This document shows, piece after piece, positions 1-64,000 of a DNA stretch of 64,000 nt. How positions within the stretch are numbered: position 1 is the stretch's first letter; each line of letters begins with the position of its first letter. Location: contig JBAZKQ010000001.1 of assembly GCA_041650715.1 (NCBI GenBank), forward strand, positions 6,945 to 70,944, written 5' to 3'. This DNA comes from Patescibacteria group bacterium. GTDB lineage: Bacteria; Patescibacteriota; Patescibacteriia; Patescibacteriales; UBA12465. A program made the position numbers and the translations under genes. The notes under the pieces were generated by a model. It saw only the letters and a list, made by a program, of their open reading frames with translations. It was not told the origin of the DNA and did not search any database.

Positions 1-1
1 C

Positions 2-376
2 GGCCTGGGTTATATAAAATTGGGGCAAAGCGCGACGACATTCTCGGGAGGCGAGGCGCAAAGAATAAAATTGGCGACCGAATTATCACGCCGGGCAACT
101 GGTAAGACCTTGTATATTTTAGACGAACCGACGACCGGTTTGCATTTTGCGGATATTGATCGCTTGCTTAAAGTTTTGAATATGCTGGTTGATCAAGGAA
201 ATACCGTTTTAATTATTGAACATAATTTAGATGTCATTAAATCGGTTGATTGGGTTATTGACCTTGGTCCGGACGGCGGTGAAGCCGGGGGAACGCTCGT
301 GGCAGCCGGAACCCCACCGGAAGTGGCAAAAGTTGCCAAAAGCTTTACCGGTCAGTATTTAAAGAAGTTATTATAA
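2..376 (+). CDS. uvrA: Excinuclease ABC subunit A, C-terminal fragment (5' end outside window)
   Basis: Open from the window edge. The translation [27 protein letters not shown]...[20 protein letters not shown]...[24 protein letters not shown] is the second ABC signature/Walker B/H-loop block typical of the UvrA C-terminus. TAA stop at 374-376. Confidence 0.9.
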
Positions 377-868
377 TTGGCTTAAAATTTTCAAACTGAT
401 TCTTTTATCAGTTGTGTCTAAAACGGCGAAGGTCGCCGGGTTAATGTCTCCGGCCAGATTGCCGGGATTAACGATATAAGTTCCATTTTCTTTTTCGATC
501 CAGGGTTTATGGCTGTGGCCATAAAATATAAAGTCCAAGGGCGCAGTGGCCGCCGCTTGGACTTTTTTTATTTTTACAGGTTCGTGGCAAAGGCCGATGT
601 TTACCTCGGCGATACTAAAAACGCCAATGGCGCCAAAGTATTTAAGATTTTTAAATTTGGTTAATTTTTCTTCTTCGTAAATTTCGGCATTGCCGGCGAC
701 AACAAAAATCTCACCCGTAAAAGCACGGGTGAGATAAGTAATTGTTTCAAGGGTAGTGATATCGCCGCAGATAATAAGTTTTTGAATTTCTTTTTTCAAG
801 CACCAATCAAGACAGGTCTTTAGCGTAACTAAATTATCGTGAATATCGGAAATAATCGCAACCAGCAT
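371..868 (-). CDS. Metallophosphoesterase, YfcE/MJ0936-like
   Basis: 165-aa ORF with calcineurin-fold metal-ligand motifs in canonical order (SDIHDN, CGDI, GNAE, GHSHKP). It starts 3 nt after the stop of the upstream minus-strand gene, so it is the last gene of a 4-gene operon. Its 3' end overlaps the uvrA stop by 6 nt (convergent). Confidence 0.8.
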
Positions 869-871
869 ATT

Positions 872-1447
872 TTATTTTTTACCGCGCAACTTAATTTCAT
901 AGGCCATTTGTTCGAGCTTCCGTAAGTGGCCGCGCGCCTGGTCGTACTTAGTACGCAGATAACCCGTCATATCGAAATCAATCAATTGGCCCATAATATC
1001 TTCGGCCATTTTTTTGGTTTTTGCTACCTCCGAAAATTTACCGCCGGCCGCTTGGTTAGTCGCGTAGCGGACAAGTTCGCCGATCATATCGCAGATGCCG
1101 CCAAGATAGGATTCATAATCAAGTTTGATGCCTTTAACCGCTTCAATCTTTTTATTTTTTACTGCCAGATATAAAGTTTTTCCTTCTAAGTATTCTTCCG
1201 CTGCCGCCTTATAAGCGCCTTCGCGATGCAAGCGTTCAAAGCCAAAGCGGCTTTCTAAATTTTTTAAAGCCTTTTCAATATCGTCGATTTTAGTTTCGGC
1301 CGCTTTAAAGTCCTGGCGTTGCAGGGCAAAAATAGTTTTTTTGGCTTCGAAAAGAATATTATTGGCGCCGCTAATTATTTGGCGTCTGGCTGATTCGTTT
1401 CCGCGGTAATCATTTTTTAATTGTTCAAGAAATTTGTCGTTAATCAT
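872..1447 (-). CDS. Translin-family-like helical protein (putative nucleic-acid binding)
   Basis: 191-aa ORF. The C-terminal half (AAEEYLEGKTLY...YESYLGGICDMIGELVRYA) matches my recollection of the translin/TRAX signature (YLxG-x-xD-x-xGEL-xR). The assignment is by motif recall only. There is a 9-nt gap to the upstream pilB-like gene. Confidence 0.5.
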   Translation of the reverse strand: MINDKFLEQLKNDYRGNESARRQIISGANNILFEAKKTIFALQRQDFKAAETKIDDIEKALKNLESRFGFERLHREGAYKAAAEEYLEGKTLYLAVKNKKIEAVKGIKLDYESYLGGICDMIGELVRYATNQAAGGKFSEVAKTKKMAEDIMGQLIDFDMTGYLRTKYDQARGHLRKLEQMAYEIKLRGKK

Positions 1448-1456
1448 AGTAGATTT

Positions 1457-4400
1457 TTATATTACTCTAAAGACTTCTTCGATACTGGTCTCGCCGGCGA
1501 GAGCCTTTAATATCCCGTCCTGGAGCATCGTCACCGTCCCGTTTTTAATTGCGGCGGTTTCGATGTCAAAATCGGTAACGTTATCGGATTGAATTAATTT
1601 TTGAATTTCTGGGGTCATGGTAATTGTTTCGTATAAGCCCAGGCGGCCCTTATAGCCGATCTGGCTGCATTTTTCGCAACCGACGCCATGATAGAAAGTT
1701 AATTTCTCCGGAATTTTTACGCCGGGATTATTGATTTGTCCCAGAACTTCTTGAACCCGTTTTAAGTCTTCGGCCGAGAGTTCTGTTTCTTTCTTGCAGA
1801 ATGGGCAGAGACGGCGCACTAAGCGCTGGCCGATGGTAAATTCAATCGCATTGGCTAAAGTCTGACGATCAAGTCCGAGCCCGGCAAAGCGGGAAATGGC
1901 GCCGGCGGCGCTATTAGCGTGGATAGTCGATAAAACTAAGTGGCCGGTGAGTGATGCTTCCATGGCAATCTTGGCGGTTTCGGTATCGCGGATTTCGCCA
2001 ATCATCATAATATTAGGATTTTGGCGCAGGAGTGAGCGCATGGCGGAAGCGAAAGTATAACCGCCGGCTTCATCGATTTGCGTTTGCATAACACCGGGCA
2101 GCTGGTATTCAATCGGGTCCTCGACGGTAATAATTTTAACGTCAGGCTTATTTAATTTATTCAAAATACTGTAAAGAGTCGTGGTTTTGCCGCTGCCGGT
2201 TGGACCGGTGGTGATAATAATACCCCGAGTTTTTTTCATGGCGGCTTGGAGCGAATCAAAAGCGACTGAGGTGATACCAAGTTTATCCATGCTTAAGTTA
2301 ACGGCATTGGTCGCCAGCAAGCGGATAACAATCGTTTCACCGTAACCGCCGGCAATAATCGAAAGGCGGCAATCAAGTTTGCGATCAGGCAGATAAACGC
2401 TGAAGCGGCCATCGAAAGTCGCGCGTTTAATATTGGTTGCCTCGCCGGCGAGAATTTTTATTTCAGATAACAAGGGTAGATAGCTTGTTTTTGGTAATTT
2501 TAGAACATCATGTAAAACACCGTCAATACGGAAGCGGATATGGACGTCAGTTTCCGTCGGTTCAATATGAATATCGCCGGCATCACTCACGACGGCGAGA
2601 GCCATCACCAGGTTAACTAGTTCTGAGGTCGGTATTTCTTTAACGCGCGCGGCGATATCTTCGATGTTTTGACCGAGAGCGACCGCCTTATCATATTCAG
2701 CCGCCGAAATTTTAACGCCGCGGCCGATGGTTTGTGAAATTACGATATCATAAAGCTCGTCGATATAATCAAAGTTTCCGACAACGCGATAAACTTCGTC
2801 GAGGGAAGTAATACCCTCGAGAACTTTAAGAACACCGTCTTGCAACATTGTTACCATGCCGTTTTCAATCGCTTGTTGTAGAATTTTAAATGATGGGGCG
2901 TTGTCAATCGTTAATTGCTTCAAGTTATCGCTCATCGTAAAAATTTCATAAATACCGAGGCGGCCTTTATAGCCGATAAAGTTGCACTCCGCACAGCCCG
3001 GTCCGGCCTGATAAACGCGCGGTAGTTTGGCCGGTATGTTAAGGCCGGCTTTGGGTGAAACCACCGCTAAGATTTTATTAACCTGTTCTAATTCGCTTAC
3101 ATTTAATTCATGTTCAACGCGGCAGTGCGGACAGAGTTTACGCAAAAGGCGCTGGCCGATGACCGCATTGATTGAGGGGACAAGAAAATAAGGTTTTACG
3201 CCGATATCGACTAAGCGCGGAATAACGCCGGCCGCATCATTAGTATGAAGGGTTGATAAAACCAAATGGCCGGTCAGTGATGCTTGGACAGATATTTCCG
3301 CTGTTTCTAAATCACGGATTTCCCCGACCATGACAATATTTGGGTCTTGGCGCAGAACCGAACGCAGACCGTCGGAAAAAGTATAACCGCGCTTGGTTTC
3401 GACTTGGCTTTGGTTTATGCCTTTTAATTGATATTCAATCGGATCTTCCAGGGTAATAATTTTAGTGCCCGGGAGATTTAATTTATTGATAATCGAGTAA
3501 AGAGTGGTTGTTTTACCGCTTCCGGTCGGGCCGGTCGTCAGAATTAAGCCGTTGGGCTTCGATATTTCTTTGGTTAAGAGCGGCATTATTTCTGGCCGTA
3601 TCCCCAGGTTTTCCAGGCTCATGAGCGCTTCGGTCGAATCTAGTAGTCGCATCACGACGCTTTCGCCATACGCAGTCGGTAAGAAGGAACAGCGAACATC
3701 AATTTTTTTATTTTTTAAATAAATAGTATAGCGTCCGTCTTGTGGTTTATTCTCGATATTAATTTTTACGCGGGCCAATATCTTTAAGCGGGAAATAATT
3801 TTTTTCCATTTATCGCGGTTAACCATGGCCGCTTCCTGCAAAACGCCGTCGATTCTAATTCTAATGGCGACTCCGTTTTCTTCCGCTTCAATATGGATAT
3901 CGCTGGCACCGACCTTGAGGGCGGTCGCAAGCATTAGGGTAATAACGTCGGAAATATTGACGTCGCTAATTTTATCGTTTAGGTTTTTATAGTTAGAAAT
4001 TTCATTCTTAAATTTCTCGAGGCTATCTTCGCTTATTTCAACGCCGCTTTCGTAACGTTTTACCTTGGGGATACCTTTGTAGGCCTCAAAAGCGTAGTTT
4101 AAACTATTTTGCGAAACCAAATAAAGCCGTCCCTGGGCAAAATATTGTTCGTCTAAGAGAGCGAGCTCGTTTAATATTTCGGGCGTCGACTCAAGACAGG
4201 CTAAGCGAATATTTTTACCGTCGTAGAAGAAACAAACCAGGTTTAGTTCTCGCGCTCTTTCTTCTTGAATTAAGGTTAGAGCCTCGGGGCTAATCGGAAA
4301 GCTAAATAAATTAACGTATGATAAGCCTTGCGCCTGAGCGCGCTCTTCGGTTTGTTTTTCTATTTCTTTAAGTTTGATTTCCGTCTGCTTTTTAGCAAAA

Positions 4401-4468
4401 CGACCGGTGACGCTTTCCTCGTCATCGGTCGGATTAATCAAATTTTCGATTGTGCTTAAATCGCCCAT
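1457..4468 (-). CDS. Tandem (double-core) PilB/GspE-family type II/IV secretion ATPase
   Basis: 1003-aa ORF. It has an N-terminal T2SSE_N-like region, then two full ATPase cores. Each core has Walker A GPTGSGKTTT (coding nt approx 3507-3536 and 2183-2212), an Asp box (ITLEDPIEYQL / ITVEDPIEYQL), Walker B (IVMVGEIRD / IMMIGEIRD), a His box (LVLSTLHTNDA / LVLSTIHANSA) and a tetracysteine (CPHC..CAEC / CPFC..CEKC). Confidence 0.9.
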   Translation of the reverse strand: MGDLSTIENLINPTDDEESVTGRFAKKQTEIKLKEIEKQTEERAQAQGLSYVNLFSFPISPEALTLIQEERARELNLVCFFYDGKNIRLACLESTPEILNELALLDEQYFAQGRLYLVSQNSLNYAFEAYKGIPKVKRYESGVEISEDSLEKFKNEISNYKNLNDKISDVNISDVITLMLATALKVGASDIHIEAEENGVAIRIRIDGVLQEAAMVNRDKWKKIISRLKILARVKINIENKPQDGRYTIYLKNKKIDVRCSFLPTAYGESVVMRLLDSTEALMSLENLGIRPEIMPLLTKEISKPNGLILTTGPTGSGKTTTLYSIINKLNLPGTKIITLEDPIEYQLKGINQSQVETKRGYTFSDGLRSVLRQDPNIVMVGEIRDLETAEISVQASLTGHLVLSTLHTNDAAGVIPRLVDIGVKPYFLVPSINAVIGQRLLRKLCPHCRVEHELNVSELEQVNKILAVVSPKAGLNIPAKLPRVYQAGPGCAECNFIGYKGRLGIYEIFTMSDNLKQLTIDNAPSFKILQQAIENGMVTMLQDGVLKVLEGITSLDEVYRVVGNFDYIDELYDIVISQTIGRGVKISAAEYDKAVALGQNIEDIAARVKEIPTSELVNLVMALAVVSDAGDIHIEPTETDVHIRFRIDGVLHDVLKLPKTSYLPLLSEIKILAGEATNIKRATFDGRFSVYLPDRKLDCRLSIIAGGYGETIVIRLLATNAVNLSMDKLGITSVAFDSLQAAMKKTRGIIITTGPTGSGKTTTLYSILNKLNKPDVKIITVEDPIEYQLPGVMQTQIDEAGGYTFASAMRSLLRQNPNIMMIGEIRDTETAKIAMEASLTGHLVLSTIHANSAAGAISRFAGLGLDRQTLANAIEFTIGQRLVRRLCPFCKKETELSAEDLKRVQEVLGQINNPGVKIPEKLTFYHGVGCEKCSQIGYKGRLGLYETITMTPEIQKLIQSDNVTDFDIETAAIKNGTVTMLQDGILKALAGETSIEEVFRVI

Positions 4469-4471
4469 ATT

Positions 4472-5449
4472 TTATTTTTTTTGGAAAACTCTTTCTAATT
4501 TAGCTTTGCCCTTGTTGGCTTTTAATTGCAAATATAAATCGGTCCAAGCGCTTACCTGGAAGGTAGTAAATAGAGAACCGAATAAAGCGGCCAAAATTAA
4601 AGCAAGAAGGATTATTATTACGGTCATGCCGCCGAGTGAAAATGCCAAGCTGAACCAAAGAAGCGGAAAGAAGAAGACGCCAATGATGATAAGTAGGAGG
4701 GCGCTCGCTAAGAAGCTCACAATAAAAAGCAGTAAAGCAACTTCTAAGCTGATAAGCCAATTTTTCTTGAATAAGTGCCAAGCGTAAGTCAGCGAGGCGA
4801 CGACTGATTTATTTTCTAAAACACGGCAGGAAATGGCATACTTAATGATTAAAGACAGAGAAACGGCAATCGGTACAAAAATAACGAATAAAATAGTATA
4901 AGCGATAATAAATGATGGTTGATCGCTGAGGGCCAAGAAAAGTAGGGGCAAGCTAACAATAAAAAAAGCGAAACCGATTAAAACTTTAATAAAAATATTT
5001 AAGCCTAAAACCGACCAGAAATGCTGGCTACCCGCCGTTAGGCCGCTGCGGATGCTAAGACTATCCGCTTTTTTCTTGGGTGACATTAATTTTTTAATGC
5101 TGTCGACCAGGGCCGCCTGCGAGCTAATAGCTAACCAGATAAACAGGCAGATAATCGTAAGTGTAAGCAGGGTAATCGTTATCGTATTGAGAATAGTAAA
5201 GAAGTCTTGATGAAATAAGGTTACAAGGCCGAGACCGATTTGTTGGAATAAATCGCTTAAAGCCAGGAGTTTGTTTAAAATCCCGTAAGAACCGTTAATC
5301 AAGCCTTGCGAAGTGCTCTGAGTCATGAATTGATATTCCATTGATCCGCCGGCGACCGCCAGCGAGGCAAAAAGGCCAAAAAACCAGAGGTGTTTATTTT
5401 TCCAGGCGATAAACCAAGCTTGTTTTAAAATAGATCGATACGAGAACAT
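4472..5449 (-). CDS. Polytopic membrane protein, function unknown
   Basis: 325-aa ORF with at least 6-7 long hydrophobic segments. Its stop is 3 nt upstream of the pilB-like start, so it is the first gene of the minus-strand operon. I recognise no catalytic motif. Confidence 0.65.
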   Translation of the reverse strand: MFSYRSILKQAWFIAWKNKHLWFFGLFASLAVAGGSMEYQFMTQSTSQGLINGSYGILNKLLALSDLFQQIGLGLVTLFHQDFFTILNTITITLLTLTIICLFIWLAISSQAALVDSIKKLMSPKKKADSLSIRSGLTAGSQHFWSVLGLNIFIKVLIGFAFFIVSLPLLFLALSDQPSFIIAYTILFVIFVPIAVSLSLIIKYAISCRVLENKSVVASLTYAWHLFKKNWLISLEVALLLFIVSFLASALLLIIIGVFFFPLLWFSLAFSLGGMTVIIILLALILAALFGSLFTTFQVSAWTDLYLQLKANKGKAKLERVFQKK

Positions 5450-5465
5450 ATTTGTTTAAAATTAA

Positions 5466-5494
5466 TTGAAAAACTTAAGAAAGTCTGATATTAT
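5466..5494 (+). promoter_or_regulatory. Candidate sigma70-type promoter of argS
   Basis: TTGAAA (5466-5471), a 17-nt spacer, then an extended -10 TGaTATTAT (-10 at 5489-5494). It lies about 70 nt upstream of the argS ATG. Confidence 0.45.
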
Positions 5495-5563
5495 TATAAC
5501 ATAATTCAATAATTAATACCAAATAATCCGGAGTTAGCAGAACGGAATTTTAAGAATATTTCT

Positions 5564-7264
5564 ATGTTAAGCGTTTTGGATAATTTAAAACAACAAATAG
5601 CCCAGGAATTAAAGCTGAAAGTGGCTAATTTTTCTTACCCGCCTAATAGCGAGTTGGGGGATTTAAGCTTGGCTTGTTTCGAGTTGGCTAAAGAGCGGGG
5701 GAAAAATCCGGTGGAAACGGCGCTTGCCCTCGCCGAAAGTTTAAGCAGCCAAAAAAAACTGCAGAAATATTTTTCCGAGATCAAAGCGGTCGGCCCTTAT
5801 CTTAACTTTTATATTAATCAAGAATATCTGGCGACCAGATTAATTGGCAACATTAAACGCGGTAAAAATAAATATGGCTTCAATCATCTCGGTAAGAATA
5901 AGCGCGTGATGATCGAATATTCTAATGGCAATACTCACAAGGAGTATCATGTCGGTCATTTGCGCAATATCGCTTATGGCGACGCCATGAACCGCTTGCT
6001 TACCGCCAATGGTTATATCTCTATCCCGGTTTCCTATATTAATGATTTTGGTATTCATACCGCTAAGACGATTTGGAATTGGCAAAGAAATAAAAAATAT
6101 AGTGATAGCCTGGAGGATAAGGGTTATTTGCTCGGAAAATGCTATACCGAAGCGGCTCAGATTTTAGTGGCCCAACCCGAGCTTAAAGCAGAAGTCGCCC
6201 AAATAATGAAGCAAATTGAAAGCCGAGCCGGGTCTTATTATGATTTATGGCTGGAAACCAGAACTTGGAGTATAAAGTATTTTGCTTCGATTTATCATGA
6301 TTTGGGTATAAAGTTCAGTCATATTTTTTATGAAAGTGAATATATTGACGCGGGGCTAAAGCTCGTGTCCGAGCTAATAAAGTCCGGGTTGCTTGTAAAA
6401 AGCGAAGGCGCAATTATTGCCAATCTCGAACCAGCCGGCCTGGGAGTTCTTCCGGTGATTAGAACCGACGGCACCGCTCTTTACCCGGTAGCCGATTTGG
6501 CCTTAGCGCAGGCTAAGTTTAAAAAATATAATGCCGAGGAGTCTATATATGTGGTCGATATCCGCCAAGGTTTATATTTTCAGCAACTGGCTAAAATTTT
6601 TGAGCTTATCGGCTATAAACAAAAAATAACTCATTTGGGTTATGATTTTGTGACCTTGCCGGACGGCATGATGTCTTCGCGCACCGGCAATGTTATTACC
6701 TATGAAGAGCTAAACGCCAAGATTTTCGAGAAATTATTCGCCGAAACAAAAAAACGCCACGCCGACTGGACGGGCGACCGCGTACGCCAAGTGGCTTGGA
6801 ACCTAACGATCTCGACTATTAAGTTTGAAATGTTAAAAGTAAGCGCCGATAAGATTATTACCTTTAATATTGATGAAGCCTCGCGCTTTGACGGTTATAC
6901 CGCTTGTTATCTACAGTATGGGTATGCCCGCCTCAAAAGTATCGTTCGTAAAGAAAAGCTAAGCTTGTTTGCCGCCGGGATTAATTACCGTCTGCTTGGG
7001 GAGCTTAAGGAAAAAGAACTCTTGGTAAAATTGGCGCGCTACCCGGAGCTTATCAAGGTAGCGGGGAGCAAATATAATCCCAGTGAAATAACCAAGTATT
7101 TATTTGAGCTGGTACAATTATTTAATGATTATTATCATAGCACCAATATTTTAAAGGCGGAGCCAAAATTACGCCGTGCCCGTTTAGCTCTCATTAAAGC
7201 CGTCGCCCAAATTCTCTATAATGGTTTTAATATCCTGGGCTTAAATGTGATTGAGGAAATGTAA
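5564..7264 (+). CDS. argS: Arginine--tRNA ligase
   Basis: 566 aa. It has the class I HIGH-type motif HVGHLRN, the KMSK-equivalent MSSRTG and a C-terminal DALR-like anticodon-binding region. Length is typical. Confidence 0.92.
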   Translation: MLSVLDNLKQQIAQELKLKVANFSYPPNSELGDLSLACFELAKERGKNPVETALALAESLSSQKKLQKYFSEIKAVGPYLNFYINQEYLATRLIGNIKRGKNKYGFNHLGKNKRVMIEYSNGNTHKEYHVGHLRNIAYGDAMNRLLTANGYISIPVSYINDFGIHTAKTIWNWQRNKKYSDSLEDKGYLLGKCYTEAAQILVAQPELKAEVAQIMKQIESRAGSYYDLWLETRTWSIKYFASIYHDLGIKFSHIFYESEYIDAGLKLVSELIKSGLLVKSEGAIIANLEPAGLGVLPVIRTDGTALYPVADLALAQAKFKKYNAEESIYVVDIRQGLYFQQLAKIFELIGYKQKITHLGYDFVTLPDGMMSSRTGNVITYEELNAKIFEKLFAETKKRHADWTGDRVRQVAWNLTISTIKFEMLKVSADKIITFNIDEASRFDGYTACYLQYGYARLKSIVRKEKLSLFAAGINYRLLGELKEKELLVKLARYPELIKVAGSKYNPSEITKYLFELVQLFNDYYHSTNILKAEPKLRRARLALIKAVAQILYNGFNILGLNVIEEM

Positions 7265-7293
7265 AAATAATTAGAAGATTTAAAGATAATTAT

Positions 7294-8682
7294 ATGAAAA
7301 AAAAGGAAATGGATAATTCACTGGAAAAAATTGTTTCGCTCTGTAAGCGCCGTGGCTTTGTTTTTCCTTCGTCGGAGATTTATGACGGCTTCACGGCTGT
7401 TTATGATTTCGGTCCCTACGGCGTTGAATTAGCGAATAACATTAAGAAGGAGTGGTGGAAAACAATGACACAGCTACGGGCTGACATTGTCGGTCTTGAT
7501 TCGGCGATTTTTATGAGTCCGAAAATCTGGGAAGCGTCGGGTCACGTGAAAGGTTTTTCTGATCCGCTCACGGAGTGCAAAAAATGCCATAGCCGTCTGC
7601 GCCTGGATTCTTTGCTTGAAGACGCGGGTATTTTTGCTGATGAAAAAATGAGTGAAGATGAAATCAACGAAATTTTTGAAAAAAATAAAGATAAAATCAA
7701 GTGTCCGAATTGCGGCGAGAAAAATTTTACGCCCGGCAAGAAGTTTAATTTACTTGTGCAATCTAATTTAGGAAATTTTACGAGCGACTGGACGAAAGAT
7801 CCGACTTATTTGCGCGGGGAAACCTGCCAGGGTATTTATGTAAATTATAAAAATGTTCTGGACTCCGCGCGCGTGCGCATTCCTTTCGGAATTGCGCAAA
7901 TCGGTAAAGCTTTCCGAAATGAAATAACGGCCCGCCAATTTATTTTTCGGACCCGTGAATTTGAGCAGATGGAAATGCAGTATTTCGTTAAAGCAGAGGA
8001 CGAAATGAAATATTATAATGAGTGGCGGGAAGCGCGCTGGCAATTTTATCTTGATTTAGGCATAAAGCCGGAGAATTTAAAGTGGCATAAGCATGAGAAC
8101 TTAGTTTTCTACGCAAAAGAAGCTTACGATATCGAGTATAATTTTCCCTTCGGCTTTAAGGAACTTGAAGGTTTGCATGTTCGCGGCGATCATGACTTAA
8201 GCGTGCATAGTAAAGCCTCGGGCAAGGATCTTTCTTATCTTGACCCTATGACCAACGAGAAGTTTATTCCTCATGTCGTTGAAACGTCAGCCGGGGTGGG
8301 CCGTACTTTCCTGGCTGTTTTAACGGAATTTTACCGCGAGGAAAATCTGGGAGAAGAAATGCGCGTTGTTTTGGCACTCCCGCCGAAATTAGCGCCGATT
8401 AAAATCGCGGTTTTTCCTCTTTTAAAGAATAAGCCGGAATTGGTGGCAAAAGCCCAGGAGGTTTTTGATGCGCTGAAACAAAATTGGCGCTGTGAATTCG
8501 ATGATAACGGCAATATTGGTAAGCGCTACCGCCGCCAGGACGAAATTGGTACACCTTATTGCGTGACGATTGATTTTGAAAGTTTAGAAAATATGGAAGT
8601 GACGGTGCGCGATCGCGATACGATGAAACAAGAGAGAATAAAAATATCGGAACTCGAAAAATTTTTCCGCGCTAAAATTTAA
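7294..8682 (+). CDS. glyQS: Glycine--tRNA ligase (alpha2 dimeric type)
   Basis: 462 aa. It has the N-terminal RRGFVFPSSEIYDG, the class II motif 2 region FRNEITARQFIFRTREFEQMEMQYF and a C-terminal anticodon-binding domain (IAVFPLL...GKRYRRQDEIGTPYCVTID). Confidence 0.92.
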   Translation: MKKKEMDNSLEKIVSLCKRRGFVFPSSEIYDGFTAVYDFGPYGVELANNIKKEWWKTMTQLRADIVGLDSAIFMSPKIWEASGHVKGFSDPLTECKKCHSRLRLDSLLEDAGIFADEKMSEDEINEIFEKNKDKIKCPNCGEKNFTPGKKFNLLVQSNLGNFTSDWTKDPTYLRGETCQGIYVNYKNVLDSARVRIPFGIAQIGKAFRNEITARQFIFRTREFEQMEMQYFVKAEDEMKYYNEWREARWQFYLDLGIKPENLKWHKHENLVFYAKEAYDIEYNFPFGFKELEGLHVRGDHDLSVHSKASGKDLSYLDPMTNEKFIPHVVETSAGVGRTFLAVLTEFYREENLGEEMRVVLALPPKLAPIKIAVFPLLKNKPELVAKAQEVFDALKQNWRCEFDDNGNIGKRYRRQDEIGTPYCVTIDFESLENMEVTVRDRDTMKQERIKISELEKFFRAKI

Positions 8683-8720
8683 ATCTTGATTGAAGTGTGA
8701 AATAAATAAAAATAAAACGA

Positions 8721-8761
8721 AAAAATTCCTTAGTCATGGAATCGACAGAGGAATTTTTTTT
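8721..8761 (+). terminator. Intrinsic terminator after glyQS
   Basis: 10-bp stem aaaaattcct (8721-8730) / aggaattttt (8749-8758). The loop contains an inner gtc/gac pairing, and a T-run follows. Confidence 0.6.
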
Positions 8762-8798
8762 GATAAAATCAAAAAATGAAAAAAATCGCAAAAAAGTA

Positions 8799-8827
8799 TT
8801 GCGGGATATAATTAATAGATGTATAAT
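8799..8827 (+). promoter_or_regulatory. Candidate promoter of the small lysine-rich gene
   Basis: TTGCGG (8799-8804), an exact 17-nt spacer, then TATAAT (8822-8827). Confidence 0.45.
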
Positions 8828-8907
8828 AAATGAAGAAGATAAAAAATATTTATAAAAAATTTTTTTGAGATAAAAAAATTAATTTATTTAAGAAAGGGGG
8901 TGAGATT

Positions 8908-9057
8908 ATGAAAAAGAAAACTGCAAAAAAAGCCGTTAAAAAAGTCGCCAAGAAACCGGTAAAGAAGGTGGCGAAAAAAGCGGTTAAAAAAGTTGCTAAA
9001 AAAGCCGTTAAGAAGGTTGTAAAAAAGGCAAAAAAAGCGACTAAGAAGAAAAAATAA
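8908..9057 (+). CDS. 49-aa lysine/alanine/valine-rich basic protein (histone H1-like / Hc-like nucleoid protein candidate)
   Basis: Absent from the ORF track because it is under 60 aa. ATG at 8908 is preceded by the strong SD AAAGGGGGTGA. The translation is MKKKTAKKAVKKVAKKPVKKVAKKAVKKVAKKAVKKVVKKAKKATKKKK, with TAA at 9055-9057. It has its own promoter and terminator. Confidence 0.7.
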   Translation: MKKKTAKKAVKKVAKKPVKKVAKKAVKKVAKKAVKKVVKKAKKATKKKK

Positions 9058-9110
9058 ATTATTTAAAGTTTATTAATTATTTATTAGTAAATTTTATTGA
9101 TTTAAAAATT

Positions 9111-9150
9111 ATACAAAAAGCGGTCTGCGGAATCAGAGCGCTTTTTGTAT
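9111..9150 (+). terminator. Intrinsic terminator after the lysine-rich gene
   Basis: Perfect 12-bp inverted repeat atacaaaaagcg (9111-9122) / cgctttttgtat (9139-9150) around a 16-nt loop. Confidence 0.6.
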
Positions 9151-9170
9151 AGACTTTAATTGATGTATAG

Positions 9171-9200
9171 AAAAAGGACCAACTACAAAGTAATTGGTCC
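9171..9200 (-). terminator. Intrinsic terminator of minus-strand gene 9256..10020
   Basis: Stem ggaccaa (9176-9182) / ttggtcc (9194-9200). On the minus strand it is followed by a T-run (complement of aaaaa at 9171-9175). Confidence 0.55.
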
Positions 9201-9210
9201 CGAGTTTTAC

Positions 9211-9237
9211 GAGAAAGAACAAGCGAGAAAGAACAAG
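9211..9237. repeat. Tandem direct duplication of a 13-mer
   Basis: gagaaagaacaag occurs at 9211-9223 and again at 9225-9237, separated by a single c. It sits in the 3' UTR of the minus-strand gene. Confidence 0.9.
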
Positions 9238-9255
9238 TTTTAAATTTAACTGCGT

Positions 9256-10020
9256 TTAGACGATTATGCGCAGGGGGTTGATTGGTTCGAAGCGGACGAA
9301 TTTTTCCGATTCGGGAATTGCTACTTCGAATTGGCTTCCATTTTTGGTAACGCCGAGTTTTAATTCATAGTCGGCGATTGCGATTTGAGCAGGCTCTTCG
9401 GTCCCGTCAGGTTTTTTTACCATCGGTATGTCTTCACCCTTGCGCAAGTAGTTGTTTCTTAAAACGGCCACTTTCCCAGATTTTCTTACAGGGTCGATGT
9501 TGATATTTAACATCTGCCTGCCACTCAGGATTTCCGTTTTTTTTGTAATGGTCACTTTGGCAATAATGAATGATCCGAAATATTCGGGCCCAATAAAGAA
9601 ATGGCGAGCGACAGTCGGTCGCAAAGAGCCATTAGCGTTTCTGGTAGTCATGTCGCCATTTTGGTAATGAGCCGGTATTTCGAGATGTGTTAGTCCGTCG
9701 AGGCTTTCACTCTGGAAGGCAATAATTTGATGCCCTGAAATCGGGCTTAGAAATTTTGCACCAGAAGAAGGTAACGATATTTTGACATTTTCCTGTGAGA
9801 TCAGCTCCTCCGAATAAGAGCGGGAAAAAGGAATTGCTATTTCGGGTTTGCCCTCCTCCTTTCTTTTTCTGTTGATTTCTTTTGCCCAATTCTCGGCGGC
9901 TTCTTCGGCAACCTCGATTATGTCCATGGTTTCTTCCCAATCGGGAATCGAGTTTATTTCATTTTCTTCGGCGATTTCGGTGTCGATGTTTGCTTCGATT
10001 ACATCCAGTTCTGTGTTCAT
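9256..10020 (-). CDS. Hypothetical protein with a highly acidic N-terminal region
   Basis: 254-aa ORF. The first ~45 residues are Glu/Asp/Ile-rich (MNTELDVIEANIDTEIAEENEINSIPDWEETMDIIEVAEEAAENW). The remainder has no motif I recognise. It has its own terminator and a divergent promoter region. Confidence 0.6.
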   Translation of the reverse strand: MNTELDVIEANIDTEIAEENEINSIPDWEETMDIIEVAEEAAENWAKEINRKRKEEGKPEIAIPFSRSYSEELISQENVKISLPSSGAKFLSPISGHQIIAFQSESLDGLTHLEIPAHYQNGDMTTRNANGSLRPTVARHFFIGPEYFGSFIIAKVTITKKTEILSGRQMLNINIDPVRKSGKVAVLRNNYLRKGEDIPMVKKPDGTEEPAQIAIADYELKLGVTKNGSQFEVAIPESEKFVRFEPINPLRIIV

Positions 10021-10096
10021 GGTTTTGTCCTCCGTTTTTTAGGTTAGTTTTTTTTGTTTATTTTAAATTATTAAAGGTCTTGACTCTTAAATATAT

Positions 10097-10114
10097 CACA
10101 TTTAATTAATTGTG
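10097..10114. promoter_or_regulatory. 18-bp near-perfect palindrome in a divergent promoter region (possible operator)
   Basis: CACATTTAATTAATTGTG pairs at 8 of 9 positions. It is nested between TTGAC (10080) and GTCAA (10113). Confidence 0.3.
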
Positions 10115-10195
10115 TCAAGGATGTTTAGATTTCCTTCATCTTATATATAGTATAATTGTTTAGAATAATAATTAGCTAATATTAAGTAAAATATT

Positions 10196-11011
10196 ATGTT
10201 AAGAAAAAAGAGAAAATTTATGGCTTTTTCGGCGGTCCTGGCTTTAACCCTGGTATTACTCGGACTTATGCGAAATTTGGGCCAAGGTAAGCCAGAAATT
10301 GATTTTTTTGACGTTGGTCAGGGCGATTCCAGTTTGATTAAAGTCGGGGGAAAAACAGTATTAATTGATGGTGGACCGGATAATATAGTCTTAAAACGCC
10401 TTGGGGAAAATCTACCATATTTTAAGCGCCGGATTGATTATGTATTTATTAGCCATTTTCATGATGATCATATTAGTGGTTTGTTCGAGGTAATTCGCCG
10501 TTATCAAATTGGCGAGATTATATATATGAGGGGAGCGGAGTCGTCAGAACTTATGGACGCGCTTCTAAAAATGGCGGAGGCTAAGCATATTAAAATATTG
10601 GCCCTGCCGTCCCAAGCAAATTTGAACTTAGGATCAGGCTGTTCTTTCTTCTTATTAAATCCTTATAGTTTGTACATTAATAAAGACGCTAATAATTCCT
10701 TGGTGGCTAAATTAAATTGCTCGTCGTTTAAAGCCCTGTTTACCGGTGATGATAACGCGGCTGTCGAAGCGGCCCTAATTAAAACAGGAAAAGATTGGTC
10801 AGGAGATTTTTTCAAAGCGGCCCATCACGGTTCTAAAACCGCTAATAGCGCAGAGTTTTTACGAGCGGTGAATCCGCGCTTAATTGTTATCTCTGTCGGT
10901 GCACTAAATCGTTTCGGGCATCCCAGTCAGGAAATAATCGAAAGACTAAGTAATATGGGTTTTAAATTCAAACGAACTGATCAAATAGGCACAGTAAAAA
11001 TAAATGAATAG
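10196..11011 (+). CDS. ComEC/Rec2-related metallo-beta-lactamase-domain protein (stand-alone, membrane-anchored)
   Basis: 271 aa. It has an N-terminal hydrophobic anchor, then FFDVGQGDSSLI, HFHDDHISG and AAHHGSKTANS...GHPSQE. These are the MBL motifs as arranged in the C-terminal domain of ComEC. The competence-channel domain is absent. Confidence 0.75.
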   Translation: MLRKKRKFMAFSAVLALTLVLLGLMRNLGQGKPEIDFFDVGQGDSSLIKVGGKTVLIDGGPDNIVLKRLGENLPYFKRRIDYVFISHFHDDHISGLFEVIRRYQIGEIIYMRGAESSELMDALLKMAEAKHIKILALPSQANLNLGSGCSFFLLNPYSLYINKDANNSLVAKLNCSSFKALFTGDDNAAVEAALIKTGKDWSGDFFKAAHHGSKTANSAEFLRAVNPRLIVISVGALNRFGHPSQEIIERLSNMGFKFKRTDQIGTVKINE

Positions 11012-11062
11012 TAAAGTGAAATAATCGCGATTATTGGCCATGTTTTAGGACTCGGACTGGTA

Positions 11063-11091
11063 TTGACAGATATATTCAATTATGATAAGAT
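11063..11091 (+). promoter_or_regulatory. Candidate promoter of gene 11192..12106
   Basis: TTGACA (11063-11068), a 17-nt spacer, then an extended -10 TGaTAAGAT (-10 at 11086-11091). Confidence 0.5.
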
Positions 11092-11191
11092 AATTAATCA
11101 AAGCTGGGAGTATATCTTATATATAGTAGCTTTGATAAAAAGATATTGAACATTAAAAATAACAAAAAAATAACAATCAAAAAAAGACACC

Positions 11192-12106
11192 ATGAAAAAA
11201 CTAATTCTGATTTTAGTTGCCGCCATGCTGGCACCAACCATTTCCTTCGCTCAAGCGAAAGTTACCAACAGTACTTCTGGAATGATAACGATTAAACCAG
11301 TCGACAAAGGCGCTGAGCTGATGATTCCACCGCACAGAACACTTACCGCAAGTTTTGCGCCATCTTCAGGAGTCTTCAAATTTTACCTGTTCTATTATGA
11401 AGGCTCAACTGAGAAATCAGCCGGCTTAATAGAAAAAAGTATTAATAAAGGCGGGTTTGAAATTACCAAAGCTGACCAATCTGGTCAGAAACAGGCTTTA
11501 GCAAAGACCACGGAAATCGGTATTATGCCAAAAAGTAAATCTTACACAGGCAGTTCATCTAACCCCACAACCACATTGGTTTTGATCGATAGCAGCGACT
11601 ATAAAGTCGTAGCCCTTGATAGTCCATTTGTTGGCACGGCGCTAGCTCCAAATCAAACCAGTATGCGACAATATACCGTTGAAACTGGTCAGATTGAAAT
11701 TACTTTCAAGCATGATGTAGTAAAGGAAGGCGAAGATATGGCTAAGGGGCGTAAATATCGCCAATCAGTTTACTCTGGAATCATTGTTGAGGGACAAACA
11801 ACGTTGGTCCTAAAAAACGAGAACCTAATGGAACTGAAAGGCGAGCCAATCGAAACTTTGGCGAAGTCACTTATTCCATATAAGTTTACATTTTCCGCTG
11901 GACCATGGAAGGGACAAGCTTTACGGACTGGTGACTACACTAAAAAAGCCCAACTCTCCGAAGGATTTAACTCGCTGTCCATTCAATTTGTCGGTTCTGA
12001 TGGCTTAAAGTATCAAGCCGATATTGAGGTTATCGTGACAAAACACGATAAACCATTGTTCTTCCGCGAATCAGACATCGTTAACAAAAAAGTAATTAAG
12101 CAATAG
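11192..12106 (+). CDS. Secreted hypothetical protein
   Basis: 304 aa with a Sec signal peptide MKKLILILVAAMLAPTISFAQA. It has no recognisable domain. Codon usage is atypical (11 CCA, 1 CCG and 1 CCC for Pro by hand count) and it ends in TAG. It has its own promoter and terminator. Confidence 0.65.
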   Translation: MKKLILILVAAMLAPTISFAQAKVTNSTSGMITIKPVDKGAELMIPPHRTLTASFAPSSGVFKFYLFYYEGSTEKSAGLIEKSINKGGFEITKADQSGQKQALAKTTEIGIMPKSKSYTGSSSNPTTTLVLIDSSDYKVVALDSPFVGTALAPNQTSMRQYTVETGQIEITFKHDVVKEGEDMAKGRKYRQSVYSGIIVEGQTTLVLKNENLMELKGEPIETLAKSLIPYKFTFSAGPWKGQALRTGDYTKKAQLSEGFNSLSIQFVGSDGLKYQADIEVIVTKHDKPLFFRESDIVNKKVIKQ

Positions 12107-12128
12107 AAAATTACTTAAATTAGCTCAT

Positions 12129-12156
12129 AAAGGCTTCTACAAAGGAAGCCTTTTTT
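12129..12156 (+). terminator. Intrinsic terminator
   Basis: 9-bp stem aaaggcttc (12129-12137) / gaagccttt (12145-12153), a 7-nt loop, and a T-run to 12156. Confidence 0.7.
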
Positions 12157-12179
12157 ATTATTTATCAGCTTATTTTCGG

Positions 12180-12208
12180 TTGACCAAGGACCCTCGCTTT
12201 GCTATACT
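12180..12208 (+). promoter_or_regulatory. Candidate promoter of the MBL-fold hydrolase/ndk operon
   Basis: TTGACC (12180-12185), a 17-nt spacer, then an extended -10 TGcTATACT (-10 at 12203-12208). The TTG that the ORF track uses as a start codon is the -35 element itself. Confidence 0.55.
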
Positions 12209-12248
12209 AAAAGTAAGCTTAGACAGCTATTTTTATTGTAAAAGAAAT

Positions 12249-12893
12249 ATGATTATCACTTGGCAGGGGCATTCGTGCTTCAAAATACAGGATAAAAGCG
12301 GGCCCGACGGCGTGACGGTTGTGACCGATCCGTTTAATAAAGAGGTCGGATTAAAGGTCCCGAATTTCGAGGCGGACATAGTTACTGTCTCGCATGATTT
12401 ACCCGACCATAATAACGTTGCGGCGCTACGCGGTACACCCTTTATGATTAATTGCGCCGGCGAATATGATTTTAAAGGCGTCCTTATCGAAGGAATCGAT
12501 TCTTATCATGATGATAAAAAAGGTGCGGAACTTGGTGGTAATATTATGTATCGGATTGAAATTGACGATATTTCCGTAGCCCACCTCGGCGATCTCGGCG
12601 ACGTTTTGGATAATGCCCAAATTGAAAAATTAATCGGTACGGACGTTTTGTTAATCCCGGTCGGCGGAACTTATACGCTCGACGCCAAAAAAGCGGTTGA
12701 GGTAATTTCGCAGATTGAACCGCGCATCGTTATCCCGATGCATTATAAAACTAAAGATTCAAAGATTGAGTTGGACTCGATTGATAAGTTTATTAAAGAG
12801 TTGGGGCTAACTCCATCCTACGAAGAAAAATTAAAAATTTCCAAGAAAGATCTTCCGAGTGAAGATATGGAACTGGTTATATTAAGTATTTAA
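12249..12893 (+). CDS. MBL-fold metal-dependent hydrolase (UPF0173-like)
   Basis: Start moved to the ATG at 12249 (MIITWQGHSCFKIQ...), downstream of the predicted promoter. The motifs VSHDLPDHNN, HLGDLG and IPMHY fit the beta-lactamase-fold UPF0173 family. Confidence 0.8.
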   Translation: MIITWQGHSCFKIQDKSGPDGVTVVTDPFNKEVGLKVPNFEADIVTVSHDLPDHNNVAALRGTPFMINCAGEYDFKGVLIEGIDSYHDDKKGAELGGNIMYRIEIDDISVAHLGDLGDVLDNAQIEKLIGTDVLLIPVGGTYTLDAKKAVEVISQIEPRIVIPMHYKTKDSKIELDSIDKFIKELGLTPSYEEKLKISKKDLPSEDMELVILSI

Positions 12894-12897
12894 AATT

Positions 12898-13500
12898 ATG
12901 AACAACCCTAAAAAGGAAAGAACTTTTGTTATTCTTAAACCCGATACGGTCCAAAGAGGCTTGGTCGGTGAGTTAATTAAACGGATTGAAAACACCGGTT
13001 TGAAATTGGTGGCCATGAAAATGGTTAATGCGACCGAAGAACAACTTTGGGATCATTATAAAAAAGATGACGCTTGGTTCTTGAAAAAAGGAACGCGTAC
13101 GATTGAAGAACGTACGTCCATGGGAATGCCGATTGAAAAAGAGGCTCTCGAATATGGCAAGGATATTATTCGCGCCTTAGTTAAATTTATGAGTTGCGGA
13201 CCGATTGTCCCGATGGTTTGGGAAGGAAATCAGGCAGTAGGTATAATTAAAAAAATTGTCGGCTCGACCGAACCTCTAACTTCCGACGGCGGTACGATTC
13301 GCGGCGACTATACACTCGATTCCTATGAACTCGCGAGTCTCGATGCTCGGGCGGTACGCAATTTAGTCCATTGCTCCGACCCGATTGAAGACGCGGCCCG
13401 GGAAATTCCGATTTGGTTTAACGATTCTGAAATATTGAATTATCGTTTAATCAGCGAGCAAATACTTTACGATATAAATTTGGATGGAATTAAGGAGTAG
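12898..13500 (+). CDS. ndk: Nucleoside-diphosphate kinase, long variant
   Basis: ERTFVILKPDTVQRGLVGELI, GPIVPMVWEG, GTIRGDY and NLVHCSD (catalytic His) are all present. At 200 aa it exceeds the usual ~140-150 because of two insertions. Confidence 0.85.
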   Translation: MNNPKKERTFVILKPDTVQRGLVGELIKRIENTGLKLVAMKMVNATEEQLWDHYKKDDAWFLKKGTRTIEERTSMGMPIEKEALEYGKDIIRALVKFMSCGPIVPMVWEGNQAVGIIKKIVGSTEPLTSDGGTIRGDYTLDSYELASLDARAVRNLVHCSDPIEDAAREIPIWFNDSEILNYRLISEQILYDINLDGIKE

Positions 13501-13516
13501 CTAATAGATTTTTTGT

Positions 13517-14014
13517 ATGGAAGACCAGACTAAGAAAAAATTTTTAATGAAAGTTGGGATTATTTCAATCATGGCGTTAATCCTAATTTTTTGGATTCTA
13601 AATATTAAAAATGTTTTTCATGATAACGCGGTCGCCGGCGCCGATCAAGATGCGGCTCAGTGGCAGAATCTAAGAAATAATTTTAGCGTGACCGTATCGG
13701 AAATGACAAAGAGTCTGGATAAAATCAAAGAAACGGACGCCGCCTTGAAAACCGCTTCCAGCTCCTTACTTGAAGCCTTAATTAAAGAAACTGATAAAAT
13801 CGCCGCCTCGAGCACAATAGAAACAGCGAGTAGCAGCGAGGTAACTGGAAACACTCCGGTAATCGCTACCAGCACTGATAAAGTGGCCAGCTCGACGTCA
13901 GAGATAACAAAAAATAATTGTCCGCCCTATATAAATTGTATGCCGACAATCGGCGAGGCTCGACCTTGCGTGGTTCCGGCCGGATGCGAGGGGATAACCC
14001 AAATAGCCTATTAA
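13517..14014 (+). CDS. Membrane-anchored hypothetical protein with Ser/Thr-rich linker and Cys-containing C-terminus
   Basis: 165 aa. It has one N-terminal TM segment (VGIISIMALILIFWIL), an Ala/Ser/Thr-rich middle and a C-terminal CPPYINCMPTIGEARPCVVPAGCEG. Confidence 0.55.
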   Translation: MEDQTKKKFLMKVGIISIMALILIFWILNIKNVFHDNAVAGADQDAAQWQNLRNNFSVTVSEMTKSLDKIKETDAALKTASSSLLEALIKETDKIAASSTIETASSSEVTGNTPVIATSTDKVASSTSEITKNNCPPYINCMPTIGEARPCVVPAGCEGITQIAY

Positions 14015-14023
14015 TTTTTATTT

Positions 14024-16549
14024 ATGCCAAGAACAGACAAAGAGCCAAAAGAAAATAATTCCGAAGAAGAACCGGAAATAATTCCCAACTCGCGCCGCCA
14101 GACCGAATTCGGCATTATTCAAGACCAGCCATTAGTGGATGAAATGAGTAAGTCTTATCTGGAATACGCGATGAGCGTTATTGTTTCTCGTGCTCTGCCC
14201 GATGTGCGCGACGGCTTAAAACCGGTTCATCGTCGCATTCTTTATGCGATGTGGAATATCGGTTTACGCGCGAATGTTAAATTTCGAAAATCAGCGACGG
14301 TCGTCGGTGAAGTTTTAGGTAAATATCATCCTCATGGCGACTCGGCAGTTTATGATTCAATGGTACGTATGGCGCAAGATTTTTCGATGCGCTATCCGCT
14401 TGTCCGCGGTCAAGGTAACTTTGGTTCCATGGACGGCGACAACGCGGCCGCTATGCGTTATACCGAAGCGAAATTATCCGCTATTTCCGAGGAAATGCTT
14501 TTTGATATTGATAAAGATACCGTTGATTTTATACCGAATTATGATGGCAGCCATAAGGAGCCGCGCGTTTTGCCCTCAAAACTTCCTAATTTATTATTGA
14601 ACGGCACCATGGGTATCGCCGTCGGTATGGCGACCAATATTCCGCCCCATAATTTAAAAGAACTGGCTGACGCGATCGACCATCTTATTGAAAATCCGGA
14701 CGCGAGCATCGAAGACTTGATGAAGTTCGTAAAAGGTCCTGATTTCCCGACAGGCGGGATGATTTATGACAAGAAAGAAATTTTAGCGGCCTATGCGACC
14801 GGTAAAGGTGGTATCGTTTTACGTGGCCGGGCGGACATTGAGGAACAAAAAGGCGGTAGTTTTCAAATTATTGTTTCCGAAATTCCTTACCAAGTTAACA
14901 AGGCCGATCTCGTCGAAAAAATTGCCGATTTAGTTAAAGATAAAAAAATAGAAGGGATCAAGGCTTTGCGCGACGAGTCCGATAAAGACGGCGTCCGCAT
15001 TGTTATGGAACTTAAGAAAGATTCCTATCCGAAGAAAATTTTAAACAGCTTATATAAACACACTTCTTTACAGACGACTTTCCATCTTAATATGCTGGCG
15101 CTCGTTGACGGCATCCAGCCTAAAGTTTTGACCTTAAAGATGATTCTTGAAGAATATATTAAGCACCGTGAGGAAGTTATCCGCCGCCGGACGCAATTTG
15201 ATTTGAATAAAGCAAAAGATAGAGCGCATATTTTGGAGGGCTTAATGATTGCTCTAAAGCATATCGATGAGGTTATTAAAACGATTAAAGCTTCTAAGGA
15301 TAAAGAAGTCGCCAAATTAAATTTAATTAAGAAATTCAAATTATCGGAGCGCCAGGCGATCGCTATTTTGGAAATGCGCTTGCAGAATCTCGCGAATCTT
15401 GAACAATTAAAGATTGAAGCGGAGTTAAAAGAAAAAATGGCACTTATTAAAGAACTTGAAGCGATTCTTAAATCAGTGGCGCGTATTCGTAAAATTGTAA
15501 AAGATGAACTACGCGTGCTCGCCGATAAATATGGCGACGAAAGACGAACAGAAGTTATTCCGCACGGCGTCGGCGAATTTAGCATGGAAGATTTGGTGCC
15601 GAATGAGGAGACGGTTGTGATGATGACGCGCGATGGCTATATTAAACGCTTAGAGCCGGATACTTTTAAGGTTCAAGCACGGGGCGGCAAAGGCGTTATG
15701 GGACTGACGACCAAGGAAGAGGATACGGTTGAATTCATGTTTACCTCCCTCACTCATAACGATATTCTATTTTTCACGACTAAGGGCCGAGCCTTCCAAT
15801 TAAAAGTCTATGAAATTCCGCAAGCTTCCCGCGTCGCTAAAGGCACGCCGGTCGTTAATTTTTTGCAGTTGATCGGCGGCGAGCAGGTGTCTTCAATCCT
15901 GCCTTTGGATAAAGCCGTCTTTAGTAAATATTTATTCTTTGCGACAGAGAAAGGCCTCGTGAAGAAAGTCGAGTTAGCCGCTTTCAGTAATGTCCGCCGC
16001 AGCGGTTTGATTGCGATTAAGATTAAGGATGACGATAAATTGATTTGGGTAAAACCGACATCAGGTAGCGACCATATTCAACTCGTAACTGCCAAAGGCC
16101 AGGCGATACGTTTCAAAGAAACCGATGTCCGCGACATGGGCCGCGGTGCCGCTGGTGTTCACGGTATTCGTTTACATTCCGATGATTTAGTTATTGGGAT
16201 GGGAATTGCAAAAACCGACAAAGAGAAAAAAAGAAATTATCAGATATTAACAATTATGGCCCACGGCTTTGGCAAGCGTACCGAGCTTAACTCTTATAAA
16301 GTTCAGGGCCGCGGCGGCAGCGGTATCAAGACCGCGAAGGTAACGACTAAGACGGGCGATATTACTAATGCCTTCTTGGTCAATGCGGACAGTATGGAGG
16401 GGAGAGATATTATTATTATTTCGGAAAACGGACAGGTTATCCGCACGCCGTTTAAGACGGTGAGCGTGCTGGGCCGCGATACACAGGGAGTCAGAATAAT
16501 GCGCTTTAAAGAAGAAAACGATAAGGTCGCCGGAGTTACTTGGGTATAA
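14024..16549 (+). CDS. gyrA: DNA gyrase subunit A
   Basis: 841 aa. It has [33 protein letters not shown] and the [10 protein letters not shown] active-site Tyr region, plus C-terminal beta-pinwheel repeats. Confidence 0.95.
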
Positions 16550-16556
16550 AATTAAA

Positions 16557-16579
16557 GGCCGGCTTCCTGCCGGTCTTTT
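16557..16579 (+). terminator. Intrinsic terminator after gyrA
   Basis: Stem ggccggc (16557-16563) / gccggtc (16569-16575) including one G-U pair, a 5-nt loop, then TTTT. Confidence 0.55.
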
Positions 16580-16587
16580 GCTATAAT
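16579..16587 (+). promoter_or_regulatory. Extended -10 element upstream of mscL
   Basis: TGcTATAAT at 16579-16587, 17 nt upstream of the mscL ATG. Confidence 0.4.
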
Positions 16588-16603
16588 ATTATCTTACAAA
16601 TAT

Positions 16604-16999
16604 ATGAAAAGATACATCCGTGAGTTTAAGGAGTTTGCCGTTAAGGGCAACGTTGTTGACTTGGCCGTCGCGGTCATTATCGGCGGCGCTTTTGGAAAAA
16701 TTGTTTCTTCGCTGGTCGCTGATGTCGTTATGCCGCTCATCGGTTTAATCATCGGCGGCGTTGATTTTGCCGCTTGGAAAATCGCACTGCGTCCGGGGGT
16801 AACCATGAATATCGGTGCGTTTGTGCAAAATGTCTTCGATTTTATAATTATCGCGCTGGTTATCTTTGTCATGGTTAAAATTATCGGTCGCTTAAAAAAG
16901 CAGTTGATTAAGGAAGAGGCCAAAGGCGAAGTCGCCCCCCCGCCTTTAACGAAAGACCAAGAGCTGCTTGGTGAAATTAGAGATTTATTGAAAAAATAA
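16604..16999 (+). CDS. mscL: Large-conductance mechanosensitive channel
   Basis: 131 aa. The N-terminus [40 protein letters not shown] is the canonical MscL TM1 region. Confidence 0.9.
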
Positions 17000-17014
17000 T
17001 ATTAGGGTAAATTT

Positions 17015-18139
17015 ATGGATAATTATTTGTCATTATTTTTATTAGCTGTTCTTGTTATCGGAGTTATCGCCGTAATTATTTTATTATTGCGCCGTAAGGA
17101 GGCGAGTTCTGATCCGAAATTAGATTCTTTGGCCGAGCGCCTGATTCAGCAGTCAGAAAAATTATCGAATCTCTCAACCCAAAATAGCGAACTGCGCCAA
17201 GAGCTTGATAAAAAATTATCAGAAACGCACCGGACTAATCAAGACCAATTTAGCCAGACGACCAGAATTGTGCAAAATATCAGCGCGCAATCGGCTAAAC
17301 TTATTTCCGATGTGACGGAGAAGCTGACCAAGCTTGATGAAACAAATAAACAAGTGGTAAATTTTTCCGCTCAGCTCCAGAATTTACAGGATATTCTTAA
17401 AAATCCGAAGCAGCGCGGTGTGCTCGGTGAATATTTTTTAGAGGAGACCTTAAAAAATGTTTTGCCGCCCGGATCATACGAGATGCAATATAAAATGGGC
17501 AAGAACGAAAAAACCGGCAAGGATTTGATTGTTGACGCTGTCGTTTTTGTAAAAGATAAAGTTATTCCGATTGATGCCAAGTTTTCTTTGGAAAATTATG
17601 AGCGTATTTTAAATGCCACCGATAGCGAATCGCGGGAAAAGTTTGAAGCGATTTTTAAACAGGACCTGAAAAATCGAATTGATGAAACCGCTAAATATGT
17701 TTTGCCGGAAAGAAAAACAATGGAGTTCGCTTTTATGTTTATTCCTTCGGAAGCGATTTATTATGATTTACTTGTGAACAAAGTCGGGGCAGTCAAAGTT
17801 AATACGCGTGATTTAATTGAATACGCTTTCCGGGATAAGAAAGTTATCATCGTTTCTCCGACATCTTTCTTGGCTTATCTGCAAACCGTCCTGCAAGGCC
17901 TTAAGGCGATGCAAATTGAAGAAAAGGCCAAAGAGATACGCGTTAATATTGAAAAACTCGGTAAGCACATGAATAGCTATGACGAGTTTATGAAAAAATT
18001 AGGCTTAAGTATGTCGACGACGGTCAATCATTATAATAATGCTTACGCGGAGTTTAAGAAAATAGATAAGGACGTCACTAAAATTACCGAGGGCGAAAGC
18101 AAAATTGAGCCCCTGAAAATCGATAAACCGAAAACGTAA
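17015..18139 (+). CDS. rmuC: DNA recombination protein RmuC
   Basis: 374 aa. It has an N-terminal TM helix, a coiled-coil, then an RmuC nuclease-like core (DLIVDAVVFVKDKVIPIDAKFSLENY, FMFIPSEAIY). Confidence 0.85.
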   Translation: MDNYLSLFLLAVLVIGVIAVIILLLRRKEASSDPKLDSLAERLIQQSEKLSNLSTQNSELRQELDKKLSETHRTNQDQFSQTTRIVQNISAQSAKLISDVTEKLTKLDETNKQVVNFSAQLQNLQDILKNPKQRGVLGEYFLEETLKNVLPPGSYEMQYKMGKNEKTGKDLIVDAVVFVKDKVIPIDAKFSLENYERILNATDSESREKFEAIFKQDLKNRIDETAKYVLPERKTMEFAFMFIPSEAIYYDLLVNKVGAVKVNTRDLIEYAFRDKKVIIVSPTSFLAYLQTVLQGLKAMQIEEKAKEIRVNIEKLGKHMNSYDEFMKKLGLSMSTTVNHYNNAYAEFKKIDKDVTKITEGESKIEPLKIDKPKT

Positions 18140-18151
18140 AAATAATAAATA

Positions 18152-18185
18152 AAAAAATAGCTCCCGTTTAAGCGGGAGCTTTTTG
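18152..18185. terminator. Bidirectional intrinsic terminator (convergent rmuC / 18224..18766)
   Basis: Stem agctcccg (18159-18166) / cgggagct (18173-18180), flanked by an A-run upstream and a T-run downstream. Confidence 0.7.
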
Positions 18186-18223
18186 AAAATTTGTCGTTTA
18201 TTTGCTAATTAAGACAGAGAACC

Positions 18224-18766
18224 TTAAAAAGTCAGAGCAGAAAGCATTAAAAAAAGTGCGAGGGAGACAAGAGCATGGATAAAAGACATATAGAACAGCC
18301 TTTGTACTTCTTCGGGATCACTCAAAGGGCTGGGTTGTATTTTTTTGTCGCTACCTGCCTCTGTAGTTTCATTTATTTCTTTTTGTTTGTGGTTTATTGT
18401 TGCCACTACAATGTGAGTAATAAACAAAAGAGAAGCGACAAAAAGTACGAAGTTAAAGGCCAAAATGAAATAGAAATCGCGTCCAAGCGAAATCGCGACA
18501 ATCATACCGGCCAAACTTGTGGCGATGGTTGTTCCGAGTACCGGAATCCGTCTATAAGTACCATGTATTTCCGCGGGGACTGAAGTTACGAAAAATTCAG
18601 TCAGGGAGTATAACAGTAACAGGACTGTTATAACAGCAAAGATTTCGGGATCGTAGTTTAGAGTCGGGTTGATCATCGGGGTTATCATTTTGATGATAAA
18701 TAGGCTGATGAGTGCGACTGCGGTGGTACGGATAGCAATTTTCCAGTAATTTGTCATTTTCTCCAT
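18224..18766 (-). CDS. Multi-pass membrane protein, unknown function
   Basis: 180-aa ORF with about 5 hydrophobic segments and no recognisable motif. Confidence 0.55.
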   Translation of the reverse strand: MEKMTNYWKIAIRTTAVALISLFIIKMITPMINPTLNYDPEIFAVITVLLLLYSLTEFFVTSVPAEIHGTYRRIPVLGTTIATSLAGMIVAISLGRDFYFILAFNFVLFVASLLFITHIVVATINHKQKEINETTEAGSDKKIQPSPLSDPEEVQRLFYMSFIHALVSLALFLMLSALTF

Positions 18767-18910
18767 TTTTGTGGTTTTTTTTGTGGGTTAATGGTTAATT
18801 TATCTGTGTATAATTGAATTATTTAAATGAACTGTTTCCTGAAATTCTATAACAAAACAAGATGTTTGTCAAGGCTGTGATTAAAGCGTCTAGTATATTA
18901 TACTTAAGAT

Positions 18911-19792
18911 ATGGAGGACAAAACTAACATAAAAAAAGAACTCAAAAAAATCATCGTTTTTTTCGATCTTTTTGCTTATCCCTTAAGTGCTTTTGAGCTT
19001 TGGCAGTATAGTGCTAAAAAGTTTACTCTGGCAGAAGTTATAAAAGTATTGGACGAATCGACCGGAGATATTGCTCAAAAAAACGGTTTTTATTTTTTGC
19101 CCGGGCGCGCGGAAATAGTTGAGACGCGGGCCCGACGTTATAATTATTCGAACCGCAAATATAAAAGCGCTGAGCGTTTTATTAGAGTCTTTAAATACCT
19201 ACCTTTTATTAAGGCTATTGCGCTTGCCAATTCTATCGGCGCCCATAATTTACGTGACGGTAGCGATATCGACTTTTTTGTGATTAGCGCGCCGCACCGA
19301 ATTTGGCTGACGCGTTTTATTCTGGCGAGTGCCGCTAAATTTCTGCATCGCCGTCCGACGGCCATAAATAAACGCGATAAAATTTGCCTGAGCTTTTATG
19401 TCACGACTGAAAGTTTAAATTTAGATAGCTTGCAGTTGCCGGAAAATGATCCCTACTTTTTTTACTGGCTTCGAACTTTAGTTTTGTTGTATAATAAAGA
19501 TAAGACCTATGAAAAATTTTTGGCGCTTAATCAGATAGACGAAACTGAGTCTGAGTTTTTTGCCGAGACGGAAAATGCGGCCGGTAAAAGCAGATTGCTC
19601 GACTATCTGGAAACAATTGTTAAGAAAATTCAACTTAAAATTATGTCGCCGGCCTTAAAGGCAGCGATGAATAATTCGACCGGGGTGCTTGTGAGCGATA
19701 AAGTGCTGAAACTTTATCTGATCGACAATCGCGCGGCGTATGCGGAAAAATATGGAAACAAGATTAGGGAAATTTTTGGGGAAGGCAATTGA
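18911..19792 (+). CDS. Hypothetical protein with a nucleotidyltransferase-fold-like motif
   Basis: 293 aa. The central SIGAHNLRDGSDIDFFVIS resembles the G-S-x-D-x-D pol-beta-type NTase signature. Its 3' end overlaps the next gene. Confidence 0.55.
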   Translation: MEDKTNIKKELKKIIVFFDLFAYPLSAFELWQYSAKKFTLAEVIKVLDESTGDIAQKNGFYFLPGRAEIVETRARRYNYSNRKYKSAERFIRVFKYLPFIKAIALANSIGAHNLRDGSDIDFFVISAPHRIWLTRFILASAAKFLHRRPTAINKRDKICLSFYVTTESLNLDSLQLPENDPYFFYWLRTLVLLYNKDKTYEKFLALNQIDETESEFFAETENAAGKSRLLDYLETIVKKIQLKIMSPALKAAMNNSTGVLVSDKVLKLYLIDNRAAYAEKYGNKIREIFGEGN

Positions 19793-21053
19793 GTACTTGA
19801 GCTATCTTTTTGTTTTTACTTTACCCTGGCAGCTAAAACTTATTTTTCGTCCCGGCGAAACTAATTATACGGAGATTAGTTTTTATTTTAGCCATGGTCT
19901 TTTGCTTTTGATTCTATTTCTTTTTTTGTGGCGCCGGCTTAAGGACACGGAAAAAGAAAATGAGTCGCCGGCCATTATTTATTCTTTGGCCGCTCTCGAG
20001 TTCTTTGTTTTTATTTCAATTTTCTTCGCTTCAGACCAAGTTCTGGCCGCCTATCGTTATTTTATTTTTTTGGCGGCTTTAAGTTTATTTTTTATTATTC
20101 GTTTCGGAACGGCCCCGCGTAATTATAAAGATCCGATAATAAATAAAATTGGCCTTATATATAGTTTTTTGGCCGCCGCTCTTGCGCAAGCTATACTCGG
20201 TATATATCAGTTTTTAACCCAGACGAGCTTTGCTTTCAAGTATTTGGGTATGGCCGCACACAATCCCAGCACTTTAGGAACAGCCGTTATTGAAACCGCT
20301 AATGGCCGTTGGCTCCGTGCCTATGGCGGATTGGATCACCCTAATATTCTTGGCGGCTTTCTCGCTATCGCCTTAATTTTAGCCGCTTATTTGCTGGCTA
20401 AGAAAAAGATGCTTAATACCCGGCGCCAAGTCTGGTCTTCTATTTTTCTTTTTATATTTTATTTTATCACCCTTTACGCTTTATTTTTTACTTTTTCGCG
20501 CAGCGCCTGGTTGGCTCTCGCCGCCGGTTTTCTCGCTCTCCTAATCGCCTTGATTGTAAATAAGGATAAATGGATATTGGGCCGATTCATTGCTCTAATC
20601 TTTTTTTCCGCCGCGCTTATCGGTATTGCAGCCGCTCCTTTTCAGGAATTATTAATGGTCAGAATCGATGCGACGACGCGCTTGGAACAAAAATCAATCA
20701 CGGAAAGAACAAGTTATATTTTTCAAGCCAGAGACTTATTGCAAAAAAACTTTTTAACGGGGGTCGGAATCGGCAATTATAGTACGGCCGTCGCCGTCGC
20801 GGATCAAAACAAAGAACCGGCGTGGGAGTACCAGCCGGTGCATAATGTTTTTCTTTTGCTGTGGGCAGAGGGCGGGCTATTTTCTTTTTTATCTTTTTTA
20901 ATTTTTCTTTTTTTCTTAATAAAAAACGGCCGCCGTGAAATTTACGCTTTCGCTATCTTGGCGCCGCTTTTAATCCTGATGCTGCTTGATCATTGGCTTT
21001 TCAGTTTGCCCTTCGGTATTTTATTTTTCTTCCTGCTGTTGGGCTTGATATGA
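19740..21053 (+). CDS. O-antigen ligase/Wzy_C-family polytopic membrane protein
   Basis: 437 aa with at least 10 TM segments. It has the Wzy_C-type loop FTFSRSAWLALAAGF ... PVHNVFLLLWAEGGLFSF. The start could be the ATG at 19740 or 19752, and it overlaps the upstream gene by 41-53 nt. Confidence 0.8.
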   Translation: MRKNMETRLGKFLGKAIEYLSYLFVFTLPWQLKLIFRPGETNYTEISFYFSHGLLLLILFLFLWRRLKDTEKENESPAIIYSLAALEFFVFISIFFASDQVLAAYRYFIFLAALSLFFIIRFGTAPRNYKDPIINKIGLIYSFLAAALAQAILGIYQFLTQTSFAFKYLGMAAHNPSTLGTAVIETANGRWLRAYGGLDHPNILGGFLAIALILAAYLLAKKKMLNTRRQVWSSIFLFIFYFITLYALFFTFSRSAWLALAAGFLALLIALIVNKDKWILGRFIALIFFSAALIGIAAAPFQELLMVRIDATTRLEQKSITERTSYIFQARDLLQKNFLTGVGIGNYSTAVAVADQNKEPAWEYQPVHNVFLLLWAEGGLFSFLSFLIFLFFLIKNGRREIYAFAILAPLLILMLLDHWLFSLPFGILFFFLLLGLI

Positions 21054-21283
21054 TAATTTTTTTGCAGTAACATCAAATCCGTTTCCAGATTTTTTAATAT
21101 TTTGTCTAAGATAGCGGCGTCGGGGCGGCTATCTTTTTTTATTTGTTCTTTAATTAAGCTTAAGACAGCTGCGGCTGTGCCAAAGTAGTCGTTGCTCGCC
21201 ACGTGAAACTTTACGCTGGCTTCATCTTTAAGCAGCCAGACGGGAGGATTTATTTTATATTTTTTTTGCCGGGGAATACGCAT
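20990..21283 (-). CDS. Hypothetical small basic protein downstream of radC (uncertain)
   Basis: Start trimmed to the ATG at 21283 (MRIPRQKKYKINPPVWLL...), 19 nt after the radC stop, giving 97 aa. The 3' end overlaps the convergent Wzy_C gene by 64 nt. There is no homology signal. Confidence 0.35.
   Translation of the reverse strand: MRIPRQKKYKINPPVWLLKDEASVKFHVASNDYFGTAAAVLSLIKEQIKKDSRPDAAILDKILKNLETDLMLLQKNYHIKPNSRKKNKIPKGKLKSQ
21108..21140 (+). terminator. Possible intrinsic terminator after the Wzy_C gene
   Basis: Stem aagatagc (21108-21115) / gctatctt (21128-21135), a GC-rich 12-nt loop, then a T-run. It lies inside the minus-strand small ORF. Confidence 0.4.
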
Positions 21284-21302
21284 GGTGAAATAGAAAATTA
21301 GA

Positions 21303-22019
21303 CTAGATAATACTGGCGAATTTATTTTTGCCGATAATAAGATGATCAAGGACTTCAATATCTAAAATCTGACCGGCGGCGATTAATTTATTAGTGATAT
21401 CGACATCCGCTTTCGAGGCCTTAAGAACACCGGAGGGATGGTTGTGCGCGATGATTAAAGCCGCGGCCGAGTATTCCAGGGCGGGCCGAAAAACTTCACG
21501 GGCCTGAACCAAGGAGGCGTCTAAAGTTCCGATTGAAATAACTTCATCATGGATTAATTGATAGTGAGCGTTTAAGTAAAGGCCGCGGAACTGCTCTTTA
21601 TTGAGATGGCCCATGTCTTTTAAGTAATTATAAGCTTGACTGGCCGTTCGTATCGTTATCGAACCGCCCGGTTTTTTCTGGTAAAAGCGGCGTCCCAATT
21701 CAAAGCAGGCAACTATCTGGCAAGCTTTGACTAAAGGAATTTTTAAATCTTTTTCAATCAAGGCCGGATCTTTTTGGTAAGCGATCCCTTTTTCGCCGTA
21801 TTCGCGCATCAGGCGGCTAGCCATGGAAAAGACCTCTTCTTTCTTGGTACCGACGCCAAGAACTATCGCGAGTAATTCGGTGGCGCTCAGCGCACCGGCG
21901 CCGTTTTGGATTAATTTTTCACGCGGTTTCTCTTCATCCGGCAAATCGCGTACGGCGAGGATTTTATACTGTTTACCGTGATTTAAAACGAAATTATGGT
22001 CGCTGATTTTATAAGACAT
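21303..22019 (-). CDS. radC: RadC-family JAB-domain protein
   Basis: 238 aa with an HhH-like ATELLAIVLGVG and the JAMM motif AAALIIAHNHPSG. Confidence 0.88.
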   Translation of the reverse strand: MSYKISDHNFVLNHGKQYKILAVRDLPDEEKPREKLIQNGAGALSATELLAIVLGVGTKKEEVFSMASRLMREYGEKGIAYQKDPALIEKDLKIPLVKACQIVACFELGRRFYQKKPGGSITIRTASQAYNYLKDMGHLNKEQFRGLYLNAHYQLIHDEVISIGTLDASLVQAREVFRPALEYSAAALIIAHNHPSGVLKASKADVDITNKLIAAGQILDIEVLDHLIIGKNKFASII

Positions 22020-22143
22020 ATTAATGCGTATTAATTAAAAGGGGAGAAATGACCCCGTCCTTTAAATTATAGCAAAAATATGCTAAATTTAGAACATCTT
22101 AAGTCTATTGAAATATAATCAAGACGCTAAAAATAAGAAATAT

Positions 22144-23409
22144 ATGAATAATTATAAAAAGGCAATTTTGTCAAATAAAGTACCCCTCTACACTATTCCC
22201 ATCAAAGGGGCGAAAACTGCGACCGCCCTCGTTTTATTTAAAACCGGGTCTAAATATGAAAACCGAGATAATAGTGGAATTTCGCATTTTCTGGAGCATC
22301 TTTTTTTTAAGGGTACGAAAAGGCGGCCCAATACCTTAACTCTGGCCAGCGAAATGGATTCTTTGGGGGGAGAATATAACGCTTTTACCTCCAAAGAATA
22401 TACCGGCTATTGGTTTAAAGTGGCGAATAATAAATTAGCCAAGGCCTTGGACATCATGGGCGATATGATGTTCGGATCATTGTTTGATCCGGCGGAAATT
22501 GAAAGAGAAAAGGGTGTGATAATTGAAGAATTAAATATGTACGAGGATAACCCGCGCATGCATATCGATGATGTGTTTGAGGCATGTCTCTATGGAGATA
22601 CGCCGGCGGGACGTGAAACTATTGGCACAAAAAAGAATATATTGAGTTTCAAGCGCGAGGATTTATTGAATTACTTAGAGACGCAATACGGCACAAAAAG
22701 TGTATATATTGTCATCGCCGGCGCCGTTCAGCCGAGCGATAAAAAAATTGTGGAAAAAATATTTAATAAGTTTAGCGCTAACAAGAAAATTGATAAAGTG
22801 GCAGTTAAGGAAGCACAAAAAAAACCGCAACTATTAATTTCACCGAAGAAAATTGATCAATCGGTCTTGTCTTTAGGGGTTAGAACTTATGCAATCGACC
22901 ATCCGGAGGAGTTTAAATTAAAATTAATCTCTATTATTCTGGGCGGCTCAATGAGCTCACGTTTGTTTATTAATCTGCGCGAACGCAATGGACTCGCTTA
23001 TTATGTCCATACGGAAACGGAGTTTTACTCAGATTCTGGCTATTTAACGACCGAGGCGGGCGTCCCGAAGGCTAAAGTCGAGCAGGCGATAAAAATTATT
23101 TTGGCAGAATATAAAATAATTACCGAGGAAATGGTGTCGGTCAAAGAATTAAAAAGAGCGAAAGATATATTAGAGGGACGCGTTTTATTGCAAATGGAAT
23201 CGTCTGATAATTTAGCTAATTGGTATGCGCGCCAGGCAATGTATCGTCGTAAAATTATGACGCCGGGTGAACTTATTAAAATAATTAAAAAAATAACGGC
23301 CACCGAGATTCGCGAGAGTGCGCGTAAAATATTTGTTGAGAAAAACCTTAACCTGGCCTTAATCGGGCAGGCGCGGGCGGACAAAATTAAACCGATATTA
23401 AAATTTTAG
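22144..23409 (+). CDS. M16 (pitrilysin/insulinase) family zinc peptidase
   Basis: It carries the HxxEH zinc motif GISHFLEHLFFKGT and a downstream EE (IIEELNMYED). The start is placed at the ATG at 22144 because a TATAAT at 22114-22119 lies inside the track's TTG-extended ORF. Confidence 0.85.
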   Translation: MNNYKKAILSNKVPLYTIPIKGAKTATALVLFKTGSKYENRDNSGISHFLEHLFFKGTKRRPNTLTLASEMDSLGGEYNAFTSKEYTGYWFKVANNKLAKALDIMGDMMFGSLFDPAEIEREKGVIIEELNMYEDNPRMHIDDVFEACLYGDTPAGRETIGTKKNILSFKREDLLNYLETQYGTKSVYIVIAGAVQPSDKKIVEKIFNKFSANKKIDKVAVKEAQKKPQLLISPKKIDQSVLSLGVRTYAIDHPEEFKLKLISIILGGSMSSRLFINLRERNGLAYYVHTETEFYSDSGYLTTEAGVPKAKVEQAIKIILAEYKIITEEMVSVKELKRAKDILEGRVLLQMESSDNLANWYARQAMYRRKIMTPGELIKIIKKITATEIRESARKIFVEKNLNLALIGQARADKIKPILKF

Positions 23410-23427
23410 TATTAGATCTCTAAATTC

Positions 23428-26400
23428 ATGTCGGAATTACTACAAAAATTAAATTCTGTTCAAAAACAAGCCGTCAGGCATGATGAGGGTCCGCTTCTTC
23501 TTGTGGCCGGCGCCGGGACTGGTAAGACCACGGTTTTAATTAATCGCTTGGCCTATTTAATCATGGAAAAGAAAGTGCCGACCGAAGAAATTCTCCTGCT
23601 TACTTTTACCGAGAAGGCGGCCGGAGAAATGGAAGAGCGGGCTGACAAAATATTGCCCTATGGTTATGTTGATCTTTGGATTAATACTTTCCATAGTTTC
23701 GGCGAGCGTCTACTCCGCGAGCATGCGCTTGATATTGGCCTGGGAGCCAGTTTCAAACTTCTCACGGAAACCGACCAGTGGGTACTTATCAAGAAAAATC
23801 TGGCTTTGTTCCCCTTGGATTATTATAAACCGCTCGGCAATCCGACTAAATTTATTTCTGAGTTAATCCGGCATTTTTCCCGTCTCAAAGATGAGAATAT
23901 TAGTCCCGCCGAATACTTGAAATATGCCGAAGAGCTCGAGGCTAATCAGGACAATAAATTAAGCGGGTTAGCGGGCGGAAAAAAGCCGGCGCGGACAAAA
24001 GTGAAAGTCAAACCTGACGAAGGTGATGAATTAGAAATTAGCCGCCTTAAAGAATTGGCGAATGCTTATCATATCTATAATCAGCTTTTGCTTGATAATA
24101 ATTATTTAGATTTTGGCGATTTAATTGTTTATACACTTAAGTTATTCCGGGAGCGGCCGAATATTTTAAAATATTACCGGCAGAAATTCCGTTACATAAT
24201 GGTGGACGAATTTCAAGATACGAATTGGGCCCAATACGAATTGGTAAAAATGCTGGCGGCGCCGAAAAATAATTTGGTGGTTGTGGGCGACGACGACCAG
24301 GCGATTTATAAATTCCGGGGCGCGTCGATTTCCAATATCATGCAATTCAAAGATGATTTTAAGGGGGCGACCGAGCTGGTTTTAACCGAGAATTACCGTT
24401 CGCGCCAAGAGATTCTTGACTGCGCTTATAGATTTATTCAAAACAATAATCCCAATCGTCTTGAAGAAAAATTAAAAATCAATAAACGACTGCGTGCCTT
24501 GGGAGAGGTCGCTCAGAAAGACTATCCGGAAAAGGCCGTGCATTTTTTTAATTTTGACACCGCGGCCGATGAAGCTGCCTATGTCGCGCAAAAGATGATG
24601 GCTCTTTATGAATCGGGGCAAGAAGCCGGCGACGAAGTAAAGTGGTCCGACTTTGCGATTTTGGTGCGGGCGAACGACACCGCGAGTGCATATGTTAAAG
24701 AACTGACCCGTTATAACATTCCGAATCAATTTATGTCTTGGCGCGGCCTTTATTATAAACCCCTTATTTTAGATGTTTTGGCTTATCTGCGTCTTTTAGA
24801 TAATTACCATGAATCGGCCGCTCTGTTTCGTGTTTTAAACATGAATATTTTTAAAGTGTCGCATCTTGATCTCGTAACCATCAATAAGATGGCGGCTCGC
24901 AAAGTCTGGTCCTTATATGAAGCTTTGAAAAACGTCGGGGCAATTCCGGGCGTTAGTGCCGAGAGTCAAAAAAATATCGCAAAACTGCTTAGCCTAATCG
25001 CGAAACACTCGCTTTTAGTCGCCAGCCAGAAGCCGACTAAAATTTTCCTGAACTTCGCCTATGATTCGGGATTACTATCCGATCTTGATCGGGATCGTGA
25101 CCTGGAATTATACTCCTATTTGAATCAGCTTTATCAGAAAATGAAACGCCTGGAAGAAAGCGAAGCGGATTTAAGGCTTAAAGATTTTTTAATGGCTATA
25201 AATTTAGAATTAGAGGCGGGAGAAACCGGTGCCTTAAAGCTTGATTTTGCGGATAACGAGACGGTTAAAATTATGACGGTTCATGGCGCCAAGGGTTTGG
25301 AATTTAAATACGTTTTTATTGTAAATTTGGTTGATAAAAAATTTCCCACGATTGCGCGCGGTGAAAAGATTTCTTTACCGGACGCTCTCGTTAGAGAAAA
25401 AATTGTGACGAGCCCCGATATTCATCTGGAAGAAGAGAGGCGCCTTTTTTATGTCGCTGCCACCCGTGCTAAAGAGGCCCTGTATCTGACCGGCGCTAAA
25501 GATTACGGTGGCGTGCGCGAGAAGAAAGCTTCGCGTTTTATCGCTGAAATGGGCGTGGACAATGAAATTGTGCCGGAATTAAAATTGTCTCAAAAAAATG
25601 AGTTTTTGCGTGATTTGCATTATCAGAATGCGCGAGAGCTTAAGACGGAAAACGAAAAAATGGCCGCCGAAAAATATCCTTTGCCGGAAAAATTCTCCTT
25701 TTCGCAATTGGCCGCTTTTTCGACTTGCCCCCTGCAATATAAATTCGCCTTTGTTTTAAAAATTCCCGCCTCGACCGATAAGGCCAGTCTGATATTCGGA
25801 CGCGTGCTGCATAATACTTTATATAATTTTCTTTTACCGGTTTTAAGCGAACGGCAAAAAATGCAGGGAGACTTATTCCCCGATTTGCTGGTTGCCCGCG
25901 AAAAAAGCGCGGCTGAATTTATTAATAAGGCCCGTTTGCGCGACTTGTATGAAGAATTTTGGCAGGCGGACGGTTATAATAGCAAACAAGAAAGAGAAGA
26001 TTATAAAAAGAAAGGGCTCGAGGCTATTAATAAATTTTGGGAAGACTACAGCACTAATCCGGCGCGCGAAATTTTATTTTTGGAAAAAAGATTTTCTTTT
26101 AAAATTGCCGGTGAAGTTATTAAGGGAGCGATTGACCGTATTGATAAGCAAGCGGACGGTAGCTTGGAAATTATCGACTATAAAACCGGAAAAACAAAAA
26201 CAAAATTAGATTATTCGGAAAAGCGTCAATTAATCCTCTACCAAATATTTATTGAAGAATTCATGGGTGCAAAAATTAGTGCGCTTAGTTATTATTATTT
26301 GGAAAGCGGGGAGAAGTTTACGTTCACGGCGACAGCCAAAGATATTACGCGCCTGCGCTTAGAAGTGGCGGCGGAAATTGCGGCCATCAAGAAGCGTGAT

Positions 26401-26472
26401 TTTACGCCGAAACCGTCACCGATGTGCGGGTTTTGCGATTTTAATTCTATTTGCGAATTTCGCCAAGTTTAA
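23428..26472 (+). CDS. UvrD/PcrA-type helicase fused to a C-terminal PD-(D/E)XK (Cas4/AddB-like, Cys-cluster) nuclease
   Basis: 1014 aa. The helicase motifs are [49 protein letters not shown] and LFYVAATRA. The C-terminal part has FSTCP...GAIDRID...EIIDYKTGK...LILYQ...[10 protein letters not shown]. Confidence 0.85.
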
Positions 26473-26483
26473 TTTATAAATAT

Positions 26484-27503
26484 ATGGAAACCAGCGACAG
26501 ATTAATTAGTCCGATGGAGCGCAGTGGCGACGAAGCGCTTGATTTAAGCTTGCGCCCGAAAACCTTAGCGGAGTATATCGGACAGGAAAAAATTAAGGCT
26601 AATTTGGCGATTACGATTGCGGCCGCGAAAAAACGCGGCGAACCGATTGAGCATGTTTTGCTTTATGGCGCCCCGGGGCTTGGTAAGACGACTTTAGCAC
26701 ATGTTATTGCTAACGAGGCGGGAGCGAATATCCGAATCACCTCCGGGCCGGCGATTGAAAAAAGCGGTGACCTGGCGGCGATTCTAACTAACCTTGAAGC
26801 CGGTGATATTCTTTTTATCGATGAAATCCATCGTCTTCATAAAACGATTGAAGAAATTTTATATCCGGCCATGGAAGATTTTGCCCTTGATATCATTATG
26901 GGCAAAGGGCCGAGTGCCCGCACTTTACGACTTGATTTGCCGAAGTTCACGATTATCGGGGCGACAACTTTAGCGAGCCTATTATCCGCACCGCTGCGCG
27001 ATCGTTTTGGAATTACTCATCATTTAAATTTCTACGAAAAAACGGATATTGAAAAAATTATTAAACGCAGTGCCCGTATTTTGGGAGTGGAAATCGCCGA
27101 CGATGCCAAAGAGGCGATTGCCGCGCGCAGCCGGCGGACGCCGCGGATTGCCAACCGTTTATTGAAGAGGGTGCGCGATTATTGCGATGTAAAGGGCGAC
27201 GGGAAAATTACTTTAAGCGATTGTCTTGAGGCTTTTACCATGTTGGAAGTTGATGAATTAGGTTTAGATTTAATCGATCGCCGTATTTTAGAAACTATCG
27301 CCCATAAATTTAAAGGCGGTCCGGTTGGCTTAAATACTCTAGCCGCAGCCACCGGGGAAGAAATGGATACGATTGAAAATATGTATGAGCCATATCTTAT
27401 GCAACTTGGGTTTTTAGACCGCTCGCCGCGCGGGCGCATCATAACTCATCTCGGCTATGAGCATTTGGGGATGAAAGCCCCGGGGATGGACAAACTAGTA
27501 TAG
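26484..27503 (+). CDS. ruvB: Holliday junction branch migration helicase RuvB
   Basis: [30 protein letters not shown] and [15 protein letters not shown] are present. The start is moved to the ATG at 26484, because the track's TTG start lies inside the previous gene. Confidence 0.93.
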
Positions 27504-27515
27504 TTGTTTATAGCT

Positions 27516-28568
27516 ATGAAATTATTAGTTAAAGATTTTGATTATCATTTACCGCCGGAGCTTATTGCCCAGCAGCCGGCCAAACCGCGGGATCACTCGC
27601 GGCTTTTAGTGTTAAATAAAAAAACGGGAGAAATTGAACATCGGCATTTCTACGATATAGTTGAGTATTTTCAGACGGGCGATATTCTGGTTCTCAATAA
27701 TTCCAAAGTTTTTCCGGCACGCCTGATTGGTCATAAAAAAGAAAGCGGCGGCGCCGTAGAAATTTTCTTGCATCAAAATAAAACGAGCAATACTTGGCAA
27801 TGTCTGGTGCGGGGAAGAGTCAAGGAGGGCTTGCTGGTAGTTTTTAAAAATAAACTGGTCGCCGAGATATTGGAAAATAATAACGATGGCACCTGGCTTA
27901 TAAAGTTTAATTTAAAGGGATTAAGTTTTTGGCGGGCGATTAATAAAATCGGGGAAGTGCCCCTGCCTCCTTATATAAAGAGAAATAAGCAAAGAGCCAG
28001 CGATAAACATAATTATCAAACCGTTTTTGCGGATGCTAAAAAAGTCGGTTCGGCCGCCGCGCCAACAGCCGGACTTCATTTTACCGCGGCGATCATCAAG
28101 AAAATCAAAGCCCGGGGCGTAAAAGTAGTATATGTGACTCTTCATGTCGGTTTGGGGACTTTTGCTCCAATGAAGACAGAAAAGATTACGGAACACAAAA
28201 TGCACAGTGAATTGGTAGAAATTCCGGTCGCGACCATGAAAACGGTTCTAAAGGCCAAGAAAAACGGGCAGAGAGTAATTGCCGTGGGAACGACGAGTTG
28301 TCGCACGCTGGAATCAATCGATTGGCCGGCTATGAGGACGGCGGATAAATTACAGCCGCAAGCGTATTGGACGGATATTTTCATTTACCCCGGCTATAAA
28401 TTTCAAGTAGTTGATGCACTAATTACAAATTTTCATTTGCCGAAATCAACCCTCCTTATGCTTGTCAGTACCCTGGCCGGAGCAAAAAATATCAAGCGGG
28501 CCTATTCTGAGGCGATATTGCGGGATTACCGCTTCTTCAGCTATGGTGATGCGATGTTTATTAAGTAA
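27516..28568 (+). CDS. queA: S-adenosylmethionine:tRNA ribosyltransferase-isomerase
   Basis: FDYHLPPELIAQQPAKPRDHSRLLVL, GEVPLPPYI, YQTVFA, AAPTAGLHFT and GTTSCRTLES are present. The start is at the ATG at 27516. Confidence 0.92.
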   Translation: MKLLVKDFDYHLPPELIAQQPAKPRDHSRLLVLNKKTGEIEHRHFYDIVEYFQTGDILVLNNSKVFPARLIGHKKESGGAVEIFLHQNKTSNTWQCLVRGRVKEGLLVVFKNKLVAEILENNNDGTWLIKFNLKGLSFWRAINKIGEVPLPPYIKRNKQRASDKHNYQTVFADAKKVGSAAAPTAGLHFTAAIIKKIKARGVKVVYVTLHVGLGTFAPMKTEKITEHKMHSELVEIPVATMKTVLKAKKNGQRVIAVGTTSCRTLESIDWPAMRTADKLQPQAYWTDIFIYPGYKFQVVDALITNFHLPKSTLLMLVSTLAGAKNIKRAYSEAILRDYRFFSYGDAMFIK

Positions 28569-28673
28569 GGTTAGGTAAAAAAGCCAATTTGATTTTTTTT
28601 TGATTTTCTGTTATAGTGATAATTAAATATCGCGTCAAGAATTTATATTAAACTCTGAGAACATATCATATTT

Positions 28674-29243
28674 ATGAAGAAATTTATTCTTTTTGTTTGG
28701 GAAATAGTAAAGGTAGCCATGGTGTCGGCGCTAATCATAATCCCAATTCGTTATTTTTTAATTCAGCCCTTTTTTGTTAAAGGCGCCTCGATGGAGCCTA
28801 ATTTCCATGATAAGGAATATTTGATAATTGATGAAATTAGCTATCGTTTTGAAACGCCGCAGCGCGGCCAAGTTATCGTTTTCCGTTATCCGCGCGATCC
28901 GCAGGAATATTTTATTAAAAGAATCATCGGTTTGCCGGGCGAGGAGGTCCAGGTTAAAGATGGCCATGTCATTATTTATAATGTTGAGCATCCGGACGGC
29001 TTCACTCTGAGTGAAAAATATTTGCCCAGTGATTTTGCGACTTTTAATTCTGATGAAAGCAGAGTTAAAATTGGCGCAGACGAATATTATGTTTTGGGTG
29101 ATAATCGCGGAGCCTCTAAAGACTCGCGTTATTTCGGCGCCGTCAATAAAAGTTTTATTACCGGGAAAGTCTTGTTCCGTGGTTGGCCCATCAATGAAAT
29201 AACCGTATTTAATAAAGATTATTGGCCACAATATAATAATTAA
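28674..29243 (+). CDS. lepB: Signal peptidase I
   Basis: 189 aa. It has an N-terminal TM, the catalytic Ser box GASMEPN, the Lys box YFIKRIIGLPGE and GDNRGASKDSRYFG. Confidence 0.88.
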   Translation: MKKFILFVWEIVKVAMVSALIIIPIRYFLIQPFFVKGASMEPNFHDKEYLIIDEISYRFETPQRGQVIVFRYPRDPQEYFIKRIIGLPGEEVQVKDGHVIIYNVEHPDGFTLSEKYLPSDFATFNSDESRVKIGADEYYVLGDNRGASKDSRYFGAVNKSFITGKVLFRGWPINEITVFNKDYWPQYNN

Positions 29244-29267
29244 AGAAAGGGAAATAATAATTAAAGT

Positions 29268-30647
29268 ATGCCCAGAAGAAAAAAAATTCAGCCGGAAACA
29301 GCTGTGAAAAAAACTGAAAGAAAGAGCGAAAAAATAACGCCGCGTCTTTTAGGGATGAAAGATGTGGTGGGCTCGGAACAGATTTGCCATGATTATGTAA
29401 TTGCCAAAGCGCTGACTCTGGCGAAACTTTATAGTTTTGCCCCAATTAAAACTCCGATTGTGGAAAGTTTTGATCTCTATAAAAAATCGACCCGCCATAA
29501 TACTGATAAAGAGTTCTATTTCGTTGAAGCGGAGAAAAGCGAGAAAGTAGTTTTGCGCCCGGAGTTAACTCAAGGCGTGGTACGGGCATATCTGGAAAAT
29601 AATTTAGGTGAGAGCGGTCTGCCGGCGCGTTTATTTTCGCTGGGTTCAATTTTTCGCCATGAAAAACTGCAGTCGGGGCGTTATCGTGAATCAACTCAGT
29701 TTAACTTGGAAATAATTGGCGAAAAAAAAGCGATGGCCGAAGCAATTTTAATTACGATCGCTCATAATTTTTTTGAAGAATTACAAATCAGCGCGCAGGT
29801 GCAAATTAATAGTATCGGCTCCGCCGACTGCCGGCGCGAATATGCCAACAAACTCACTGCTTTCTATAAAGAAAGAGGGCGGCGCTCCAAGCTTTGTAAT
29901 AATTGTAAAAATAATCTCGGTAAAAATAGTTTGAGTCTGCTCGATTGTAAGGAGGAGGCGTGCGTGAAGCTGCGCGAAGAAGCGCCGCAAATCGCCAACT
30001 ACTTATCGGATGAAAGCCGGGAACATTTTACGCGAACCTTGGAAATTTTAGATGAACTAAATATTAATTATAATTTTAATCCCTATTTAGTGCGTGGCTT
30101 GAATTATTATAACGATACTGTTTTCGAATTTTGGCCGATTAATGAAGACGGTTCGGTTTTAGGAAAAATGGCTTTAGGCGGTGGCGGACGTTATGATGCG
30201 CTCGTCGAAAATATGGGCGGGCCATCGACTCCAGCCGTTGGTTTGGCGCTGGGGATTGAACGGGCCGTATCGCGCCTTAAAGATAAGCACCTCTTGTCAA
30301 ATCCCGTAGAAGAAGATATAGTATTTATTGCCCAGTTGGGTGACCAAGCCAAACTTCGCGCTTTGCAGCTTTTTCAGGACTTGCGCCGCGCCGGCTTTAA
30401 TGTTCGCCAATCCTTTGCTTCGGACAGTTTAAAAATACAGCTTGAGGAGGCTTTGGCGATGAAGGCAAAAACTTGTTTGATATTAGGTAAAAAAGAAATA
30501 ATGGATGGCACGATTTTAATGCGAGATATGGATTCGAGCGCGCAGGAAGTGGTTGTCTATAAAAAAATAAAGGAACGTTTAGCAAAAAAAGATAAATTAA
30601 TAGAAAAAAGATTAAATACTAGAAAGGAAGGAGGATTATATGGCTGA
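29268..30647 (+). CDS. hisS: Histidine--tRNA ligase
   Basis: 459 aa. It has GMKD, a motif 2 region (FRHEKLQSGRYRESTQFNLEIIG), GGGGRYD and a C-terminal anticodon-binding domain. There is a basic ~25-aa N-terminal extension. Confidence 0.9.
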   Translation: MPRRKKIQPETAVKKTERKSEKITPRLLGMKDVVGSEQICHDYVIAKALTLAKLYSFAPIKTPIVESFDLYKKSTRHNTDKEFYFVEAEKSEKVVLRPELTQGVVRAYLENNLGESGLPARLFSLGSIFRHEKLQSGRYRESTQFNLEIIGEKKAMAEAILITIAHNFFEELQISAQVQINSIGSADCRREYANKLTAFYKERGRRSKLCNNCKNNLGKNSLSLLDCKEEACVKLREEAPQIANYLSDESREHFTRTLEILDELNINYNFNPYLVRGLNYYNDTVFEFWPINEDGSVLGKMALGGGGRYDALVENMGGPSTPAVGLALGIERAVSRLKDKHLLSNPVEEDIVFIAQLGDQAKLRALQLFQDLRRAGFNVRQSFASDSLKIQLEEALAMKAKTCLILGKKEIMDGTILMRDMDSSAQEVVVYKKIKERLAKKDKLIEKRLNTRKEGGLYG

Positions 30648-30873
30648 TTTTAAAAGAAAACCCGGTGAAAGTTTCGAAAGTTTTTTACGAAAATTCAAAA
30701 AGGGTTTAAAAAACAGTAAGCGGCTCGAAAAGGCAAGATCGGTGCAGCATTTGGAACCGAAAAATACCAAGCGTCTGCAGAAAAAATATGCCCTAACCAG
30801 TTTAGCTCTCAGCAAAAAGAATGAGCATTTACGTCGCATCGGCAAGCTGCCGGAAAGCACAATGCGTCCCTAA
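30640..30873 (+). CDS. rpsU: 30S ribosomal protein S21
   Basis: 77 aa and very basic. GESFESFLRKFKKGLKNSKRLEKAR...KRLQKKYA matches the S21 pattern. A strong SD AAGGAAGGAGGA lies inside the hisS 3' end, with an 8-nt overlap. Confidence 0.8.
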   Translation: MADFKRKPGESFESFLRKFKKGLKNSKRLEKARSVQHLEPKNTKRLQKKYALTSLALSKKNEHLRRIGKLPESTMRP

Positions 30874-30893
30874 AAAATAAACAAATTTTTTAA

Positions 30894-30927
30894 TAAAAAA
30901 ACTCTCTTTAAAAGGAGAGTTTTTTTA
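30894..30927. terminator. Bidirectional intrinsic terminator (rpsU / relA convergent)
   Basis: Stem actctct (30901-30907) / ggagagt (30914-30920), with A7 upstream and T7 downstream. Confidence 0.65.
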
Positions 30928-30951
30928 TGTTATTAAAGTGAATCGAGTGAA

Positions 30952-32415
30952 TTATTTTATACCGGGAATAAAGCGCTTGATGGAAGCCAGGGCCGACTTG
31001 CGGCCGAATTGTTTTATTTGGTCGCGCGCCCGCCGCGTTTTAACGAATTTTAACCAATCCTTGTTCGGGCGAACCCGATTTTTTTCAATAATAATTTCTA
31101 CCAAATCGCCATTTCTTAATTCTTGATCGAGGCGGCCTAGCCGGTCGTTAATAATCACGCCGGAAGCTTTGTTGCCGATATTGCTGTGGACGGCGTAAGC
31201 GAAGTCGATGGGAGTAGATTTTTCCGGGAGTTCAAAGACATCGCCGCGCGGCGAAAAAACAAAAATGCGGTCGCGAAAAATATCCATCTTTATTTTTTTT
31301 ACCAATTCGCTTGTGTTGGTAATTTCTTTTTGAATATCAATTATTTCTTTAACCCAGGCTGGAGATTGGTAATTATTCCGCTCTTTTTTGGACTTATAAT
31401 ACCAGTGGGCAGAAAGACCATAAATAGATTCTTCATGCATTTCTTGAGTGCGGATTTGGAATTCGGCCGGCCGGCCGTCCGGACCAAAAATAGTAGTATG
31501 GAGGGAACGATAGCCATTGGGTTTGGGGACGGCAATATAATCCTTAAAGCGATTTGGTTTTGGTTTCCAGAGCGTATGGACAATGCCTAATATTTTATAA
31601 CAATCATCAATGCTGGAGACAATTATACGCAAGCCAAAAACGTCATAGATTTCGTCAAATTGCTTGTCTTTTTCCTGCATTTTACGATAAATACTGTATA
31701 GATGTTTAAAACGCGCCTCAATTTCATAAACGACCCCCGCTTCTTGTATTTTAGGGATTAAAGCATCTTTAATTTTTTGGAAAAATTGATTGCGTTCGAC
31801 TTTTTTTTCAACTTCATATTTATATTCGAGATCGTGGAATTGATCGGGATAAAGAAATTTAAAACAAATATCTTCCATCTGCCATTTTAGCCGGCCGATA
31901 CCGAGTAAACCGGCAATTGGCGCGTAAATCTCGAGCGTTTCTTGGGCAATGCGCTTTTGTTTTTCCGGGGGCAGATTTTCCAGGGTGCGAAGATTGTGGA
32001 GGCGGTCGCAAAATTTTATGAAAATGACTCGCAAATCATTAGTCATGGCCAAGAACATCTTTTTTAGGTTTTCCCGATAACGCTCAATGCCGCGATATTT
32101 GATTTTACCAAGCTTGGTAACGCCGTTAACAAGGCTGGCAATTTCCGCGCCAAACAGTTTTTTTATTTCCTCAAGACTGGAACTGGTATCTTCGGGGACA
32201 TCATGTAAAAGACCGGCGGCCACAGTCGCTAAATCTGCTTTTATTTCCGCGAGAATATAAGCGGTGTGCAGGGGGTGCTGGATATAGGCCTCGCCCGACT
32301 TGCGGAGCTGATCGCCGTGTGCGGCCACGGCGAATTTATAAGCTTTTTCCAAGATAGCCGTGTTCTCGCCGGGATGGTTTTCTTCAAATTTTTTTATTAT
32401 CCTTTCAATCGTCAT
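30952..32415 (-). CDS. RelA/SpoT-family (p)ppGpp synthetase/hydrolase, short form (HD + synthetase + TGS, no ACT)
   Basis: 487 aa. It has an HD domain (HGDQLRKSGEAYIQHPL...LLHDVPEDT), a synthetase domain (DYIAVPKPNGYRSLHTTI, EFQIRT) and a TGS domain (IFVFSPRGDVFELPEKSTPIDFAYAVH). Confidence 0.9.
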   Translation of the reverse strand: MTIERIIKKFEENHPGENTAILEKAYKFAVAAHGDQLRKSGEAYIQHPLHTAYILAEIKADLATVAAGLLHDVPEDTSSSLEEIKKLFGAEIASLVNGVTKLGKIKYRGIERYRENLKKMFLAMTNDLRVIFIKFCDRLHNLRTLENLPPEKQKRIAQETLEIYAPIAGLLGIGRLKWQMEDICFKFLYPDQFHDLEYKYEVEKKVERNQFFQKIKDALIPKIQEAGVVYEIEARFKHLYSIYRKMQEKDKQFDEIYDVFGLRIIVSSIDDCYKILGIVHTLWKPKPNRFKDYIAVPKPNGYRSLHTTIFGPDGRPAEFQIRTQEMHEESIYGLSAHWYYKSKKERNNYQSPAWVKEIIDIQKEITNTSELVKKIKMDIFRDRIFVFSPRGDVFELPEKSTPIDFAYAVHSNIGNKASGVIINDRLGRLDQELRNGDLVEIIIEKNRVRPNKDWLKFVKTRRARDQIKQFGRKSALASIKRFIPGIK

Positions 32416-32441
32416 AAATGGTTTTTCTTTTCTAAGCTTTA

Positions 32442-32450
32442 TGTTATAAT
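32442..32450 (+). promoter_or_regulatory. Extended -10 element upstream of the giant-protein cluster
   Basis: TGtTATAAT at 32442-32450, about 58 nt upstream of the ATG at 32509. No good -35 is visible. Confidence 0.4.
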
Positions 32451-32508
32451 AAAGTTATATAAATTATATCAAGAGAGCTGATAATTTAAAAGCTTTTTAT
32501 CCGAGAGA

Positions 32509-32868
32509 ATGAAGAAAAAAAGTAAATTATTTATTTTCATTTTAAGCATAATTGCGGTGGCAAGTATCGCTAATTTTGCGTTGGCGGCAGACTTCGGTTT
32601 TGCGCCAATTTCAAATTCACTTAGCTTGGCGACGGGTGATCCGCGGGAAATTATTGGGCGCATTATTCAGATCGCGCTCAGCTTCCTCGGGGTAATCGCT
32701 CTTATTTTAATTATGTATGCCGGTTTTCTCTGGATGACTTCGGCCGGCGATGAAGATAAAATAAGCCGCGCAAAGTCTACTCTACAAAGTGCGGTTATCG
32801 GACTCATTATTATCCTTTCCGCCTGGGCGATTACTACCTTTATTTTATCGCGGCTTTTTGGAGTTATC
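32509..32868 (+). other. VirB2/TrbC-like (conjugal 'T4SS pilin') N-terminal module of protein A
   Basis: The module is a signal peptide plus two TM helices flanking the loop motif Y-x-G-F-x-W-M-T-S-x-G-D-x-x-K-x-x-x-A-K. It matches my memory of the pilin-like conjugal transfer protein family common in CPR and Gram-positives. Confidence 0.6.
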
Positions 32869-35214
32869 GGCGGAACGGCGGTAGACGGCGGCAATAATAA
32901 CTCAAATTTTAGCAATCCGGGCATGGGGGCAATCGGCGCCTGTTCGGTGCAAAATTTTTATCCGGAAAACGGTCAAACCGATGTTGCTCGCAATAGCGCT
33001 ATTATTATTACGTTTAAAGAAGAATTTAAAATCGATAGCGTTTGCGCGAATGCCGCCGGGGTGACTTGCGCCTGTGATAACGCGGCCTGTAATTTGATTA
33101 ATCCGCAAGCGATCAGAATTTATAAAAATGACTTGGGCGATGCTTGTGCAAGCGGCTCTTGCCCTAACACGAATACCAATATTAGTGATGTGAGTGTTTC
33201 TGTTTCCGGAGACAGCAAAACTTTAGTTCTGACGCCCTTGTCTTATTTGGGCAGCCCGACCGCTCATGAATGGTATGCTGTAAAGATTACCGGAGATTTA
33301 AAAAAGAAGTCGGATGATTCCTCAATGTTTAAAACTTGCGGAGTCGATTATATAAATTGGAAGTTTGAAGTCGGTACGCAATTAGATTTAACCCCGCCGC
33401 AAGTTGTTTACGGCAGTATTTTCCCGCGCCCGGATAACGAGCAAGACGTCCAAAACCAAGCAGCCCCGGCAGTGCCGGCCAGCGGTTTTGTCACTATTAA
33501 TGAATGCCCAAACATATATAAAGCTTCGGCCATAGTAAGTGTTAATCCGATTGGGTCTGCGCCGGAGGCTGCGGCGACTGCTTTAAATTATCAGGGAAGC
33601 CTGACAAACTTTCGAGTCGTAATTTCGTCCGATTCACGTGACCGGGCACAATTATTTGATGCAAATAATATTAATAATTTATTGGGTTCAGCGGACTTTG
33701 ATGCTCAAGGGAGCGCCAAGTTTAATGGCTATTTTATTTTAACCGCCGCCGAGCGTGCTCCGGGTAATTCTTGGAATATTGTTATGGCTCCGGAACAATT
33801 AGCAGATACCTTAACGATTGGCGCGGAAACTTATACTTTTTCTGCGGCGGCTTCGGGAAATAATAATATTCACGTGGCTAATCTTCACTGTATCCCGGAA
33901 ACTGGTAATCAGATATACGCGGTTTTAAGCGGCGACCCGGCGGTCAATGTCGAACATGTCGGCAACACGGTTAATTTAACAGCCAAGGTAGCCGGAACCA
34001 GCGGTAATAAAATTATTGTTAGTACTACCAATAATACCGCCCTGCAAACTCAGACGCTTAAGGGAGGAGTCGATAAAAAAGATTTAGCGAAAGTCCTTGA
34101 TAAAAAAGACAACCCCATGAATACGGTTGTTCAGGTTAATTTTAGCGAACCGGTTAATCCTTTGAAAGTAGCGGGCTTAGCCTCCGAGGTAGCGAATTAT
34201 ATTAAAGTTGTTAATTATGACGCGGCCAGCTTGGCAAGCAGTTCACCCTGCACTAAAAATTCCGATTGCCGTTCTTATAAGTGCGAGGGCGCTGACGGTG
34301 CTCAAGTTTGCGTTGGTGATTATATCGGCGGAAAGTTTTTAGTTAGCAACGCCTATAAAACGGTTGAGTTTGTTTCGGATAACGAGTGCGGCGTTAATGG
34401 CTGCGGTGAAAAAATTTATTGCTTGCCGGCCAATAGTCATTTGGCGGTAGAATTAAAGTCCGCTGATTTGAAAACTTGCGCCAGTGATAGCGACTGTTTA
34501 GCTTATACGCCGTTTCGGACTTGTTCGTCGACGCCACTTGGTTATAAGACTTGCCAAAATATTGATACTAAAAATTATCCGGCAGCCGCGGGCACGCTCA
34601 ATGGTATTATTGATACGGCGGTAAATTCTTTTGATGGCGATCGTAATGTTTATGCTGACGGGCCGCTCGATTTTTATAATGATAATTTTCAGCCGGACCA
34701 AAATTTAAATAAAAAGGATAATTATCGCTGGTCCTTTTATGTTAACGATACAATCATGCTGACGCCACCGCAAATCGAATCCGTGACGCCGGCCCAAGGT
34801 GCGATGGGGGTAACTTTAGCCGATCCGATCAGAATCGCTTGGAATTCCTTAATGATGAATGGCAGCCTGACGACGGGCAGTGCTTTAGTGAGTAATGGCA
34901 CCAGCACAATAGAGCATAAATTAATAAATTTAAAGAGTTCGTCCCCGACCGCGAACGGATATTGGGTTGAAAATGATAATATCGACACTGAACCATTGGA
35001 CGGAGAACCGGATAAAACTATTTCTTGGATAAAACACACCCCTTTTTCTGAAGCAATGAGCTATCGTGCTCAAGCCGGATCGGGTATTAAAGATATATAT
35101 CAGAATTGCTATAAACCAAGCGCGGGCGTGAGTTGCCCGGTAACTGCTTTAAATCCTTCTTGCTGCTTCGGCGTGGCCACCAGTACTCTTGATGCCAGTG
35201 GCAATTGTCAGTAG
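32509..35214 (+). CDS. Giant surface protein A: VirB2/TrbC-like pilin hairpin fused to Ig-like (SbsA/Big_5-type) Cys-containing ectodomain
   Basis: 901 aa. A signal peptide MKKKSKLFIFILSIIAVASIANFALA is followed by ...LILIMYAGFLWMTSAGDEDKISRAKSTLQSAVIGLIIILSAWAITTFIL. The ectodomain carries SbsA-Ig-like signatures (YPENGQTDVARNSAIIITF, MNTVVQVNFSEPV, VTPAQGAMGVTLADPIRIAW). Confidence 0.8.
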   Translation: MKKKSKLFIFILSIIAVASIANFALAADFGFAPISNSLSLATGDPREIIGRIIQIALSFLGVIALILIMYAGFLWMTSAGDEDKISRAKSTLQSAVIGLIIILSAWAITTFILSRLFGVIGGTAVDGGNNNSNFSNPGMGAIGACSVQNFYPENGQTDVARNSAIIITFKEEFKIDSVCANAAGVTCACDNAACNLINPQAIRIYKNDLGDACASGSCPNTNTNISDVSVSVSGDSKTLVLTPLSYLGSPTAHEWYAVKITGDLKKKSDDSSMFKTCGVDYINWKFEVGTQLDLTPPQVVYGSIFPRPDNEQDVQNQAAPAVPASGFVTINECPNIYKASAIVSVNPIGSAPEAAATALNYQGSLTNFRVVISSDSRDRAQLFDANNINNLLGSADFDAQGSAKFNGYFILTAAERAPGNSWNIVMAPEQLADTLTIGAETYTFSAAASGNNNIHVANLHCIPETGNQIYAVLSGDPAVNVEHVGNTVNLTAKVAGTSGNKIIVSTTNNTALQTQTLKGGVDKKDLAKVLDKKDNPMNTVVQVNFSEPVNPLKVAGLASEVANYIKVVNYDAASLASSSPCTKNSDCRSYKCEGADGAQVCVGDYIGGKFLVSNAYKTVEFVSDNECGVNGCGEKIYCLPANSHLAVELKSADLKTCASDSDCLAYTPFRTCSSTPLGYKTCQNIDTKNYPAAAGTLNGIIDTAVNSFDGDRNVYADGPLDFYNDNFQPDQNLNKKDNYRWSFYVNDTIMLTPPQIESVTPAQGAMGVTLADPIRIAWNSLMMNGSLTTGSALVSNGTSTIEHKLINLKSSSPTANGYWVENDNIDTEPLDGEPDKTISWIKHTPFSEAMSYRAQAGSGIKDIYQNCYKPSAGVSCPVTALNPSCCFGVATSTLDASGNCQ

Positions 35215-35264
35215 AAATAAAACGAGCAAAATTTTTTTAAAAATAAGGTAACTTATAAAAATTT

Positions 35265-35630
35265 GTGAAATTGGTGTCTAAAAAAATCGCCAAAAAATTC
35301 TTAGTCCTGTCTTTGCTAATGGCGGGCCTTTTATTCGCGCGCTATATTTTAGCGGCGGATTTTGGGACCAATGCAGTCAGTAACGGCTTGGGCGGCTCTT
35401 TGGCGGCCGGCGATCCGCGCGAACTCATTGGGAGAATAATAAATATTGCGCTTGGCATTTTGGGGACCGTGGCTGTCGGACTGATTCTTTATAGCGGCTT
35501 TCTCTGGATGACCTCGGCGGGCGATGAAGATAAAATTAGCACAGCGAAGAATATTTTGAAAAATGGCATTATCGGGTTGCTAATCATTTTATCTTCTTGG
35601 GCGATTGCAACTTTTATTTTAAATCAATTA
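35265..35630 (+). other. VirB2/TrbC-like N-terminal module of protein B
   Basis: It has the same architecture and motif as in protein A. Nucleotide similarity is visible, for example ggctttctctggatgacctcggcgggcgatgaagataaaat versus ggttttctctggatgacttcggccggcgatgaagataaaat. Confidence 0.6.
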
Positions 35631-38600
35631 GGAGGAACGATTAACGGTAACGGGGGCAGCGGCTGTATTAGCGGCGAGATTCAGTCTTGCGGCTGCGGCG
35701 GTTCAATGGCTTGCAGTAATGGCACCTGGGGAGGATGCATCGGTTCAAATTTACAAAATTGTATTACTCCTCCGACCAGCTGTGATTCAAGTCCAAATCC
35801 GGGCTGCCAAGCAGTCGATCAAATTTGTGCTGCCGGATATTTTTGCGATAATACCTGTCTTTGTCAGACGCAAGGAAATTTGGGCGACTCCTGCGACGCT
35901 GATTCCAGTAATTTAACTTGCGATGCGGACAATACTCGTTGTTCCGAATATTTAACCTGTAATCCGGAGACATGCTTGTGCGCCGGTCCGCCCGTTATTA
36001 CCGGGCTTAGTCCCGTCGGTGGTTTTTGCGAACACGCTCCAAGCACGCCTTGTGCGCAAGATTCTGATTGCGGCGGCGATACCTGTAATTTAAGCGCGGC
36101 GAACGGAGCGGCGGATAATTTTATTACTATTTTCGGGAAAAACTTCGGCGATTATTCTGCGACCACGAGCCAAGTAGTTTTTCAGGGCAGTAGTAATCCC
36201 GTAAACGCAGCCTTGCCGGCTACGGTAAATCCCTTATGTGTAAATTCCTGGAGGGATGACCAGATTGTCGTTGCCGTGCCCGCCGGCGTTCAGTCCGGAC
36301 CGATTGAAGTCATTAATAAAGATAGTCTAACTGACGCGACGGCTGATAGTTATGGCCCGAAGTTAGATGATTTTGTAAATAATAATATTAACCGCCCCGG
36401 TCTTTGTTATTTAGATCCGAATCAAGGAACTTTAAGTTCTGCGGTTTCTTATGAAGGGGTTAATCTGTATTCCGGTCAGGCTTATTTTGGAAATTATCAA
36501 AGTAATGTCCGCGCTTTAGATTCAAGTTTTACTAATCCGGCCGGTTTGTCAGGCACAGCAGCGACGCCCAATATCCAGCCGGGCGTGTCGGGTAGTTTTG
36601 TTGAAAGTAAGATAGCTAATTTCCCGCAAAAAAGTAATTTTCTTAAATTCACCAAAGATCACGAAGTCGGTGAAGGCCCTTATATTGTTTCTTTTTCGCC
36701 GAGCATCGGTAATGGCGGCCAATATGTAACTATTAAAGGTGCCGGCTTCGGCGGAGCCCAAGGCACAAGCCATGTATATTTTGCCAGCGGGGCAAGTAAG
36801 ACGGAAGCGGCCTATGATTTTCCGGCCATTTGCGCCAACTCGGTTTGGAAAGATAGCCAGATTATTGTTAAGGTGCCGAGTACCTTGGGCGATGATAGCT
36901 ACCAAATTCAGGTAGCCATTGGTTCGACAACTATCACGACGCAAAATTTAAATCCCAATGCTTTTATTTTTGATCATAACTCAAGCTTAAAAACAAGCTT
37001 ATGTAAAATCGACCCCGAGCAGGGGCCGATGGCTACTCCGATTACTTTATGGGGAGAATATTTTGGCGCGGTCGGCAGTAATGGTTTAGTGCGTTTTAAT
37101 TATAATCAAGACGCAAGCGGTCCGATTACAAAAGAGAACGACGCGAATATTATTGAAACACAAGTTCCCGCCGCTGCGGTCACCGGGCCGGTTAAAGTTA
37201 TAAAAAATAATGAAGCGGGTAATGACTTAAATTTTTCGGTGGCGGAGTGTACGAGTAATGAAGAATGCAATAATCAAGTTTGCTGCCCAGCGAATACCTA
37301 TAAAAAGGGGCAGTGTGTTTCTGATCTTGATCAATGCTTTGTAAATATTCCAACTTCAGTTTTTGAATGGGGTTTCAGCACCAGTTTTGAGGCCACGACC
37401 ACGCCGAATTTCGATAGTTGTTTGGGGTTATCAAAATATCTTGGCACTTGCTATCAAGGCGCTTCATGCCCGAATAGCCCCGGGGCCTGCTCATCACCGG
37501 GTACTAATTATCAAAAAATTGTCGGTTCTTGCGATATCAGTTGCCAAAATGCGCCCGGCTGTACCGCCACTACTTGTACATATAATGTAGCGCTTGATAA
37601 ATGCGTGCAAAATATTGCCAGCGGGGTTTGCGATTTAGAGAAATCAATTACCTTTCCGGCTTCGGCTTATTCATTCACAGTTGGGCCGGATGCTTATACT
37701 ACCAAGGAAAGCTGTAATTCGGACGGCAAATGGGAAATAGTTTCGCCAACTTCTTGCCCAATCGGCTGGACACGCACCAGTGGCGACCATTGTATTCAGG
37801 ACAACGCTACGTGCGCTCTTTGTGGCGCCAATTTAAGTTGTAATGAGGTAAATACTCAGGGCCGTTGTGTTTCCGCTAAAATCTGTGCCGACAAGGATGC
37901 GAAATGTATTGATAACCCGATCGGGAGCGAAGCGGATAATTGTATTGTTGAAGTCGCGCCGAGTTGCGAATGCTGTTGCCGGATTGGGAAAGATGCTGAA
38001 GATTGTTGTGCGCCGCTTACCTGTGCCGGAAAGTGTGGATCAGATATAACCAATAATACAAATACTTACGGCTCTTGCTCCGGTTGCGCTGCCGTCGGAA
38101 CGACAGCCGCCGATCACGATGCCGCCTGCAATTGTTCGGGCCACGCCTCACAGTTTTGTGACATTAGTTCAGACCATCCGGCCGGTATTTGCACGGATTG
38201 CTCAGGCATAACGAGTCAGGAAACTTGCGGTGATCATTCTTCTGCCTGCTGCTTTGATTCAAATAAAACCGCGACGACGACTGATGATATTTGTCGGGGG
38301 ACTAATGGTGGAGCGGTCGTGAGCACTGATAAAAATAGTGATAATTATGGATATTGCGGTTACTATAACTGTTTCAGTACGAGCACCCCGCCAATTGGCG
38401 ATCCTCTGGTTTGTGCATCGACGACGCCGCTAAAAATTGGTTTTTTCAAAAATGTAAATACTTGCGTCGGCGACTGTCCGGCGGGAATCGGTAGCGACCC
38501 GTGCCGCGCCTTCGATAAAAATCAGGTTACTTGCTCTAATGAAAGTAATTGCTGCTTTGATGCGAGCTCCACTAATTGCTTATCGGGCAGCCAAATTTCG

Positions 38601-41087
38601 GGCGGAGCGAATGACGGTTACTGCGCTTATTATGATTGCGAAACTCCTCCCGGCAATCCTTTATTATGTAACCCGACGCCAACGACGACGCCAAAATTTG
38701 CGAGCACTTCTACTTGCGCAACCAGTTGCGCCAATCCCCCGGGTGGTGCGGGCTTAGACTGTGCTAACCAAACAGCCACTTCAACTTGTAATTTTGGTTT
38801 ATGTAATTTTGCCGGATTTGCTTGTCTACTCGATACCGGTGAGGGCGGTGCTTATCCATCCTGCGGAACTTGCTGTTGCCAGGTTGGTGAGACGCCTGAT
38901 TCTTGCGCCACTGCCTTAACCCCTAATTTACATTGCCAGGCCGATAAAGGCTCATGTTCTGGTGCGGGTCGCGGTTTGTGTTGCGGCTGTTCAGAAGATA
39001 GTGATTGCGGATCAATTAGTACGACGGGTTGCGGCGGCGATACTTGTTGCGAAGCGCGACCGAAGGTTGTAACGACTGAGCCGGCAGCGGCCGCCACTAA
39101 TGTTTGTCGAAACGCGGCGCTAAAGATTAGCTTTAACGAGAACATGGATTTAAGCAGTTTCGGGAATAACTTTTTATTGCTTGAAGAAAAAGCTTACGGT
39201 AGCGGCGTTTGCCCGAACGGCACTTATGTTACCGATAATCGTTTAGTTGAAGATTTACTTAACGCAAATAATAAAAACTTAGTGGCGCGCTTGTGGGATA
39301 AATTAAGTTTGTCCGTACGTCATTTATTTGTTCGTTCAAGCGAGCAAGCTTTGGCCACCCCGCCGGATCCGGCGAAATTATATTGTGCAGTTCCGGGAGC
39401 GGTTAGCGCCGTCGAGAACGGTTCACAAACCGATTTAATTTTTACACCGGTTAGATTATTGGCGCCCGCCACAAAATATTATGCTATCGTTAAGGGCGAC
39501 GAAGCGCTTAATAGTAAGAGTGGTATTTTAAGCATCTCCGGAATCGGCCTTAATGAAACTGGCCTTGATGAAGGCGACGGAACTTTTGTCGCCAGTGCCG
39601 CGGTTAAATTTAACGATCGCGCTTATTTAAATTCTTATAGTTTTGAATTTAGTACCTTATCTGATCAGGGTTTGAACGGAGGCGTTTGCGCGGTTGATCA
39701 TGTCAGCATAAATCCAGCCTCATATTTATTTAAAACAACAAAAAATGATTTAAATGAAGTTGATACGGATATTACCAATAAGACTTTTGATACCAAGGCA
39801 GACCGCGATAAAGTGTTGACGGCGGGTGCCTATAGCGCCGACGATCAGTTGCTTTTCCCGGTAGCCGGTTATAATTGGGATTGGAATTGGGTCGCAGATA
39901 ATAACAGTGCGGTTACTTTGACTGATTTAAGCACCCTGAATGCCCCGCTCGGTATCAGTGTTGCTAATCGTCGCTTAGTGGCAGCCAAGCCGGATATTAG
40001 TGACGCCCAAACAAAAGTTTATGCCACGGTTAATATGGACGCTTACCGCCCGACCGCTGCTTGCGGCAACGCGTGTAATGCTTATTTTAGCGGAGACGGT
40101 GAAACAAAAGCCAGCGATGTTTATGTATTTATTTGTGATAATCCTTGGCCGGCTATCGCCTGGAACGGAACTTGGTTTCCTTGGAACGACGTGGCCAGTA
40201 ATTGTTCGGTCAATCCCGCTAATTGTGAAAATTATAATTATAAATTTTATTATTGCCGTGATGCCGGCGGCGCCGGGACTTTGGATGACTTACCGGCGAT
40301 AAATAACACGCCTGTCGTTCGGGGCCAGGGAAGCACACTACTTTGCAGTTCTGATAAGACACCATGTTCAAGTGTAAATTCACCTTGCGGCGTTGATCAA
40401 AATGGCGACGGCAGCCCGGATGGTTTATGTTTCTGGAATGTTTTGAAAGAATCTTATTTTTTCCGAGAAACAGTTTTATCCTCTGTTGAATTTATTTCTG
40501 CGCTCGACACGCAAAAGGGAGGCGAAATTCAATTAAAATGGAATTCTCCCGATACGGCCACCGCCTACAAAATTTATTATCAAAAAGCAGGAAGCGGTAC
40601 GATGTATTCCAAGGAACTCACGACAAGTAGCTCCTGTTATTTGAATGGATCGACTTATGTTTGTGGAACTAATATTATCGATTTAATTAATGATCAGCCC
40701 TATATTTTTAAGTTGACTGTTATTTCGGCCAATAGAACTGAAAGTGCTTTATCAAGCGGGATTACCGCTACGCCGACCGATCAATCAAAGCCACATAAGC
40801 CGAGCAAACCGATTGAAGATATTAGAGCCAAGGCAAATGAGATAAATTTCAGTTGGGCCGCCAACCCGATTAGCGACAAGGTAGCTTTCTATAGACTTTA
40901 TCGCGGGGTAGTGAGCGGCGTCTATGGCGAGTCTTTCGATTCTGCTCCGGGTGCCACAAGTCTAACTTTTCCTCTTGATAAATTTCCTCAAAGCATAAAT
41001 TATTTTGCCCTGACTGCCATTGGCACAAATAATCATGAAAGTGATAAGTCCAATGAGTTAACTGTTGATCTGGGCAACATAAAATAA
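35265..41087 (+). CDS. Giant surface protein B: VirB2/TrbC-like hairpin + ~1100-aa cysteine-rich region + IPT/TIG, Ig-like and FN3-like domains
   Basis: 1940 aa with a GTG start, so the exact start is uncertain. The N-terminus is paralogous to protein A (LILYSGFLWMTSAGDEDKISTAKNILKNGIIGLLIILSSWAIATFIL). I count about 120 Cys by hand. IPT/TIG-like signatures are PVITGLSPVGG...ITIFGKNFG, PYIVSFSPSIGNGGQYVTIKGAGFG and CKIDPEQGPMATPITLWGEYFG. FN3-like signatures are IQLKWNSPDTATAYKIYYQ and INFSWAANPISDKVAFYRLYRG. Confidence 0.8.
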   Translation: MKLVSKKIAKKFLVLSLLMAGLLFARYILAADFGTNAVSNGLGGSLAAGDPRELIGRIINIALGILGTVAVGLILYSGFLWMTSAGDEDKISTAKNILKNGIIGLLIILSSWAIATFILNQLGGTINGNGGSGCISGEIQSCGCGGSMACSNGTWGGCIGSNLQNCITPPTSCDSSPNPGCQAVDQICAAGYFCDNTCLCQTQGNLGDSCDADSSNLTCDADNTRCSEYLTCNPETCLCAGPPVITGLSPVGGFCEHAPSTPCAQDSDCGGDTCNLSAANGAADNFITIFGKNFGDYSATTSQVVFQGSSNPVNAALPATVNPLCVNSWRDDQIVVAVPAGVQSGPIEVINKDSLTDATADSYGPKLDDFVNNNINRPGLCYLDPNQGTLSSAVSYEGVNLYSGQAYFGNYQSNVRALDSSFTNPAGLSGTAATPNIQPGVSGSFVESKIANFPQKSNFLKFTKDHEVGEGPYIVSFSPSIGNGGQYVTIKGAGFGGAQGTSHVYFASGASKTEAAYDFPAICANSVWKDSQIIVKVPSTLGDDSYQIQVAIGSTTITTQNLNPNAFIFDHNSSLKTSLCKIDPEQGPMATPITLWGEYFGAVGSNGLVRFNYNQDASGPITKENDANIIETQVPAAAVTGPVKVIKNNEAGNDLNFSVAECTSNEECNNQVCCPANTYKKGQCVSDLDQCFVNIPTSVFEWGFSTSFEATTTPNFDSCLGLSKYLGTCYQGASCPNSPGACSSPGTNYQKIVGSCDISCQNAPGCTATTCTYNVALDKCVQNIASGVCDLEKSITFPASAYSFTVGPDAYTTKESCNSDGKWEIVSPTSCPIGWTRTSGDHCIQDNATCALCGANLSCNEVNTQGRCVSAKICADKDAKCIDNPIGSEADNCIVEVAPSCECCCRIGKDAEDCCAPLTCAGKCGSDITNNTNTYGSCSGCAAVGTTAADHDAACNCSGHASQFCDISSDHPAGICTDCSGITSQETCGDHSSACCFDSNKTATTTDDICRGTNGGAVVSTDKNSDNYGYCGYYNCFSTSTPPIGDPLVCASTTPLKIGFFKNVNTCVGDCPAGIGSDPCRAFDKNQVTCSNESNCCFDASSTNCLSGSQISGGANDGYCAYYDCETPPGNPLLCNPTPTTTPKFASTSTCATSCANPPGGAGLDCANQTATSTCNFGLCNFAGFACLLDTGEGGAYPSCGTCCCQVGETPDSCATALTPNLHCQADKGSCSGAGRGLCCGCSEDSDCGSISTTGCGGDTCCEARPKVVTTEPAAAATNVCRNAALKISFNENMDLSSFGNNFLLLEEKAYGSGVCPNGTYVTDNRLVEDLLNANNKNLVARLWDKLSLSVRHLFVRSSEQALATPPDPAKLYCAVPGAVSAVENGSQTDLIFTPVRLLAPATKYYAIVKGDEALNSKSGILSISGIGLNETGLDEGDGTFVASAAVKFNDRAYLNSYSFEFSTLSDQGLNGGVCAVDHVSINPASYLFKTTKNDLNEVDTDITNKTFDTKADRDKVLTAGAYSADDQLLFPVAGYNWDWNWVADNNSAVTLTDLSTLNAPLGISVANRRLVAAKPDISDAQTKVYATVNMDAYRPTAACGNACNAYFSGDGETKASDVYVFICDNPWPAIAWNGTWFPWNDVASNCSVNPANCENYNYKFYYCRDAGGAGTLDDLPAINNTPVVRGQGSTLLCSSDKTPCSSVNSPCGVDQNGDGSPDGLCFWNVLKESYFFRETVLSSVEFISALDTQKGGEIQLKWNSPDTATAYKIYYQKAGSGTMYSKELTTSSSCYLNGSTYVCGTNIIDLINDQPYIFKLTVISANRTESALSSGITATPTDQSKPHKPSKPIEDIRAKANEINFSWAANPISDKVAFYRLYRGVVSGVYGESFDSAPGATSLTFPLDKFPQSINYFALTAIGTNNHESDKSNELTVDLGNIK

Positions 41088-41102
41088 ATATAATTTTGAT
41101 GT

Positions 41103-44100
41103 ATGAAAAAAGCTAAACTGGCTATCTTTTTTGGATTTTTTATAATCGCGACACTTTTTTTTGTTTATCGAGAAAGTTTCGCCCAATCGGCCGGTACCAG
41201 TGATGCCATTGGGGTGCGCATCATCCCTAACCCCAACCACTATAGCGTATACCGCTGGTATGATAGCCAGGGCTTTTCCGGTTCGCCGCAAGCGCTGGCT
41301 GTCGACGGCTATGAAGCGATTCGTGACGGCCGCACCGTCTATGTTAACGCCGCTAACGTCAAGGGGAAATCAATCTATACCAACATTTATTTAATCTCAT
41401 ATAACCAAGACCCCTCCCCCAAAACAGTGGATATTCTCGGACAAATCGTGAAGAATTGGAAATTCAATAGTGATTTGATTGAGGCCAGTAACCCCGGACC
41501 CCAGTGCACTATCTCTGCTCTGTCTTGTGCGAGTGACAAAGATTGTGATAGTACTCAACTTTGTGCGACGAGCGGTATTGCTTCCAGTTCCTGCCAACTC
41601 AAGACCGCCCTTAACTGTACAAGTGATGATGATTGCCCGGATAATTTTTTCTGCAGCAGCGTTAAAGCCAAAATCATTCGGGACATAAATAGAATCGGCA
41701 AAACTGAAGAACTCAAAGATGCTCTCTACGCCTATAAGTCGGTTAACGGCAGTTATCCGCGTTTATCAGCCGGCTCTTATCTGAGCGGCTATACGATGTC
41801 GGTCTGGCCCAGCTGGCAAAATACTTTCTTGCCCGCTCTCGCCACCGCCCAAAATATTGTTGATCCCATTAACCGTTTAGGCGCTTGTGCGGGCTACGAC
41901 GCCAAAACCTGTTGGAGTGAAAGCGCACAAAGATTCTTCATGGCTCCGACCAACTCCTATCTCCCGCTTCCGGCCGGGAGCTACGGCTTTGTCTATAAAA
42001 CAGACCTGACCGGCTCGGACTATAATTTATGTGCCGTTATGGAGACCCGTGAGGCCACTGCTCTTTTGGGTTTCCAATTCGCGCCCAATAATCCTACGGT
42101 CTCAAGTTGCGTGACCGCGACCGGCATTATTTCAGATGGTGGTATCACGAATAGCGCTCCCGTCTTAATAGAATCATATTTAACCGGCGAAGCCGATCAA
42201 GAATTTAACGGTTCAGTTAAAGTAATTGACGCCGAAGATAACCCTTTAGTTTGGGCCCTTAATACTTCGGGCCAGAGTTGGAGCGGTTGGCCGAGCGCCC
42301 CCGTGCTAAAAGACACGAGCAATTTAAATCAAAAGAAAGTCTATGCCCCCTTAGCCGGCAGTCCTGGGACCTATACCACCCGGCTAACCGTTTATGATAA
42401 TCTGGGCGCAGTGATGAGTACAATTACGCCCCTTGTAATTATTAACCCCAAACCGCTCATTGAGGCGGATGACGGCGTCTATACGCTTAACCCGAAAATA
42501 CCTTTTTCCTATTCTTTCTATTTCTCGGATAATAATTTAGCCGCGCCGGCCTCAGCCTTTAGCTTCATTAAATTAAGTGGAGCCAGTAACCTAACCCTGG
42601 CTGGCTTTTCCTCTTCGCTTGTTCCGGCCGGCCATAACCGCTATCAGGTTACTTACCAAGGAACTATCCCCACAACGAGCAAATTCTATAGCGACAGCGA
42701 CTACTTATATCGCGTGACGGTGCGTGATAAATATAACGCGACAACAACTAAAGATATCAAAATCACCCTCAAAATAGAGGCCCCCGTATTGAGTTTCGAT
42801 TGCCCGCCCGCTTCACGTCTCGGTCAAGCATATACTTGTCTCTTGGGTTCGACTAAACAGGGCGACCATACTATTAGCTATAGCGCCACTAATTTGCCCG
42901 CTGGAATTTCAATCGCGACCGCCTCAACGAGTTTAGTCTCTCTCATTGGCACCACCAATACTCTCGGTAGCCAAGAACTCAAGATATTAGGGACTAATGA
43001 ATACGGGGCGACCTCAAGCCGAGCTTTTACTCTCAAAGTGAATAGCTATTGCGGCGACGGCCTCAAACAAATCCCTAACTCGGAAGGCCGCGGTGGTATC
43101 TATAATGACGGCTATGAAGATTGTGACGGCAGTGCCGGAGTTTCTGTAAACTCTGGTGTCCCGGTTGTGAGTGCTGACCCAACCCTACAATATGCTTGCA
43201 GCACCTATAGCAGCGGCACCCCCTATCCGATACCGAATAATAATTATTGTATTTTCAAATCAGCTATTGATGGTGGCGGCTACTGCGGTGATGGCTTTTG
43301 CCAAAGTCTAATTAATTATAATGGCACTGAATATCCTCTCGAAAATTATACTAATTGTATTGCCGATTGTGACCCGACTTGCGTCCCCAGCTGTGTCGGC
43401 AGTGTCTGCGGCGACGATGGTTGTGGCGGGACCTGTGGGTCTTGCGGCTCTGATAAATGCATTCACGGCAAATGCGTCGTGGCGGCACCAGGTTGCAGCG
43501 CCTGCGGCGATAGTGTTTGCGCGGGAAGCGAAACGGCAACTTCTTGCCCCTTTGATTGTACTTATGGAGCTTGTCTAAAAGACAGCGACGCCTTGAGCGC
43601 CGATCAACTTTGTCTACTCCCCATTAGTCCCGGCAATTGCGATAGCGTTCACTGTGTTTGGCAGACTAATCATTGTGAGCCCAGATATCCCAGCCCGAGT
43701 GTAGAGGATTGTAACGCCCTCTCGACTGAGGATTCTTGTAACGGTCCGATTTACGGCTGTGTTTGGGATCCGACTGCCCACAAAAATTACTTATGGTGTG
43801 GCGACGGACAATGTACCGCTGAAAATGGTGAAAACTCGACTTGCTGCAGCGCCGATTGCGGCCTACCGGCTGATACCGCTAAACCAATTGTGATGACTTT
43901 TAATATTCCTTCGACCTCCTCTCTTCTGACAATACCGATTCTTGCTTTCACCGCTTCTGACAACACCGCGGTTATCGGTTACGCCCTAACCGAGACAGCC
44001 CTGGCTCCGGCCGTTAATTCCAGTGCCTGGAAAATAATTGCGCCGACCAGTTATACTTTTGCCTCCGCCGGCTCTAAAACTTTATATGCTTGGGCCATTG

Positions 44101-46094
44101 ACGAAGCAGACAACATTTCTTCTGCCATGAGCCGGACTGTTACGATAACCACTAACACAACGGGCGGGACATCTTATTATATTTCTTCTTCATCAGGAAA
44201 CGATACATATACGGCGACTCAAGCCCAAAACCCGGCGACTCCTTGGAAAAGTATTGCAAAAGTTAACGCTCAAACTTTTGGTCCCGGAACATCCATTCTT
44301 TTTAAGAGGGGTGACGTCTGGAGCGGAGAAACCATAGTCGTTAACTCTTCGGGCAGTGTCAGTTCGCCAATTACTTACGGTTCTTATGGAACCGGCAATC
44401 AGCCGGTTATTTCCGGTTTTACAACGCTTACCGGTTGGACAAACGAAGGCGGAGGCATATATTCAAAAGTTATCTCGCCGCAATCGGCGCCGCGTATCGT
44501 AACGGTCAACGGCGTAAATACTGCCATGGGCCGGTGGCCTAACGCGGGTACAACTAATGGCGGCTATTTAACTTTTGAGTCTAATAACGGGACTACCTCA
44601 ATCACCGACAACCAATTGCCCTCTCTTTCAACTAATAATTGGACGGGTGCGGAAATAGTGACCCGAACGAATAAATGGTGGATCGATAGGAGCAAAATCG
44701 CCAGCCAGTCCGGAGGAACCATTACTTACGCTACGCCCATAAGGTACGCCGCTATCCCCGGTTATGGCTACTTTATTCAAAATGATTTAAGAACTTTGGA
44801 CCAATTAGGCGAATGGTATTATAATAGTACGACGAAAAAACTTTCCATGTTTTTCGGCGCTAATAGCCCCAGCGCTTACGTGGTAAAAGTCAGTACAACC
44901 GATGAATTGTTTAGTTCCATTTCTAAAAATTATATTACCCTTGATAGTCTTAGTTTTGCCGGAGCGAATACCAGCGCAGTCCGGTTTCGAGCACCAAGCG
45001 CCGCCAATTTTGTCTCGGTCAAAAATTGCAATATCGATACAAGCGGACTTGACGCTATTTATGTTGATGGCTCAACCAGTAATATAGCCATTGATAGCTG
45101 CAATATAAATAATAGCCAGGAACACGGTATTTATATCGGTGTTTCTTCAACCGCCGCGAATACCGCGCGCGTGGCCAACAACAATATCAGCCATACTGCG
45201 CTTTTCCCCGGCGTGGGTATTTCCTATAACCCCGATAACGCGCTCACCCTATCATGCAACAATAGTTTGGTTGAAAATAATGTGATTAGCTCAACCGGAT
45301 TTAACGGAATGAGTATTACCGGAGAAAGAAGCAATGTGACGGTCAGAAATAATTTAATTAGCGATTCGTGCCTGATTAAAGATGATTGCGCCGGAATTTA
45401 TGTGGGAACCAAAACCTATAATAACCACCCGACAAATTATATCCAAAACAACATCGTTTTAAATAGCGTCGGTAATCATGACGGCGTAAAAGCCGGTACA
45501 ACCGTTATCGCCCACGGTATTTATCTTGACGACAGCACTGAGAATACTGCTGTTTCCTATAATACAGCGGCATATAATGCCGGCGGTGGTATTTATTTAG
45601 GCTACGCGACAAAAAATGATACCGTTATACATAACGTCTCCTATAATAATGGCCATCAACTCTGGACGCTCAGGGGTGACGGTGTGATTAACCCCGCCTT
45701 TACAATTACCGATAATATATTTTTCGCCAAAGACTTAAGCAAGGACTTGGTCTTTATTGATAATTCCGATCCGGCCCTCTTGGGGACCCTGAACAATAAT
45801 TATTATGAGCGGCCACTTAATGACGATAATGTTTTTTACATTGCCATCGCTCCTATTTACCCTCGATATAAATTAAGCGAGTGGCAGTCCGCATATCACC
45901 AGGATCTTAATTCCCATATATCCCCGATTACCATAACCGATCCCAACGATGTTCGCTTTGAATACAATGCGACTGCTGCGACCAAGACGATTTCACTCGG
46001 CACTACCGTTTACGTAGATGTCACGGGGGTTATACGGACGGGCAGTATTAACCTGGCGCCTTATTATTCGTTGATTTTGATAAAGAGTAAATAA
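41103..46094 (+). CDS. Giant secreted protein C: Cys-rich repeats, pilin-head-like module, Ig/He_PIG-like domains, CGDG-type Cys repeats, right-handed beta-helix region
   Basis: 1663 aa with a signal peptide MKKAKLAIFFGFFIIATLFFVYRESFAQS. It has an ATNLPAGISIA (He_PIG-like) motif and repeated CGDGxC...E...C..DC motifs. The beta-helix cap TSYYISSSSGNDTYTATQAQNPATPWKSIAKVNA is followed by NN-I/V-x-S repeat rungs (NNNISHT, NNVISST, RNNLISDS, QNNIVLNS). Confidence 0.8.
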   Translation: MKKAKLAIFFGFFIIATLFFVYRESFAQSAGTSDAIGVRIIPNPNHYSVYRWYDSQGFSGSPQALAVDGYEAIRDGRTVYVNAANVKGKSIYTNIYLISYNQDPSPKTVDILGQIVKNWKFNSDLIEASNPGPQCTISALSCASDKDCDSTQLCATSGIASSSCQLKTALNCTSDDDCPDNFFCSSVKAKIIRDINRIGKTEELKDALYAYKSVNGSYPRLSAGSYLSGYTMSVWPSWQNTFLPALATAQNIVDPINRLGACAGYDAKTCWSESAQRFFMAPTNSYLPLPAGSYGFVYKTDLTGSDYNLCAVMETREATALLGFQFAPNNPTVSSCVTATGIISDGGITNSAPVLIESYLTGEADQEFNGSVKVIDAEDNPLVWALNTSGQSWSGWPSAPVLKDTSNLNQKKVYAPLAGSPGTYTTRLTVYDNLGAVMSTITPLVIINPKPLIEADDGVYTLNPKIPFSYSFYFSDNNLAAPASAFSFIKLSGASNLTLAGFSSSLVPAGHNRYQVTYQGTIPTTSKFYSDSDYLYRVTVRDKYNATTTKDIKITLKIEAPVLSFDCPPASRLGQAYTCLLGSTKQGDHTISYSATNLPAGISIATASTSLVSLIGTTNTLGSQELKILGTNEYGATSSRAFTLKVNSYCGDGLKQIPNSEGRGGIYNDGYEDCDGSAGVSVNSGVPVVSADPTLQYACSTYSSGTPYPIPNNNYCIFKSAIDGGGYCGDGFCQSLINYNGTEYPLENYTNCIADCDPTCVPSCVGSVCGDDGCGGTCGSCGSDKCIHGKCVVAAPGCSACGDSVCAGSETATSCPFDCTYGACLKDSDALSADQLCLLPISPGNCDSVHCVWQTNHCEPRYPSPSVEDCNALSTEDSCNGPIYGCVWDPTAHKNYLWCGDGQCTAENGENSTCCSADCGLPADTAKPIVMTFNIPSTSSLLTIPILAFTASDNTAVIGYALTETALAPAVNSSAWKIIAPTSYTFASAGSKTLYAWAIDEADNISSAMSRTVTITTNTTGGTSYYISSSSGNDTYTATQAQNPATPWKSIAKVNAQTFGPGTSILFKRGDVWSGETIVVNSSGSVSSPITYGSYGTGNQPVISGFTTLTGWTNEGGGIYSKVISPQSAPRIVTVNGVNTAMGRWPNAGTTNGGYLTFESNNGTTSITDNQLPSLSTNNWTGAEIVTRTNKWWIDRSKIASQSGGTITYATPIRYAAIPGYGYFIQNDLRTLDQLGEWYYNSTTKKLSMFFGANSPSAYVVKVSTTDELFSSISKNYITLDSLSFAGANTSAVRFRAPSAANFVSVKNCNIDTSGLDAIYVDGSTSNIAIDSCNINNSQEHGIYIGVSSTAANTARVANNNISHTALFPGVGISYNPDNALTLSCNNSLVENNVISSTGFNGMSITGERSNVTVRNNLISDSCLIKDDCAGIYVGTKTYNNHPTNYIQNNIVLNSVGNHDGVKAGTTVIAHGIYLDDSTENTAVSYNTAAYNAGGGIYLGYATKNDTVIHNVSYNNGHQLWTLRGDGVINPAFTITDNIFFAKDLSKDLVFIDNSDPALLGTLNNNYYERPLNDDNVFYIAIAPIYPRYKLSEWQSAYHQDLNSHISPITITDPNDVRFEYNATAATKTISLGTTVYVDVTGVIRTGSINLAPYYSLILIKSK
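41666..42055 (+). other. Type IV pilin-like globular (head) module inside protein C
   Basis: AKIIRDINRIGKTEELKDALYAYKSVNGSYPRL...NIVDPINRLG...YGFVYKTDLTGSDYNLCAVME follows the R-D-x-x-R-x-x-D/E-L-x-x-x-x-x-AL-x-x-Y-x-x-x-NG-x-YP ... DP-x-N ... Y-x-Y ... Y-x-L-x-A-x-x-E pattern of CPR/Gram-positive pilin heads. There is no class III (G/FTLIE) signal. Confidence 0.45.
44160..45700 (+). other. Right-handed parallel beta-helix region of protein C
   Basis: It has a pectate-lyase-fold-type N-cap and at least 8 rungs with N/D-N-x-I/V periodicity. Confidence 0.55.
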
Positions 46095-46114
46095 AATCAA
46101 ATATAACAAATTTT

Positions 46115-46426
46115 ATGAACAGAAAAAAAATATTATTTTTTGGAGTCGGCGGCGGCCTTGTTATTCTTGCCATCGTGGCGCTGATAATTTGGCAAATTAA
46201 TGCGCGCCGCACCCAGACCGCAATTATCGAGAAGCCAGGACTTAATTTTCAGCCGGAGTTTATGACGGCAGAGGAAAAAGCGGAGAAGGGCATAAGCACG
46301 GATTTGCGTGTTCAGGCCATGTCCCGTAACGCTTCGGGCACGGTAATGGTTTATAAAATAATTCGAAGCGATAGCGATATAAAAAATCCGGCGGAAATTA
46401 AAGCAATTAGCCCAAGACAAAACTAA
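46115..46426 (+). CDS. Small N-terminally anchored membrane protein
   Basis: 103 aa with a single TM helix (ILFFGVGGGLVILAIVALIIW). It starts 20 nt after protein C. Confidence 0.55.
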   Translation: MNRKKILFFGVGGGLVILAIVALIIWQINARRTQTAIIEKPGLNFQPEFMTAEEKAEKGISTDLRVQAMSRNASGTVMVYKIIRSDSDIKNPAEIKAISPRQN

Positions 46427-46488
46427 TGTCTGGCCAAGCAAGATAATATTCGCTATAATTAAATTACTAATAAATTTTGTTAAAAGAT

Positions 46489-47223
46489 ATGTTTAATGAT
46501 TTAAACAACGCTAATGGCGCTGCTCATCCGGTCGTGGATGATATTTTTGCCGAAACCGATAAACCGAGTGCCGGTGGCATCCAATCGGACATTGAAACGC
46601 ATAATGTCGGTCTGGCTAATTCGGGTGAAAACCTGCCGCCTATGCCGGTCGAAGCTCCAATGGAAAATAGCAAGGGCTACCTTAAAATAATAATTATTGC
46701 GGTTGTAGTAATTGTCGTTTTGGGTGGAGCTTACTTTACTTATTCGCAGTTTTTTAAATCAAATATCGATGGCGAGCCAAGTTCGCAAACACCGGCCGCA
46801 AGTAATGTCGCCCCGACTGTCGACCTTAACACCGCAGCGACTACAAGCCCTGCGACCAACACGGAATTTGTGAATGAGATTCCGGGGATGGCCTCAAGTA
46901 CTGTCCTGAGCCCGGTCGCAGTTGCTACTACGACTGAACCTGGATTCGTTGCCAGCTCAAGCGAAATTATTCCCGTCTCGACGATTGATTCGGACAGCGA
47001 CGGTTTAACGGATAGCGAAGAAAATATCGCCGGAACGAATATTAACGTGATTGATACGGATAATGATGGCTTGAGCGATTACGAAGAAGTAAAAATCTAT
47101 CACACTAATCCCGTGAATGCCGATACGGACGGCGATGGTTATTTGGACGGCGCCGAAGTAAAAAGCGGTTATGATCCTAATGTCCAGGGAGCGAAATTAC
47201 CGGGAAATTTAAGCACAAATTAA
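46489..47223 (+). CDS. Bitopic membrane protein with thrombospondin-type-3-like Ca-binding repeats
   Basis: Start placed at the ATG at 46489. It has a cytoplasmic N-terminus, one TM helix (IIIIAVVVIVVLGGAYF), a Thr/Ser/Ala-rich linker and three D-x-D-x-D-G-x-x-D-x-x-E repeats (DSDSDGLTDSEE, DTDNDGLSDYEE, DADTDGDGYLDGAE). Confidence 0.7.
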   Translation: MFNDLNNANGAAHPVVDDIFAETDKPSAGGIQSDIETHNVGLANSGENLPPMPVEAPMENSKGYLKIIIIAVVVIVVLGGAYFTYSQFFKSNIDGEPSSQTPAASNVAPTVDLNTAATTSPATNTEFVNEIPGMASSTVLSPVAVATTTEPGFVASSSEIIPVSTIDSDSDGLTDSEENIAGTNINVIDTDNDGLSDYEEVKIYHTNPVNADTDGDGYLDGAEVKSGYDPNVQGAKLPGNLSTN

Positions 47224-47239
47224 ATTCTAATTAAAGATT

Positions 47240-47440
47240 ATGTTAAATAATCTTGAACAAAAACCAAGCACGCGGACAAGTATCTTGGGCGGCGGAGCCA
47301 AAAAGCAACGCCTTTCCTTGAATCTGCATACCATGCCGCAAACCGTCACTGGCCACTGGAAAAAGTGGCTGGTTTTGGGTTTTCTGATACTTGGCATTTT
47401 TGCCTTGTTGTCTTTCGGGCTCTATTACTTGATGTCATAA
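47240..47440 (+). CDS. Small tail-anchored membrane protein
   Basis: 66 aa with a basic N-terminus and a C-terminal TM helix (WLVLGFLILGIFALLSFGLYYL). It starts 16 nt after the previous gene, and the next gene starts 3 nt after it. Confidence 0.5.
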   Translation: MLNNLEQKPSTRTSILGGGAKKQRLSLNLHTMPQTVTGHWKKWLVLGFLILGIFALLSFGLYYLMS

Positions 47441-47443
47441 ATT

Positions 47444-48475
47444 ATGTTTGGTCATAAAAAAAATACAATTGAAACGGCGGGAAATGATGTTGCCGCCAAG
47501 GTTAATGAAGACATGGTGGTGCGTAATATGCCTAATTTGGCAAAAATACGCACGGCCGTTATTCGTCCTGCCACCGAAAGGACAATGCCGGGCAGCCATC
47601 CTTTATCACAGATAAACGCACCGAAACAGAATTTTAAAATTGTTGGCTTATTAATTATTGGCGGGGGACTTTTATTTATTGGCGGACTTGTTTATCTTAG
47701 TTACATTTACATTATCAAACCGCAGACGAAAGTTCCGGTCGCGGTAGTTAATACCCCGGCGCCAACACCGAGCGTGCTGGTCGCAACTACGACTCAGCCG
47801 GTCGTTGAAGTTAATGTGACGCCAACGCCGGTCGCAACGGTTACGCCGGAGCTTTTGCAGGTTTCGAGTTCAAGCGAGGCAATCATGCCCGAAGAATCAG
47901 GCGGCAAATCCGGTGTGGGTTTAGCGCCGCTCGTTGATACCGATTTTGATGGTTTGAATGATGAAGAAGAGGCAGTATTGGGGACAAATCCGGAACTGGT
48001 TGATAGCAATAACAATACCTATTCAGATTTGTTAGAGATAGAAAATAATTATAATCCCGCCGGGACAGGGAGACTTAGCGAGAACGCAAATTTGCAGATT
48101 TATACCAATAAAGCGGGATCATATTCGATTTTGACGCCAAAAGATTGGCCCTTTAATTCCCTAAATAATGACGCCACGGTGACTTTTAGTGCGCCGGATG
48201 ATTCGATTATCCAAATCTCGCTTGAAGATAACGCCGATGGGCAGAGTATCATGGCTTGGTATAATAATTTATTTCCCGATACAACTATAACTTATGATAA
48301 ATTAAAGTCGACTGACGCCTGGGACGGTATTTGGTCCGATGATAACGCCAATTTTTATTTAACCGATAAAAAGAAATCAAAAATTTATATTTTATCTTAT
48401 ATACCCTCGGTCGCCGGGCGCATTGCTTACCCAAATATTTTTGCCCTCATGATTAATTCTTTTACTTTAAAATAA
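47444..48475 (+). CDS. Bitopic membrane protein with TSP3-like repeat and C-terminal globular domain
   Basis: 343 aa. It has the same layout as 46489..47223: a cytoplasmic N-terminus, a TM helix (IVGLLIIGGGLLFIGGLVYLSYIYII), a Thr/Pro/Val-rich linker and DTDFDGLNDEEE...GTNP, followed by a ~140-aa domain. Confidence 0.7.
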   Translation: MFGHKKNTIETAGNDVAAKVNEDMVVRNMPNLAKIRTAVIRPATERTMPGSHPLSQINAPKQNFKIVGLLIIGGGLLFIGGLVYLSYIYIIKPQTKVPVAVVNTPAPTPSVLVATTTQPVVEVNVTPTPVATVTPELLQVSSSSEAIMPEESGGKSGVGLAPLVDTDFDGLNDEEEAVLGTNPELVDSNNNTYSDLLEIENNYNPAGTGRLSENANLQIYTNKAGSYSILTPKDWPFNSLNNDATVTFSAPDDSIIQISLEDNADGQSIMAWYNNLFPDTTITYDKLKSTDAWDGIWSDDNANFYLTDKKKSKIYILSYIPSVAGRIAYPNIFALMINSFTLK

Positions 48476-48501
48476 TTATTCTTTTTTCTTAATTTTCTCA
48501 C

Positions 48502-48535
48502 AAAAAAACAGAGCTGTTATTTGCAGCTCTGTTTT
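48502..48535. terminator. Bidirectional intrinsic terminator (end of surface cluster / clpP)
   Basis: Stem acagagctg (48508-48516) / cagctctgt (48524-48532), with A7 upstream and T4 downstream. Confidence 0.7.
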
Positions 48536-48558
48536 AATTTTTGTTTATAGATTGATTT

Positions 48559-49137
48559 TTATTTTTTGATAATTTTATCGATAATTCCGTAGTTTTTGGC
48601 TTCATCCGCACTCATAAAATAATCGCGGTCGCTATCTTTTTCAACGACCGTCACTTTCTGGCCGGTATGAAAAGCGAGAATTTTATTCATCTTATCTTTT
48701 ATTTTTAAAATATGCTCCGCGCGTATCTTAACATCCGAGGCTTGCCCCTCGGCTCCGCCCATCACCTGATGGATCATAACCTCGCTGTTCGGAAGAGCAA
48801 AACGTTTGCCGGGTGCGCCCGCGGCCAAAAGGACTGAGGCCATGGAAGCGGCCATACCGATGCAGATAGTGGAGACCGGAGATTTTATATACTGCATGGT
48901 GTCATAAATGGCTAGGCCGGCCGTCACGGATCCGCCGGGCGAATTGATGTAGAATTTGATATCTTTATCACTTTCTTCCGCGTCTAAAAAAAGAAATTGA
49001 GCAATAACAATATTGGCCGTATGATCATCGATTTCTTCTCCTAAAAAAATTATGCGGTCTTTGAGCAGGCGGGAATAAATGTCGTAAGCACGTTCAATTT
49101 GGCCCTCTTTTTCGATAACTGTTGGTATAAGTGGCAT
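48559..49137 (-). CDS. clpP: ATP-dependent Clp protease proteolytic subunit
   Basis: 192 aa. [38 protein letters not shown] (catalytic Ser) and MIHQ (His) are present. Confidence 0.93.
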
Positions 49138-49241
49138 ATGTTTATGTTAATTAATAGATTAATTATAAAGAAAATTAGCCTTTTTGTAAAGACGAAAGTC
49201 GGGCATATTTAGTACGCTCCTCAAAAAAAATCTGCTAAAAC

Positions 49242-49270
49242 TTGATTTTTATTTTTAACTATTCTAATAT
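49242..49270 (+). promoter_or_regulatory. Candidate promoter of secDF
   Basis: TTGATT (49242-49247), a 17-nt spacer, then TAATAT (49265-49270). Confidence 0.45.
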
Positions 49271-49337
49271 TTTAGGGTCTATAGCTAATATAAAATAAAA
49301 CCGGCCTTTTTAAGCCGATCTCATTTTTTACAATATT

Positions 49338-50882
49338 ATGTCATTTACGCAAAAATTCTCGAAATTGTCCGTACGGGCCAAAGCCTGGTGGGTTTTCGCC
49401 ATTATTATTATCTTTACTATCGCTGTCGGATTAGCCGCCGGAGGCAGTTATTATAATGATATTGCGAAAAATTTGGCTAAAAAAACCAATAATATCGTCA
49501 TGTTGCCGGTTATTAAAGATTTGCCCTTTAGCTTGGGCCTCGATCTTCAGGGTGGTACTCATTTGGTTTATCAGGCTGATGTTACTAATATCCCAGAGAA
49601 AGACCGGGCGGGCGCTCTGGAAGCCGCTCGTGACGTCATTGAAAGACGGGTCAACGCCTTTGGCGTAAGTGAGCCGGTTGTTCAGGTTAACCAGGGGTCT
49701 AATGGCGAATATCGCATTATTGCCGAATTAGCCGGTATTAAGGACGTTAAGGCCGCTATTAAATTGATTGGGGAAACACCTATTCTTGAGTTTAAAGAAT
49801 TAGGATCCACGGTTACTCCGGTAGACGCTTCCTCAAGCGCTACGGTTACGCAAAACTGGGTAAATACTGAATTAACCGGTAAAAATTTGAAACGGGCCAC
49901 TTTGCAATTTAACCCGAATGATGGTTCTCCGGAAGTTTCTTTAGAGTTCGACACCGAGGGATCAAAAATGTTTGAGGCTATCACCGGCCGCAATATCGGT
50001 AAACCAGTCGCAATCTTTCTTGACGGCTATCCGATTAGCGAGCCGACCGTGAATGATAAAATTACCGGTGGGTCAGCCGTTATCTCTGGCCGTTTTAACG
50101 TCGAGGAAGCTAAACTTTTAGTAACTCGGCTTAATTCCGGCGCCTTACCGGTTCCGGTTACTCTTATTTCTCAAAAAACAGTTGAATCCAGTTTGGGTTC
50201 GAAATCTATTACCAATAGTATGCAAGCTGGTTTGGTCGGCTTATTGCTCGTTTCTATATTCATGATTTTATATTATCGCTTGCCTGGTGCCCTGGCTGTT
50301 CTTGCTTTATTGGTTTATGGTTTAACGATTCTGGCTATCTTTAAAGCTCTGCCGATTTGGCTCGCTCTAGTCTTGGTAGTTATGATGATCGGTTTAATAT
50401 TCTACACCTTTAATGAATTGAAATTGTTTAATGGGACCCTGGCGGTTTTGTTTACCGTCATCGGCGTTTTACTTTTCTTCTATGCCCAACAGGCCGTTAC
50501 CTTGACCTTGTCCGGTGTGGCTGGTTTCATCCTTTCTATCGGCATCGCGGTTGACGCCAACATTCTTATTTTCTCGCGTATGCGTGAAGAAATTAAGCTG
50601 GGTAAAACAGTTTCGCAAGCGGTAGACGCGGGCTTTAAACGCGCCTGGCCGTCAATTAGAGACGGAAACGTTTCGACGCTTATCACTTGTTTGATTTTGA
50701 TGTTCTTCGGAACCTCAGCTGTTAAAGGCTTCGGCACGACCTTATTCATCGGTATCGCAGTTTCCTTGTTCAGTGCGATTGTCATTACCCGCACGCTCTT
50801 TGTTCTTATTCTCGGCGATTGGTTGGAAAATAGAACCTGGCTCTTGGGTGCAAAAAAAGCTAAAGTTGAAGAAAGTAAATAA
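49338..50882 (+). CDS. secD: Protein translocase subunit SecD
   Basis: 514 aa. It has LGLDLQGGTHLVYQAD, a periplasmic P1 domain, and a C-terminal 6-TM region with GIAVDANILIFSRMREE. Confidence 0.92.
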   Translation: MSFTQKFSKLSVRAKAWWVFAIIIIFTIAVGLAAGGSYYNDIAKNLAKKTNNIVMLPVIKDLPFSLGLDLQGGTHLVYQADVTNIPEKDRAGALEAARDVIERRVNAFGVSEPVVQVNQGSNGEYRIIAELAGIKDVKAAIKLIGETPILEFKELGSTVTPVDASSSATVTQNWVNTELTGKNLKRATLQFNPNDGSPEVSLEFDTEGSKMFEAITGRNIGKPVAIFLDGYPISEPTVNDKITGGSAVISGRFNVEEAKLLVTRLNSGALPVPVTLISQKTVESSLGSKSITNSMQAGLVGLLLVSIFMILYYRLPGALAVLALLVYGLTILAIFKALPIWLALVLVVMMIGLIFYTFNELKLFNGTLAVLFTVIGVLLFFYAQQAVTLTLSGVAGFILSIGIAVDANILIFSRMREEIKLGKTVSQAVDAGFKRAWPSIRDGNVSTLITCLILMFFGTSAVKGFGTTLFIGIAVSLFSAIVITRTLFVLILGDWLENRTWLLGAKKAKVEESK

Positions 50883-50894
50883 TAATTTAATTAT

Positions 50895-51809
50895 ATGATT
50901 TATCGGATAATTCAAAAAAGAAGAATCTTCTTATCGCTCTCAACTTTGGCCGCCGTCGCCTCGATTTTAGCCCTCTTTTTCTGGGGCCTTAATTTCGGTA
51001 TTGATTTTACGGGGGGCAGTCTCTTGGAAGTTCAATACACTAATTATCAGCCGACGATTAGCGAAGTCCAGGATACACTTAAAAATGTCGGGCTCCAGAG
51101 CCTCGTGATTCAACCGACTCAGGATTCAGTCATTTTACGCTTTAAGGACAGTACCGAAGAGACGCATCAAGCGACCCTAACTCAATTAGAGAGTTTGGTT
51201 AAGGATAAGCCGAACACCACCTTTAAAGAACTGCAGTATGATTCGGTTGGCCCGTCTATCGGCCAGGAATTAAAAAGCAAATCCTTTAACGCTACCGCCA
51301 TTGTCTTTATCATGATTATTATTTATATTTCTTGGGCCTTCAGCAAGGTTTCAAAACCGATTGCTTCCTGGAAATATGGTGTAGCGGCTATTATCGCTTT
51401 GATTCATGATATTCTGTTTATTCTCGGCGTCTTCTCCGTTCTCGGTCATTTTTATGGCGTAGAGATTAACACGCCATTTATCGCCGCCGTCTTAACCGTT
51501 TTGGGCTATAGCGTGAGCGATACTATTATCGTTTTCGATCGTATTCGGGAAAACTTACCGAAGAGTCATGAGGACTTTGAAAATACGGTTAATCGCAGTG
51601 TAAACCAAACTATTACTCGTTCCATTAATACTTCCTTGTCTTCAATCCTGGCTTTAACTGCCGTGCTCCTTTTCGGTGGCAGCACCATTAAGGATTTTGC
51701 GCTTGCTCTTATCGTCGGTATTTTTATCGGTACTTATAGTTCAATTTTTGTTGCCAGTCCGGTTCTGGTAGTTTGGGAAAAACTGATGCATCGCAAAAAA
51801 ACTGTTTAA
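50895..51809 (+). CDS. secF: Protein translocase subunit SecF
   Basis: 304 aa. GIDFTGGSLLEV and GYSVSDTIIVFDRIREN are present. Confidence 0.92.
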   Translation: MIYRIIQKRRIFLSLSTLAAVASILALFFWGLNFGIDFTGGSLLEVQYTNYQPTISEVQDTLKNVGLQSLVIQPTQDSVILRFKDSTEETHQATLTQLESLVKDKPNTTFKELQYDSVGPSIGQELKSKSFNATAIVFIMIIIYISWAFSKVSKPIASWKYGVAAIIALIHDILFILGVFSVLGHFYGVEINTPFIAAVLTVLGYSVSDTIIVFDRIRENLPKSHEDFENTVNRSVNQTITRSINTSLSSILALTAVLLFGGSTIKDFALALIVGIFIGTYSSIFVASPVLVVWEKLMHRKKTV

Positions 51810-51829
51810 ATAAAATCACGGAAAATATA

Positions 51830-51857
51830 AAAATGGGCTGTTTTCAGCCCATTTTTT
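51830..51857 (+). terminator. Intrinsic terminator after secF
   Basis: 11-bp stem aaaatgggctg (51830-51840) / cagcccatttt (51845-51855), a 4-nt loop and a T-run. Confidence 0.75.
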
Positions 51858-51860
51858 ATT

Positions 51861-51869
51861 TGCTATAAT
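51861..51869 (+). promoter_or_regulatory. Extended -10 promoter element giving a probably leaderless transcript
   Basis: TGcTATAAT at 51861-51869. The ATG of the next gene begins at 51876, 7 nt after the -10, with no SD. Confidence 0.45.
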
Positions 51870-51875
51870 GACTTT

Positions 51876-54215
51876 ATGAAATACTCATTGCAGGCCGCTA
51901 AGTTTAATGGTCGGGAAATTATCGATCTCCTCATAGAGTTTGTTTATCTGGCTATCATTTTTGTTGTCCCTCTTTATTTTTCCTATTTTTTCCCAACCAA
52001 TAATATTTTTGAGCTGGCGAAATCGGTTATTTTTCAAGCGGCTGTCTTAATCTTATTTTTTTTAAGCTTAATTAAAATAATGTATTATCCGCCTCGCGCG
52101 CTCCTCGCTCGCCTTAGAACTAAGGAGGGGCACCGAACTCTGCGTAAATATATTATTCTCCCGCTGATTTTTATTTTCGGCCTGGGTCTAAGTTTATTTT
52201 TTTCGAGTAATCCGCTTCAATCTTTATATGGCTCCTATGAACGTCAGGCCGGTTATTTGAGTTATCTTTTTTATTTTCTTTGGTTCGGCTTGTTGGTTTT
52301 TAATGTTTTGACGCTTGATAATCGTCGCCGCCGAGAGGGTGTCGCCGACGGCTTACCCTCAAGAATTAATCGTTTGGTCGTCGTGGCCGTCATTTCCAGT
52401 TTTTTTGTTTCCCTCTACGGAATTCTACAAATCTTCGGGATCGATTTTTTAAGTTGGCCGGAAGACCCGCTTTTTACCGGCCGGACGCTTTCCACTTTTG
52501 GCCAGCCCAATTTTTTAGCCTCGTGGCTCTTACTCGTTATTCCGCTCAGCGTTTATCTTATTTATAAAAGCCGGAAAAATCTCATTAAATTTTTATTTCT
52601 CATTATTTTGGCTGCCCAGCTCGCTTGTTTATTTTTTACCGCGAGCCGAGGCGGGCTACTGGCCCTCGCCCTCGCCCTATTTTTCCTGATAATGTATGCC
52701 ATATTTTTTGGGAGTCTCAAAAAAACTCATAAATTATTTGTCGTCTTAGCGCTTACGGCTTTAATTATTGCCGGGAGCTTAACGGTCTACTATTTAATGC
52801 CGCAGCGAGTCGCGGGCCTCATTAGTTTAAAAGAGGGAAGCACGGCAGCGCGGGTAAATTTTTATTCTGCTGCGGCCGATGCGATTATAAAGAAACCGAT
52901 TTTCGGCTATGGCTTGGAAAACGCGGGCGAGGAATTTATTAAGTATTATCAACCCGACTGGGGAATTTACGGGGACGTAGGGGCGACGACTGACCGGGCT
53001 CATAATCTTGTCTTAGATATTTTGCTTAGTGCGGGGTTTTTTGGGCTGGCTTTATTTTCTTTGCTTTATTATTATTTTTTTCGTTTGGGGGTCCAGAATA
53101 TTGCCCACCGGAAAATGAGCGCTTTGTCTTTAGCTTTAATTTTCGGCGCGGGTGCCTATTTACTCTCTCTGCTTTTTAGTTTTAGCATTGTGACCGCCGA
53201 ATTATATTTCTGGCTATATTTAGCGCTGATTGTGGCGCTTAATTTTTGGTCGCCGGATGTTCCTGACTTGAATTCTGGGACTCTTGCGAATAGGCCGGCC
53301 GCTCGGGTTACCAAGCTCGTGCTATTCCTTGTTTTTCTAAGTGCTCTTGCCAGTGGTCTTTATTATCAATATGGCGTCTTGGCAGCTGATTACTACTTCA
53401 GTAAACTATATTATGTTCTGCCTCAAGGTCAATATTTCACCGCCTTAACTTTGGCGGATGATATGGCGCGCGTGGAGAATAATCCGATTAATCAGGAATA
53501 TTATAATCTTTTTCTCGGTGATAAATTAAGCGAGTTCTACCCCGCCATTACTGAACTTTCATCACGTCAGCTTGTTCACGATAAATTAGTCGCGCTTGAA
53601 TCAAGTATTACTACCGATTCTTATCAAAATAATTTAATCTTGGGCCGGATTAATTTTGCGCTCGGCGACAGTAAGCGATCGGAAAGTTTTTTTCAAAAAG
53701 TAATTGCCGTCACGCCTTATTGGCCGAAGCCTTATTTAGAACTTGGAAAGTTATATGTGCGGAGCGGTGATTGGGGGAGGGCAATGGCCAGCTATAGCGT
53801 GGCCGCGAAGATTTTGCCGGAGATAGATGATCCGCGTTTAAATGATAGACATAAGGCGGTCGTTAATCTTTACCGAAAAATAATATATACGGCCGTAGGC
53901 GATATTAATTTCACTGTTAAAAATTACACAGAAGCAGAGGAAGACTATCAAGAAGCCTACCGTAGCGATGTAAATGATTATTCATTGCTAAAGAAAATTG
54001 CCGATACCTATTATTACCGTGGTGATTTTGTGTCTGCCTTGGCTTATAATGAACAGGGGGCGAAAAGGAATCCCGGCGACTACCATTGGTTTCTGGCGAT
54101 AGCTGCCGTTTATAAAGAAATGGGTAACTTTGGGGCTGCTAAAGAAAACTTTGCGCAAGCACTTAAATTGGCGCCCGGAGAAAAACAGCTCCTGGATTTA
54201 AAAGCAGATTTTTAA
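51876..54215 (+). CDS. Wzy_C (O-antigen ligase / O-oligosaccharyltransferase-like) polytopic membrane protein with C-terminal TPR domain
   Basis: 779 aa. The ~460-aa N-terminal part has at least 10 TM helices with FTASRGGLLALALALFF and DRAHNLVLDILLSAGFFG. The C-terminal ~300 aa has TPR-like repeats (GDSKRSESFFQKVIAVTPYWPKPYLELGKLY, GNFGAAKENFAQALKLAP). Confidence 0.8.
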   Translation: MKYSLQAAKFNGREIIDLLIEFVYLAIIFVVPLYFSYFFPTNNIFELAKSVIFQAAVLILFFLSLIKIMYYPPRALLARLRTKEGHRTLRKYIILPLIFIFGLGLSLFFSSNPLQSLYGSYERQAGYLSYLFYFLWFGLLVFNVLTLDNRRRREGVADGLPSRINRLVVVAVISSFFVSLYGILQIFGIDFLSWPEDPLFTGRTLSTFGQPNFLASWLLLVIPLSVYLIYKSRKNLIKFLFLIILAAQLACLFFTASRGGLLALALALFFLIMYAIFFGSLKKTHKLFVVLALTALIIAGSLTVYYLMPQRVAGLISLKEGSTAARVNFYSAAADAIIKKPIFGYGLENAGEEFIKYYQPDWGIYGDVGATTDRAHNLVLDILLSAGFFGLALFSLLYYYFFRLGVQNIAHRKMSALSLALIFGAGAYLLSLLFSFSIVTAELYFWLYLALIVALNFWSPDVPDLNSGTLANRPAARVTKLVLFLVFLSALASGLYYQYGVLAADYYFSKLYYVLPQGQYFTALTLADDMARVENNPINQEYYNLFLGDKLSEFYPAITELSSRQLVHDKLVALESSITTDSYQNNLILGRINFALGDSKRSESFFQKVIAVTPYWPKPYLELGKLYVRSGDWGRAMASYSVAAKILPEIDDPRLNDRHKAVVNLYRKIIYTAVGDINFTVKNYTEAEEDYQEAYRSDVNDYSLLKKIADTYYYRGDFVSALAYNEQGAKRNPGDYHWFLAIAAVYKEMGNFGAAKENFAQALKLAPGEKQLLDLKADF

Positions 54216-54218
54216 AAT

Positions 54219-55031
54219 ATGGAAAAAATATCCGCCTGCTTGGTAGTTTGTAATGAGGAGAAATTAATTGGGCGTTGCCTCGAAAGTTTAAAGGGCGCGG
54301 TCGACGAAATTATTTTGGTTCATGACGGACCCTGCCAAGATAGAACTTTAGAAATTGCCGCCGAATATGGGGCGAAGATATTTGTACGGCCTTTTTACGG
54401 GGTCGCCGAAGGACAAAGACCATTTAGCTATGAGAAAGCTAGCCATGAATGGATATTGCAAATCGATGCCGATGAATTTTTATCGGCTGAGCTATCTGCT
54501 AATTTAAAAATTCTTGTTTCTAATAATAAAGTTGATGCCTATAAAGTAATTTGGCCAATCTGGGATGGCTCAGCCAACAAAAAGGGCTCTTGGCCAGAGA
54601 AAATTATTCTTTTTCGTAAGCGTGCGGTTGTTATGTGGGGAATACCTCATTTTGTACCTCGAATATCAGGAAAGGTGATAAAGACAAACTTTAGGCTTTT
54701 CCATCAACCCCTCTTGGCTGATTTATCAATAAAAGGTTTTTTCCAAAAACAATCTCCTTGGGCGCGTCAGCAAGCTTTTTGTTATCTACAAGATTTCTCC
54801 AATATTATTAAATTCAACGAAATCAGAACCAGCTGGCCTTGGGCGGTTAGAATTCGAAGACGTTTCCCGCTATTTTTAACTCCAATAGAATTTATATGGA
54901 CATACGGCAAAAATATTATTGGCGGCGCATATCTGGCCGGCTTCCCAGGCTTTAAAAGTGCTTTTTTATTGGCTTGCTATCGAGCCAATGTTAATTACTA
55001 TATGTATAAGTTGAAACATGATTCTAAATGA
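54219..55031 (+). CDS. Glycosyltransferase family 2
   Basis: 270 aa. ISACLVVCNEEKLIGRCLESL...DEIILVHDGPCQDRT...QIDADEF carries the DxD. Confidence 0.8.
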   Translation: MEKISACLVVCNEEKLIGRCLESLKGAVDEIILVHDGPCQDRTLEIAAEYGAKIFVRPFYGVAEGQRPFSYEKASHEWILQIDADEFLSAELSANLKILVSNNKVDAYKVIWPIWDGSANKKGSWPEKIILFRKRAVVMWGIPHFVPRISGKVIKTNFRLFHQPLLADLSIKGFFQKQSPWARQQAFCYLQDFSNIIKFNEIRTSWPWAVRIRRRFPLFLTPIEFIWTYGKNIIGGAYLAGFPGFKSAFLLACYRANVNYYMYKLKHDSK

Positions 55032-55986
55032 ACTCAACAATGATATAATAAAAGTCGTTTTGGCAGCCGACGATAACTACGCACAGCATCTGGGCGTAAC
55101 CATGGTTTCTATTTTAGAAAATCATTTGAGTACTCAAAAAATAGAATTCCATATTTTAGACAATAATATTAACTCAGTTAACATCCAAAAAATTAAATTA
55201 ATCGGTCAAAAATATAAAGTAGATTTATTTTTTTACCTTGTTTCTTCATCCGACCTTGATAATTATCCTAAGCACAATTATTTACCGCGTTCAACTTATC
55301 TCCGGGTTCTTATCCCCGAACTATTGCCCCGAGCTATAAATAAAGTTTTATATTTAGATACGGACATCGTTGTTCTGGGTGATATTTCGGAGTTATATAA
55401 TCAGGGTCTGGGAGACTTTAGCTTGGGCGCAGTTAGGGATATTATGGCGGATGAAATACTGCAAATACATTTTGACAAGAATGTTTCCAATTATTTTAAT
55501 GCCGGCGTTTTATTGTTAAATTTAGAGAAGTGGCGCGGTTTACGATTAGCCGAAAAATCTTTCGAGCTTATCCGCTTATATGGTCGTGAAATTATCCGTG
55601 CCGATCAAGATATCTTAAATAGCTTATTCGTTGGTGATTGGCAGCCGCTCGATAAGCGTTTTAACTCAGATTTAAAACGAAGTAATCCCAGCCGCGAAAT
55701 AGAAGCTAACACCGTCATTTTACATTATTCGGACAGGGTGAAGCCATGGCAATATATTTTTTATGGAAAAAGTCAAAAATATTATTTAAAATATTTAAAA
55801 ATGACACCCTGGGCGGATTTTAATTTTAGCGATAAAAATTTTTCAATGTATATTCGTAAATATCTACGAGTCTTCATTTTAGCGCTTAAAAGATCATTAG
55901 TGTCCTTTATCCCCAATAGTTTGCTTAATATTTATCGAAAAATTTTATGGTCGACATATAAAGTTAATAAATCTAAAACATTTTAA
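55018..55986 (+). CDS. Glycosyltransferase family 8
   Basis: 322 aa. VVLAADDNYAQHLGVTMVSIL, YLDTDIVVLGD, FNAGVLLLNL and KPW are present. It overlaps the GT2 gene by 14 nt. Confidence 0.8.
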   Translation: MILNELNNDIIKVVLAADDNYAQHLGVTMVSILENHLSTQKIEFHILDNNINSVNIQKIKLIGQKYKVDLFFYLVSSSDLDNYPKHNYLPRSTYLRVLIPELLPRAINKVLYLDTDIVVLGDISELYNQGLGDFSLGAVRDIMADEILQIHFDKNVSNYFNAGVLLLNLEKWRGLRLAEKSFELIRLYGREIIRADQDILNSLFVGDWQPLDKRFNSDLKRSNPSREIEANTVILHYSDRVKPWQYIFYGKSQKYYLKYLKMTPWADFNFSDKNFSMYIRKYLRVFILALKRSLVSFIPNSLLNIYRKILWSTYKVNKSKTF

Positions 55987-55992
55987 ATTATT

Positions 55993-56760
55993 ATGATTTA
56001 CATATTTTCAATTTATGCTTTCGTTCTTGGTCTCATCATCGGCAGCTTTTTGAATTGCTTGATTTGGCGTTTATATAAGAATGAAACTATCTTCGGGCGC
56101 TCTTATTGTCCGAAGTGCCGGCAGCCGATTGCTTGGTATGATAATATTCCGGTTTTAAGTTTTCTCTTCTTGCGCGGTCGCTGTCGCCAGTGCGCGCAAA
56201 AAATTTCTTGGCAGTACCCGCTTGTCGAATTAATCACGGCCCTCTTATTTTTAATTACTTTTTTACAAGCCAGTCTTTTACCGAATTTTGCTTTTAGCCT
56301 GGCGCGTGCTTGGCTGCTCATAATTACTCTGCTTATAGTCTTTGTTTATGATACGCGCTGGCAATTAATTCCGATGACCATAATTTGGCCAATGACCGTC
56401 GTATTTTTTGCTTTGAACATATTTTTAGGAATACCGCTCCTAACAATTGCTCTGTCCGGAGCAGCGATCGCCCTTTTCTTTCTGATTCAATATATCATCA
56501 CCAAGAAAAAGGGATTGGGAGAAGGTGATATTTGGTTGGGCTTATTGCTTGGGGTCAGTTTTCCCAGCTTCGCGCAATTATTCTTAATTTTAGTTTTGGC
56601 CTACTGTAGCGGCGCAACCCTCGGCTTAGTTTTAATGAAGTGGAAAGGGAAAAATGCTAAAACCAGGATAGCACTCGGCCCCTTTTTGGCATTCGGGGCT
56701 ATTATTACCTTAATTTGGGGCGAGCAAATATTGGCTTGGTATTTTCGGCTCTTCTTTTAA
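55993..56760 (+). CDS. pilD: Prepilin peptidase (A24 family)
   Basis: 255 aa. It has the N-terminal zinc motif CPKCRQPIAWYDNIPVLSFLFLRGRCRQC and Asp-containing motifs (VFVYDTRW, GLGEGDIWLG). Confidence 0.88.
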   Translation: MIYIFSIYAFVLGLIIGSFLNCLIWRLYKNETIFGRSYCPKCRQPIAWYDNIPVLSFLFLRGRCRQCAQKISWQYPLVELITALLFLITFLQASLLPNFAFSLARAWLLIITLLIVFVYDTRWQLIPMTIIWPMTVVFFALNIFLGIPLLTIALSGAAIALFFLIQYIITKKKGLGEGDIWLGLLLGVSFPSFAQLFLILVLAYCSGATLGLVLMKWKGKNAKTRIALGPFLAFGAIITLIWGEQILAWYFRLFF

Positions 56761-56857
56761 TAAAAATAATTGTTTAATTTTATAAAATTTTGTATAATAT
56801 TAACAGCAATTACTATTTTCAAAAATTGTCTAATTTTTATATAATTCTTCATAACCT

Positions 56858-58117
56858 ATGAAAGATAATATTATCGCTGGCCTGGACATTGGCTCAACCT
56901 CAATCCGTCTGGTGATCGGTCAAAAAATCCCCGGCATTGCCGGAGAAGAACTTCAGATTATCGGCGCCGTTTCCGTTCCTACGGCCGGAGTCAGCCGCGG
57001 TATTGTCAACAGCATTGAAGAAACCACTTCTTCAATTTCCGCTTGTCTCGAAAAAGCGGAGAGATTGGTCGGCGTTCCGATCAGTCGCGTTTGGGTCGGC
57101 ATTAACGACCCCCATATTAAATGTGAGCGATCGAAGGGGGTTGTCGCCGTGGGTAGAAGCGACGGAGAAATTGGCGAAAATGATGTTAACCGCGCGATTG
57201 AAGCGGCGCGGGCTTTAGCCGTGCCGGTAAATTATGAAATTTTACATGTTATTCCGATAAAGTTTAGCGTGGATAATCAAGGCGACGTGAAAGATCCGAT
57301 TGGCATGAATGGTATTCGTCTCGAAGTGGAGACCTTAATTGTCCAGGGACTAAGCACACAAATAAAAAATTTAACCAAAGCAATTTATCGTACTGGTTTA
57401 GAAATTGAAGATTTGGTTCTTGGGCCCTTGGCGGCCGCGGAAGCGGTGGTCAGCCCGAAACAGAAAGAACTCGGCGTGGCCTTGGTTAATCTTGGTTCTT
57501 CGACTACCTCGCTCGCGGTTTATGAAGAAAGAAATTTAATCCATACGGCGATTTTGCCGATTGGCTCGGAACATATTACGGCTGACATTGCGATTGGTTT
57601 GCGTTGCCCGATTAATTTGGCGGAGAGAATTAAGCGCGAACATGGGAGCGCTTTACCGGATGATCTTGATAAGAGCGAAGAAATTGATGTGAGCGACTTG
57701 GTTCGCGAAGAAGAGATTAATGACGATATCAGTTTAATTTCGCGTAAGTATGTATCAGAGATTATAAACGCGCGAGTTGAAGAAATTTTTGAAAAAGTTG
57801 ATAATGAGTTTAAACGGATTGATCGCTCCGGCATGTTGCCGGCTGGCGTGATTTTTGTCGGTGGCGGTGCCAGTCTCGATGGTTTAGTCGAATCGGCAAA
57901 AAAGAAATTACGTCTTCCGGCCGCGATTGGTCAAGCCAAGAATATTAATGTGGTTATCGATAAGGTAAAAAATCCGGAATTTTTAACTGCTCTCGGCTTA
58001 GTTATTTGGGGTAGCCATACAGAAGGCGAAGGCGCTACCGGTAATAAACTTTCCAAAAGCTTGGGTGGAATTTTTGAAAAAACCAAGGGCTTATTTAGTA
58101 AAATAATGCCAAAATAA
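56858..58117 (+). CDS. ftsA: Cell division protein FtsA
   Basis: 419 aa with the actin-fold motifs [25 protein letters not shown] and VGGGASLDG. Confidence 0.92.
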
Positions 58118-58136
58118 TAATTTAAATGATAATTTT

Positions 58137-59327
58137 ATGGCGGAAGTAAAACCAGAAATTGAAACCTTTGCCAAGATTAAAGTAGTTGGCGTCGGCGGCG
58201 GAGGCGGCAGCGCCATTAACCGTATGGTTGCAAACGGCATCCGTGGGGTTGGCTTTGTGGCTATCAATACCGATGTTCAGGCTTTGCATTATAATAAGGC
58301 GAATGAAAGAATACATATCGGCAAGACCGTTACCAAGGGTTTGGGCGCCGGTATGAATCCGGAGCTCGGCAAAGCGGCCGCGGAAGAGTCCCAGAATGAA
58401 ATCAAAGAAAGCCTTAAGGGCTGTGATATGGTTTTTGTGACCTGCGGCATGGGCGGCGGTACTGGTTCGGGCGCTTCGCCGGTCGTAGCGCAAATTGCCA
58501 AAGAAATGGGAGCCTTAACCGTAGCGGTTGTGACCAAGCCTTTTATGTTTGAAGGCGGCCAACGCAAGAATATCGCCGATCGCGCCTATGCGGAGCTCGC
58601 CGATAAGGTAGATACGATTATCACTATTTCTAATGATAAATTATTGCAGGTAATCGATAAGAAAACCTCACTTTTAGAGGCTTTTAAAATCGCTGATGAC
58701 GTTTTACGCCAAGGAGTTCAGGGAATCGCCGAGATTATTACTGTTCCTGGGATTATTAATGCTGACTTTGCCGATGTGAAGGCGGTTATGTCTAACGCCG
58801 GATCGGCCCTTATGGGCATCGGAATGGCCACAGGAGAGAACAAGGCGGTCGAAGCGGCTAAAGATGCTATTAACTCCAATCTGCTTGATATGTCCATAGA
58901 CGGGGCGCGTGGCATCGTCTTTACGATTACCGGCGGACCTGATTTGAGCATGACTGAAGTTTCGGAAGCGGCTAAGGTTATTACTTCAGCGGCCGATGAA
59001 GACGCCAAGATTATTTTTGGGGCCGTTATTGACGAAAAAATGAAAGATCAGATTAAGATTACGGTAGTGGCGACCGGTTTCGACGGACGCGGCAAGAACC
59101 AAAAGAGCGAAATGACTAATACTTATACTCCGAACGCCTTTATCGTCGAGAAAGAAAGCGAGAAGGACTCGATGATGGCTTCAACCTCGGTCGATAAGAA
59201 TAAAGGTAAGTTTAATGTCTTTAAGAATATTCCGGTAAAGCCAGCCCTCGAGAAAAAGGCGGAAAAACCGATTAATGACGACGATGACCTAAGCGTCCCC
59301 GCGTTTATTCGGAAGAAGATGGGGTAA
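58137..59327 (+). CDS. ftsZ: Cell division protein FtsZ
   Basis: 396 aa. It has [13 protein letters not shown] and the tubulin signature [15 protein letters not shown], plus NTDVQAL and the C-terminal peptide [12 protein letters not shown]. Confidence 0.95.
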
Positions 59328-59350
59328 TTTATAAAAATATATTCATTTTT

Positions 59351-59385
59351 AAAGAACATAATTAAAACAATTATGTTCTTTTTTT
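59351..59385 (+). terminator. Intrinsic terminator after ftsZ
   Basis: 13-bp stem aaagaacataatt (59351-59363) / aattatgttcttt (59369-59381), a 5-nt loop and a T-run. Confidence 0.75.
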
Positions 59386-59500
59386 ATTTTCCGAAAATAC
59401 ATTTTATTTTCTTCTGTGGATAACTTTAGAAAATATTAATATTTTAATTAAAATTAGCATAATTGACCCGGGGGTATAATTTTGCTAAAATTGAGACAGA

Positions 59501-59516
59501 ATACAACATTTAGTGG
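59501..59516 (+). promoter_or_regulatory. Candidate NrdR box 1
   Basis: ATACAACATTTAGTGG matches about 11 of 16 positions of the NrdR-box consensus as I recall it (acaCwAtATaTwGtgt). Confidence 0.5.
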
Positions 59517-59532
59517 TCAACACTTCAAAGAG

Positions 59533-59548
59533 CCACTAAATATAGGTT
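59533..59548 (+). promoter_or_regulatory. Candidate NrdR box 2
   Basis: CCACTAAATATAGGTT matches about 11-12 of 16 positions of the consensus. Its start is 32 bp from box 1, which is the typical tandem spacing, and it lies 16 nt upstream of the nrdR ATG. Confidence 0.55.
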
Positions 59549-59563
59549 TTTAGCAAAGATAAT

Positions 59564-60022
59564 ATGAAATGTCCAATCTGCTATTACCCCGATACTAAGG
59601 TGGTCGACTCTCGGGTCGCGCCTGACGGCCTCTCGATTCGTCGCCGCCGCGAATGTTTGAAGTGCGGCTTTCGTTTTTCCACCTATGAAGAAATAGAATT
59701 GCTTGATTTGGCGATTGTGAAGCGGGACGGACACCGGGAAAGCTATAGCCGGGAAAAGATGGTCAATGGCTTGAAAAAATCCTGCGAGAAACGACCGATT
59801 ACCGATGACCGCTTTAAAAAATTAATCCACTCCATTGAAAGAGATCTCCAACGCCTGAAAGATACGGAAATAACCTCACGCCAGATTGGCCAAGTGGTGA
59901 TGAAAAATTTAAAAAAGGTTGATCAGGTCGCCTATATCCGTTATGCCTCGGTTTATGAATCATTTAAAGACGCCCATGAGTTTCAAAAGGAACTCAATAA
60001 ATTAATTAAGGAAAAAAAATAG
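59564..60022 (+). CDS. nrdR: Transcriptional repressor NrdR
   Basis: 152 aa with the zinc ribbon MKCPICYYPDTKVVDSR...RRRECLKCGFRFSTYE and an ATP-cone. Confidence 0.93.
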   Translation: MKCPICYYPDTKVVDSRVAPDGLSIRRRRECLKCGFRFSTYEEIELLDLAIVKRDGHRESYSREKMVNGLKKSCEKRPITDDRFKKLIHSIERDLQRLKDTEITSRQIGQVVMKNLKKVDQVAYIRYASVYESFKDAHEFQKELNKLIKEKK

Positions 60023-60023
60023 T

Positions 60024-62075
60024 ATGTCTGAGACTATTAGCAAATTGATTAAAAGATCCGGGGAAATCGTTGATTTTGACCAGGACAAAATTGTGCGGGC
60101 GATTTATAAAGCGGCCGTTTCGGTCGAAATAGACGATCGCCATCTGGCGAAAAAAATCGGCGATCAGGTCGTCATGAAAATCAATAAAAAATTTCATAAA
60201 AATAGTATCCCGGCCGTAGAAGAAATCCAGGATATTGTCGAAGAGGTTTTGATTGAGAATAAATTAATTAAAATTGCTAAAGCTTATATTATTTACCGCG
60301 ACCAGCATCGCCAGATCCGCGATATTAGTAGCGCAACCTCGGATGATAAATTGATGGAGGATTATCTGGGCCGTTCCGATTGGCGTTTGAAAGAGAATAG
60401 CAATATGAGCTTTTCCGTTCAGGGTTTAAATAACTATATTGCTTCTTCGATTTCCGCGCGCTATTGGCTCAATAAAATGTATCCGGAGAATATCCGTCAG
60501 GCTCATGTGAACGGTGATATGCATATCCATGATTTAGGTCTGCTCGCTCCTTATTGCTGCGGCTGGGATTTAAAAGATTTGCTTATTCGCGGTTTTCGCG
60601 GCGTGGATGAAAAGGTGCAGAGTAATCCGCCGAAACATTTTCGGAGCGCGCTCGGCCAAATTATTAATTTTTTCTATACGATGCAAGGCGAAGCGGCCGG
60701 TGCCCAAGCCTTTGCTAATTTTGATACTTACCTTGCTCCTTTTATTAGATACGATAATTTAACTTATAAAGAAGTTAAACAGGGTCTTCAGGAATTCATG
60801 TTTAATATTAACGTTCCGACTCGGGTTGGTTTTCAAACCCCGTTTACTAATGTTACTTTAGACGTTACCCCGTCCCCCTTAATCGGCGAAGAAAGCGTTA
60901 TTATCGGCGGAGAGATCATGCCGGAAAAATATAAAGATTTTCAAACGGAAATGGATATGTTTAACCAAGCTTTTGCCGAGGTTATGCTCGCGGGCGATTC
61001 GACGGGACGCGTCTTCGGCTTTCCGATTCCGACTTACTGTATCGATAAAGAATTTGATTATGATCGTGAAAGCTTAAAAACTGTTTGGGAAATGACCGCC
61101 AAATATGGCATTCCATATTTTTCCAACTTTGTTAATTCCGATATGAACCGCGACGATGCGCGCTCAATGTGTTGCCGTCTGCGCCTTGATAACCGCGAGT
61201 TAAGAAAAAGAGGCGGCGGTTTATTCGGCGCCAATCCTTTAACGGGTTCAATTGGTGTTGTGACGATTAATTTAGCGCGCCTGGGATACTTATCCAAGAG
61301 TCAGGAAGAATTCCGCGAAAAATTGGTTCATCTCATGGACTTAGCTAAGGAAAGCTTAGAGATCAAGCGTAAGATTATTGAAAAGTTTACTGAAGACCGA
61401 CTATACCCATACTCTATGTTTTATTTGGATAATATCAACGCTCGTTTCGGGTCATATTGGAAAAATCATTTTTCCACGATCGGTATTAACGGAATGAACG
61501 AAGCAGTCCTGAATTTAATGGGTAAAGATATTACGACTCCGGAAGGCCATAAGTTTGCTGCCGAAACCCTTGATTTCATGAGAGAGAAATTAATGGATTA
61601 CCAGAACGAAACTAATGATTTATATAATTTAGAAGCGACGCCGGGAGAAGGCGCCACCTATCGCTTTGCTAAAAAAGATCAGCAGTTATACCCGGGAATT
61701 ATTTGCTCGAATACCGAGGCGGTTAAAAAGTTTAACGCCGATCCTTATTACACAAACTCCACTCATTTGCATGTCAATTATACCGATGATATTTTTTCTG
61801 CGCTTGATTTGCAGGATGACTTACAAACTAAGTATACCGGCGGCACAGTTCTGCATGGCTATCTCGGTGAACGTCTACCCGACGGCGAGACTGCGAAAAA
61901 ATTAGTGAAGAAAATCGTGGATAATTATAAACTTCCTTACTTCACAATTACCCCGACATTTTCTATCTGTCCGAAGCATGGCTATCTATCTGGCGAACAT
62001 AAATTCTGTCCGAAATGTGACGAAGAAATCGGTTATACCGAGACTGTAGCCGAGGTACGCAGTGCGAATCTCTAA
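60024..62075 (+). CDS. nrdD: Anaerobic (class III) ribonucleoside-triphosphate reductase, main body lacking the glycyl-radical motif
   Basis: 683 aa. It has an N-terminal ATP-cone, the catalytic ARSMCCRLRLD loop and a C-terminal zinc site ICPKHG...FCPKCDEE. It ends 19 aa after the last Cys with ...TETVAEVRSANL-stop and has no RVxGY motif. Confidence 0.88.
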   Translation: MSETISKLIKRSGEIVDFDQDKIVRAIYKAAVSVEIDDRHLAKKIGDQVVMKINKKFHKNSIPAVEEIQDIVEEVLIENKLIKIAKAYIIYRDQHRQIRDISSATSDDKLMEDYLGRSDWRLKENSNMSFSVQGLNNYIASSISARYWLNKMYPENIRQAHVNGDMHIHDLGLLAPYCCGWDLKDLLIRGFRGVDEKVQSNPPKHFRSALGQIINFFYTMQGEAAGAQAFANFDTYLAPFIRYDNLTYKEVKQGLQEFMFNINVPTRVGFQTPFTNVTLDVTPSPLIGEESVIIGGEIMPEKYKDFQTEMDMFNQAFAEVMLAGDSTGRVFGFPIPTYCIDKEFDYDRESLKTVWEMTAKYGIPYFSNFVNSDMNRDDARSMCCRLRLDNRELRKRGGGLFGANPLTGSIGVVTINLARLGYLSKSQEEFREKLVHLMDLAKESLEIKRKIIEKFTEDRLYPYSMFYLDNINARFGSYWKNHFSTIGINGMNEAVLNLMGKDITTPEGHKFAAETLDFMREKLMDYQNETNDLYNLEATPGEGATYRFAKKDQQLYPGIICSNTEAVKKFNADPYYTNSTHLHVNYTDDIFSALDLQDDLQTKYTGGTVLHGYLGERLPDGETAKKLVKKIVDNYKLPYFTITPTFSICPKHGYLSGEHKFCPKCDEEIGYTETVAEVRSANL

Positions 62076-62099
62076 TATTAGGTAATATCTTTCGCCGAT

Positions 62100-62128
62100 T
62101 TGTAATTTTAATAAATCTTATTTATAAT
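62100..62128 (+). promoter_or_regulatory. Promoter-like element inside the nrdD/glycyl-radical-ORF spacer
   Basis: TTGTAA (62100-62105), an exact 17-nt spacer, then TATAAT (62123-62128). It lies about 60 nt upstream of the ATG at 62188. Confidence 0.4.
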
Positions 62129-62187
62129 AATAATGCAATTAGTCATTAATTAATCTAAAATTATTAATTAGTTGCTTAATTTGAGAT

Positions 62188-62328
62188 ATGAGCCCCATTC
62201 AAACTCAAAGACAAGAATGTATCGTTTACAGCCGTGTCGTCGGCTGGTTAACACCGGTTAAGAACTATAATCCCGGTAAAGCATCTGAATACAAGGATCG
62301 AAAAACCTTTAAGGTTCTCTCCGAGTAA
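62188..62328 (+). CDS. 46-aa ORF encoding the NrdD glycyl-radical C-terminal motif (detached)
   Basis: Absent from the ORF track because it is under 60 aa. The translation is MSPIQTQRQECIVYSRVVGWLTPVKNYNPGKASEYKDRKTFKVLSE. YSRVVGW...NPGK..E.KDRK corresponds to the RVxGY...N.GKQEE..R glycyl-radical tail of class III RNRs. It is in a different frame from nrdD and is preceded by an in-frame TGA at 62182. Confidence 0.75.
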   Translation: MSPIQTQRQECIVYSRVVGWLTPVKNYNPGKASEYKDRKTFKVLSE

Positions 62329-62343
62329 TTAGATTTCACGCTT

Positions 62344-63069
62344 ATGATTATTGGTGGTTTAGAGAAGTTAACGCTTCTGGACTACCCCGATCATTTGGCG
62401 GCTATAATCTTTACCCAAGGTTGTAATTTCCGTTGCCACTTTTGCTACAACCCTATGCTTGTCCTGCCCCAAACGGGAGGGGACGAAAAAAATAAAAAAG
62501 AAAAAGGTTTTTCTCCGCTTTCCACTGAAGACCTTTTTCTTTTTTTGAAGGAAAGATTTGGCCGCCTTGAAGGGGTCGTTATCACGGGCGGGGAGCCGAC
62601 ACTGCACCCCGACCTGCCGTCTTTTATTAAAACTATAAAAGACATGGGTTATTTGGTTAAGTTAGACAGTAACGGCACAAACCCGGAAATGCTCGCGGGT
62701 CTGATTAAAGATAAATTGGTTGATTATATTGCCATGGATATTAAGGCGCCGCTCGATAAATATGAGACGACGGTTAATGTCAAACTTGACTGGGATAATA
62801 TCAGAAAAAGTGTTAAAATAATAATGGCGAGCGGCCTGCCTTATGAATTTCGGACGACCGTCGTTCCAGGGCTTTTAGAAAAGGATGATTTTCATGCGAT
62901 GGGCGTATTAATTAAAGGAGCCAGCAAATGGTATTTGCAAAATTTTAAGTCTGATACTGAATTAGTAAATGCTACTTATAAAAAACAGGCGGGCTTCAGC
63001 ACTCAAGAAATGAAAGAATTTGCCGTTATCGGTCGAGAATATGTCGGTCTTTGCGAAGTTAGAACTTAA
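62344..63069 (+). CDS. nrdG: Anaerobic ribonucleotide reductase activating protein (radical SAM)
   Basis: 241 aa. It has the CxxxCxxC motif GCNFRCHFCYNP, then GVVITGGEPTL and KLDSNGTNP. Confidence 0.88.
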   Translation: MIIGGLEKLTLLDYPDHLAAIIFTQGCNFRCHFCYNPMLVLPQTGGDEKNKKEKGFSPLSTEDLFLFLKERFGRLEGVVITGGEPTLHPDLPSFIKTIKDMGYLVKLDSNGTNPEMLAGLIKDKLVDYIAMDIKAPLDKYETTVNVKLDWDNIRKSVKIIMASGLPYEFRTTVVPGLLEKDDFHAMGVLIKGASKWYLQNFKSDTELVNATYKKQAGFSTQEMKEFAVIGREYVGLCEVRT

Positions 63070-63070
63070 T

Positions 63071-63334
63071 ATGATAGAAAATATAGAGGAACAAGCGAAT
63101 ACTTCTCTTGAAAATAAAGCGCCAAGCGAATTGCTTGATTTATTGCGTGCCAATTTAGAAAAAAGCGACGAAGTTTTAAAAATTTCTCGGGATATCAAGA
63201 AATATATGCGTCTCCAGAATATTTGGGGGACGCTCCGCTTACTCTTGATTATCGGCCCGATAATTTTAGGCTTTATTTATTTGCCGCCGCTTATCCAGGA
63301 ATATTTATCTTCCTACAAATCATTGTTACAATAA
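63071..63334 (+). CDS. Small membrane protein (C-terminal TM)
   Basis: Start placed at the ATG at 63071, 1 nt after the nrdG stop, giving 87 aa. The N-terminal half is acidic and helical, and the TM helix is LRLLLIIGPIILGFIYLPPL. Confidence 0.5.
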   Translation: MIENIEEQANTSLENKAPSELLDLLRANLEKSDEVLKISRDIKKYMRLQNIWGTLRLLLIIGPIILGFIYLPPLIQEYLSSYKSLLQ

Positions 63335-63353
63335 TTTTTGATTTTTGTGTCGT

Positions 63354-64000
63354 ATGAAAGATATTGCCGTTTTTGCGCTCACAACTTATCGTAACGAATT
63401 TAAAAAATTCGGCATTAAAACCGACGATCGCCGTCGGCATATGTATTTGATTGGGAAAACCGGTATGGGAAAATCGACGATTCTCGAGAATATGATTGTC
63501 GATGATATCCGCGCCGGTAAAGGTGTGGCCGTTGTTGATCCGCATGGTGATTTGGCGGAAAAAATTGTCGAATACATACCGAGCGACCGCATTAATGATG
63601 TTGTTTATTTTAATCCTTCCGACATTAATTTTCCGATTGCCTTTAACGTGGTCGAGCAAGTTGAACCGCATCTGCGCCATTTAGTGGCGTCGGGTTTAAT
63701 TGGTGTTTTCCAAAAATTATGGGCGGACTCCTGGGGGCCGCGCTTAGAGTATATTTTACGCAACGCGATTTTAGCGATTTTAGATTTTCCGGGTTCGACT
63801 CTAATGGGCGTCGTGCGTATGCTTTCGGATAAAAATTATCGTAAAAAAGTGGTCGCTAATATTAAAGACCCGGTCGTTAAGGCTTTTTGGGAAAAAGAAT
63901 TTTCCGGTTATGCCGATAAATTTGCGTCTGAGGCGGTTTCGCCTATTCAAAATAAAGTCGGGCAATTTTTGTCCAGTTCCTTGATGCGCAATATTATTGG
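63354..64000 (+). CDS. VirD4/TraD/TraG-like type IV secretion coupling-protein-family P-loop ATPase, N-terminal part (3' end outside window)
   Basis: Absent from the ORF track because there is no stop in the window. ATG at 63354. The translation is MKDIAVFALTTYRNEFKKFGIKTDDRRRHMYLIGKTGMGKSTILENMIVDDIRAGKGVAVVDPHGDLAEKIV... Walker A followed by the xxVxDPHGDL pattern is typical of TraD/VirD4/HerA-like DNA-translocase ATPases. Confidence 0.6.
   Translation, partial: MKDIAVFALTTYRNEFKKFGIKTDDRRRHMYLIGKTGMGKSTILENMIVDDIRAGKGVAVVDPHGDLAEKIVEYIPSDRINDVVYFNPSDINFPIAFNVVEQVEPHLRHLVASGLIGVFQKLWADSWGPRLEYILRNAILAILDFPGSTLMGVVRMLSDKNYRKKVVANIKDPVVKAFWEKEFSGYADKFASEAVSPIQNKVGQFLSSSLMRNII

Follow-up and report, generated by a model that had tools for sequence, protein, structure and literature searches.

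ATPases of the PilB/GspE family power type IV pili, type II secretion and DNA uptake. Single-core members of the family carry one core per chain, consisting of an N2 domain (N2D) and a C-terminal ATPase domain (CTD), and assemble into homohexamers, whereas the protein described here carries two such cores on one chain. In the packing unit of the ring, the N2D of one PilB chain contacts the CTD of the neighbouring chain, and a tetracysteine has been reported for the PilB/GspE clade but not for PilT/PilU (PMC5424180). A trimeric architecture, with 3 x 2 duplicated cytoplasmic domains, has been proposed for the PilC-type platform. Both the firing of the six sites (C2 versus C3, and the order of hydrolysis) and their coupling to PilC are still debated from crystal and cryo-EM snapshots. 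Among the Patescibacteria, PilB1 and PilB2 of Saccharibacteria TM7x are experimentally studied pilus motors (bioRxiv 10.1101/2024.11.25.624915).

The tandem gene lies in a 64,000-nt stretch of a Patescibacteria contig (JBAZKQ010000001.1, positions 6,945 to 70,944), which we call the window and to which all coordinates refer. The list of open reading frames and the translation place a 1003-aa CDS on the minus strand at 1457–4468, with its stop codon at 1457–1459, as claimed in an earlier note on this DNA; that note also read the product as carrying a single N1-type domain ahead of two PilB/GspE cores, both complete and apparently catalytic, and Pfam, NCBIfam and the motifs agree with this reading. 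The N1 domain, which is T2SSE_N/GSPII-like and present in a single copy, is assigned to aa 1–119 (4112–4468, minus strand): the alignment to the PilB model TIGR02538 starts at aa 38, PF05157 is on record for homologues, and the AlphaFold2 model has an alpha/beta domain at aa 47–130. No c-di-GMP-binding RLGxx motif was seen on reading the translated protein. By self-alignment, the rest of the chain is a head-to-tail repeat with a period of 442 aa (direct-repeat spacing of 1326 nt), in which motor unit a (aa 120–561; 2786–4111, minus strand) comprises pre-N2 helices, the N2 domain and the CTD, and motor unit b (aa 562–1003; 1460–2785, minus strand) has the same domain order without N1. The repeat unit begins at the last helix of N1, and there is practically no spacer between the two units. 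The junction, which had been put at nt 2770–2790, holds at about nt 2774–2786, with the repeat unit itself refined to the approximately 442 aa given above. The junction helix (aa 564–584, GNFDYIDELYDIVISQTIGRG; 2717–2779, minus strand) aligns to the last N1 helix, is predicted as helical by AlphaFold2 at aa 567–579, and has 13 of its 21 residues invariant across 47 family members. Pfam PF00437 (T2SSE) matched the 1003-aa protein in the two full-length stretches that the earlier note had expected (777 bits summed), and the NCBIfam GspE and PilB models each matched it in two stretches as well.

With the NCBIfam models, half a scored 489 bits for GspE, 479 for PilB and 180 for PilT, and half b scored 438, 405 and 154 bits, respectively. 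The whole protein exceeds the PilB/GspE equivalog cutoffs (TIGR02538, 873 bits with a cutoff of 675.65; TIGR02533, 918 bits with a cutoff of 630.25) because the scores of two cores are summed, and each half alone falls below them. Judged by these matches, the tandem ATPase belongs in the PilB/GspE family, short of confirmed orthology to either PilB or GspE. The fold of unit a is of the PilB type, with Foldseek target-normalised TM-scores of up to 0.91 to PilB chains. PilT/PilU identity was considered and rejected, given PilT scores below the cutoff of 319.1 bits in both halves and a tetracysteine in both cores.

All of the signature motifs that the earlier note had listed for each half (Walker A, Asp box, Walker B, His box and CxxC...CxxC) were found in both, and all lie on the minus strand. 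GPTGSGKTTT begins at aa 313 and at aa 755; the Walker A box proper, GPTGSGKT, spans aa 313–320 in unit a (3509–3532), where K319 is invariant in 120/120 family members, and aa 755–762 in unit b (2183–2206), where it is likewise invariant in 120/120. Walker B, which is of the atypical kind with a catalytic glutamate, reads VMVGEIRD at aa 379–386 of unit a (3311–3334; G382, the glutamate E383, R385 and D386 invariant) and MMIGEIRD at aa 821–828 of unit b (1985–2008; glutamate E825, 8/8 residues invariant in 120/120). The arginine fingers, absent from the list in the earlier note, R259 and R274 in unit a (3647–3694) and R701 and R716 in unit b (2321–2368), are invariant in the family and in all tandem representatives, and were mapped to GmPilB R271/R286 by their 15-residue spacing (PMC5424180). 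The tetracysteines, C446/C449/C492/C495 (2984–3133) and C888/C891/C931/C934 (1667–1807), are each complete in 120/120 family members and constitute a putative zinc-binding motif of the PilB/GspE clade. Both halves also contain the Asp box EDPIEYQL and the His box, which, with the Walker B glutamate, are invariant in both cores of the 120 relatives and are kept in 13 distant tandem representatives (P0121–P0133). The Walker A lysine is kept in both units of all 13, and the unit b tetracysteine is missing only from P0131. When we looked for loss of catalytic residues in either half, none had been lost; as far as sequence can tell, both cores keep every residue known to be necessary for ATP binding and hydrolysis.

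These results bear on the proposal, made in the earlier note, that the halves have specialised into extension-like and retraction-like roles, and on its variant in which one core is a regulatory pseudo-ATPase. The window does lack pilT, 36 aligned positions are fixed in the close family with one residue in a and another in b, identity to single-core proteins is 0.41 for b versus 0.44 for a, and a degenerate first Walker A exists in an unrelated tandem protein, P0137. We nevertheless consider such a division of labour very unlikely. The extension/retraction split is unsupported because both halves score as PilB/GspE, at two to three times their PilT scores, and both have retained the tetracysteine of that clade; neither half shows any variation in its catalytic residues or its two arginine fingers, and selective constraint on a and b is equal.

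The earlier note had taken the duplication to be old from differences at synonymous sites, and the alignment of the two halves bore this out. They share 47% protein identity over 423 aa (BLASTP, E = 1e-135) and 55% DNA identity, with a longest exact common word of 13 nt, and only 49% of the residues identical between them share a codon. At these levels of protein and DNA identity, the duplication is an old event rather than an artefact of assembly. Constraint was compared in several ways: mean pairwise identity within the family is 0.81 for unit a and 0.79 for unit b, invariant columns make up 37% and 36%, and dN against orthologues is 0.10–0.16 for unit a and 0.07–0.17 for unit b, with synonymous sites saturated and dN/dS about 0.07–0.11 where computable. 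A set of 129 single-core relatives gave 93 columns with conservation of at least 85%; half a deviates at none of these and half b at 5, each time by a conservative change. By these sequence measures, purifying selection is equally strong on both cores.

An uninterrupted frame of 1003–1004 aa, at 100% query coverage, was present in 118 of the best 120 clusters (90%-identity clusters from NCBI, JGI, ENA and Logan). The full-length gene was likewise present in 80 species-level genomes, among them the closed chromosomes CP066698.1 and OW818634.1, which answers the earlier suggestion to look for PilB homologues of about 1000 aa across the Patescibacteria. That the gene is an artefact, whether from collapse or duplication of a repeat or from calling two neighbouring pilB genes as one, is so improbable given this frame and the divergence of the halves that we set it aside; since the frame is conserved across independent assemblies, assembly error is excluded even without read mapping. 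Vertical descent has carried the tandem architecture into at least 80 Patescibacteria species, and 13 colinear but more divergent representatives (39–64% identity) occur in Parcubacteria/Paceibacterota. In P0129 (bootstrap 100/100), P0137 (96/100) and P0128 (86/100), the a half groups as sister to the b half of its own protein, so that, on the sequences, there are at least three further independent duplications, and the unit boundaries are the same in each. As the earlier note had supposed, full-text literature searches found no published description of a tandem-core PilB, and we regard the protein as a real, undescribed variant of the known PilB/GspE motor family.

Immediately upstream of the tandem gene, 3 nt away, is a gene for a 325-aa polytopic membrane protein of unknown family (4472–5449, minus strand), with no Pfam family match even at E ≤ 10. 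It is upstream on the same strand in 80/80 species loci, with a gap of 0–45 nt in the commonest configurations, and was not found beside the distant tandem genes; it is a conserved partner within the Falkowbacteria-type clade. Directly downstream lies a Translin-family gene (872–1447, minus strand; PF01997, E = 1e-17), which is downstream on the same strand in 77/80 loci and probably shares an operon with the tandem ATPase gene. A metallophosphoesterase gene (Metallophos_2, Pfam E = 5.7e-26; 371–868, minus strand; 74/80 loci) ends this conserved four-gene string. Elsewhere in the window, a prepilin peptidase, PilD (55993–56760, plus strand; Pfam A24_N_bact, E = 1.1e-33, plus Peptidase_A24), indicates by its sequence that the organism processes type IV pilins. 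In line with the earlier statement that no pilT or pilC lies nearby, tblastn found no second T2SSE-type sequence in the 64-kb window and Pfam no T2SSF in any window ORF of at least 100 aa, and genes for PilC, PilM, PilT and pilins were found neither in the window nor within 10 kb at 80 related loci. With those genes absent nearby, the link to a pilus machine is drawn solely from family membership and PilD. Their absence is not peculiar to the tandem form, since the closest relatives with one core are likewise found among housekeeping genes, away from pilus genes: a TsaE / DHH / RuvB locus is common to relatives of both forms, and the protein belongs to a lineage of Patescibacteria PilB-like ATPases encoded there, outside pilus operons.

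This setting raises the alternative that the orphan lineage, single-core or tandem, is not a pilus motor and acts with its conserved neighbours in a nucleic-acid process, DNA uptake or processing being the candidates. The gene is outside pilus clusters at every locus examined; the membrane protein, the translin-like protein and the metallophosphoesterase adjoin it in 74–80 of 80 Falkowbacteria-type loci; in other Patescibacteria, the recurrent upstream neighbour is a DHH phosphoesterase and the downstream one RuvB, with YebC and RuvC; and pilus locus 2 of Saccharibacteria TM7x also bears recA/recX (bioRxiv 10.1101/2024.11.25.624915). However, adjacency to housekeeping genes such as those for TsaE, DnaN and aminoacyl-tRNA synthetases is weak functional evidence because Patescibacteria genomes are compact and highly syntenic, and the full PilB/GspE signature is present, N1 and tetracysteine included. 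"DNA uptake" would, moreover, remain a type IV filament function, because ComGA, the competence ATPase, is itself a pseudopilus assembly motor. For these reasons we consider a role apart from filaments improbable.

We favour, as the probable explanation, a functional PilB/GspE-family assembly ATPase, from a Falkowbacteria-type Patescibacterium, with an in-frame duplication of its motor unit, working as a pilus-motor ring of three a-b chains. Head-to-tail duplication of the N2 domain plus CTD would have given the order N1, core a, core b; three chains could then close one six-core ring, a-b-a-b-a-b, a pseudo-hexamer matching the ordinary PilB hexamer, which would dock onto a PilC-type platform encoded elsewhere and drive polymerisation of PilD-processed type IV pilins into a pilus or competence pseudopilus. 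The covalent a-b tether would halve the number of chains needing to meet. Against this model, an a-b ring would be at most C3, and its three chains could not remain equivalent in a C2 cycle (PMC5424180, PMC6858323). AlphaFold2 monomer models had pTM values of only 0.48 and 0.51, which leaves the mutual arrangement of the cores undefined.

The trimer-of-dimers ring put forward in the earlier note is plausible, but stacking into a double ring is no less usual for tandem ATPases. When a P-loop ATPase carries two intact domains in tandem, these commonly form stacked rings, as in KaiC, type II AAA+ proteins (p97, ClpB) and, in type VII secretion, the multi-domain EccC. Here, six chains would place a membrane-facing a6 ring, with the N1 domains, atop a b6 ring, and the conserved junction helix (13/21 invariant) could be a fixed inter-ring connector. 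A further point in favour of stacking comes from the one clear asymmetry between the units. R227 in the N2 domain is an arginine in 109/129 single-core proteins and 18/18 a halves, is replaced in 15/15 old b halves, and is kept in the three young duplicates; within most old b units, columns 227 and 391 co-vary, R/E becoming E/K or a similar pair. This joint change fits homotypic b-b or intra-unit contacts, and if 227 and 391 meet across subunits, b-b contacts would be favoured over a-b. Under the single a-b ring, the same loss could be read as the tether relaxing constraint on one non-covalent contact, that of the conserved N2 arginine, which is gone only in old b cores. Against stacking, a distal b ring would not reach PilC, for which a grip within the pore, at the N2D face, has been suggested (PMC5424180), yet b retains essentially all of the conserved PilB surface and catalytic residues; the six cytoplasmic domains of the proposed platform fit six cores, not twelve; and the tether is short for a ring-to-ring link because young independent duplicates have no spacer between their units. 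We accordingly judge the stacked double ring to be rather unlikely.

A bolder form of the preferred single ring, which we put forward tentatively as possible but doubtful, is a motor with built-in three-fold symmetry, in which each core type of the alternating a-b ring would bind one member of the duplicated pair of cytoplasmic domains in a trimeric PilC. If so, motor and platform alike would be built as 3 x 2; the repeated duplication, with at least four events and identical boundaries, would have been selected in ultra-small cells because a trimer forms more dependably than a hexamer where protein copies are few; the loss of the N2 arginine from old b cores would point to the contact made dispensable by the tether; and the protein would be a naturally covalently linked PilB in which separate mutation of alternate sites would test C2 versus C3 directly.

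Two non-identical, sequence-intact cores per chain allow alternate ring positions to be mutated independently, for which homohexamers need engineered concatemers. That the architecture is fixed in a whole Patescibacteria lineage and has arisen repeatedly points to selection in its favour among these ultra-small episymbionts, which depend on pili. The annotation "GspE/PulE family protein" conceals a distinct and abundant class, and the orphan PilB-like lineage outside pilus operons identified here in Patescibacteria is new as an object of study.

Compared with known systems, the tandem ATPase shares Walker A/B, the Asp and His boxes, arginine fingers, tetracysteine and N1 with single-core PilB/GspE. 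Each core is 39–43% identical to Geobacter metallireducens PilB (5TSG/5TSH), Vibrio cholerae GspE (4KSR) and Thermus thermophilus PilF (5IT5), and matches the chains of these proteins with Foldseek target-normalised TM-scores of 0.75–0.91; among the matching solved chains, none covers both cores. PilF, with a 913-residue chain (6f8l_G), matches via one core region only, chain residues 383–884, and the extra length of long forms such as PilF consists of N-terminal domains. PilC/GspF (PulF) and the TadB/TadC platforms have likewise gained two homologous domains per chain by internal duplication, but they are membrane proteins of another fold and not ATPases, and a 3 x 2 ATPase counterpart to them is something that we only infer. 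KaiC, type II AAA+ proteins (p97/NSF/ClpB) and EccC likewise have at least two homologous P-loop ATPase domains per chain, often all catalytically competent, but their tandem domains stack as separate rings and they belong to other ATPase families. TM7x PilB1 and PilB2 come from the same phylum and ATPase family as the tandem protein and have conserved Walker boxes; they have no described duplication and lie inside pilus loci with pilC, pilM, pilN and pilO (bioRxiv 10.1101/2024.11.25.624915), whereas the tandem gene is in a housekeeping locus without a pilus gene within 10 kb. P0137 (1047 aa, from the non-Patescibacteria MAG GCA_964384625.1) sits among sulfatases, an ECF sigma factor and BatA, a different genomic context; its first Walker A has the lysine replaced (GSGTTT), whereas the tandem ATPase keeps both lysines. 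Its chain carries two T2SSF-type stretches and two T2SSE cores, and this related fusion, with its T2SSF:T2SSE ratio of 2:2, was counted for the single-ring model. It too acquired its two T2SSE cores by independent duplication, with N-terminal T2SSF (PilC-type) domains where the tandem ATPase has N1.

The gene at 1457–4468 on the minus strand encodes a 1003-aa ATPase of the PilB/GspE family in which the core is present twice. Two stretches of the protein matched Pfam T2SSE (PF00437), with a combined score of 777 bits, and the NCBIfam models for GspE and PilB likewise matched twice. Aligned to each other by BLASTP, the two parts were 47% identical across 423 aa (E = 1e-135). Self-alignment revealed no real spacer between the copies, and the direct repeat in the DNA has a spacing of 1326 nt. 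The resulting layout comprises a single-copy N1 domain (aa 1–119) followed by unit a (aa 120–561) and unit b (aa 562–1003), each made up of pre-N2 helices, an N2 domain and a C-terminal ATPase domain (CTD). The two halves are 55% identical at the nucleotide level, use the same codon at only 49% of the residues that they share, and have no exact word in common that is longer than 13 nt. An earlier note on this DNA had described two PilB/GspE cores in one polypeptide, derived from an old duplication, and had proposed a Pfam run as a check; the two T2SSE stretches and the 47% identity between halves bear out the first point, and the nucleotide, codon and word comparisons the second.

That note had also judged the repeat not to be a collapsed or duplicated assembly, and had called for a search for homologues of about 1000 aa. 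We searched a collection of 5.8 billion proteins and took the best 120 clusters at 90% identity, which derived from NCBI, JGI, ENA and Logan assemblies with contigs of up to 977 kb. The same frame recurred in 118 of these, at 1003–1004 aa, and nearly all clusters spanned 100% of the query at 74–96% identity. Scanning one genome per species yielded 224 relatives; the top 80 were all full-length tandem genes (65–87% identity), and two of their records are closed chromosomes (CP066698.1 and OW818634.1). Representatives at 50% identity, searched exhaustively, added 13 colinear tandem proteins of 978–1018 aa at 39–64% identity, the named members of which belong to the Parcubacteria group and Candidatus Paceibacterota. 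The divergence of the halves at the DNA level, together with conservation across assemblies, ruled out an assembly artefact. Where the titles of the 80 species records were informative, they named Falkowbacteria, Patescibacteria or Parcubacteria. Many close loci (including L003, L004 and L012–L014) are titled “uncultured Gammaproteobacteria bacterium” in third-party-annotation MAG sets, and L061 and L027 include one record titled Planctomycetota and one Saccharimonadales; on a gene and synteny of Patescibacteria type, these are probably placeholder or wrong labels.

By its motifs, the protein belongs to the T2SSE family and its PilB/GspE clade, departing from the clade's feature of one core per chain. 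Neither half alone attained the curated equivalog cutoffs, and we therefore refer to a PilB/GspE-family member, not to a confirmed PilB or GspE orthologue. Unit a alone scored 489 bits against GspE and 479 against PilB, compared with 180 bits against PilT; for unit b the corresponding scores were 438, 405 and 154 bits. The best structural matches of the predicted model were likewise PilB, PilF and GspE chains (target-normalised TM-score up to 0.91), with PilT well below, and no solved chain with two cores was found among them. A PilT-like half was thus ruled out, and the suggestion of one extension-like and one retraction-like half found no support. The database label of these proteins is only “GspE/PulE family protein”. 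The earlier note knew of no described tandem-core PilB, and none of a tandem-core PilB/GspE turned up in our searches of the open-access full text of PMC and bioRxiv; subscription journals lie outside that coverage, and a prior description may exist there.

Both cores look catalytically competent. Across 120 family members, the Walker A lysine, the Walker B G-E-x-R-D residues, both His-box histidines and all eight cysteines were invariant in the two units, as were the Asp-box residues E341/E783, P343/P785 and E345/E787, with D342 of unit a replaced by N in 4 members. Two arginine fingers, R271 and R286, have been described in the PilB structure (PMC5424180), and mapping by their 15-residue spacing placed their counterparts at R259/R274 in unit a and R701/R716 in unit b, invariant in the family and in all 15 tandem representatives examined. 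In the distant representatives P0121–P0133, too, neither unit has lost the catalytic motifs. Constraint on the two units is equal: mean pairwise identity was 0.81 for a and 0.79 for b, invariant columns made up 37% and 36%, and dN against orthologues was 0.10–0.16 and 0.07–0.17, respectively, with synonymous sites saturated and dN/dS at about 0.07–0.11 where computable. At 93 columns conserved at 85% or more in 129 single-core relatives, unit a departed at none and unit b at five, every change being conservative. The motifs, arginine fingers and constraint analyses together ruled out a pseudo-ATPase half, which agrees with the earlier observation that motifs are kept in both halves.

Within the query clade, the a units formed one group and the b units another (100/100 bootstraps for each), with the fragment P0138 falling in the latter, and a–b identity was 0.46–0.48, which places the duplication before the origin of this clade. 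In a neighbour-joining tree with poorly supported deep nodes, the main tandem groups had their b units loosely clustered together on longer branches, with the a units placed among single-core proteins. The two units were instead sisters in the tandem proteins P0129 (100/100 bootstraps; 74% a–b identity), P0137 (96/100) and P0128 (86/100; 55% a–b identity), all with the same unit boundaries, which points to no fewer than three additional independent duplications. Intragenic gene conversion may instead have homogenized P0128 and P0129, but in the tree both halves of each are well separated from the old b group. The old tandem could alternatively have arisen by fusion of adjacent paralogues, with which the lack of a sister relationship between the old a and b clades (0/100) is compatible; however, none of the examined loci had a pair of neighbouring single-core genes, and the young duplicates repeat exactly head to tail, so that we disfavour fusion. 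P0137 (L088, 10001–13144; 1047 aa) comes from a non-Patescibacteria MAG and contains two T2SSF (PilC-type cytoplasmic) stretches along with its two T2SSE cores; in the first core, the Walker A motif is dead (GSGTTT). Sulfatases, an ECF sigma factor and BatA are encoded next to it, and the protein represents an independent tandem as well as a platform–motor fusion with a 2:2 domain ratio.

In the window, the ATPase gene lies in a four-gene string (371–5449, minus strand) with gaps of 3–9 nt, encoding a 325-aa polytopic membrane protein, the tandem ATPase, a translin-family protein and a Metallophos_2 phosphoesterase. The membrane-protein gene is immediately upstream on the same strand in all 80 related species, and its product matched no Pfam family even at E ≤ 10; the translin-family gene follows the ATPase in 77 of 80 loci, and the metallophosphoesterase gene is present in 74. 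To our knowledge, a translin-family gene is unusual in a bacterial operon. Promoter and terminator scans gave site counts not above shuffled controls, and the best minus-strand site (5522–5493) weakly fits an operon start 5′ of the membrane-protein gene. No other T2SSE gene was found in the 64-kb window or within 10 kb of the tandem gene at the 80 species loci. The window also held no T2SSF, PilM/N/O or PilT gene, in keeping with the reported lack of pilT and pilC nearby, and no type IV pilin signature in any of its six frames. A prepilin peptidase gene, pilD (55993–56760, plus strand), lies directly 5′ of ftsA and ftsZ in the plus-strand stretch 55993–59327 and 3′ of two glycosyltransferase genes, with no pilin or pilus-assembly neighbour. 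Downstream of the tandem-gene locus, DNA-maintenance genes are dense at 14024–28568 (gyrA, rmuC, radC, an AddA-type UvrD/PD-(D/E)XK helicase-nuclease gene, and ruvB followed by queA), and the ruvB–queA pair is also found downstream of the tandem gene in locus L086. Three consecutive plus-strand genes (32509–46094) encode giant predicted surface proteins: two of 901 aa (32509–35214) and 1940 aa (35265–41087) with an N-terminal T4SS_pilin domain (PF18895) followed by Ig-like/TIG domains, and one of 1663 aa (41103–46094) with a right-handed beta-helix. Two Wzy_C (O-antigen ligase-like) membrane proteins are encoded on the plus strand at 19740–21053 and 51876–54215, the latter with fused C-terminal TPR repeats.

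The PilB ring consists of six rigid packing units, in each of which the N2 domain of a chain is bound to the CTD of its neighbour, and PilC has been proposed to sit in the ring pore (PMC5424180). Three tandem chains could therefore build one six-core ring, an arrangement to which we give about an even chance. Such a 3 × (a + b) ATPase would mirror the PulF platform, reported to be trimeric, with two cytoplasmic domains per chain that go back to an internal duplication and give a ring of six, and a trimer of heterodimers has been proposed for TadB/TadC (PMC10790770). However, PilB works with C2 symmetry (PMC5424180, PMC6858323), which an alternating a–b ring cannot strictly obey. AlphaFold2 modelled the domains confidently but gave a pTM of 0.48 for the full chain and 0.51 for the two cores alone, from which no inter-core geometry could be derived. 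At the N2-helix position R227 (“SRLKIL”), all 18 a units and 109 of 129 single-core proteins have an arginine; the three young duplicates keep it, and all 15 old b units have another residue there. The column five positions after the Walker B aspartate (E391) changes too, with a basic residue in place of an acidic one in most of those old b units. In the window protein, R227 and E391 of unit a (nt 3786–3788 and 3294–3296, minus strand) correspond to E669 and K833 of unit b (nt 2460–2462 and 1968–1970). Loss of R227 in old b units fits a tether that would replace a non-covalent contact. If the two positions meet across subunits, the charge swap within unit b would favour b–b contacts and hence a stacked double ring, which we consider possible but clearly less probable than the single-ring trimer.

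The setting of the distant tandem genes differs from that of the 80 species loci: they share a recurring housekeeping locus with their closest single-core relatives. Among the tandems, P0126 and P0123 follow TsaE and DHH genes with RuvB further downstream, P0128 lies between PolX and RuvB, P0129 follows PolA and TsaE, and P0283 follows DnaA, DnaN and TsaE; among single-core genes, P0143 follows TsaE, BacA and DHH, P0141 precedes RuvB, YebC and RuvC, and P0139 has TsaE nearby. The locus (L083–L087 and L089–L091) thus runs from DnaA/DnaN/PolA through TsaE, a DHH phosphoesterase and the ATPase to RuvB (with YebC and RuvC), and no pilus genes were found at these loci. Since single-core and tandem genes occupy the same loci, the tandems are duplicates of an “orphan” PilB-like gene that stays outside pilus operons in Patescibacteria, in what looks like a lineage distinct from the PilBs of those operons. 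A role for this lineage outside pilus biology, compatible with either ring geometry, seems unlikely to us. Widespread and recurrent, the tandem ATPase offers a natural handle on questions of symmetry and coupling in PilB/GspE motors. Saccharibacteria PilB1 and PilB2 are encoded inside pilus loci (bioRxiv 10.1101/2024.11.25.624915), whereas the tandem and orphan PilB-like genes lie outside pilus operons.

Follow-up and report, generated by a model that had tools for sequence, protein, structure and literature searches.

A split class III ribonucleotide reductase locus in Patescibacteria-type bacteria, with the glycyl-radical loop on a separate 46-codon gene

To our knowledge, every characterised glycyl-radical enzyme has its radical glycine on a loop that belongs to the same polypeptide and lies buried inside the barrel. 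This loop must swing out to reach the activase and is destroyed by oxygen. For pyruvate formate-lyase (PFL), autonomous glycyl-radical proteins are known that act as "spare parts", namely GrcA (YfiD) in E. coli and Y06I in phage T4. GrcA, which is 127 aa long, is an extra copy that rescues full-length PFL after the enzyme's own domain has been cleaved. A June 2026 review knows spare-part proteins only for the formate lyases and calls their existence for other glycyl-radical enzymes "yet to be determined" (PMC13450708).

Amongst the ribonucleotide reductases (RNRs), contiguous NrdD of the NF006126/PRK08270 type, as in Thermotoga maritima (PDB 4COI/4U3E), comprises an ATP-cone, an NRDD barrel, a double-cysteine finger loop, a zinc ribbon and a glycyl-radical motif followed by N-x-GK-x-E-x-x-R, and is accompanied by an adjacent NrdG2-type activase. 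In class I RNR the stable radical resides on a polypeptide apart from the catalytic barrel, the ferritin-like metalloprotein beta, from which it is delivered to the finger-loop cysteine of alpha by long-range proton-coupled electron transfer. There is also a precedent for an RNR large subunit that works although its gene has been broken up: Friedrich et al. are said to have described in 2007 that nrdA of Aeromonas phage Aeh1 is in pieces, split by the homing endonuclease gene mobE. A split class II RNR, NrdJa/NrdJb of Pseudomonas aeruginosa (Crona et al. 2015, cited in PMC9669993), has its catalytic chain on two consecutive genes whose products must associate.

The locus analysed here lies in a 64-kb window (the whole stretch of DNA that was analysed) and contains all the elements of contiguous NrdD listed above, arranged on two genes. 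Its features are as follows.

59463-59491: promoter-like site TTGACC-17-TAAAAT upstream of nrdR, from a promoter scan
59564..60022, + strand: nrdR, transcriptional repressor of nrd genes, 152 aa (Pfam Zn_ribbon_NrdR, E 1.7e-20, and ATP-cone)
60024..62075, + strand: NrdD body, 683 aa, with ATP-cone, catalytic barrel, finger loop and zinc ribbon
60045..60311, + strand: ATP-cone of the NrdD body, aa 8-96 (Pfam PF03477, E 7.4e-20)
61167..61181, + strand: finger-loop motif MCCRL, aa 382-386, of the double-cysteine type
61968..62018, + strand: zinc ribbon CPKH (aa 649-652)-x9-CPKC (aa 662-665), aligned to T. maritima NrdD 4COI
62019-62075, + strand: body tail, made up of DEEIGY (62019-62036), a variable 12-residue end (62037-62072) and the stop codon TAA (62073-62075)
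62076..62187, + strand: intergenic, AT-rich spacer of 112 nt between the NrdD body and the small ORF
62100..62128, + strand: sigma-70-type promoter-like element TTGTAA-N17-TATAAT, 59 nt 5' of the small-ORF ATG
62182..62184, + strand: TGA in the frame of the small ORF, one codon 5' of its ATG
62188..62328, + strand: small subunit, 46 aa, with the glycyl-radical loop and C-terminal tail of NrdD
62344..63069, + strand: nrdG, radical-SAM activase, 241 aa

The stop codon of nrdR and the start of nrdD are 1 nt apart, the small ORF is in a different frame from the body (+1), and nrdG follows 15 nt after it. An earlier note on this DNA had given the coordinates, the ORFs, the 112-nt spacer, the in-frame TGA and the gap to nrdG, and all of these were found on the sequence as described; the ATP-cone, CCRL loop and CPKH/CPKC zinc site which it placed on the body were likewise recovered by profile search and motif location. 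The nrdG product matches NCBIfam TIGR02495 (NrdG2) with 202 bits (cut-off 131) and also Pfam Radical_SAM. Within the window, neither the small ORF nor nrdD has a second copy, and no match to the NrdR-box consensus was found near the locus.

The body is an NrdD, matching Pfam NRDD (PF13597) over profile positions 1-532 of 562 (E 6e-183), NCBIfam NF006126 over positions 3-658 of 684 with 1032 bits (cut-off 548) and TIGR02487 with 520 bits (cut-off 326), whilst its matches to class II RNR models come only from the shared ATP-cone. Its MCCRL motif is the site of the catalytic thiyl cysteine; C383, C384 and the neighbouring residues are invariant in an alignment of relatives, and the finger-loop motif classes of NrdD have been described (PMC9669993). 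The zinc ribbon is the last element that the body has in common with contiguous NrdD. The chain stops 18 aa after it, ending ...CPKCDEEIGYTETVAEVRSANL, and lacks the glycyl-radical motif (R-V-x-G-aromatic). The earlier note had seen in this tail a degenerate remnant of the radical loop, a view which is unsupported because the start of the tail is conserved: across 80 related loci, DEE[IML]G[YF] directly follows the zinc ribbon in nearly all split bodies, and beyond it the tails, 9-28 aa long, show no conservation.

The missing block is found on the small ORF, MSPIQTQRQECIVYSRVVGWLTPVKNYNPGKASEYKDRKTFKVLSE, which matches Pfam NRDD over positions 530-562 of 562 (E 6.7e-7, 28.8 bits, cut-off 26.2) and NF006126 over positions 649-683 of 684, so that body and small ORF together tile the NrdD profile exactly. 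Its motif is SRVVGW, with the codon of Gly19 at 62242-62244. The profile of the small ORF aligns to residues 616-645 of T. maritima NrdD 4COI and places Gly19 on the Gly of RIVGY, which we take to be the radical Gly621. The assignment of the 46-aa ORF as the glycyl-radical block of NrdD, made previously by eye, is thus borne out by Pfam, NF006126 and the 4COI alignment. The match is far beyond chance, as the protein database contains no fewer than 136 close homologues, and each of the 120 listed is a stand-alone protein of 41-65 aa. In the small ORF, PF13597 was the only hit at E <= 1, and the PFL-type Gly_radical domain (PF01228) gave none. The N-terminus of the small protein is conserved as MSPxxxxRQEC. 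The near-invariant Cys11 in this segment was considered as a substitute zinc ligand, but no correlation was found, since CPxH occurs in contiguous relatives both with (10) and without (8) the extra Cys; such a role remains speculative. AlphaFold2 gave a mean pLDDT of 51 for the small protein alone and of 64.6 for a fusion of body and small protein modelled from a shallow alignment of 32 sequences, in which residues 673-729 and the finger loop fell below 50.

A search of relatives for the same split, which the earlier note had called for, found split nrdD in at least 162 species-level genomes of the Patescibacteria type (ultra-small bacteria), as well as in many metagenomes, and two of the split loci lie on closed chromosomes (CP066698.1 and OW818634.1). 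A detailed comparison covered 80 further loci, or 81 counting the window. The ATG of the small ORF is at the same position in all 80 further loci, nrdG adjoins the small ORF in 81/81, and a radical domain on the body is absent from the window and from the 79 related loci in which the body end is present. Both pieces are under purifying selection, the small ORF as a protein that is initiated independently: in it, 79% of codon differences amongst the 80 loci are synonymous and entropy at the three codon positions is 0.26/0.17/1.17. The split point lies directly after the last zinc cysteine: in contiguous relatives the sequence runs CPxC-x4-6-EVYSRVVGY, whereas in split bodies CPKCDEEIGY is followed by the variable tail and the stop codon. 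Between the small-ORF core and the C-termini of contiguous relatives, identity is 57-67%, the bodies of the same relatives being 62-67% identical, and the small ORF therefore evolves like the cognate domain. In a neighbour-joining tree of 120 body fragments, 16 contiguous relatives form two groups among the split ones, and the deep nodes are star-like. Other gene orders with the same split point also occur, namely body-nrdG-small in two loci (L090 and L101) and small-body in one (L151), which argues for action in trans. Orphan small genes without a nearby body occur in addition, and related orphan mini-proteins were found in tailed phages, an archaeal virus and, within a cell-division gene cluster, the mraZ-rsmH region.

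The element TTGTAA-N17-TATAAT is the sole perfect match in the window, and both of the two one-mismatch matches there lie 46-47 nt upstream of gene starts. It is kept inside otherwise divergent spacers, with 12/12 positions matching in 37/80 and at least 11/12 in 48/80, against a background of 27 such matches in 1.3 million positions. Loci form two classes by its distance from the ATG, 9-21 nt and 44-79 nt, the shorter of which implies a leaderless mRNA or a very short leader; a Shine-Dalgarno-like motif was seen in only 3/81 loci. No terminator-like site was found on the + strand between the body and the small ORF. Given a match to consensus that is backed by conservation, the element is a putative promoter, and the small gene is probably transcribed together with nrdG as a unit of their own.

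Could the two ORFs be rejoined, by a small intron, by ribosomal bypass of the T4 gene 60 type, by a frameshift or by read-through of the stop codon? The nrdD of phage T4 has a group I intron inside the gene, which provides a precedent, and the two ORFs of the window are indeed in different frames. However, the homologous spacers (mean GC 17.7%) range from 18 to 184 nt without conserved ends, and the frame offset between body and small ORF is 0, 1 or 2 in 38, 22 and 20 loci with no pattern. An in-frame stop precedes the small-ORF ATG in 81/81 loci, 6-102 nt away in the 80 further ones, and the conserved peptide begins with an invariant ATG, with the promoter-like element inside the gap. Rfam at permissive E-values returned only sub-threshold noise for 61500-62800, with no intron or riboswitch family; the spacer folds no better than shuffled sequence (z = -0.71), and Pfam detects no intein domain. 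The earlier note's second alternative, an intervening sequence or a recoding event, is excluded by the variable spacers, the patternless offsets, the universal in-frame stop and the lack of an Rfam match or stable fold, and we consider rejoining by any of these routes extremely improbable. Its third, that a contiguous nrdD has become a pseudogene or has been broken by an assembly or indel error, has in its favour that metagenome-assembled genomes may contain indel errors and that NCBI labels many split bodies "partial". Against this stand the same architecture in 162 independent species genomes, many metagenomes and two closed chromosomes, the selection on both pieces, and a difference from contiguous genes that amounts to more than one indel, with an 18-aa tail, a spacer with the promoter-like element and an 11-aa new N-terminus. 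The comparative evidence that disposes of recoding, together with the closed chromosomes, excludes this alternative too, leaving it a negligible chance. What is strongly supported is the remaining alternative, a genuinely two-piece RNR, on the basis of conservation in 162 species, purifying selection, the invariant start codon and the conserved promoter-like element in the spacer; that the locus encodes a functional class III RNR of two polypeptides, with the radical loop acting in trans, is in our judgement very likely.

The split may be functionally neutral, with gene fission having led to a permanent, tight heterodimer that works just as contiguous NrdD does and plays no part in exchange, off-enzyme activation or repair, and with a spacer promoter that merely secures enough of the downstream gene product. 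The zinc ribbon and DEEIGY of the body and the MSPxxxxRQEC N-terminus of the small protein could form a stable interface, the two genes are adjacent in most genomes, and other split RNRs are known, for example NrdJa/NrdJb (PMC9669993). However, the small gene has its own strongly conserved promoter-like element, and the variable gene order and the unlinked or orphan copies, phages included, suggest a free module; we would put the neutral reading at a little under even chances. By analogy with the spare-part proteins, the radical piece, which oxygen can cleave, might instead be supplied afresh or swapped while the 683-aa body is kept, and its activation might even take place off the enzyme, a speculative idea to which we lean somewhat less than halfway. 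More tentative again is the specific proposal that the 46-aa protein is a diffusible, exchangeable carrier which is activated by NrdG whilst free, plugs into a vacant body and is swapped after cleavage by O2.

For the two-polypeptide enzyme as such, a mechanism can be proposed in which the small peptide would dock non-covalently into the barrel, replacing the covalently attached radical domain. NrdG would take hydrogen from Gly19 and, just as happens in ordinary NrdD, the radical would then move to the cysteine of the finger loop. Together with nrdG, the small gene would constitute an "activation module" transcribed from its own promoter, apart from nrdR-nrdD.

Set against the systems described at the outset, the locus differs from contiguous NrdD in that the radical loop and C-terminal tail are on a separate 46-aa gene product, the break after the last zinc cysteine being accompanied by the added 18-aa tail, the 11-aa new N-terminus and the promoter-like element in between. 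The likeness to GrcA is that of a small stand-alone protein homologous to a glycyl-radical domain, here 46 aa covering the last 33 NRDD positions. However, the small subunit is shorter than GrcA and is homologous to NrdD, not PFL, and as the split body never has a radical domain, the small protein is obligatory, unlike GrcA. NrdJa/NrdJb belongs to the B12-dependent class, is split at another point and has a separated piece without a radical, whereas the locus here is class III. In comparison with class I RNR, the carrier is not a metalloprotein but a 46-aa peptide, whose place would have to be within the barrel. The split of Aeh1 nrdA came from a resident mobile endonuclease gene, whereas none of the 80 spacers here, the longest of which is 184 nt, contains a mobile-element gene or remnant.

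Literature and family searches found no paper or curated family that describes a stand-alone glycyl-radical subunit for NrdD, in agreement with the earlier note, and the two-gene arrangement of a class III RNR has apparently never been described before. The locus is a naturally occurring case of an RNR whose radical loop is a separate 46-residue protein with its own putative promoter, and since the system is small enough for synthesis, the action of the activase on a free loop, loop exchange on the body and the repair of an oxygen-damaged enzyme with a new loop are directly testable. Annotation is affected as well: "partial" is the routine label for split bodies, and small ORFs are overlooked or annotated under the name of the full enzyme. 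The findings also point to a class of radical mini-proteins, phage-encoded and of the NrdD type, that has so far gone unrecognised. If the small protein does prove to be a diffusible carrier, class III RNR would work like class I, with catalytic and radical-bearing subunits; this would be the first spare-part system outside pyruvate formate-lyase, and the orphan mini-proteins would be trans-acting parts that re-arm or hijack the NrdD of the host.

The radical motif lies on a second chain; by all other sequence criteria the locus is a class III ribonucleotide reductase (RNR). The body, the spacer, the out-of-frame small ORF with its in-frame TGA and the following ORF were all present in the sequence as the earlier note had described them, downstream of a gene identified by Pfam as NrdR:

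59463-59491, nrdR-nrdD promoter-like site
60024-62075, + strand, NrdD body, 683 aa, C-terminus ...FCPKCDEEIGYTETVAEVRSANL, then TAA; finger loop MCCRL at aa 382-386
62076-62187, AT-rich spacer of 112 nt between body and small ORF
62100-62128, + strand, promoter-like TTGTAA-N17-TATAAT, the sole perfect match in the 64-kb window
62188-62328, + strand, small ORF MSPIQTQRQECIVYSRVVGWLTPVKNYNPGKASEYKDRKTFKVLSE, in a different frame from the body, in-frame TGA one codon upstream
beginning 15 nt 3' of the small ORF, + strand, nrdG, a 241-aa ORF, radical-SAM protein (Pfam), NrdG2/TIGR02495 (NCBIfam)

The proposal that a single NrdD identity is divided over two ORFs was borne out by complementary profile coverage. 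In Pfam, the body contains an ATP-cone and matches positions 1-532 of the 562 in the NRDD profile, and positions 530-562 are matched by the small ORF (E 6.7e-7, above the gathering score); the NCBIfam model NF006126 is likewise tiled by both products, the body covering 3-658 of 684 (1032 bits) and the small ORF 649-683. Residues 616-645 of the Thermotoga maritima NrdD structure 4COI (YMRIVGYLVPV...) align with the small-protein profile, Gly19 falling on the glycine of RIVGY, which we take to be the radical Gly621, and the zinc ribbon of 4COI, a few residues upstream of this segment, aligns with CPKC of the body. Between them, the two products lack no sequence element present in a contiguous NrdD; the activase co-occurs.

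Three explanations had been offered for this arrangement: a two-piece RNR, an intervening sequence or recoding event, and a pseudogene or assembly error. The body end, small ORF and nrdG were located in the window and 80 related loci, the body end, and hence the spacer, being found in 79 of the latter. The ATG occupies the same aligned position in all 81 loci, each with an in-frame stop 6-102 nt 5' of it. Codon-position entropies of 0.26/0.17/1.17 and a synonymous share of 79% among codon differences (both from 81 distinct nucleotide sequences) were obtained for the small ORF, which has a GC content of 41% vs 17.7% for the spacer. Taken together, the invariant ATG, the upstream stops and the codon pattern bear the mark of purifying selection on a protein with its own translation start, and a pseudogene or assembly error is excluded by the codon conservation and the ATG shared across loci. 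Spacer length ranges from 18 to 184 nt (median 78), the shortest being too short to hold an intron, and the frame offset from body to small ORF is 0, 1 or 2 in 38, 22 and 20 loci, a random distribution which rejects frameshifting or read-through. No Rfam family was matched at the locus, and this, with the spacer lengths, frame offsets and upstream stops, disposes of an intervening sequence or recoding; the fold of the spacer RNA is no more stable than that of shuffled sequences, and no intein domain was found at the window locus. The two-piece enzyme is therefore the right reading, the split being widespread and conserved and the small ORF under purifying selection.

The nearest homologues of the C-terminal 283 aa of the body (at least 66% identity) all have CPKCDEEIGY and then a variable tail before the stop, whereas contiguous relatives appear only at ~62-67% identity and continue as CPxC-x4-6-EVYSRVVGY..P..WN.GK..EF..RK; the chain is thus broken immediately past the final zinc cysteine. 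A collection of 5.8 billion proteins contains at least 136 close homologues of the small ORF, and all 120 homologues among the matches listed are 41-65 aa long and 69-98% identical to it. When each GTDB species was represented by one genome, the small gene was present in 162; these are Falkowbacteria, Parcubacteria or Patescibacteria where names are informative, and two are closed chromosomes (CP066698.1 and OW818634.1). Many genome records with a Patescibacteria-type locus (L001, L003, L006 and others) are titled 'uncultured Gammaproteobacteria bacterium', and some Planctomycetota, Bacillota or Saccharimonadales; these titles look unreliable. The linkage of ftsZ and the nrd genes is also conserved, ftsZ lying directly upstream both in the window (58137-59327, itself preceded by a run of same-strand ORFs) and on a 958-kb contig of a distant relative among the Patescibacteria (L089, 288-1634).

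Alignment of the otherwise diverged spacers revealed a single conserved block, TTGTAATTT-N-TAATTTATAAT, or TTGTAA-N17-TATAAT, matched at 12/12 positions in 37 of 80 spacers and at 11/12 or better in 48, against a background in the same loci of 27 matches of at least 11/12 quality per 1.3 million positions. The two one-mismatch matches in the window both lie 46-47 nt 5' of gene starts on the correct strand. On this consensus match and its conservation, the AT-rich spacer is best read as a putative promoter region, an internal promoter previously unnoticed, which would make the small gene and nrdG a transcription unit apart from nrdR-nrdD. By the gap between the -10 hexamer and the ATG the loci form two groups, 9-21 nt, for which an essentially leaderless mRNA is predicted, and 44-79 nt, to which the window (59 nt) belongs; a Shine-Dalgarno-like motif is nearly absent (3 of 81 loci). 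In L016, L035 and L044 the -35 hexamer overlaps the end of the body gene, its TAA being the body stop codon.

In the proposed mechanism the 46-aa peptide would insert its Gly loop into the barrel, facing the finger loop, NrdG would generate the radical on Gly19 and catalysis would then proceed as in contiguous enzymes. The conserved, split-family-specific motifs DEE[IML]G[YF], after the ribbon of the body, and MSPxxxxRQEC, at the peptide N-terminus, are candidates for the non-covalent interface. The authors of a cryo-EM study of P. copri NrdD expect its radical domain, disordered in inactive states, to move largely as a rigid body (PMC11226230); a detachable version is therefore plausible on structural grounds. 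Some of the longer body tails share the C-terminal motif ...[DE]R[ND]II.A[IL]A (P0133, P0135, P0139, P0153, P0178, P0180, P0190, P0203, P0222), a possible docking peptide. A cysteine pair (CxxC or CC) closes the body tail at 14 of 80 loci (L037, L040, L046, L049, L052, L054-L056, L062, L064, L073, L074, L079, L080; proteins P0132-P0152), every one paired with a small ORF also bearing a C-terminal Cys; a Cys lies within the last 9 residues of 52 of 80 small ORFs, though not of the window copy. These cysteines bring to mind the redox-shuttle cysteines at the C-terminus of class I and II RNRs.

On one reading the split is neutral and the two chains form a permanent heterodimer. On the other, which parallels GrcA for pyruvate formate-lyase (PFL), the cell could renew the oxygen-cleavable piece alone, and perhaps activate it off-enzyme. 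Three observations speak for renewal, which is nevertheless speculative: the putative promoter of the small gene, gene orders that vary (body-nrdG-small in L090 and L101, small-body in L151) and the existence of unlinked small-gene copies.

One such orphan, of 48 aa (P0261), lies directly 3' of mraZ and rsmH on 14 contigs (e.g. L084 4001-4147, L085 1632-1778) with no NrdD body within 4 kb; others neighbour the gene for an intein-rich MCM helicase or are set among small ORFs of the kind seen in mobile elements. The same split point occurs in three contexts from other Patescibacteria, and one contig with a small-gene homologue is labelled Pacearchaeota. The body of L090 (1-3053, at least 1076 aa) carries an intein with LAGLIDADG matches, its small gene following nrdG, and the split body of L091 (1006-4029) is 1007 aa long. 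An exhaustive HMM search through 1.84 billion cluster representatives yielded 4245 matches at E <= 1e-3, the best 150 of which are all proteins of 47-115 aa, most starting with Met and without zinc ribbon. Among these 150 the glycine is followed by Tyr in 106, Phe in 20 and Trp in 13, so that post-glycine Trp marks the window's clade rather than split enzymes generally; Trp20 of the window (62245-62247) is shared by the 80 related loci and the close homologues inspected, the corresponding residue being Tyr or Phe in contiguous relatives and most other minis. Some stand-alone minis of 73-160 aa have their own CxxC...CxxC ribbon before the radical loop (P0274, P0297, P0309, P0344, P0385; viral L131, L141, L163, L164, L167); either the chain is broken elsewhere in these or their free radical domain is more complete.

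Of the 80 top-ranked loci in IMG/VR (L092-L171), 65 are short stand-alone ORFs, 41-160 aa from stop to stop, with an NrdD-type glycyl-radical motif (e.g. L104 at ~3540, L107 at ~3525, L112 at ~3540, L130 at ~3534), and nearly all lack an NrdD body within 3.5 kb. The L112 mini is surrounded by head-tail adaptor, tail terminator and major tail genes, and that of L104 adjoins an endolysin and an exonuclease. The archaeal virus ANMV-1 (L172, KP703175.1) has at 2686-3120 a 144-aa CDS, AJP62049.1, annotated 'anaerobic ribonucleoside triphosphate reductase'. Of NrdD this CDS comprises just the radical-domain end, and the 3 kb flanking it in each direction carry no annotated body gene. It is possible that the phage minis are spare parts for NrdD, as T4 Y06I is for PFL.

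The small protein resembles GrcA/YfiD and T4 Y06I in its predicted role as a free glycyl-radical module, but is set apart by homology to NrdD rather than PFL and by being obligatory rather than a spare copy; split class II NrdJa/NrdJb shares only a two-gene RNR. Pfam, NCBIfam and PHROG hold no family for it, and a 2026 review of glycyl-radical enzymes knows spare parts only for formate lyases (PMC13450708). No description of a split NrdD was found in a full-text library with few subscription journals, and prior mention is possible; public databases already contain the sequences, some of them under the name 'anaerobic ribonucleoside-triphosphate reductase'. Judged from its sequences, the locus encodes a known enzyme in a new, widespread and conserved form. 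The locus has also led to a set of phage-encoded NrdD-type radical mini-proteins which are apparently unrecognised, and it offers glycyl-radical enzymology a natural system of minimal size in which to ask whether spare parts exist beyond formate lyases.
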